Positions 1 to 28,471 are shown, counted from the stretch's first letter. The stretch: DNA of 28,471 nucleotides from Sulfurimonadaceae bacterium (GCA_041571435.1 JBFFUI010000030.1:1-28471), one strand, 5' to 3'. Translations and numbers: made by a program. The notes: generated from the sequence alone by a model not told the origin.

Positions 1-45
1 CTCAGCTTGGAAGGCTGACGCTCTAGCCAACTGAGCTACGCCCGC
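1..45 (-). tRNA. tRNA-Gly(TCC), 5' part, truncated by window edge
   Basis: Reverse complement GCGGGCGTAGCTCAGTTGGCTAGAGCGTCAGCCTTCCAAGCTGAG shows the D-arm and the anticodon arm with TCC. Confidence 0.93.
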
Positions 46-56
46 GTCATCATTGA

Positions 57-141
57 TGGTGGTGAGACCAGGAGTCGAACCTGGGAACCCATAGGGAGCA
101 GATTTACAGTCTGCCGTCGTTGGCCACTTGACTATCTCACC
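57..141 (-). tRNA. tRNA-Tyr(GTA)
   Basis: GGTGAGA...GCAGACTGTAAATCTGC, long variable arm, GGTTCGACTCC, ends ACCA; 85 nt. Confidence 0.96.
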
Positions 142-186
142 GTTGTATGTATTGGTCTAACACTGTTTCTAATACTCGAAATCAAA

Positions 187-263
187 TGGTGCCGACACGA
201 GGATTTGAACCCCGGGCCTGCTGATTACAAATCAGCTGCTCTAGCCAACTGAGCTATGTCGGC
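187..263 (-). tRNA. tRNA-Thr(TGT)
   Basis: GCCGACATAGCTCAGTTGG...GCTGATTTGTAATCAGC...GGTTCAAATCC...GGCACCA. The Thr-Tyr-Gly order matches the conserved tRNA cluster upstream of tuf. Confidence 0.96.
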
Positions 264-281
264 ATCTGAAATCGAGCTGCA

Positions 282-310
282 ATTATAGGCACTTTTGTTT
301 TCAATGTCAA
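282..310 (-). promoter_or_regulatory. sigma70 promoter of the tRNA cluster
   Basis: Perfect TTGACA (310-305), 17-bp spacer, TATAAT (287-282), 18 nt upstream of tRNA-Thr. Confidence 0.88.
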
Positions 311-321
311 GGGTTTTTTGA

Positions 322-1098
322 CTAAAAGTGAATTTTCTTGCCATCTTTTAAAATTTCGACCTGCCAGGCACCCTTGAAGCGCTCGATTTCACGCTCTATG
401 CTCTCTTTATACAGAGGTTTTATATGGTTGATATAGAGTTTGATCCCGCTGTTTTGCAGCGGTTTTAATGCATCAAAGAGCAACTCGGGTGTGAGGTGTT
501 TTGTCTCTTCAGCCAGTGCACGCATCTCCGAAGGAAAAGAGCACTCGATGACCAGGGCAGAGATCGTCTCATATCTTGCGACCAGGCCAAGTACCGCGTG
601 CAGATTATGCGTGTCAGCCGTTACAAGCAGACGGCTTGTGCCACGCGTGATCATGTAGCCACAGCTCTCTACCGTATGGTCTGTCGCAAACGGCTCGATA
701 CTGCTACCGCTGTCTAGGGCGTAACTCTCCCCTACAGTGATGGGTTCATACGTCAGTGCCATCTCGCCACCAGCTCGCAACTTGATCTTGGAAAAGTCCG
801 GCCAGATAACATCGTTCAGAAAATGTTGCTTTATTGCGTTGAGTGTAGCCGGCAGCCCGCACAGCCGAAGCGGCTTCTTGCGTACTTCAAAGTAGCTGTC
901 CAGCACATAGGCGATATCCACAATGTGGTCCAGGTGCGAATGGGTAAGCCATACAGTCTCGATCTCAGCGACCGTCGCTTTCAGAGGGCGCAGCAGATTT
1001 CCGGCATCGATCACGTTATGCGCATCGATCAGAAAGGCACTGGTCCCGCCTTCAAACCCTTTCGTGCCGTTGGCACCGAGTATGGTTATCGCAGGCAC
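322..1098 (-). CDS. Class II (metallo-beta-lactamase fold) 3',5'-cyclic-nucleotide phosphodiesterase
   Basis: N-terminal ILGANG, IDAG, LTHSHLDHI metal motif, HFLNDVIWPDF, IECSFP...HLTP, HIKP. GTG start 1 nt after the upstream stop. Confidence 0.85.
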   Translation of the reverse strand: MPAITILGANGTKGFEGGTSAFLIDAHNVIDAGNLLRPLKATVAEIETVWLTHSHLDHIVDIAYVLDSYFEVRKKPLRLCGLPATLNAIKQHFLNDVIWPDFSKIKLRAGGEMALTYEPITVGESYALDSGSSIEPFATDHTVESCGYMITRGTSRLLVTADTHNLHAVLGLVARYETISALVIECSFPSEMRALAEETKHLTPELLFDALKPLQNSGIKLYINHIKPLYKESIEREIERFKGAWQVEILKDGKKIHF

Positions 1099-1099
1099 T

Positions 1100-2203
1100 C
1101 TAGAACTCGTCTTTGAACGTTTCTCGAATCATCAGGAACTGGTCGAGGTTTTCAAAGAAGAGGTCAATGAGCTTCGGATCGAAATGTCTGCCTCTCTCCT
1201 TCTCGAAAAGGGTAAAGATCTTTTCATCATACCAGGCCTTTTTATAGGCACGGTCTGAACCCAAGGCATCAAACACATCTGCAACGGCCGTAATACGACC
1301 GTAAATATGTATCTCTTCGCCTTTGAGTTTATTGGGATAGCCGGTGCCATCGAACTTCTCATGATGTTGATGCGCGACAATCGCAGCTGCCTTGAGAAGC
1401 GTGCGCTCAGAGTTTTTCAGAATATTGTACCCTAGTTCGGTATGCTTGTTCATGATCCTCCGGTCCTCTTCGTCAAAACGTCCCGGTTTATTCAAGACGT
1501 CGTCGGGGATGGCGATCTTTCCCAGATCATGCATTGGCGAAGCGTCTTTCAAGAGTTCACACTCCTCTTCACTCAGTCCGTAAAGTTGTGCCAAAAGTCT
1601 TGAATACTCTGCTACCCTTCTGACGTGGTTACCGGTCTCTTTGGAACGGCTCTCCCCCGTGACACCCATAATATAGACCAGCTCTCTCTGCGTAGCATCG
1701 ATCTCTTCAAGCAGCAGCGATGATTCAACACTCTCAGCCACATACGTTGAGGCAAGGTTCAAGTAACGCAGGTCCTCTTCGCTGAAACCCGCGTCACCCT
1801 GTTTATTGATCACCTGCATCGCACCGATCACCTCATCCTTGGAGTTGTGCATCGGAATGACCATCATCGTCTCAGTTTTATACCCGGTCTCTATGTCTAC
1901 ACTGTCGTTAAAATGCGGATCGGCGTAGACATCGTTGATGATCATGGCGCGCTTTTGCACTATGGCATTGCCGACGATCCCACTGTCGGCCGGAATCATG
2001 ATAGAGTCCACACCCTGTGCGACTTTAGTCCACAACTTTGCTTTCTTTTTGTCAAGCACCCAGACACTGCAGCGATCGGCAGAGACGATATCACGCCCCA
2101 TCTCGGCCAACTCCGGTAAAAGTTCAGTATGACCGCGTATCGTTGCGATCTTGCTAACATACCCCAGGATAAGCTCCAACAACTCATCGGCATTTCGTCT
2201 CAT
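1100..2203 (-). CDS. GAF domain + HD-GYP cyclic-dinucleotide phosphodiesterase
   Basis: GAF (ADRCSVW...DVYADPHFN...VINK...FSEED) followed by ETGNHVRRV, MHDLGK, HHEKFDGTGYP, ADVFDAL. Start moved from 2341 to ATG 2203 (GGGAG upstream); ATG 2209 is an alternative. Confidence 0.9.
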   Translation of the reverse strand: MRRNADELLELILGYVSKIATIRGHTELLPELAEMGRDIVSADRCSVWVLDKKKAKLWTKVAQGVDSIMIPADSGIVGNAIVQKRAMIINDVYADPHFNDSVDIETGYKTETMMVIPMHNSKDEVIGAMQVINKQGDAGFSEEDLRYLNLASTYVAESVESSLLLEEIDATQRELVYIMGVTGESRSKETGNHVRRVAEYSRLLAQLYGLSEEECELLKDASPMHDLGKIAIPDDVLNKPGRFDEEDRRIMNKHTELGYNILKNSERTLLKAAAIVAHQHHEKFDGTGYPNKLKGEEIHIYGRITAVADVFDALGSDRAYKKAWYDEKIFTLFEKERGRHFDPKLIDLFFENLDQFLMIRETFKDEF

Positions 2204-2312
2204 TTTCATCTCCCGAATATATACATCTCTGTAGAGCTTCTTTAATCTTATTTCACAAGTGTAACTAATTTTCTCTAGCAGACAAAGAAAATACCAATAC
2301 GTTATAATAGGA

Positions 2313-2330
2313 TTTGTCTCTAACGACAAA
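2313..2330. promoter_or_regulatory. Inverted repeat TTTGTC-N6-GACAAA, candidate transcription-factor site
   Basis: Perfect 6-bp arms in the divergent intergenic region; degenerate copy at about 2269-2286. Confidence 0.4.
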
Positions 2331-2377
2331 CACTGTATCATTTTTTTTAATATTATCCCAAAAACACAAGGCTGAAA

Positions 2378-3262
2378 ATGCGTTTTATACTTCTTATGTT
2401 TCTCATCATCTCTTCTACATACGGGGCGAATGCTTTCATCTCTGCGGATGCGCTTAACGCACTTATGAAAGAGAAGGAGATCGTGATCATCGATGTAGGC
2501 TCAAAAGAGGACTATCTGCAAGGCCACGTGCCCGGAGCCGTACATACTGACATCTCAGTATGGCGCGAACCTGTTGAAAAACACCAGTTGATGCGTTCAA
2601 GCAGAAAGATCGAAACAGCCATGCAAGAGCTCGGTATCAATAACGACTCCCAGGTTGTCATCTACGGTCACAACAAAGGTAAAGAGCCTCTCAAGTCCAG
2701 CTACATCGCAATGGCAATGATCATTCACGGTCTTAACGAGGTCTCTATCCTCGACGGTGCGTATGAGGAGTGGATCGACGATCCGGAAAGAGCCGTCTCA
2801 AAAAAGAGCCCTATCAGGATCCTGGGCAACTTTAAAGCCAAAAAGAACCCAAACATTCTTGTCAACATGGCTTATGTCAAACAAAGAATCAACAAGATTC
2901 CGATGCTTGAAGCGCGGCCTGCACTCTTTTACTACGGATCACTGAGAAGCCAGGGCGTTAAACGTATTGGTCATATTCCCAAAGCGATGAGCAGCTACTG
3001 GAAAGACAAGTTTGAGATCGACGGTACGCTTAAAAATGACGAGATACTCAACGAGATCTTTATAGACGGTTACAATCTCAATCCGGACAAAGAGGTCATT
3101 TTATACTGCACCGGCGGCCTTGAGGCCTCGATGAACTGGTACATTCTCGCGCAACACCTCAACTTTTCCAAGGCCAAGCTCTATGATGCTTCCCTGCGCG
3201 AATGGGCCAATCGTGATGACACCCCTCTAGTCCGATACAAGTGGGAGATTTTCGGATATTAA
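2378..3262 (+). CDS. Exported two-domain rhodanese / sulfurtransferase (SseA/TST-like)
   Basis: Signal peptide (MRFILLMFLIISSTYGA), YLQGHVPGAV, ILDG, GHIPKA, active-site YCTGG, C-terminal LYDASLREW. Confidence 0.9.
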   Translation: MRFILLMFLIISSTYGANAFISADALNALMKEKEIVIIDVGSKEDYLQGHVPGAVHTDISVWREPVEKHQLMRSSRKIETAMQELGINNDSQVVIYGHNKGKEPLKSSYIAMAMIIHGLNEVSILDGAYEEWIDDPERAVSKKSPIRILGNFKAKKNPNILVNMAYVKQRINKIPMLEARPALFYYGSLRSQGVKRIGHIPKAMSSYWKDKFEIDGTLKNDEILNEIFIDGYNLNPDKEVILYCTGGLEASMNWYILAQHLNFSKAKLYDASLREWANRDDTPLVRYKWEIFGY

Positions 3263-3263
3263 A

Positions 3264-5756
3264 ATGTCACGAAACGCAACCTTTCTTCAGCTCTTTGCAC
3301 TTTTCGTCTTACTGAGCTTTTTGCCGGCGAGCTATTTTCTACACAACGGTACAGCCCTTGTCTGGACGGCCGTGATCCCGACTATCCCTCTATTTATTGT
3401 CGTGATCGGGTTTAACCGCTGGCGGAAGCTCTGCCCGCTTGCCCAGATAGCGGCCGTAAGTCAGTTCCTGCAGTGGATTCCAAAGCGCAATATCCCGGTG
3501 TGGTTTGAAAAGAACTACTACAAGTTTCAGTTCACCCTGCTTTTTTTGACACTGAGTGCCCGTCTGCTGCTGCTGAATTTCGACGGCACCGTTCTCGCCC
3601 TCTTCTTCCTTGCCATTTTCGCCCTGGCTTTTTTGACCAACCTTCTCTATGCCGGTAAAACCTGGTGTAACTTTTTCTGTCCTGTCGGTGTGGTTGAAAA
3701 GATCTACTGCGGCTCTAACGCGCTTTTGAGTCACCAGACCTCTGCCTGCAGCAGCTGTGTCGCCTGCAAAAACAACTGCCCCGACATCGATCTTGAAAAA
3801 GGGTATTGGAAAGAGAACAGTGACATGGATAAACGTATGGTCTTTTACGCTTTTGCCGGTCTTATCTTGGGCTTTTATGTCTACTACTATGCAATAAGCG
3901 GCTCATGGGACTACTATTTTGAAGGGACATGGTCCAATCCTGCTCTGGCCTACAGCGATCTTATGTCATCGGGGTTTTTCTTTCTGCCGGCCATCCCAAA
4001 GGTGATCGCAGCACCATTGACGCTTCTCTTTTTCTCTTATCTAAGCTACCACCTCTTTGCAAACCTCGAAAAACTTTTACCGCATTTCAAATGGGCGAAG
4101 AACAAAGATGACAAGAGCATTGAACACATCGTTAAGACCATCGCAGCCTTTACGGCCTTTAACATCTTCTATCTTTTTGCCGGTGCACCGACCTTTAACG
4201 ACTATCCCCGCTTTTATACGCTGTTTCATTTTATCGTGATCGTCGTCTCATCTATCATACTCTGGAAAGAGATCTTCAGAGAGGAGCGTTTCTACCTGCA
4301 GGAGCGCTTTGCAAAACAGATCCTTAAAAAGTGGAAAGGGCCCGGACCGGCACCGAGCAACCTGAAAGAGATCTACTACACCTATGCCACGCAGCAGGAG
4401 AACCAACAGGGGAAACTTGAACTCTACAAAGATACGGTCCTTGAACTGCTTAGTGACGGTACGCTGAGTAAAGAGCACTTTAGCTTGCTGGACAAGATCA
4501 GAGAACAGCTCGGACTTACCGAGCAAGAGCACAACAAGGTCCTTCGATCACTCAGACGCGATAACAGTGCACTCTTTGATGAAGAGAACGCGCTCTCTTC
4601 CGAAAAGATCTATCAGCTTAAGATCTATAAAGAGTACCTGCAGGAGTTGCTTGAACAAGAGGTCCATGCCGATGTGTTCCAAAAAGTGCAAAAGCGCTTT
4701 CATATCAGTGATGAGGAGCATCTGCGCATCTACAATGACCTTGTTCACAGTAACAACAACCTGGAGAACCGGGTTACGAACAAACTCAAAGAGCTTCAGC
4801 AGAGTGCTAAACTCATCGGAGCACTTTCGTTCAACCCAAAAGAGAAGAGCACCGCTTATCTGCGCTTTATACTCGTCAACAGCTTTGAAAAGAAGTTTGA
4901 ACTGTTATGCAATGCATTGACACTCCTTTCGCCTCAGGACAAAGAAGCGCTTGCCGCACTCAACATAGAGATACGCCACTATCTTGACCGCGATGTCAAT
5001 GACCCTGTAGAGATCACTCTGCCGACACTGCACGCTGAACAGTACAACATCAAACTGCATCTTATACTCGACGCCCTGCAGGATGTCGTGATGTATGATA
5101 TGCAGAGGCTTGCCATCCTTATCCGTGAAGCGCTTGCTTTTCAAGAAGAGGAGCTGACAGCCGCTATACTCTACTATTTTTATCATCATCAGCTCTACGA
5201 CATCATCGATTACCGCCCTTACATCAGTAACGAGTGCAGCCTCATCTCCGAGATCACAAGAGTGATCAAAGAGAAAAGCCGCTCGATCACCCAAGTCGAG
5301 ATCATGGCCTATCTCCACAGTGTACCGCTCTTCAGCAGCTTAAAGCCCGAAGTGCTCTATGAGCTCTCCCAGGAGACAAAAAAAGTGACGTTCCAAGATG
5401 GCAGTCCCATTATTAGACAGGGGGATGACGGTGACGCGTTTTATATCATCACAGAGGGCTCTGCCGAGGTCATCATTGACAAACACGGCACACACTCCTC
5501 CCTGGCACACTTGAAAGAGGGGGACTATATCGGTGAAGTCAGTATCGTCTCGCACACCAAAAGAACGGCGACGGTCACAGCCATGGGCGACGTCCAGACC
5601 TTACGGCTCTCTGCAGAAGCTTTTGAAAGAATGCTGGAGAACAACCCGCACCTTGCACTGCGTATTATGAGAGAGATCACCGGCAGACTGCTTGAACAGA
5701 GCAATATCGACAATGGCCAGGACGAGCCCTTCCCTCTCAGAGAAGCACTTAATTGA
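3264..5756 (+). CDS. Polytopic membrane 4Fe-4S protein (NapH/CcoG-like) with C-terminal cNMP-binding domain
   Basis: Many hydrophobic helices; WRKLCP, WCNFFCPVG and CSSCVACKNNCP motifs; C-terminal IIRQGDDGDAFYII..G.AEV...GEVSIV...RTATV. Confidence 0.82.
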   Translation: MSRNATFLQLFALFVLLSFLPASYFLHNGTALVWTAVIPTIPLFIVVIGFNRWRKLCPLAQIAAVSQFLQWIPKRNIPVWFEKNYYKFQFTLLFLTLSARLLLLNFDGTVLALFFLAIFALAFLTNLLYAGKTWCNFFCPVGVVEKIYCGSNALLSHQTSACSSCVACKNNCPDIDLEKGYWKENSDMDKRMVFYAFAGLILGFYVYYYAISGSWDYYFEGTWSNPALAYSDLMSSGFFFLPAIPKVIAAPLTLLFFSYLSYHLFANLEKLLPHFKWAKNKDDKSIEHIVKTIAAFTAFNIFYLFAGAPTFNDYPRFYTLFHFIVIVVSSIILWKEIFREERFYLQERFAKQILKKWKGPGPAPSNLKEIYYTYATQQENQQGKLELYKDTVLELLSDGTLSKEHFSLLDKIREQLGLTEQEHNKVLRSLRRDNSALFDEENALSSEKIYQLKIYKEYLQELLEQEVHADVFQKVQKRFHISDEEHLRIYNDLVHSNNNLENRVTNKLKELQQSAKLIGALSFNPKEKSTAYLRFILVNSFEKKFELLCNALTLLSPQDKEALAALNIEIRHYLDRDVNDPVEITLPTLHAEQYNIKLHLILDALQDVVMYDMQRLAILIREALAFQEEELTAAILYYFYHHQLYDIIDYRPYISNECSLISEITRVIKEKSRSITQVEIMAYLHSVPLFSSLKPEVLYELSQETKKVTFQDGSPIIRQGDDGDAFYIITEGSAEVIIDKHGTHSSLAHLKEGDYIGEVSIVSHTKRTATVTAMGDVQTLRLSAEAFERMLENNPHLALRIMREITGRLLEQSNIDNGQDEPFPLREALN

Positions 5757-5790
5757 GCGACTGTTCCCCCCCCCGGTTCACTGCAGTTGC
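5757..5790 (+). terminator. Probable hairpin after the cNMP/4Fe-4S gene, with a C9 tract
   Basis: GCGACTG...CAGTTGC arms; no clear U-tract. Confidence 0.3.
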
Positions 5791-5857
5791 GCATCAGTAT
5801 CCCCTGATGTCGACTATAGCGATGACTTTTGGCTATAATTTCCGAAAAAGAGTTTAG

Positions 5858-6592
5858 ATGCTATATACCCTTTTCTCCCCCTCTGAAGGCAAGCGTGTCG
5901 GTGGTGATATGCCGACGGAAGAGAGTGATATACTATTTGGCTATACGGCCAGGAGAGAGATACTCACGGCCTACAACACCATTGTAAACTCCGGAGAGAT
6001 GGCGGCACTCAAAGCCCTTTTCGGTATCAAAAAAGAGAGTGACATCACCCCTTATATCGAAGATCTTTTCACCGCGCCGAAGATGGCTGCCATAGAGCGC
6101 TATAGCGGCGTGGCGTTTGATTATCTGGATATCATGAGCCTGGATGCGGAGGCGCAGGCGTACCTGAAAAAACAGGTGATCATCTTCTCAAATCTCTACG
6201 GGCCGATCCTCGGCGGCGATAAGATCGCCAACTACAAGGTCAAACAGGGCAACAGCATCGGCTCGATCGCTCCGGAGAAGTTTTATAACGATCGGTTCAG
6301 CTATCAGCTTGACCTCTTATTGATGGACCACGAGATCCTCGACCTGCGCGCCGGCTATTACGACAAATTCTACAAGACTAAACAAGAGTACACCACGCTC
6401 AAGTTTTTAAAAGGCGGCAAGACAGTCAGTCACTGGGCAAAGGCCTACAGAGGTATCGTCTTGCGCACACTTGCGCAGCACCAGGTCGACACTATCGACG
6501 ACTTTATGAAACTGGAGATCGAAAAACTTCAGGTCGAAGAGATCCGCAAGGTTAAGAACAAGACGGAGATCATCTACTCCATCATCGATTAA
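5858..6592 (+). CDS. yaaA: YaaA family (peroxide-stress) protein
   Basis: FSPSEGK, AIERYSGVAFDYLD, IFSNLYG, VSHWAKAYRG; TATAAT at 5834-5839. Confidence 0.88.
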   Translation: MLYTLFSPSEGKRVGGDMPTEESDILFGYTARREILTAYNTIVNSGEMAALKALFGIKKESDITPYIEDLFTAPKMAAIERYSGVAFDYLDIMSLDAEAQAYLKKQVIIFSNLYGPILGGDKIANYKVKQGNSIGSIAPEKFYNDRFSYQLDLLLMDHEILDLRAGYYDKFYKTKQEYTTLKFLKGGKTVSHWAKAYRGIVLRTLAQHQVDTIDDFMKLEIEKLQVEEIRKVKNKTEIIYSIID

Positions 6593-7248
6593 TCGCCTTT
6601 TTCACTCCGTATCGTAATCGAGACCAGTTTGGCAATGACGATCGCCAGATAGAGCTGCCCGAAAACCGCTTCGATGACGGCGAGCATGCGTGCCTGCGAG
6701 CTCTGTGCCACAATATCCCCATACCCCAGTGTCGTAATCGTTGTATAAGAGTAGTAGGTAAACATCTCCAGCACACTGTGACCGCTCTCATAAGCAGGCA
6801 GATGAAAGGCTTGTGCATCAAAATAGTAGAGCACAACATAAAGATATGCCCAGATCAATCCGGCGACAAGATAGATGTTGACGGCCCCGAAGATCGTGTT
6901 GGTGTCGATCTTGTAGGCGTGTATCATGTCGATGACAATGAGATACTGCAGATAGAGAAAGAAGAGCACCATGCTCATATGCGACGCAACAAACGTGTAA
7001 TCATTCTGCAGCACCCCGTCCAGCCACGTCGTGATCAGAGCCGGAATCACAAAAAGCATATCGATCAGGTAGAGGTTTCGCGTATGGCGGGCACTGAAGA
7101 CCAGATAAACCATCACGAACGTATATTGCCCCAGCAGTGCGAAGCGAAGCAGCGGCATCGCGTTGATAAACGGTAACAGCACCAACACGACTATCAGTGA
7201 AAAGAAGAGGATGTAGTTGTCGTACTTGCGACTCAATAAAAGCTTCAT
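6589..7248 (-). CDS. Potassium channel family protein
   Basis: Selectivity filter TTLGYGD flanked by TM helices, with extra N-terminal TMs. Confidence 0.88.
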   Translation of the reverse strand: MKLLLSRKYDNYILFFSLIVVLVLLPFINAMPLLRFALLGQYTFVMVYLVFSARHTRNLYLIDMLFVIPALITTWLDGVLQNDYTFVASHMSMVLFFLYLQYLIVIDMIHAYKIDTNTIFGAVNIYLVAGLIWAYLYVVLYYFDAQAFHLPAYESGHSVLEMFTYYSYTTITTLGYGDIVAQSSQARMLAVIEAVFGQLYLAIVIAKLVSITIRSEKGD

Positions 7249-7258
7249 GTGCTTCCTT

Positions 7259-8383
7259 TTAACGTGAAATACTCAGCCCGAAACCGACCTGGTTGACGTG
7301 CCTGTCATAATCGATCAGGCTCTGCCCGTACCCGCTGAATGCCTGCAGGTAGAAGAAGATATTGTCACTCAGCGGTACAGGATAGCTCATCTCAAGTTCC
7401 CCCGAGGTGTTTTTGCTATCAAGACTGTAGCGCAGTGTCAGACGGCTCAACAGGTTACCGCTGATGTAGCCCAGTTTCAGTGCGCCGTCACCGTAAAAGT
7501 CGGTGATGTTCGGGTTATCGTTGCTCGCATACTCTTCTCGCATACGATGCCACAACGTCAACTCGGCAAATAGGTTTTTCCACTGAAAGTAGCTGCGGAT
7601 ATACAGACGGTTCCACGAACGCGACTGCGAATCGCGATAAGGACCGTCTGTATATTCGCGTGTCGCATTGAGATCGTTACCCGGCTGACCGTTCGATGCG
7701 TGCTTGTAACCCAATGCGACCGCCTTCAGACCGATAGCGTCAAGTTTGCGGAAAAAGGGAAACGTGACAAAGATCTCCGGTTTGTAATTGCTCTCTCTGA
7801 AGGGGGATGAGTCTATGAAAAGCTGCCAGTACGAGGTCTGGGTATAGGCGCCCGTCCACATCTGTGTAAACCCCCACCACTCCGTCACATAATCGGCACG
7901 CATCGAGATTTGGAACTTGGTCTCGGTGTTGATGTAAAGAGAATCCTGCAGCGCAGGGTCACCGCGGGGGACATTTTCGCTATAGGAGACGACCCAGTAG
8001 TTCGGTTCGTATGCACGCAGACCGAATTTTCCGTTGGCCGACTGCACCAGGGTGTGGGTCGACTCTTCGCTGTCAAGCGGGTCCAGGTTGCTGTAGAGCG
8101 TTTCATAGATCGTCTCTATGTTGCTTTTGTCGATCTCCCACTGGGCCGCTTTTTTGTACCAGAAGATCGCGGCCTTCGGGTCGGCTTCGACCCCCATGCC
8201 GTTTTCATACATCCAGCCCAGTTTGTAGGCGGTCTCCGGGTTTTCATGCTGACGGCTGTACTCCATATAGATCACAAAAGCCTTCGCATACGCTTCGTTT
8301 TCAAAATGGAGCTCCGCTTCGTGCAGCTGCTCGTCGGCATTCAACGTGATGGCAAGCAGAAGAAGAAAAAGAACACGAAACAT
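7259..8383 (-). CDS. pldA: Outer-membrane phospholipase A with N-terminal Sel1-like repeat
   Basis: ETKFQIS, YTQTSYWQ, SSPFRESNYKPE, HASNG...SRSWNR, GYGQSLIDY. Sel1 motif AYKLGWMYENGMGVEADPKAAIFWYKKAA. Confidence 0.92.
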   Translation of the reverse strand: MFRVLFLLLLAITLNADEQLHEAELHFENEAYAKAFVIYMEYSRQHENPETAYKLGWMYENGMGVEADPKAAIFWYKKAAQWEIDKSNIETIYETLYSNLDPLDSEESTHTLVQSANGKFGLRAYEPNYWVVSYSENVPRGDPALQDSLYINTETKFQISMRADYVTEWWGFTQMWTGAYTQTSYWQLFIDSSPFRESNYKPEIFVTFPFFRKLDAIGLKAVALGYKHASNGQPGNDLNATREYTDGPYRDSQSRSWNRLYIRSYFQWKNLFAELTLWHRMREEYASNDNPNITDFYGDGALKLGYISGNLLSRLTLRYSLDSKNTSGELEMSYPVPLSDNIFFYLQAFSGYGQSLIDYDRHVNQVGFGLSISR

Positions 8384-8464
8384 TATGTAGACTCTTTAGT
8401 GAAAAATATTATAATACGTCTATTATAGTACAAAGCATCTCCGCATACCTAATAAGGACGCCTT

Positions 8465-8782
8465 TTGACCCTAGACACGATTGAACAGACCCTCCGCTCC
8501 GAACTCGCCGTGGCCCTCTACTTCAGCGCACCGACCTGCAACGTCTGCCACGCCCTCAAACCGAAACTGCTCGAGGCGTTCGAAGTGAACTTCCCGCAGC
8601 TGCAGGTCATCTCCGTCGACATCTCCGAGACCCCGGAGATCGCCTCGCACTTCAGCGTCTTTACCATCCCGACCCTGCTGGTCTACCTCGACGGCAAAGA
8701 GTTCCTCCGAAAAAGCCGCCACATGAGCGTCGGCGAAGTCGTCGAAGAGATCAGACGTCCCTACGATATCATGACCTCGTAA
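8465..8782 (+). CDS. Thioredoxin-family protein
   Basis: CNVC active site, FTIPTL cis-Pro loop, DGKE; TTG start after AAGGA. Confidence 0.85.
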   Translation: MTLDTIEQTLRSELAVALYFSAPTCNVCHALKPKLLEAFEVNFPQLQVISVDISETPEIASHFSVFTIPTLLVYLDGKEFLRKSRHMSVGEVVEEIRRPYDIMTS

Positions 8783-8866
8783 CGATTCGGGCTTTGGAAA
8801 AACCCTTTCCATCCGAAGGCATTCTCCCGTGTTTGCCCTCTACTCTTTACGAAGATTTTTTTTAAT

Positions 8867-9420
8867 CTACTCTTCATACATACTGGTATTGAAATCACAA
8901 AAGGCTTTGTATTCTCCAATTTTAGCAGAGGATAAGATCCTCCGCTCAATGCATTAGAATATTGTCGATAAGCTTTTAACCTTGCTGGCGTATTAAGATA
9001 GATTTCTTCTCTCAAATCGTAGCCTACAAGGTAGTCATATTGATTAATAAGCATGGGATCATTAAAAATGTCTGCATAATCTTTATAATAGAATTCACAA
9101 TAAAGTGCTGAATTCACTTCTTTGTAAATCTCTCTAGCGGCCTGCGGCATTTGCAATGCTTTTTTATAACCTCTTGCAGCCTGCATCGAAATGTCCACAT
9201 AGATCGGATGCTTATCTTTGTAGGTCTTGTATATCCAAATCTCCACATCGTCACGGACGTCATTGTTGTTGACGTCTATCCCAAGCAATGTCGAGTTGTT
9301 CACCACCGGATCGGGCTCCGGCGGCAAAGTGTGACCGTGGATCACTTCGGGTTGTTCGGAAGCGTGCAGTGCGATGCTGCCTGTTACAAGAAGCAGGAGT
9401 GCCAGAAAGTGTTTCATCAT
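8867..9420 (-). pseudogene. Exported hypothetical protein with apparent 1-nt frameshift near 8920
   Basis: Signal peptide, PPEPDP...LLGIDVNNNDVRDDVE. Adding one A to the A4 run (8920-8923) gives C-terminus KIGEYKAFCDFNTSMYEE* (stop 8867); as read, the ORF runs on and overlaps the convergent thioredoxin gene. Confidence 0.6.
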
Positions 9421-9495
9421 TGTGCCTTTATCGGCACATTGTATCTAAATAGTTTTATATTGTTTATATCTGTATAGGAAAAGAGGTGAAAGCCT

Positions 9496-9518
9496 GCGCC
9501 GTTCTGCGGAAACGGTGC
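9496..9518 (-). terminator. Hairpin immediately after the TrmH-family gene
   Basis: GCGCCGTT/AACGGTGC arms 2 nt from the stop, followed by a pyrimidine-rich tract on the minus strand. Confidence 0.5.
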
Positions 9519-9520
9519 TT

Positions 9521-10279
9521 TTAGGGCAGGAAGGCGAGCAGTGCCGCCGTCACGGCGACGTTGAGCGACTCGACGCCGCGCTCCATCGGGATAGCCAGTG
9601 ACCTGTTGCAGAGACGTTCGACGGGTTTGCTCACCCCTTCGCTCTCGTTGCCCAGGACGAAGACGACCCGCTTGCCCATATTGAGGCTGTAGATATTCTC
9701 TTTGGCATGCGAAGAGAGAGCGTAGACCTCGGCACTTTCGGCAAGGTGGGCCAGCGGTGCCTCAAGGGTCTTGCAGTGGAAGATGGGGATCTTGAAGAGC
9801 GTCCCGGCACTCGCCTTGATGACCAGCGGCGAGATCTTCGCGCTGCTGTTGGTCGGCAGGATAATGCCGTCGATCTTCCCGGCAGCGGCGGAGCGGACGA
9901 TCATGCCAAGGTTCTGCGGGTTTTGGACACCGTCGAGGGCGAGCAGGCGGAAAGCGTCACCGAGTGCCGCTTCGATGTTCTCGCTCTTCTGGTAATTGGG
10001 GGCGATGATGTCAATAGCCACACCCTGGTCCTGTTTGGCATTCTTGGAGATGCGCGAGAGCTGCTCTTTGGTATGCATCTTGACCTCGATGCCGCGCTGC
10101 TCAGCCAGCTTTTTGATCTCAAGGATCACCCCTTCCTCACGGTTGCTCGTTGCGAGATGAAGTCGATGGATCTCTATCGCATCGTCTTCAAGGATCTCGG
10201 TAACGACATTACGACCGTAAAGGGTGATGATGCTGTCAAAAAAGGCTTTTTTGTCTAAATATTCTCTGGAATCTTTCAT
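9521..10279 (-). CDS. TrmH/SpoU-family RNA methyltransferase (RlmB-like)
   Basis: LDGVQNPQNLGMIVRSA, KASAG, VLGNESEG, IPM..GVESLNV. Start placed at MKDS (10279). Confidence 0.92.
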   Translation of the reverse strand: MKDSREYLDKKAFFDSIITLYGRNVVTEILEDDAIEIHRLHLATSNREEGVILEIKKLAEQRGIEVKMHTKEQLSRISKNAKQDQGVAIDIIAPNYQKSENIEAALGDAFRLLALDGVQNPQNLGMIVRSAAAGKIDGIILPTNSSAKISPLVIKASAGTLFKIPIFHCKTLEAPLAHLAESAEVYALSSHAKENIYSLNMGKRVVFVLGNESEGVSKPVERLCNRSLAIPMERGVESLNVAVTAALLAFLP

Positions 10280-10384
10280 GCACACATTATATCGACATTT
10301 ATTTTTTCTAGAGTGTGAAAAATAGAAAGCAACACACAATTTTAGTGATTATGTTGCCCATTATCGTAACGCAAAGGAGTATCT

Positions 10385-10621
10385 ATGCTGCGTCTTACTA
10401 TTGAGAACGGTCAGTTTTTAAAAGATGGCCAAAAAGTCGAACTGTCACAGTGCCAGCGGATCAACACAAAAGTCAAAGAGGTCTTTCAATACCTTCTTAA
10501 CAACAATATCGATCTAAAGTTTGAAAAAGATAACAAGAACATCTCTTTTTCGCCCATCCGTCCGGACGTTAAAACGCGTCTGATCAATGCCTTGATGGCC
10601 GACAAGTTGATCCGCCGCTGA
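10385..10621 (+). CDS. Small hypothetical protein (78 aa)
   Basis: AAAGGAG RBS 5 nt upstream; fills an otherwise empty gap; no recognised motif. Confidence 0.7.
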   Translation: MLRLTIENGQFLKDGQKVELSQCQRINTKVKEVFQYLLNNNIDLKFEKDNKNISFSPIRPDVKTRLINALMADKLIRR

Positions 10622-10636
10622 GGCGATGCCGCAACC

Positions 10637-11578
10637 TTAGAAATCAAGACTGAACCCGATGCTCAGGTTCACACCTTCCAACCCTTCGCCTTTTGAGACG
10701 CTCGGTTCGATAAAATAACGGTAGATATACGCTCTTTTCTCAGGTGTGTTCCAATAGAGACTAACACCCGCCGTCGCATAACTGCTGATCTGTGCTACCT
10801 TGGCCAGGTCACCCCAGACATAATTCCCTTTTGCATACGGTTCCAGTGTCAAATACATATCCTGGTAGTGGTACAGAGGATCTGTCTCAAACCCCAGTAT
10901 CAAAGAGGCGACCGCCGTCTGTGAGTTCAGAGAGACGATGTCGCCAATCACATCCTCGACAAGGCCTCCGAAGTCCAGCTTGGAGAGGGTTTTGTAGAGC
11001 TTGTAGTTGAGTCGCATGTAGATGTCATACGCTCTGTATTGCCGGTGATAGTCATACTCCGCAAAAAGTTTGTAGGAGAAGTTTTCATTAAAGTCATCGG
11101 AAAAAAAGTTTTCGATCGTGCTTCCGTCCAGATCCTCATTCGTTCGCACCGAGATCCCGACCCGCGAATAGAGGAGCTCACCGCCAAAGCGCAGATCCGA
11201 ATGTTCGGTTGCCCGGTATCGCAGACCGACGCCTATACCGCCGACATAGGTCTGCATCCGATTGTCAAGCTGCAGAAAGGTTCCGTTGGCATCGACCTGG
11301 CTGTCGCTTCGGACGTCGCTGTAGGCGAGGTCAAGGACCATAAAGACATTTGTGTTTTCACTCAGAGGCTCAAGCTCATAGCTCAGCGGAAGGTTGTACA
11401 TGCGCATCACGGTATCGATCCGGGTAAAGCGGTAGTAACCGGAGCTCAGACCGTCCTGCGATGTAAAGACAACCGCTGCATTGACCGTGGCAAGATAGGC
11501 ATCCTGAGCCAGCTGCTCGTTCAGTGTTGCCGCCTTCATGGATGAAAAAAGTAAAAAACATAAGAGTAATATGCGCAT
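10637..11578 (-). CDS. Outer-membrane beta-barrel, possibly a solitary autotransporter-type barrel
   Basis: Signal peptide, alternating aromatic beta-strands, C-terminal IGFSLDF (Bam signal). Confidence 0.7.
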   Translation of the reverse strand: MRILLLCFLLFSSMKAATLNEQLAQDAYLATVNAAVVFTSQDGLSSGYYRFTRIDTVMRMYNLPLSYELEPLSENTNVFMVLDLAYSDVRSDSQVDANGTFLQLDNRMQTYVGGIGVGLRYRATEHSDLRFGGELLYSRVGISVRTNEDLDGSTIENFFSDDFNENFSYKLFAEYDYHRQYRAYDIYMRLNYKLYKTLSKLDFGGLVEDVIGDIVSLNSQTAVASLILGFETDPLYHYQDMYLTLEPYAKGNYVWGDLAKVAQISSYATAGVSLYWNTPEKRAYIYRYFIEPSVSKGEGLEGVNLSIGFSLDF

Positions 11579-11636
11579 GTACTATTATACACACTAAGCA
11601 GTGAACAACGCAGGCGGGTTAACGGACCCTATACCG

Positions 11637-12806
11637 TTACGATCTGAGTCGCGATTTCAGGACAAGGTAACCCAGGACCCCTGAAAGCAGCGACCCCAGC
11701 AGAATCCCGATGCGCTCATCCGTCATATTGAGACAGGCCCCTTCGGCACACTCAAAGGCGAGAGAACCGATAAAGAGGCTCATCGTAAAACCGATACCGC
11801 CCAGAATGGAGACACCGTAAAGGTGAGCCCAGGTGAGTTTGTCGGGCAGCTTTCCAAGTTTCAAGACGATCGCCAACGCCGCAAAGCTGAAAATACCGAC
11901 CTGCTTGCCGACAAGCAGTCCAAACGTAATCCCAAGCGTCACATTGTCGGTAAAGTCTTTGACACTGATTGCACCGAAACCGACGCCGGTGTTGACGAAG
12001 GCGAAAAGCGGCAATATCGCATAGTTGACCGGACCGTGCAGTGACTCTTCAAGTTCATGAAAGCTCTCTTTGTTGTTGCGAAGCGGGATCAAAAGCCCTA
12101 CAATCACACCGGCTATCGTGGCATGCACCCCCGACTTTAACACGGCAGCCCAGATAATAATGCCCAGCAGGATATAGACGGTATTGTTGGTCACACCCCG
12201 CCAGTTCAGCACCATCAAGACGGCAATGAAGAAGCCCGAGACCGCCAACGCTGTCATGGTAAGGCCGTGCCCGAAAAAGAGCGCAATAACAATGATAGCA
12301 CCCAGATCATCGATGATCGCCAGTGCCAGCAAAAAGACCTTCAGCTCTGCCGGGACGCGCTTGCCGAGGAGCGAAAGGATCCCCAATGCAAAAGCGATAT
12401 CGGTCGCCATGGGAATAGCCCACCCCTGCATCCCGACAGGGTCGTTCCAGTTAAAAACACTGTAGACAAGTGCGGGGACGACCATACCGCCGATGGCCGC
12501 AAAGGTCGGCACGACGATCTTGGAGATATGGCTGAGACTCCCCTCCATCACTTCACGCTTGATCTCCATCCCCACCATGAAGAAAAAGACCGCCATCAGA
12601 CCGTCATTCACCCACAGCAACAGCGGCTTTGCAATACTGAACTCATGGACACTGACAACGACCGGGATATCGAGAAAATCTTTATAGTAATCAGCATAGG
12701 AACTGTTCGCCAGCAACATGGCAAAGAGTGTCGCCATGATGAGTAAAACACCGACAGCAGATTCTCCTTTAAAGAAATCAACAAGAGATTTGTCAAGTAT
12801 AGGCAT
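11637..12806 (-). CDS. nhaA: Na+/H+ antiporter NhaA
   Basis: WVNDGLMAVFFF.VG.EIKRE, GWAIPMATDIAF, LAIIDDLGAI, SGVHATIAG, GIGFTMSLFI. Confidence 0.97.
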   Translation of the reverse strand: MPILDKSLVDFFKGESAVGVLLIMATLFAMLLANSSYADYYKDFLDIPVVVSVHEFSIAKPLLLWVNDGLMAVFFFMVGMEIKREVMEGSLSHISKIVVPTFAAIGGMVVPALVYSVFNWNDPVGMQGWAIPMATDIAFALGILSLLGKRVPAELKVFLLALAIIDDLGAIIVIALFFGHGLTMTALAVSGFFIAVLMVLNWRGVTNNTVYILLGIIIWAAVLKSGVHATIAGVIVGLLIPLRNNKESFHELEESLHGPVNYAILPLFAFVNTGVGFGAISVKDFTDNVTLGITFGLLVGKQVGIFSFAALAIVLKLGKLPDKLTWAHLYGVSILGGIGFTMSLFIGSLAFECAEGACLNMTDERIGILLGSLLSGVLGYLVLKSRLRS

Positions 12807-12918
12807 CAAAACAGTCCTGATAGTTTATTAATCTAATGATACTTAATTCTTGCCAATAGAATGTAAAACCTTTACATTAACAGTATCGACAACAGATGGT
12901 CTTAAAGTAGATGTGGAG

Positions 12919-12947
12919 ATGTTCGCCCCGAATTGCAAGGCGAACAT
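12919..12947 (-). terminator. Hairpin downstream of tkt
   Basis: Perfect 9-bp arms ATGTTCGCC / GGCGAACAT. Confidence 0.6.
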
Positions 12948-12961
12948 TGTGGAAAGAGGGT

Positions 12962-14878
12962 TTAAATCTTGGAGATGATCGCTTCGGCACTGAAACCGAA
13001 CTTCTCAAACAGTTGGTCTGCCGGCGCAGACGCACCGAAACTGTCCATGTTGATCAGCTCATCCGCAAGCTTGTACCACTCCAGACCGCGGGCTGCTTCG
13101 ATGGCAACCGTCTTGGTACCCGGCTTGATAATAGTCTCCATATAGGCTTTGTCCTGCTCAATGAAGAGATCGAAACACGGCACTGAAACAACATTTGCCT
13201 TTATTCCTTTCTCTGCCAGCTTCGCCTGAACCTCAAGTGCAAGCGCGACCTCAGACCCCGAAGCCATAAGCGTGTACGTCGCATCGGCCTCTTCGGCCAA
13301 AAGGTAACCACCCTGGCGTGCAGAACCCGCAGCAGGTGCTTGCAGTATCGGCAGTGTCTGACGAGAACAGACAAATGCAGACGGAGACTTCTTCATCTCT
13401 AGCGCCTGCTGCCATGCCGCAACGTTTTCAGCCCCGTCAGCCGGACGCCAGACATAGAAGTTAGGCAGCGCACGGAACTGGGAGAGATGCTCGATTGGCT
13501 GGTGCGTCGGACCGTCTTCGCCGACACCGATGCTGTCGTGTGTCCAGACGAAAAACTGCTGAATACCGCTTAGTGCAGCGATACGTGCGGCCGGTTTCAG
13601 GTAGTCCGAGAAGACAAAGAAGGTTGCCGAGAACGGCATCAACGGGCCATACAACGCGATCGCATTGGTGATCGAAGCCATAGCGTGCTCACGGATACCG
13701 AAGTAGATGTTCTTACCTTTTGGAAAGACACCCATGTTTTTAAGTTCCGTCTTGTTCGACGGGCTAAGGTCAGCAGAACCCCCGATGAAACCCGGTATCG
13801 CTTTCGCAATCGCATTAAGAACAACCCCGTTGGTACCGCGTGTTGCATCCGCTTTTTCAAATGTCGGCCACTGGATACGGGAAAAGTCAGGGTTTTCAAA
13901 CGCATCCAATGCTTCGTTCTGCTCCATCAATGGCAATGTCTTAAGGGAGTGTTTCCAGGCACGTTCAGCCAGATCACCCTCTTCGACAGCACATCTGAAA
14001 CGCAGCAGTACATCTTCCGGTACGAAAAACTTTTTCTTCGGGTCAAAACCGGCGGCCTGTTTTGCCGCGGCGATCACCTCATCGCCGAGTGGCGCACCAT
14101 GCGAATGGTGTGAGCCTTCAAGCGGGCCGGCACCTTTTGCAATAACCGTGTTTGCGATGATAAGCACCGGCTTTGTTGCCGCCTTTGCCTTGTTGATGGC
14201 ATCGTCGATCTCATTAAAGTTATGCCCATCGATCTCAAGGACTTCCCAGTTCTGCGCTTCAAAACGTTTACGGATATCTTCTGAAATACTGAGGTCGGTT
14301 GAGCCTTCGATCGTAATGCGGTTGGAGTCGTAGATACAGATCAGGTTGTCCAGTCCAAGGTGGCCGGCCAGTGAACACGCCTCATAGGAGATACCTTCTT
14401 CAAGGTCACCGTCACCACACAGTACATAGACATTGTGGTCGATCACGGCAGCCGTATCGGAGTTAAGCTGAGCAGCGACATGTTTGCTTGCCATTGAGAA
14501 ACCGACAGCATTGGCGACACCCTGACCCAACGGTCCTGTCGTGATCTCAATACCGGCCGTGTGACCATACTCCGGGTGACCCGGCGTCTTTGAGTCGAGT
14601 TGACGGAATTTTTTAAGATCTTCCATCTCCAGTCCATACCCCCAAAGGTAATAGAGCGAGTAGATCAGACCGGTAGCATGTCCTCCGGAGAAGACCAGAC
14701 GGTCACGGTTCAACCACTCAGGGTTCTTCGGGTTATGCGAGAGGTGCTCGCTTAAAACGACGGCGATATCGGCAAGACCCATCGGTGCACCTGGGTGACC
14801 TGAGTTGGCAGCTTGAACCATATCGGTTGCTAAAAAACGGATGCTATCGGCCATCTTTTGGCGCATTGTATTTGACAT
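12962..14878 (-). CDS. tkt: Transketolase
   Basis: ANSGHPGAPMG, TTGPLGQG, GDGDLEEG, GIREHAM, GEDGPTHQP. Start at MSNT after AAGGA. Confidence 0.97.
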   Translation of the reverse strand: MSNTMRQKMADSIRFLATDMVQAANSGHPGAPMGLADIAVVLSEHLSHNPKNPEWLNRDRLVFSGGHATGLIYSLYYLWGYGLEMEDLKKFRQLDSKTPGHPEYGHTAGIEITTGPLGQGVANAVGFSMASKHVAAQLNSDTAAVIDHNVYVLCGDGDLEEGISYEACSLAGHLGLDNLICIYDSNRITIEGSTDLSISEDIRKRFEAQNWEVLEIDGHNFNEIDDAINKAKAATKPVLIIANTVIAKGAGPLEGSHHSHGAPLGDEVIAAAKQAAGFDPKKKFFVPEDVLLRFRCAVEEGDLAERAWKHSLKTLPLMEQNEALDAFENPDFSRIQWPTFEKADATRGTNGVVLNAIAKAIPGFIGGSADLSPSNKTELKNMGVFPKGKNIYFGIREHAMASITNAIALYGPLMPFSATFFVFSDYLKPAARIAALSGIQQFFVWTHDSIGVGEDGPTHQPIEHLSQFRALPNFYVWRPADGAENVAAWQQALEMKKSPSAFVCSRQTLPILQAPAAGSARQGGYLLAEEADATYTLMASGSEVALALEVQAKLAEKGIKANVVSVPCFDLFIEQDKAYMETIIKPGTKTVAIEAARGLEWYKLADELINMDSFGASAPADQLFEKFGFSAEAIISKI

Positions 14879-14888
14879 TGTAATTCCT

Positions 14889-15734
14889 TTATCGGTGTCT
14901 ATTGATGTACTTCGAAAGTATTGGGGAGAGTGTACGCTGTAGACTCTCATCAAAACTTTGCAACTGTTCTTCTATCTCTGCCGCCAGAACGTTGGCTTCA
15001 CCCATCGCTTTTTCAAGGCCAAGCAGGGTGACAAAGCTGTTTTTCGCTTCATCATTGTTGGTGGTCTTGCCCGCCTCTTCATCACTTTGTGTCACATCCA
15101 ATATATCATCTTGGATCTGAAAAAGCAGACCGACTTTGATCCCAAAATCATAAATAGGCCGCTGCAGCTCTTGTTGACCTGCGATGATCGCACCCATCTC
15201 CAGGGCACAGGCGATCAGTTTGCCCGTCTTGTTGATGTGAAGCATCTTGACCTGCTCCAGTGTCAGCGGCTGGTTCTCAAAATAGCAATCAATAGCCTGT
15301 CCCAACACCATACCGCTGACGCCGCCGTTATGCGAAAGGGAACGGATCAGTTTCACCCGTATCGCATCGGAAAACGGTGCGTTTGAGAGCACTTCAAACG
15401 CGTAGGTGTTAAGCGCATCACCGACCAGGACCGCTGTGACCTCATCAAAACGTTTGTGCAGGGTCTGATGGCCTCGACGAAGATCGGCATTGTCCATCGC
15501 CGGAAGGTCGTCATGAATAAGCGAGTAGGTGTGTAGAAGTTCGATAGCGTATGCCGCATGGTTGGCACCGTCAAGCAGAAGCGTGTTATAGGCGCTGACA
15601 ACAGCTAAAAGGAGTTCAGGACGGAAACGTTTTCCGCCCGCTTCGAGCATGGTATAGAGTGCTTCCTCGTAGTGGGGATGAAAGCTCGAGGCAACAGGTC
15701 TATGTTCTGCTATAAATGCTTCAAATGCTTGCAT
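14889..15734 (-). CDS. ispA: Geranyltranstransferase / farnesyl-diphosphate synthase
   Basis: GGKRFRP, SLIHDDLPAMDNADLRRG, GQAID, KTG, FQIQDDILD. Confidence 0.95.
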   Translation of the reverse strand: MQAFEAFIAEHRPVASSFHPHYEEALYTMLEAGGKRFRPELLLAVVSAYNTLLLDGANHAAYAIELLHTYSLIHDDLPAMDNADLRRGHQTLHKRFDEVTAVLVGDALNTYAFEVLSNAPFSDAIRVKLIRSLSHNGGVSGMVLGQAIDCYFENQPLTLEQVKMLHINKTGKLIACALEMGAIIAGQQELQRPIYDFGIKVGLLFQIQDDILDVTQSDEEAGKTTNNDEAKNSFVTLLGLEKAMGEANVLAAEIEEQLQSFDESLQRTLSPILSKYINRHR

Positions 15735-15770
15735 CTCTATCCTATGTTTTTGGTACGAAATATTACCACA

Positions 15771-16385
15771 TTAATAATGAAAGTTCAGCCCCAGCTCAAC
15801 CGTTAAAGAGTGATCGGAAAGTTCGACGTTCTGTGTATTCGTCGTATCCAGGTTGTAGTTGCCCCACATACGGTATTTGTAGTATGTGCCCAGCTGCCAC
15901 TCCAGGCTCTCTGACATACGCCAGAACGTCCCGACGCCGAAGTTCAGACCGACATTCGAGGCCCAAGACTGTGCATAGCTCTCCAACGACATGAACGCAT
16001 AGTCCATACCGGCTTTGAAATACGGCAACATGGAAGAACCCCGTTCACTATAGGTCTTGATAATATCAAAACCGACACTGTAGAGCAGTTGGTTGCTCGA
16101 GCCGACACTCTTGCCTGCCGGCACCTCATAGTTGTAGATATCTTCGTCAAAATATTGAAGGCCGAAAAAGATATTGGTACGTACATCTTCACCGCTGTCG
16201 ATACCGAGGTTGAGTTTACCGCCGTAGAGGATCGGGTTCATCGTGACATTTGCTGCCTTCGAATTTTCCTGTTCAATCCAGCCATAACCACTGTCAAGTG
16301 TCACACCCACGTATTGGCTGCCTGCTGCTTGAAGTGTCAAACCACTGAAAAGTACGCCGTAAAGTAATTTTTTATAATGCATCAT
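15771..16385 (-). CDS. Small outer-membrane beta-barrel protein (about 8 strands)
   Basis: Signal peptide, LPYFKAG, LNFGVG, C-terminal LGLNFHY. Confidence 0.78.
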   Translation of the reverse strand: MMHYKKLLYGVLFSGLTLQAAGSQYVGVTLDSGYGWIEQENSKAANVTMNPILYGGKLNLGIDSGEDVRTNIFFGLQYFDEDIYNYEVPAGKSVGSSNQLLYSVGFDIIKTYSERGSSMLPYFKAGMDYAFMSLESYAQSWASNVGLNFGVGTFWRMSESLEWQLGTYYKYRMWGNYNLDTTNTQNVELSDHSLTVELGLNFHY

Positions 16386-16449
16386 CCGTCCTGAAACTGT
16401 AGTAAAAACATTATAGCTGGCAAAGGCTTGAAAAGAGAAGAGTGGAGTT

Positions 16450-16469
16450 GCCCAGCGTTACGCTGAGGC
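16450..16469 (-). terminator. Hairpin downstream of panD
   Basis: GCCCAGCG/CGCTGAGGC arms followed by a pyrimidine-rich tract on the minus strand. Confidence 0.5.
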
Positions 16470-16498
16470 TGAAATAGATGTTTTATTGCAGCTGTAGA

Positions 16499-16864
16499 TT
16501 AGATCTCGTCAAGGACATGATCAATATCATTGTCGTCATTTAACAGTACCACACGTGGCTTGTAAGCTTCTAGCTCATTTTCATGGTAGGTCGCATACGC
16601 CACGACGATGATCTTATCACCTTTATGGACTTTACGGGCAGCTGCACCGTTAAGACAGATGTCACGTTTACCACGCTCACCTAGAATAATATAGGTCGAG
16701 AAACGTTCACCGTTATTGATGTTGAGGATCTCAACTTTTTGACCAACACGCATTTTCGACGCTTCCAAAAGTTCTTCGTCAATAGTTATCGAACCGACAT
16801 AGTTAAGGTTCGCATCGGTTACAGTCGCGCGGTGGATCTTGCTGTATAACATTTCAATAGTCAT
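16499..16864 (-). CDS. panD: Aspartate 1-decarboxylase
   Basis: [22 protein letters not shown] self-cleavage site, [16 protein letters not shown]. Confidence 0.97.
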
Positions 16865-16875
16865 CGCAACTTTCC

Positions 16876-17250
16876 TTATCTGCCCATCTGCTTCATCATA
16901 TCAGCAGGTGTGATTGGTGCATCCCAGAGTTCGTCCTGGATCACAAATTCTTCCACGACATTGCCGCCAATGATATGTTCTTCAATGATACGGTCAATGG
17001 CATCTTTGGTCAAACCGGCATACATCGTGTGTCCAGGCTCAACCAACATAACAGGACCAACATTACAGCGGTTAAGACATGCTGAACGGATTGGCTGTAC
17101 TGTACCTATAATACCCTTTTGCATCAAAGATTGTGCTAAATGCTGGAACAGATCCTGTGTGTCCGGTCTGACACATGATGGTTTCGGCATTCCTGGAGGT
17201 GCAGATTGTTCGCACTTGAAAATATAAAAAGCCGGCTGTGGTATGCCCAT
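16876..17250 (-). CDS. Thioredoxin-like [2Fe-2S] ferredoxin
   Basis: C-x12-C...CLNRC..GP motif, IIEEHIIGG. Start at MGIPQ after GGAG. Confidence 0.88.
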
Positions 17251-17435
17251 TTTGTTCTCCATAAATACAGGTCAAATCTGACCTGTCTAGTAAAATTTTC
17301 GCGTATTATATCCAAACTCTTCAGTCAATTGTTTAGTTATGAATTTATACACATATATTTAAGATTCATTTTTTGCTCAGTCTAAGATGAAATTGCCTAA
17401 AATGGCACACAATCTATATTTGGAGCACCTGCAGT

Positions 17436-17981
17436 ATGAGAATCTTATTTGTTCTATCACTACTCTATGTCTCATTATTTGCAGAAGCGGCAGGCTATAT
17501 CGGTCTCTCTGTCGAGGACTCAACCGAATTTTTCGTCCTGAATGACAGAACGGTACATGCATCCACACCCCAATACAAGATCAAAGCCGGTTATGGCGAC
17601 ATCGGCAGCTATGCTGTTGAAGCCGCTTTCAGCTACATGGATTATGCGACCGATGTCTTCTCTTCAAAAGATGGTGCCGCGCTTATGCTCGATATCACGC
17701 TATTCAAAGGGTGGGATGTCGGTTACAATCTCTACCCCTACCTTGACGCAGGCATTGGCATGGGTAACATGAAAGTCGAACGTCAACTGGAAGACTCACT
17801 CGCCTTCAGCAGTTTTAACTTTGGTGGCGGTATCCGTTATGTCATTAATCAGACATACGATTTTGACCTCGGTTTCAACTATAAGATCCGTACATGGCAG
17901 ACGGTCTCTTTGGTTTCGGAAGGTGTGAATGTCACATCCCACCTCGTCAATCCATATATCGGTATCAACTACCATTTTTAA
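17436..17981 (+). CDS. Small outer-membrane beta-barrel protein, apparent paralogue of 15771-16385
   Basis: Signal peptide, LYPYLDAGIG, FNFGGG, C-terminal IGINYHF. Confidence 0.8.
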   Translation: MRILFVLSLLYVSLFAEAAGYIGLSVEDSTEFFVLNDRTVHASTPQYKIKAGYGDIGSYAVEAAFSYMDYATDVFSSKDGAALMLDITLFKGWDVGYNLYPYLDAGIGMGNMKVERQLEDSLAFSSFNFGGGIRYVINQTYDFDLGFNYKIRTWQTVSLVSEGVNVTSHLVNPYIGINYHF

Positions 17982-17993
17982 GCGAGAAACAAG

Positions 17994-18668
17994 ATGAACT
18001 ATCTACAAGCAACCCTACTCTCTTTCAGCCTCGTAACCCTGATGGTGGGGTGCGGTACAGAATCTGATGAGCCACCGTTGGTACCTGAAATCATCTCGAT
18101 AGAGATCGACGGCACCGATGTCAACAGTAGCCTGCACTCGATCATCATCGATACTGATGAGCCGCAGCTCAGCGCGACAGTCACGTATGACGATGGCAGC
18201 AGCTCTAGAGTGACCTATCAACTCGACTGGGAGTCCAATAACATCGATGTGATCACTGTCAATAATGGTCTCTTAACACCTGTTGCGAACAGCGGTTCGG
18301 TTGCGATCTCGGCTTCGTTCAGAGACAAGCTTTACACCACTATCGACAAGAACATCACACTCATCCCCCTGACAGACATCAATATCACATCGCCATCTTC
18401 GGACCTGAACATCTCATATGCCGATGTAAATGCCTCGGTCGACATCAATACAACAGGAAGTTATACACTCCAGGCAAATGGTACCTTTGAGGACAATGAG
18501 ACAGTTTTAGCGATCAGCAGCAACATTGCATGGACCAGTTCCAATACCACTGTTGCGACAATTGATTCAGCCGGTCTGATGACAATAAAGCAAAATGGAA
18601 CTGCAGACATTAATGTCTCTATGTATAATGAAATCAACGCGACACTGGAATTAAACGTCAGCCTATAA
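17994..18668 (+). CDS. Lipoprotein with two bacterial Ig-like (Big_2-type) domains
   Basis: Lipobox MVG|C; repeats WESNNIDVITVNNGLLT...G and WTSSNTTVATIDSAGLMT...GTA. Confidence 0.82.
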   Translation: MNYLQATLLSFSLVTLMVGCGTESDEPPLVPEIISIEIDGTDVNSSLHSIIIDTDEPQLSATVTYDDGSSSRVTYQLDWESNNIDVITVNNGLLTPVANSGSVAISASFRDKLYTTIDKNITLIPLTDINITSPSSDLNISYADVNASVDINTTGSYTLQANGTFEDNETVLAISSNIAWTSSNTTVATIDSAGLMTIKQNGTADINVSMYNEINATLELNVSL

Positions 18669-18680
18669 TAAAGAGAGATT

Positions 18681-18716
18681 TTCAGCCAGCACTTCAAAGG
18701 CTGGATGTTGCTGGAA
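18681..18716. terminator. Imperfect hairpin between convergent genes
   Basis: TTCAGCCAGCA...TGTTGCTGGAA between the Ig-lipoprotein and murE stops. Confidence 0.4.
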
Positions 18717-18730
18717 GGAAGAGAATTCTG

Positions 18731-20026
18731 TTATTTCGATGCCAAGAGTTCGCGTGCGACTTCTCTGTCATCAAAAGGTAGTTTTTGGTCATAGATAAGC
18801 TGAAAAGCTTCATCACCCTTCCCTAGGATCAGTACGATCTCGTCGCCGCTCTGCTCTTCTATCGCTTTGGCGATGGCATTGCGGCGGTTGACATCGACAA
18901 AGACCTCTTTGGTGTCGTCGATGCCTTTGAGTATGTCTTCAATGATCTTATCGGGATCTTCACTGCGCGGGTTGTCACTGGTCACATAGATCTTCTTGGC
19001 GAACTTTGCCGCAACTTTGCCCATCAACGGACGTTTGGAAACATCTCTGTCCCCGCCTGCACCGAAGACCACCAATACCTCTTTCTCTTTTAAGGCGTTA
19101 AGGACCTGCTCCATCCCATCGGGGGTGTGTGCAAAATCGACGATAACCAGAGGCTCTTCGCTCACCTTCTCCATCCGTCCGCTGACTCCGCCAAAGTTAT
19201 CGACAACCTCACAGATCTCGCTCAACTTATTATCGGTTACCAGGTGCACGGCGGCAATGGCTGCTGTCAGGTTATAGAGGTTAAAAAAGCCATGCATCGA
19301 GCTGTTGAAACTTTCGACCTGTTCGAAGTGTTTGATGACACCGCTGACACCCTGATTAAGAGAATAGGCCATCACTTTATACGTTGCCGGGTTTTCCGCT
19401 CCGTAGCTGTAGGCATTTTTATAATTAAACTCCGCACGCGGCTCATCTTTGTTGATCAGTTTCTTGCTCTCGTCAGCAAAAAAACTGTTTTTGACATAGA
19501 TATAGTCTTCAAGGCTTTTGTGATAGTCTAAATGGTCCTGCGTGATGTTCGTCAGGATCTTCAGTGCGAACGGGATACCCTCTATGCGCTTTTGGACGAT
19601 CGCATGTGAGCTTACCTCCATCACAAAATATTCACATCCTGCTGCAACCGCCTGATAAATGTGTCGATACGTGTTTAAGACACTCGGGGTTGTCAGGCTC
19701 TTGCCTTCAGCGACCGTATCGTTCAAGAAGAACCCTCTTGTGCCCTGCATCGCCGCCTTATAACCCAGATCCAACAACATAGAATAGATCGCACTGGCTG
19801 TCGTTGTCTTGCCGTTAGTACCGGTAATCCCGATGATCTTTATTCTGTCCAGACCAAAAAGAGGTGCGATTTCAGAAGCATTGATAATAGAGTGTGCCCC
19901 GTTTTGTTTGGCATCCTCTACATAGTTCTCATTCTGTTTTGTTTTGATAAAAGCGGTTTGGGCGTCACACTCCTTCGAGTTTTCAGTGACGTAACGAAAG
20001 GGTTGAGATGGGAGCTCAATTTTCAA
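18731..20026 (-). CDS. murE: UDP-MurNAc-L-Ala-D-Glu--meso-DAP ligase
   Basis: GITGTNGKTT, MEVSSH, TNITQDHLDYH, VDFAHTPD, DNPR. Confidence 0.97.
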   Translation of the reverse strand: MKIELPSQPFRYVTENSKECDAQTAFIKTKQNENYVEDAKQNGAHSIINASEIAPLFGLDRIKIIGITGTNGKTTTASAIYSMLLDLGYKAAMQGTRGFFLNDTVAEGKSLTTPSVLNTYRHIYQAVAAGCEYFVMEVSSHAIVQKRIEGIPFALKILTNITQDHLDYHKSLEDYIYVKNSFFADESKKLINKDEPRAEFNYKNAYSYGAENPATYKVMAYSLNQGVSGVIKHFEQVESFNSSMHGFFNLYNLTAAIAAVHLVTDNKLSEICEVVDNFGGVSGRMEKVSEEPLVIVDFAHTPDGMEQVLNALKEKEVLVVFGAGGDRDVSKRPLMGKVAAKFAKKIYVTSDNPRSEDPDKIIEDILKGIDDTKEVFVDVNRRNAIAKAIEEQSGDEIVLILGKGDEAFQLIYDQKLPFDDREVARELLASK

Positions 20027-20609
20027 CAGTTTTGCCTTTGGCTAGACGGCGAAGCAGTTTGCGCAACTGCTTATCGTTAGGATGAACGGCTAAAGCCCCC
20101 TCCAAATAACTTAATGCCATCTCATGATAATTATTTGCCATAAGCTTATCCAAGAAGTCCACAAAATCATCTTTTTCAGTAATAATGACACGGGTTGAGA
20201 ACATAATATTTTCAAAAATACGTCTAAAATCACCCTCGGTATTAACAAGTTCTTTAAACTCTGAGTACAAGATACCGTCTTCATATTGGACACGTTCCAA
20301 AAGAGGCTTTGAGATGATTTCTCCAAGCTGATCCAGTGTTCCATCCATGGTCTCCAGGATTTCTGAAAGAATGATATCTGCCTGTTCCGCATCGTCTTCA
20401 CGCAGTACAGCATAGTAGTCAAAGAGTGCTTCTGCACCACCTTCGCCGCTCATGGCCATCTCTGCCAAAATAGCACCGTTATAGGCCTCTTTTGACCCTG
20501 GGTAATCTTTTAATACCAATGCGTATGAGCGCAATGCCTGCTCAAACTCTGATTTTGAAAAACTCTCATTCGCTAGAGCAAGAGTTTTATATTTGTTAAC
20601 TGTTTTCAT
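20016..20609 (-). CDS. Conserved TPR-like hypothetical protein
   Basis: Helical TPR-like ends; sits between the NifU-like gene and murE, as in Campylobacter and Helicobacter; overlaps the murE start. Confidence 0.78.
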   Translation of the reverse strand: MKTVNKYKTLALANESFSKSEFEQALRSYALVLKDYPGSKEAYNGAILAEMAMSGEGGAEALFDYYAVLREDDAEQADIILSEILETMDGTLDQLGEIISKPLLERVQYEDGILYSEFKELVNTEGDFRRIFENIMFSTRVIITEKDDFVDFLDKLMANNYHEMALSYLEGALAVHPNDKQLRKLLRRLAKGKTVEN

Positions 20610-20631
20610 AACTCTTCCTTTTTGCAATTAT

Positions 20632-20907
20632 TTATATTGTATCAATCTGGTTTTCCATGCCTTGAGGGACATTGATAACAGAAAGCTCCGGATGGATATC
20701 CATACGCAGTTGGCGTTCAACACCGTATTTCAATGTGTTTCCAGCACTGCCGCAACCGACACAAGCACCTTGCAGCTGTACATAGACTGTACCGTTCTTT
20801 ACGGTTAAAAATTGAATGTCACCACCATCAAGCGCTAACGACGGACGTACTTTATCTATCGCTGCTTGAACTGGTGTGACTAACTCTTCATCTGTGAATG
20901 GGATCAT
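20632..20907 (-). CDS. nfuA: NifU C-terminal-domain (Nfu-type) Fe-S carrier
   Basis: VRPSLALDGGDI, LQGACVGC, TLKYGVER. Start at MIPFTD. Confidence 0.88.
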   Translation of the reverse strand: MIPFTDEELVTPVQAAIDKVRPSLALDGGDIQFLTVKNGTVYVQLQGACVGCGSAGNTLKYGVERQLRMDIHPELSVINVPQGMENQIDTI

Positions 20908-21051
20908 ATAAAACCTTATAAACGGGCGGCTCAAGAACCGTCCTATTTTCTATTCATAAAATATTCTAAATGCGCTTAACAAGCGCTAAATGATGGTAGG
21001 CGGCTCTTGGGCAAAGCTTTTTGAAAGAATTACAAAGGGCTGGAAAGTGCT

Positions 21052-22269
21052 TTAAACGGTACCCATTATCTGCATCACATAACTCGGCTTGCGCATACCG
21101 ACTAAGATGTAATCAATGTTTTCCTGGGCCTGTAAAAAGTCAAGTGCACACTCTTGAAGCGGTTTATCACACCCTTGAAGTTTCTCTTTTAACTGCACCT
21201 TTGTCATCTTTGTGCACTCAAATGCGACCATCCTTGCATACTCTTGCAAAAAGAGGTCTAACGCTTCAGCCAAAAGATCGACCACTGAGGGGTCTATCTC
21301 TTGTAATGTTTTTTGAAGGTGTGGAATAACCTGTACATGTAAAAACTGGTCGTACTCGCCCACAAAGCCAAAACGGTGTTTGACATCATCAAGCTGCGCG
21401 ATCAAGTTATGGATGCTTTGCAGTGCTTCATCGTCTGTCATCTCCAATACTTCATTGAGATGATGGTAATAGTCATGCGGTTCACTGTAACTGGCCAGAC
21501 GGAACATAAGGTTATTAGCCTCTGCATTTAACGGACGATTTGCCAACACACGAAGCCCGTTCTTTTTAGCCCACGCTGCACATTTCAGCCCTTCCGTCTC
21601 AAGCAGGTTAATCGGAAGCTGTACCGTCGTAAAGTGGTGCTGATCACTTCCCGCCTCTTTTGCCGCGCGTTTTGCTATCACGACAAGGTCTTCATAAGGC
21701 AGGAACTCAGGGTCGTTACTCGCTTTTGAAAACGAGTTCGAGCTTATGCCGTAACTTTTGATTCGACCACTCTGCACCTCTTTTTCCAAGGCGACAAACG
21801 CTTTTTCAATGCGTTCAAACATTCTGTCGAGTGTCTCGTTGCGGTCAAGGTCATGGTTCATGGCATCGAGTATAAAATACTCCGGGTTGTGAATAAGATA
21901 ACATCCTAACGCGTCCATGTTAAGACGGTCAAGCGACTGTGTCAACTGGTCTTGCATAAACTCCGGCGAGATACAGTGGTAGATATGCTCCGCGTACTTG
22001 ACGATCTCCGGAAATGTTTCACCCTCTTGAACACGCTGAAGCGTTGTGCCTTGGATGTAGCCATACTTGCTGACGATCTCGACATGTTCAATTGTCTTGG
22101 TCGGCATCGGTTGAAACGCCAAAGCGATTGCCCTCTCTGCACCACCGTCCATGTAGTTGGTCGATGTGTCGATAAGGTCAACCCCCTCTTCGACCGCCGT
22201 CTTGATCGCCTGAAGATGTTCCGGGTTAAGGTCACTGACCCTGTAGGTTCCAAATCCGATTTTAGCCAC
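21052..22269 (-). CDS. Aldo/keto reductase family protein
   Basis: IGFGTY, IDTSTNY, SK, LIHNP (D/Y/K/H tetrad), GRIKSYGISS, LVGMR; GTG start after AAGGA. Confidence 0.88.
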   Translation of the reverse strand: MAKIGFGTYRVSDLNPEHLQAIKTAVEEGVDLIDTSTNYMDGGAERAIALAFQPMPTKTIEHVEIVSKYGYIQGTTLQRVQEGETFPEIVKYAEHIYHCISPEFMQDQLTQSLDRLNMDALGCYLIHNPEYFILDAMNHDLDRNETLDRMFERIEKAFVALEKEVQSGRIKSYGISSNSFSKASNDPEFLPYEDLVVIAKRAAKEAGSDQHHFTTVQLPINLLETEGLKCAAWAKKNGLRVLANRPLNAEANNLMFRLASYSEPHDYYHHLNEVLEMTDDEALQSIHNLIAQLDDVKHRFGFVGEYDQFLHVQVIPHLQKTLQEIDPSVVDLLAEALDLFLQEYARMVAFECTKMTKVQLKEKLQGCDKPLQECALDFLQAQENIDYILVGMRKPSYVMQIMGTV

Positions 22270-22309
22270 AAAATTTCCTTCTCTGAATGTTGGCGTAATT
22301 ATAACTAAT

Positions 22310-22351
22310 TAGTGAATAGTGAATAGTGAATAGTGAATAGTGAATAGTGAA
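22310..22351. repeat. Heptamer tandem repeat (TAGTGAA)x6
   Basis: Six exact copies, 6 bp from the minus-strand TATAAT (22303-22298). Confidence 0.95.
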
Positions 22352-22415
22352 AGATAGCGAAAAGCGCATATTACTCTAAACTGTAAAAGTTTCAGGTTTG
22401 GTGTAGATTGTGTTT

Positions 22416-22459
22416 AACTCCGACCGAAGGCGTGCATTGGCACGTTGAGTGTCGAAGTT
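22416..22459 (-). terminator. Long interrupted hairpin after the lipoprotein gene
   Basis: AACUUCGAC/GUCGGAGUU outer stem and CGUGC/GCACG inner stem; a G-U pair favours the minus strand. Confidence 0.5.
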
Positions 22460-22504
22460 GGACGCAAGATCCGCCGAAGCTGGAAAGTTTAAATAAGCCT
22501 AGGC

Positions 22505-23365
22505 TTATTTAAATGGTTTCGCAAGGTCTTTTTCGATTGCACCTGGTACAGACGCAATAGTCATGAACTCGCCCATCGTAAGTCGCGGATAAGAGATCGC
22601 GATCAGGTACTTAGGCGCAAGCATCTTCGCTTTACCGTCTTCGATCAGGATCGTGTACGGCAGAATCTGCGAGTTTTGGTAACCGATCTTCTTAACAAAC
22701 TTCGAGGTCTTCTTGCCTACGGCATAGCCAAGCAGTGTACGACCTTCTCCGATTTGAAGTTCAAAGACAAGCTCTTTGCCTTTTTTATAGGCTTTTGCTT
22801 TTGCAAGAAGCTCTGCGTTGTCACCTTCGCCAATCACGGCAAACTCATCATAATATGGCATACCCATCATGAAGTGGTAACCGGCAAGACCGTCAAACGC
22901 CCATTGGTCAGCTGAACCTTTCAAGTCACCGAATGCATCGGTAAGACTTTTCTGAATCGCTAAAGCAGCCTGGTAATCAAACTCATCCTGCATAAACGCT
23001 TTACCGAAGTAGACCGGGTTCGTAATACTGATCTCTTTCTTTTCATTATTGACCAGTAGACGAAGTACCGCGGCGAAACCGCGGTCCGCTTTGTCTGCTG
23101 CAGATTTCATTGCCGCATTGGTAAACACAACCGAGATGTATTTACCTTTCTTGTCAACTTTATAAGCTGCCAAGACGTCGAAACCGGCTTCTGTAAGCTT
23201 CGCTTGCGCTGCATCAGCGTCAACATAAGCACCTAGAAGATAGGTACTTACATTTTCTTCCGCTGGCTTTGCCGTCATGCTGTCAGAAGCTGCCGCCTCT
23301 TTCGATGCGCATCCGCTAAACGAAAGCAGCAACGCTGCGACTACAAAGGCTAAGAGTTTTCTCAT
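22505..23365 (-). CDS. Hypothetical lipoprotein, possibly two divergent DUF302-like repeats
   Basis: Lipobox FSG|C; start overlaps the upstream stop (ATGA); motifs YHFMMGMPY and LPYTILIEDGK. Confidence 0.8.
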   Translation of the reverse strand: MRKLLAFVVAALLLSFSGCASKEAAASDSMTAKPAEENVSTYLLGAYVDADAAQAKLTEAGFDVLAAYKVDKKGKYISVVFTNAAMKSAADKADRGFAAVLRLLVNNEKKEISITNPVYFGKAFMQDEFDYQAALAIQKSLTDAFGDLKGSADQWAFDGLAGYHFMMGMPYYDEFAVIGEGDNAELLAKAKAYKKGKELVFELQIGEGRTLLGYAVGKKTSKFVKKIGYQNSQILPYTILIEDGKAKMLAPKYLIAISYPRLTMGEFMTIASVPGAIEKDLAKPFK

Positions 23366-24375
23366 ATACTTTTAGCTCCAAGACCTTCCATGATACCGAC
23401 GATCTCTTTGTCAAGTGTGTGGATAGCGTCGACCTTTTTTGGATCTTTAACGCCCATTACAGCGATCCAGTTTTCAAGTTTCGGCATACCGATAACCAAC
23501 TTGTTGCTACCTTTTTCAATATACATGTACATTGAACATGGAGCAAATGCACCGGCATCCGGGCGTGCATCACCTTCCTGACCATCTACAAGGTTAAACA
23601 CACCGTTTGAGAATGTGAAGTGACATAGTGAATAAACAAAGTATGCATCGTACTTGTCAAAGTCAAGTTCAAGGTCAGTATATGCTTCTTTGAAGTTTTT
23701 GTAACCGGCAATGATATATTTATTATCTTCGAATGTTGCTTCAAACTCTTCTTGGAACGTGTCAATGAACTCAGAAAGCTCTTCCGGACGCTCAAATGTT
23801 AATTCAAAGTTCATCATTGGGTTAGGCGTAAGCTTGTCGTACTTAACGATCTCAACTTTGCCGCCAAGCTTTTCATCAACAAGTTTGTCAAGTGGCTCAA
23901 AGATCTTAGTAAACTCGGCACGTGTTGCTTTGTCCTGAACGCCTACGATGTCCAGCATCGTGTTTGGCGTGACGTGACCGACACGTGTATTCTCGTCGCC
24001 TTTCACTTTGTAGATATGAAGGTTGAACGGGCTGAAGCCACCTAGTTCAGGTGCCTTTAGAAGTAGTGGACGAAGTGCTTCATCTGCTGTCATAGAAAAG
24101 AAACCAAGGTTATCCAGGTTAGTTCCGCCGTATTTTGTCGCATACGCGTCATTGATACGCTCATGTGGATCAGAAAGAACAAAACCGATACCTTCCATAT
24201 CGTTCTCTAGCATATCCATATACTTTTTCTCTACTACAGTAGCCGCTTTCTCATCTTTAGATGGGTTTTTAAGCATACTGTCCTTGATAACATTAAAACG
24301 AACGCCGTCTGTCGCCATTGCAAGTGTAGCTGCAAGGCTTAGTGCTAGTGCACCTGTTACTAATTTTGAAAACAT
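23362..24375 (-). CDS. Periplasmic protein with tandem DUF302-like domains
   Basis: Signal peptide (AMA|T), AAGGAG RBS; repeats PELGGFSPFNLHIY and PDAGAFAPCSMYMY, YSLC. Confidence 0.75.
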   Translation of the reverse strand: MFSKLVTGALALSLAATLAMATDGVRFNVIKDSMLKNPSKDEKAATVVEKKYMDMLENDMEGIGFVLSDPHERINDAYATKYGGTNLDNLGFFSMTADEALRPLLLKAPELGGFSPFNLHIYKVKGDENTRVGHVTPNTMLDIVGVQDKATRAEFTKIFEPLDKLVDEKLGGKVEIVKYDKLTPNPMMNFELTFERPEELSEFIDTFQEEFEATFEDNKYIIAGYKNFKEAYTDLELDFDKYDAYFVYSLCHFTFSNGVFNLVDGQEGDARPDAGAFAPCSMYMYIEKGSNKLVIGMPKLENWIAVMGVKDPKKVDAIHTLDKEIVGIMEGLGAKSI

Positions 24376-24430
24376 GAATCTCCTTGTTTTTAGCTTCTTG
24401 TGTTTTGGACACAAAAATTTTTGCTGGGTA

Positions 24431-24439
24431 ATTTTATCA
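24431..24439 (-). promoter_or_regulatory. Extended -10 promoter (TGaTAAAAT) for the DUF302/lipoprotein operon
   Basis: TGnTAAAAT 55 nt upstream of the ATG. Confidence 0.5.
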
Positions 24440-24631
24440 CAAATGTATCAACCAAACATTTATTAAACCATATTTGCATATTATTTTTTACAAAATGTAG
24501 CATAATGGCAACATCTTAAATTTGGCAGAGTATTGTTTCAATGACTGGTATAAATGTAACAAAAAGTTGTGAAGTGATTGTGTATTATCCCATGAGAGAA
24601 CAGCCGATGGCTATATAACAATGGATGGGTA

Positions 24632-24668
24632 AGAAGGGGCAACCACACATCGGTAGTTACACACTTCT
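24632..24668 (-). terminator. Hairpin after FadL-like gene 1
   Basis: AGAAG.GUAACUAC/GUGGUUGC.CUUCU; shares ATCGGTAGTyAC with the paralogue's terminator. Confidence 0.55.
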
Positions 24669-24675
24669 ATGAGAG

Positions 24676-25974
24676 TTAGAAGTTGTAGTTAAGACCTACA
24701 GAGACACTTGTTTGTGAATGTTTTGTCGTAATATCTTGACCTACAAAGTTTTTGTAAGTATCTTCGACCTCCGGCGCGTATGCGACAGCAAGGTCAACAG
24801 ATGTTTGTTTATCAAAACCGTATGTACCACCGATTGAAGCGTGAGATTCAATTGTAGCTGGAAAGCCTAGAAGGTTGAACGTATTAATCATACCACCTGT
24901 TAGGCCGTTACTTCCAGCTGCGTTATCTTGCTCTGATATTGGGCTTGAAGCATAGTTATAACCAATGCGCACTGCCCAAAGGTCTTGCGAATATTGATAA
25001 CCTAGAGCAATAACATTTTGATCATCCCATGCGAAATCTTTGTACCCTTCTGCATCTGACCATTTGATCTGCTTGTAATCAAATGCAATTGTATTCCCCG
25101 CGATTTCGTAACTAATACCTGCACCAACTTCTGCCGGCGTTGATAATTTGTCATTTGTATAAGCACCGCCAGTCATTGCACCTGCAGCTGTTGACAGAAC
25201 ACCCTTGTATTCCATGTCGATTTGTGACTTGTATGAAAGCCCCATAGTAACGCCTGCAATCTCATAGGCTGCACCAATATTTATTCCAAATTTAAGGTCT
25301 TGACCAACGCCCGAGCCAACTGTCATAGGCATTGTAGCACCCCCAAAGGTACCTGTTTGCATCCAGTACATAGCGTTTTGAAGATCTGCAGACATTGCAT
25401 AGTTAATATCCAAAGCTCCATATTGTAAAACTGGCGTGATACCAACACTAAAGTTATTTCTAGCATACACCAAAGGTACACCAAACTGCATGAGCTGAAG
25501 GTTTGTAACCATATTCAACTGACCTGTATTCGCAGCATCACGGTAGTCGACACCCATACCGGCTGTCCCCCACATACCGACACCCCAGTAGAAGTTGTCA
25601 TTGACTTTAGTAGCCAGAGAGACCGACGGAATAACACTCATATCTGCTTTGCTTGTAGCAGTACTGGAGCCATCGCTAACACCAGTAATAGTACCGGTAC
25701 CCGTGATACCTGTTGGAACAACTAGACTATTTGTACTTTCGACATCAGGCATAAAGACTGTGCCGCCAAATTGTATTTCAGTCCCGTTGACTGATGAGAT
25801 CAAAGCTGGATTAACTAGCGCAGACTCCGCACCATGTGCCATACCGATCCCAGCACCGGCCATACCGCGTGCTTTAGCACCAACGCCGATTAGATTTGAA
25901 CCATTGGTAGCAAATGCAGACGTTGCACCAAGGACCATTGAAGCTGCTAGAGCCAGTTTAATTGTTTTTGTCAT
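24676..25974 (-). CDS. OmpP1/FadL/TodX-family outer-membrane channel (copy 1)
   Basis: Signal peptide, hatch ATNG..LIG.GAKAR.MAG, NPA motif, GMGVDY, AVRIGYNY, C-terminal LNYNF. Confidence 0.9.
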   Translation of the reverse strand: MTKTIKLALAASMVLGATSAFATNGSNLIGVGAKARGMAGAGIGMAHGAESALVNPALISSVNGTEIQFGGTVFMPDVESTNSLVVPTGITGTGTITGVSDGSSTATSKADMSVIPSVSLATKVNDNFYWGVGMWGTAGMGVDYRDAANTGQLNMVTNLQLMQFGVPLVYARNNFSVGITPVLQYGALDINYAMSADLQNAMYWMQTGTFGGATMPMTVGSGVGQDLKFGINIGAAYEIAGVTMGLSYKSQIDMEYKGVLSTAAGAMTGGAYTNDKLSTPAEVGAGISYEIAGNTIAFDYKQIKWSDAEGYKDFAWDDQNVIALGYQYSQDLWAVRIGYNYASSPISEQDNAAGSNGLTGGMINTFNLLGFPATIESHASIGGTYGFDKQTSVDLAVAYAPEVEDTYKNFVGQDITTKHSQTSVSVGLNYNF

Positions 25975-26031
25975 TTAATTCTCCTAATAATTGATAAGTC
26001 GCAAGTCGAACACTCAATTTTGACTTCGCCC

Positions 26032-26064
26032 ATTATAGGTCTGTAAAAAAAAACTAAACTTAAA
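26032..26064 (-). promoter_or_regulatory. Campylobacterota-type sigma70 promoter of FadL-like gene 1
   Basis: TTTAAG...T-tract...TATAAT, mirrored upstream of copy 2. Confidence 0.65.
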
Positions 26065-26415
26065 AAGAAAATGGCATAAATGATACTTTTTTATGATTAT
26101 CATCAAAAAATTTAATCTTATAAGACTACTTAATAATTATTATATAAACAATAGCAATATATGGCTACTTTTGCATTTATTTTAATATAAATATTCATAT
26201 ATAGTTAAAACTAACAAATAGAGAAAATTTATTCCAGACAAAACAAATATAGAACAGTGTAGTAATTCTCTACATACTAACCTTCTATTATTTATACAAA
26301 AAAAGCTGTTGAAAGTTCAATAGTTATTACCAGAGAGGATACTCTAAACTGATTTACTAATCGATTTCGTTTGAAATTTTATGGAATTTGGTCTGAGTTA
26401 AGATGTATGTGATAG

Positions 26416-26457
26416 AAAAAATATAGAAGTAACTACCAGATCGGTAGTCACTCTACA
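26416..26457 (-). terminator. Intrinsic terminator after FadL-like gene 2
   Basis: UGUAGAGUGACUACC-loop-GGUAGUUACUUCUAUA followed by a U-tract. Confidence 0.72.
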
Positions 26458-26466
26458 ATCAAAAGA

Positions 26467-27672
26467 TTAGAAGTTATAATTTAGAGCAGCAGTCAATGAG
26501 ATCTGATCATTATTTGCCGTAATTTCACCAGCTGGTGAACCTGGCATCCATGTATTTGCTGGAATATCAGCACTTGCAGAACCTGTTCCATATACGAAAG
26601 CACCATCAAGTGATACTTTTTCAGAGAAAGCATATGTACCACCAACTGTATAGTGGTTTTCTGTTACAGCTGGGAACATTGCTAAACTACCAATAACTTG
26701 GTTAGCTGACACACCACCATCTGCGAAAGTACCGTCAATATCAGTCGGTAGCGGAGATGCTCCATGATTATAACCTACACGTACTGCCCATGCATCAGCC
26801 GCAAACTCATAACCTAATGCAAAAACATTTTGATCATCCCATGCAAAATCTTCAAAACCTTTTGCTGAGCTATAAGCAATGTTTTTGTAGTCAACAGCAA
26901 CTGTATGATTTTTTAGGAAGTTGTAAGAGACACCAGCTGCAATTGTTTGAGGTGTATCCAGTTTCGTGTTTGACCCTGGTTGGCCAGTCATAGCAAGACT
27001 GTCAAAAGTATTTTTAAAATCGTGCGTTACAGCTGATTTATAATCAAGACCGATAGTTACACCAGCAATTTGATAAGCAGCACCTACTTCAGCCCCATAT
27101 GCAATATCAGTTGTAACACCAGTACCACCCATTGACAATGCACCATATTCGATTATTGGAGAAAAGCCCAAAGACAAGCCGTCAACTGGCATCCATGCCA
27201 ATGGTACAGAAAAACGCATCAACATAAGGTTGTCATTTGCACCAGATGGTACTGTTGTTGCAGGTGATTCTCTATAATCAACACCCATACCGCCAACACC
27301 ATATAGTGCTAGTCCCCATGCAAAATTATCATTCACTTTATCAGCTGTAGAAACTGCAGGAATCATACTAGCATTAGCTGTACTGCTTTCAGTTGTATTA
27401 GCTAAAGTTGGTGATGTGAAATCTGGTCCTTCAAAAGAAACATCTGGTGAAAAGTAAGTTCCACCAATAGATACTTCTGTACCCTTAGCATAACCAATAA
27501 GAGCCGGGTTGTTGAAACCAGATTCAGCACCTTGGAACTGAGCAACACCTGTACCACCCATTGCGCGAGATTTTGCACCATATCCGATTAATGCAGTACC
27601 ATTTGTTGCAAATGCAGAAGTTGCACCAAGGACCATTGAAGCTGCAAGAGCCAATTTGATTGTTTTTGTCAT
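26467..27672 (-). CDS. OmpP1/FadL/TodX-family outer-membrane channel (copy 2)
   Basis: Same signal peptide and hatch start, NNPA, GMGVDY, FAWDDQNV, C-terminal LNYNF. Confidence 0.9.
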   Translation of the reverse strand: MTKTIKLALAASMVLGATSAFATNGTALIGYGAKSRAMGGTGVAQFQGAESGFNNPALIGYAKGTEVSIGGTYFSPDVSFEGPDFTSPTLANTTESSTANASMIPAVSTADKVNDNFAWGLALYGVGGMGVDYRESPATTVPSGANDNLMLMRFSVPLAWMPVDGLSLGFSPIIEYGALSMGGTGVTTDIAYGAEVGAAYQIAGVTIGLDYKSAVTHDFKNTFDSLAMTGQPGSNTKLDTPQTIAAGVSYNFLKNHTVAVDYKNIAYSSAKGFEDFAWDDQNVFALGYEFAADAWAVRVGYNHGASPLPTDIDGTFADGGVSANQVIGSLAMFPAVTENHYTVGGTYAFSEKVSLDGAFVYGTGSASADIPANTWMPGSPAGEITANNDQISLTAALNYNF

Positions 27673-27736
27673 TATGTAATTCTCCTAATAGAATTGAAAA
27701 GTTGAAAATCCGAGCTCTCGAATTTTTACTTCGTCC

Positions 27737-27770
27737 ATTATATGCGAGTGAAAATAAACTGAAACTTAAA
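27737..27770 (-). promoter_or_regulatory. Campylobacterota-type sigma70 promoter of FadL-like gene 2
   Basis: TTTAAG...T-rich...TATAAT, same layout as copy 1. Confidence 0.65.
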
Positions 27771-28349
27771 TACAAAGCAATTGATATAGTTTTTTCTTAT
27801 AAGATATAAAGTTTTTTTTCATGTTACTTTCATTTTACTGATAAATTTATATTAATTATTATAAAAAAGCCTCCAGAGGGCATTTTTTTAACATTATTTA
27901 ACATTATAGCTATTGAAAATTCATTATGAAAGATATATAAATGTTATAAGAGCAACTAGTAGGATGTGTATATTCGAAACATATGAAATAAATACACTTC
28001 GCTTTGTAATAATCAGGATGAGCGTGATTCGATCAGAAAGGTGTTACTACGTGCCCAAAAATATATAAGTTATCTATCAATAAATCATGACATAATCCTA
28101 TGCAGCAATACGTATTTTCTTTTGCAGTGTAGATGAAATGATATAAATCAAACACTATGATTTAAAAAAAGTTCGAAGAGATGGTATAAACAATGAATTA
28201 TGAAAACTGAATAAAGTAGATGTAGATAGTGAAGTGGTAAATGAAGGAGCATTGAATACACAGACTATAGCGTGAGAATGTATGGTTATAAAGCTTATGA
28301 AAAAATGATTATAAATGAAGAGAAATGAGTGTGAAAGATTAATCCGAGA

Positions 28350-28466
28350 ACTAGGCGGCGACCTACGTTTCCACACCTGAAAGGTGCAGTATTATCAGCG
28401 AAGGGAGGCTTAGCTTCTGGGTTCGGAATGGAGCCAGGCGTTTCCCTCTCTCTATAGCCACCTAGA
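28350..28466 (-). rRNA. rrf: 5S ribosomal RNA
   Basis: Reverse complement TCTAGGTGGCTATAG...GAAACGCCTGGCTCCATTCCGAACCCAGAAGCTAAG...GCTGATAATACTG...GTAGGTCGCCGCCTAG; terminal helix pairs; ends approximate. Confidence 0.96.
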
Positions 28467-28471
28467 CAATC

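Follow-up and report, generated by a model that had tools for sequence, protein, structure and literature searches.

Organization of the locus

The window analysed here is a 28,471-nt stretch of DNA from a Sulfurimonadaceae bacterium (GCA_041571435.1 JBFFUI010000030.1:1-28471). In the 22505..27770 region, four co-oriented ORFs for envelope proteins are located on the minus strand, as the first-pass annotation of this DNA had described. The module and its upstream context include the following features, listed in the 5' to 3' direction of the minus strand.

28350..28465, minus strand: 5S rRNA gene, context outside the module and directly upstream of it (Rfam RF00001, 76.9 bits)
27673..28349, minus strand: AT-rich leader without an ORF, between the 5S rRNA gene and FadL1 (from sequence)
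26467..27672, minus strand: FadL1, FadL/TodX-family outer-membrane channel, 401 aa (PF03349)
26427..26453, minus strand: terminator-like hairpin directly 3' of the FadL1 stop codon (12-bp stem, then a T-run)
24676..25974, minus strand: FadL2, second FadL/TodX-family channel, 432 aa (PF03349)
23362..24375, minus strand: D302A, secreted tandem-DUF302 protein, 337 aa from the ATG (fold, internal repeat)
22505..23365, minus strand: Lipo, lipoprotein, 286 aa (lipobox; predicted fold)

The GC content in the leader part of the window is 0.34–0.35, and promoter-like hexamers in the leader are not above chance (24 vs. 18.1 ± 4.2 expected). The order of 23S/5S rRNA genes followed by FadL is also found at four of the nine loci scanned (L006, L011, L034 and L067). 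The hairpin after FadL1 is a consensus match only, as four such sites occur in the region vs. 4.9 expected from shuffles. FadL2 and D302A are separated by 300 nt, and the D302A and Lipo genes overlap by 4 nt, in keeping with translational coupling of Lipo to D302A. Translation of D302A most likely begins with the ATG at position 24375, and the resulting N-terminus resembles a signal peptide; a TTG further upstream, at 24414, is the alternative.

FadL-family barrels

Both predicted barrels score far above the PF03349 cut-off of 29.7 bits: FadL1 at 86.8 bits (residues 19–401, profile positions 11–421 of 421) and FadL2 at 101.4 bits (profile positions 5–349 of 421). The two proteins are 44% identical; they do not differ in their first 25 residues, and 77 of the 90 nucleotides at the 5' ends of the genes match. 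In Escherichia coli FadL, a conserved NPA motif belongs to the plug (hatch) domain at the N-terminus, and members of the family form a 14-stranded barrel with a lateral wall opening. FadL1 begins with a signal peptide, carries the NPA motif (GFNNPALIG) in its N-terminal plug and ends in NYNF; among solved structures, TbuX and TodX are closest to it in sequence (E 4e-6 to 7e-6). The NPA motif of FadL2 (ALVNPALIS) aligns with that of its closest solved relative CymD (6z34, E 9e-9), the alignment covering the whole length. The likeness to FadL, TodX, TbuX and CymD comprises the Pfam match, the NPA plug region, the C-terminal aromatic residue and the full-length CymD alignment, although it is a distant one in sequence (E 1e-6 to 1e-9).

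Unlike those systems, the barrels of the window lack catabolic partner genes. Consistent with the earlier remark that fatty-acid and aromatic catabolic genes are absent nearby, none was found among the 27 window ORFs scanned, and genes for beta-oxidation, acyl-CoA ligases and aromatic catabolism were found neither in the window nor in the scanned flanks of related loci. Instead, the barrels are accompanied by a conserved pair of periplasmic and lipoprotein partners. No characterised FadL system is known to have such a dedicated pair; the known cargoes of characterised channels of this family are fatty acids or hydrocarbons, and none is known as a metal route. As read from the genes, a FadL channel can have predicted dedicated periplasmic partners, independently of the cargo.

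The tandem-DUF302 protein and the lipoprotein

The periplasmic protein had been described as having two DUF302-like repeats, only the second of which retains Cys, and both points hold. The N- and C-terminal halves of D302A match each other (hhalign, 76% probability, E 2e-5), and its AF2 model (pLDDT 88.9) matches the solved DUF302 structures 1q9u (E 3e-5, target TM 0.82), 1j3m and 7tj1 (the latter two with probability 1.0; Foldseek). In Pfam comparison, repeat 1 scores 20.5 bits against PF03625, just below the cut-off of 23; the D302 paralogues described below score 29–42 bits on repeat 1 or repeat 2, and the precomputed annotation of the source database assigns PF03625 to nearly all D302A homologues among the at least 120 matches listed. 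The only two cysteines, C251 and C280, are both in repeat 2. Neither varies in 22 D302A orthologues or in 11 sequences drawn from paralogue groups A, B and C, and the pair corresponds in alignment to both cysteines of 1q9u (the ..C-N-P.. and ..L-P-C.. cysteines of the family). Other invariant residues of D302A are H71, H120, H134, H252 and M282; the histidines are not kept in paralogue C, whereas the cysteines are. D302A matches the single-domain DUF302 proteins 1q9u and 1j3m in predicted fold and keeps the two family cysteines, but differs from them in that the domain is doubled in one chain with cysteines in one copy only, and in its association with FadL and with a cysteine-free double domain, present as a separate partner or in the same polypeptide. 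No demonstrated function of a DUF302 protein is given in the listed titles and opening abstract lines of papers naming DUF302.

The N-terminus of Lipo has a lipobox (...LLSFSG-C19) in which F16, G18 and C19 each reach 90% conservation or more among 27 homologues, and weakly matches a lipoprotein model. The Met-rich motifs noted in this protein, HFMMGMPY and LTMGEFMTI, are both present and nearly invariant in the 27 homologues, but Lipo is not Met-rich overall; with 10 Met in 286 residues (3.5%), a content similar to that of its neighbours, it is Met-rich only locally (M166, M167, M169, M264 and M268). In the AF2 model (pLDDT 81.3), residues 164–172 fall below 50 and correspond to a conserved, flexible YHFMMGMPYY loop. 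This loop, together with the invariant His, Cys and Met residues of D302A, may resemble Met/His/Cys metal sites.

The strand-helix order occurs twice in the Lipo model, giving two predicted DUF302-like domains that are cysteine-free. Foldseek relates the model to 7tj1 (probability 1.0, target TM 0.56–0.61), 1q9u (0.97, TM 0.53) and 1j3m (0.87, TM 0.49), but with weak E-values of 0.02–0.06, and an Atlas link to a DUF302 cluster (score 0.86) is a lead only. Lipo matches no Pfam family, its profile found no match among PDB sequences, and hhalign detected nothing between Lipo and the D302A profile or between the two halves of Lipo. The earlier proposal that two Lipo segments resemble the DUF302 repeat thus finds a tentative counterpart in the predicted fold, with weak E-values, and none in profile comparison.

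Conservation and fusions of the module

Synteny was analysed in 80 related loci of Sulfurimonas, Sulfuricurvum and other relatives, all from one family of sulfur oxidisers. Rather than being unlinked elsewhere, the genes stay together: Lipo follows D302A in 77 of the 78 loci whose downstream flank reaches 900 nt or more, and FadL precedes D302A in 54 of the 57 whose upstream flank reaches 1500 nt or more. D302A stands without FadL in L017 and L025. As the outer flanking genes vary between lineages, the FadL–D302A–Lipo module moves as a unit, and the presence of one to three FadL copies at this single place suggests selection on the pairing of FadL with D302A. The module is a conserved envelope module of Sulfurimonadaceae. 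Because all the loci come from one family, the conserved adjacency may partly reflect inheritance.

Among the long relatives of the Lipo domain, 24 in number, 16 have D302 units N-terminal to this domain in one polypeptide. These fusions, found in Sulfurovum and other Campylobacterota, carry one to three tandem-DUF302 units, several of them behind a lipobox. In the tree, some fused D302 units group with the A type and others with the sox-linked B type, to which P0257 is sister (99/100). Fusion in other lineages suggests that D302A and Lipo act as one functional unit. The relay envisaged in the first-pass annotation, in which cargo passes from the channel to an anchored extractor and then to a soluble carrier, is not supported in that form; the fusions point to a single unit rather than successive stations.

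Link to sox operons

The sulfur link proposed for these genes gained genomic support from two paralogues of D302A, D302B (~40% identical) and D302C (~25% identical), which are encoded in soxCDYZ operons. The co-directional gene string, with gaps of 28–97 nt, is soxC-soxD-soxY-soxZ-(thioredoxin-like)-MOSC-D302C-D302B (Pfam); D302C is present in all 11 loci reaching that far, and D302B in 10 of them. At 12 of the 80 loci (11 of the 58 with at least 6 kb downstream), the sox string and the FadL module are immediate neighbours, in a co-directional arrangement in six Sulfuricurvum loci and a convergent one in six others. L025, in which D302A lacks FadL, still has D302A near sox. The remaining 47 of the 58 loci with enough flank have no sox neighbour; the 28-kb window has no sox gene, and D302A itself is outside any sox operon there. 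The D302 family was found only in Campylobacterota sulfur oxidisers, but its restriction to sulfur oxidisers is confounded with taxonomy because the loci all come from one family. Whatever the cargo, the DUF302 proteins are a paralogue family embedded in Campylobacterota sox operons.

Single-domain DUF302 genes are also reported from sox and sqr clusters of unrelated sulfur oxidisers, flanked by soxA and soxB in Acidithiobacillia (PMC5037610), by soxF and soxH in Sulfitobacter (PMC11034169) and located in the sqr1 operon of Synechocystis (PMC5061849), which represents the same recurring tie to periplasmic sulfur oxidation. The soxCDY2Z2 genes of Sulfurimonas denitrificans are described as an S8-induced cluster (PMC12936845, citing another paper). 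No paper was found that mentions this sox-embedded DUF302 family or that names Sulfurimonas together with DUF302, and the sox operons described in the consulted part of one paper name soxCDY2Z2 only (PMC12936845). SoxYZ, a periplasmic carrier of cysteine-borne sulfur, is encoded in the same operon as D302B and D302C; it is unrelated to D302A in fold and family, and for D302A we infer a carrier role.

A putative route for zero-valent sulfur

On the basis of genomic context, the most likely role of the module is trafficking of zero-valent sulfur, as S8 or long-chain polysulfanes, linking the cell surface with the SoxCD-SoxY2Z2 machinery of the periplasm, with a probability of roughly 45%. The FadL barrels would let hydrophobic sulfur species through the lipopolysaccharide barrier. 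In E. coli, lipoproteins are sorted by the +2 rule, which would place the lipid-anchored D302A–Lipo unit at the outer membrane beneath the barrels, if this phylum follows the same rule. The conserved Met/aromatic loop of this unit might pick up the cargo, and the C251/C280 pair in the cysteine-bearing repeat of D302A might open or carry sulfur as a protein-bound polysulfane, which would then pass to SoxY2Z2, or to the sox-encoded D302 paralogues, for oxidation. The specific chain of events in which S8 enters via FadL, its ring is opened on the cysteine pair by a lipid-anchored DUF302 complex, and the polysulfane is passed to SoxY2Z2/SoxCD is tentative and somewhat doubtful.

At vents, in redoxclines and in sulfidic aquifers, the turnover of sulfur is dominated by the genera Sulfurimonas, Sulfuricurvum and Sulfurovum. 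For the outer-membrane step of S0, the module provides specific, conserved candidate genes: a channel, an anchored double-domain partner, and a cysteine-bearing DUF302 protein that has paralogues in the S8-linked soxCDY2Z2 operon and two residues, C251 and C280, singled out for mutation. If zero-valent sulfur is indeed the cargo, this would be the first dedicated route by which elemental sulfur enters a neutrophilic oxidiser; the widespread DUF302 domain, whose function is unknown, would gain its first role, that of accepting or carrying sulfane sulfur in the periplasm, and FadL channels would gain their first known periplasmic partners.

Alternative roles

The module might be linked to sulfur without uptake, by releasing or depositing periplasmic zero-valent sulfur (e.g., from sulfide:quinone oxidoreductase). 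Alternatively, D302A–Lipo might be a periplasmic redox or chaperone accessory of Sox, to which the adjacent FadL genes are unrelated. Sulfur chemistry is indicated by the D302 paralogues in sox operons and by the invariant cysteines, but neither tells the direction. The hairpin of FadL1 and the 300-nt gap before D302A, given which the module genes need not form one transcript, fit this alternative, as do D302A genes without FadL (L017, and L025 with its nearby sox genes) and the position of FadL behind an rRNA operon in the window and four of nine loci, as for an abundant general outer-membrane protein. Given that FadL precedes D302A across Sulfurimonas, Sulfuricurvum and relatives despite differing flanks, and that its variable copy number suggests selection on the pairing, this explanation is unlikely.

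Uptake of other hydrophobic compounds, such as long-chain fatty acids, hydrocarbons or a lipid-like cofactor, with the DUF302 proteins as periplasmic binders or solubilisers, is quite unlikely. The hosts of the module are chemolithoautotrophs, the partner proteins have paralogues in sox operons, and the catabolic genes expected for such substrates are missing as described above; yet the cargoes of characterised FadL channels and the closest solved structures (CymD, FadL, TbuX and TodX) point towards such compounds. Sulfurimonas FadL protein detected in a wastewater metaproteome was interpreted as indicating fatty-acid uptake (bioRxiv 10.1101/2021.11.16.468786). During S0 reduction by Sulfurovum indicum, expression of one FadL rises 2.5-fold and that of another falls 3-fold, and the induced one, the only S0-induced FadL of this strain, adjoins a lipase-like gene (PMC10045233 supplement). 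The differential lists for S0 oxidation include no FadL, and the S0 tables, which hold differential genes only and concern a strain that may lack the module, have no DUF302/PF03625 entry (PMC10045233 supplement). The sulfur reading gains no support from this transcriptome.

Periplasmic handling of a soft metal such as Cu(I) or Hg, with the Met/His loop of Lipo and the Cys/His residues of D302A (H71, H120, H134, C251, H252, C280 and M282) as ligands, is very improbable, as metal efflux, chaperone and regulator genes do not adjoin the module in the window and scanned loci, FadL is not a recognised metal route, and paralogue C loses the histidines while keeping the cysteines, although DUF302 genes are named in metal-resistance papers (PMC7760498; PMC6305408) and one is mentioned near arsenic genes (PMC5061849).

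Relation to studies of elemental sulfur

How elemental sulfur, insoluble and hydrophobic, gets through the outer membrane and becomes activated is described as a gap in the understanding of acidophilic as well as neutrophilic sulfur oxidisers, and S0 studies on Sulfurimonas and Sulfurovum, as presented in the same source, favour OprD-like porins over FadL (PMC10045233). Like the module, these porins are candidate outer-membrane S0 routes in the same phylum, but they belong to an unrelated barrel family and are induced or abundant on S0 (PMC10045233). OprD-like porins come without a proposed periplasmic acceptor, whereas the FadL module offers one.

Zero-valent sulfur as cargo of a FadL channel in a sulfur bacterium has a precedent in Chlorobaculum tepidum, whose FadL homologue CT2230 was already speculated to move hydrophobic sulfur chains (bioRxiv 10.1101/172254). 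In the portion of that preprint consulted, DUF302 or lipoprotein partners are not mentioned with CT2230. What CT2230 shares with the barrels of the window is the proposed function, and the CT2230 proposal itself rests on a sulfide-repressed promoter motif (bioRxiv 10.1101/172254).

The FadL–D302A–Lipo module

Four co-oriented minus-strand genes in the 3' third of the window encode two FadL-family outer-membrane barrels (FadL1 and FadL2), a secreted tandem-DUF302 protein (D302A) and a lipoprotein (Lipo), together termed here the FadL–D302A–Lipo module.

Features of the module and its upstream region, all on the minus strand
28350-28465: 5S rRNA gene, upstream of the FadL1 leader
About 680 nt between FadL1 and the 5S rRNA gene: AT-rich leader 5' of FadL1
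27672..26467: FadL1, 401 aa; FadL/TodX/OMPP1 family, 86.8 bits (cut-off 29.7)
25974..24676: FadL2, 432 aa; FadL/TodX/OMPP1 family, 101.4 bits (cut-off 29.7)
From 24375: D302A, 337 aa with a signal peptide; the ATG at 24375 is the most plausible start
23365..22505: Lipo, 286 aa; 4-nt overlap with D302A, lipoprotein signal ending at C19

FadL1 and FadL2 add new members to a known family; among solved structures, CymD, E. coli FadL, TbuX and TodX are closest (E 1e-9 to 1e-6). Each has a signal peptide, its plug region contains an NPA motif and its C-terminus reads NYNF; the two are 44% identical overall, with the first 25 residues identical. At the nucleotide level, 77 of the first 90 positions agree. 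This likeness of the gene starts (window 25900-25974 and 27598-27672, minus strand) suggests gene conversion, or else that the signal peptide and the beginning of the plug are under strong constraint. A search for direct repeats around the FadL genes yielded nothing beyond the expected paralogue similarity.

At gathering thresholds, Rfam finds neither riboswitches nor other RNA families in the leader or between the genes. Promoter-like sites (24 seen, 18.1 +/- 4.2 expected) and terminator-like sites (4 seen, 4.9 +/- 2.4 expected) are not above chance. 23S/5S rRNA sequences lie upstream of FadL in the window and in four of the nine related loci scanned, which represent several genera (L006 1-665; L011 1-113; L034 1-386; L067 1-2587). 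The contigs of many loci stop just upstream of FadL, probably because of the adjoining rRNA operon. An rRNA operon directly before FadL might also mean read-through or very high FadL expression.

Conservation of the module

At E<=1e-3, D302A has 730 homologues and Lipo 1102; the named taxa among the matches listed are all Sulfurimonadaceae or other Campylobacterota. In a locus survey using one genome per species, 80 of the 121 loci of relatives were examined, derived from Sulfurimonas, Sulfuricurvum and Sulfurimonadaceae/'Helicobacteraceae' MAGs plus one genome labelled Arcobacter and one labelled Pseudomonadota. Of the 78 loci that extend 900 nt or more downstream, 77 have Lipo after D302A, and the median distance from one matched stretch to the other is 0. 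Of the 57 loci that extend 1500 nt or more upstream, 54 have a co-oriented FadL gene that ends within 1.5 kb upstream of D302A (exceptions: L008, L017 and L025), and the number of FadL copies per locus ranges from one to three. As the outer genes vary between lineages, the FadL–D302A–Lipo module is the conserved unit.

L025 is the sole locus with sox genes nearby but without FadL (926-5041, 7982-8947). There, D302A–Lipo has unusual neighbors: a 1371-aa cadherin-domain protein is encoded upstream, and a second Lipo paralogue (28% identical), a caspase-domain protein and an LPP20-like lipoprotein follow downstream. In a Sulfuricurvum locus (L019 12105-16172), genes for a protein with a rhodanese domain and for a molybdopterin oxidoreductase of 970 aa lie 2-4 kb downstream of the module; these neighbors may reflect chance in a sulfur bacterium.

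Structures of D302A and Lipo

The first-pass annotation described D302A as carrying two DUF302-like repeats with cysteine in the second only, and this description is borne out. Pfam DUF302 matches repeat 1 at 20.5 bits, under the cut-off of 23, and the N- and C-terminal halves align with each other in hhalign (76% probability, E 2e-5). The AF2 model (pLDDT 88.9, pTM 0.86) matches the solved DUF302 proteins 1q9u (E 3e-5, target TM 0.82), 1j3m and 7tj1; a PDB sequence search with the D302A alignment profile finds 1q9u alone, marginally (E 0.43). The sole cysteines of D302A, C251 and C280, both lie in repeat 2, are invariant in 22 D302A orthologues and correspond in the alignment to the cysteine pair of 1q9u.

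For Lipo, neither Pfam nor a PDB sequence search with its alignment profile gives a match. Its AF2 model (pLDDT 81.3) contains one strand-helix order occurring twice and matches the same DUF302 structures as D302A with probabilities of 0.87-1.0 but weak E-values (0.02-0.06). Two Lipo segments, LRLLV...ITNP and LPYTILIEDGK...AP, had been noted as resembling the DUF302 repeat. In the model they are hairpins that would be equivalent to the ..LPC.. hairpin of DUF302, with the cysteine lost in both. Comparisons of the sequence profiles of D302A with Lipo, and of halves with halves, reveal no relation except the internal repeat of D302A. The Lipo stretch YHFMMGMPYY is nearly invariant among homologues and predicted to form a flexible loop (residues 164-172, pLDDT <50). 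The label 'Met-rich' does not fit the whole protein: a globally methionine-rich Lipo is ruled out by an ordinary methionine content of 3.5%. Complex predictions for D302A (22-337) and Lipo (36-286), each supplied as an alignment, reach 0.28 and 0.20, below the mark of 0.32, which counts neither for nor against binding.

Paralogues in sox operons

In a subset of loci, tblastn detects two further tandem-DUF302 genes, D302B (about 40% identical to D302A) and D302C (about 25%). Pfam scans place them in a co-directional, tightly spaced string encoding SoxC (a molybdopterin protein), SoxD (a dihaem cytochrome c), SoxY, SoxZ, a small MOSC-domain protein, D302C and D302B; in some loci only, a thioredoxin-like protein is encoded between SoxZ and the MOSC-domain protein. 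Among loci reaching past soxZ, D302C is present in 11/11 and D302B in 10/11.

Loci with the sox–MOSC–D302 string
L050 10548-16940; also L023, L025, L037, L061, L062, L065, L068, L070, L078 and L079

The sox string adjoins the FadL–D302A–Lipo module in 12 of the 80 loci (11 of the 58 whose downstream DNA extends 6 kb or more). In six of these it is co-directional with the module, behind a 119-aa ORF (L050, L061, L065, L075, L078, L079), and in six it is convergent, across a PAS gene (L023, L025, L037, L062, L068, L070). The paralogy of D302A with sox-operon genes and the recurrence of sox adjacency are direct results of the locus analysis. In 11 sequences spanning the D302A, D302B and D302C groups (types A, B and C), C251 and C280 are invariant, whereas histidines are kept in types A and B and not in C.

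The soxCDY2Z2 genes are reported to be an S8-responsive cluster of Sulfurimonas denitrificans (PMC12936845, citing another paper), and the operon is given as soxCDY2Z2 only (PMC12936845; PMC7952632). Published sox clusters that include single-domain DUF302 genes come from Acidithiobacillia (PMC5037610) and from Sulfitobacter (PMC11034169), and another such gene is reported in an sqr operon of a cyanobacterium (PMC5061849). For campylobacterotal soxCDYZ operons, tandem-DUF302 paralogues appear to be undescribed in the searchable literature.

D302–Lipo fusions

Searching with a profile of aligned Lipo sequences yields 477 cluster representatives at E<=1e-3 (109 at E<=1e-30), and in many of them the Lipo-like domain is the C-terminus of a longer protein. 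One to three D302 units precede this domain in 16 of the 24 long relatives examined, the other eight having N-terminal extensions without a match; several of the fusions begin with a lipobox, and Pfam DUF302 is detected in 12 of the 37 Lipo relatives scanned. One fusion has 297 relatives, the named ones being from Sulfurovum sp., Campylobacterota/'Epsilonproteobacteria' MAGs and a vent metagenome.

A tree was built from 52 D302 units: 18 of 81 A-type units, hand-picked to span the loci; every type B (10) and type C (11) sequence that reaches 75% coverage; and 13 units taken from 11 fusions. Types C (100/100) and B (99/98) each form a clade, and type A does not resolve as one group (54%). Seven fusion units fall among type A and six with type B, including P0257, which is sister to the sox-linked B clade (99/100). 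As fusion units occur in both types, the Lipo domain partners physically with both. The fusions and the tree argue that D302A and Lipo would work as one unit tied to the sox-linked branch.

In eight of the 37 scanned, more distant relatives (P0338-P0377, E 1e-25 to 1e-36), an N-terminal DUF3313 lipoprotein domain replaces the DUF302 units. In P0247, P0262, P0272 and P0277, of up to 1345 aa, the Lipo-like domain is preceded by two or three full tandem-DUF302 units, and P0272 also has a weak GldD-lipoprotein match.

Possible cargo and role

The family assignments, tight D302A–Lipo coupling, conserved FadL adjacency, fusions and invariant cysteine pair come from direct analysis. Genomic context, from which all of the support comes, points tentatively, with a probability of about 0.45, to one reading as a whole: the cargo would be zero-valent sulfur, it would cross the outer membrane by way of FadL, the anchored D302A–Lipo unit would receive it, the D302A cysteines would carry or open it, and it would end on SoxY2Z2. 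Against this reading, the window contains no sox genes, and most loci lack a sox neighbor. Because all the loci belong to one bacterial family, adjacency and the status of 'sulfur oxidiser' are phylogenetically confounded.

A sulfur-related role other than uptake, namely S0 release or a Sox accessory function with FadL as a bystander, would share the sox linkage and seems rather unlikely. A hydrophobic, non-sulfur cargo is unlikely: as the first-pass annotation stated, fatty-acid or aromatic catabolic genes are absent from the vicinity, with none among the 27 window ORFs scanned. Metal handling is highly improbable, and the remaining probability belongs to none of these four readings.

The literature offers one proposal that a FadL could carry sulfur chains, made for Chlorobaculum tepidum (bioRxiv 10.1101/172254). 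Two published results count against the zero-valent-sulfur reading. S0 studies in Campylobacterota implicate OprD-like porins (PMC10045233). The differential-expression tables for Sulfurovum indicum list neither a DUF302/PF03625 protein nor, for S0 oxidation, any FadL (PMC10045233); in S0 reduction, one FadL, located beside a lipase-like gene, is up 2.5-fold and another is down 3-fold. Literature searches found no mention of DUF302 in Sulfurimonas and nothing on sulfur for FadL in this genus. A FadL channel with dedicated DUF302-type periplasmic or lipoprotein partners appears to be undescribed in the searchable literature. For the question of S0 entry, the analysis provides a few candidate genes and two testable residues.

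Other genes of the window

Genes for an aldo/keto reductase, a NifU-like protein, a TPR protein and MurE lie downstream of the module. The aldo/keto reductase (21052-22269, minus strand) is unusually long at 405 aa, with the Pfam domain covering residues 3-248 and the C-terminal ~150 residues lacking one; its place beside the module is conserved in none but the closest relatives (L001-L009, L014). No Pfam family matches five ORFs of 113-313 aa at 8471-9420, 10637-11578, 15771-16385 and 16876-17262 (minus strand). An outer-membrane phospholipase A1 with an N-terminal Sel1 repeat (7259-8383, minus strand; PF02253, E 7e-63) is encoded 15 kb from the FadL genes. A cyclic-nucleotide signalling gene cluster at 322-5756 encodes a class-II phosphodiesterase-like metallo-beta-lactamase, a protein combining GAF with an HD domain of the HD-GYP type and an 830-aa protein whose C-terminal domain binds cNMP by family assignment, and mid-way in it is a gene for a tandem-rhodanese protein (2378-3262, plus strand).
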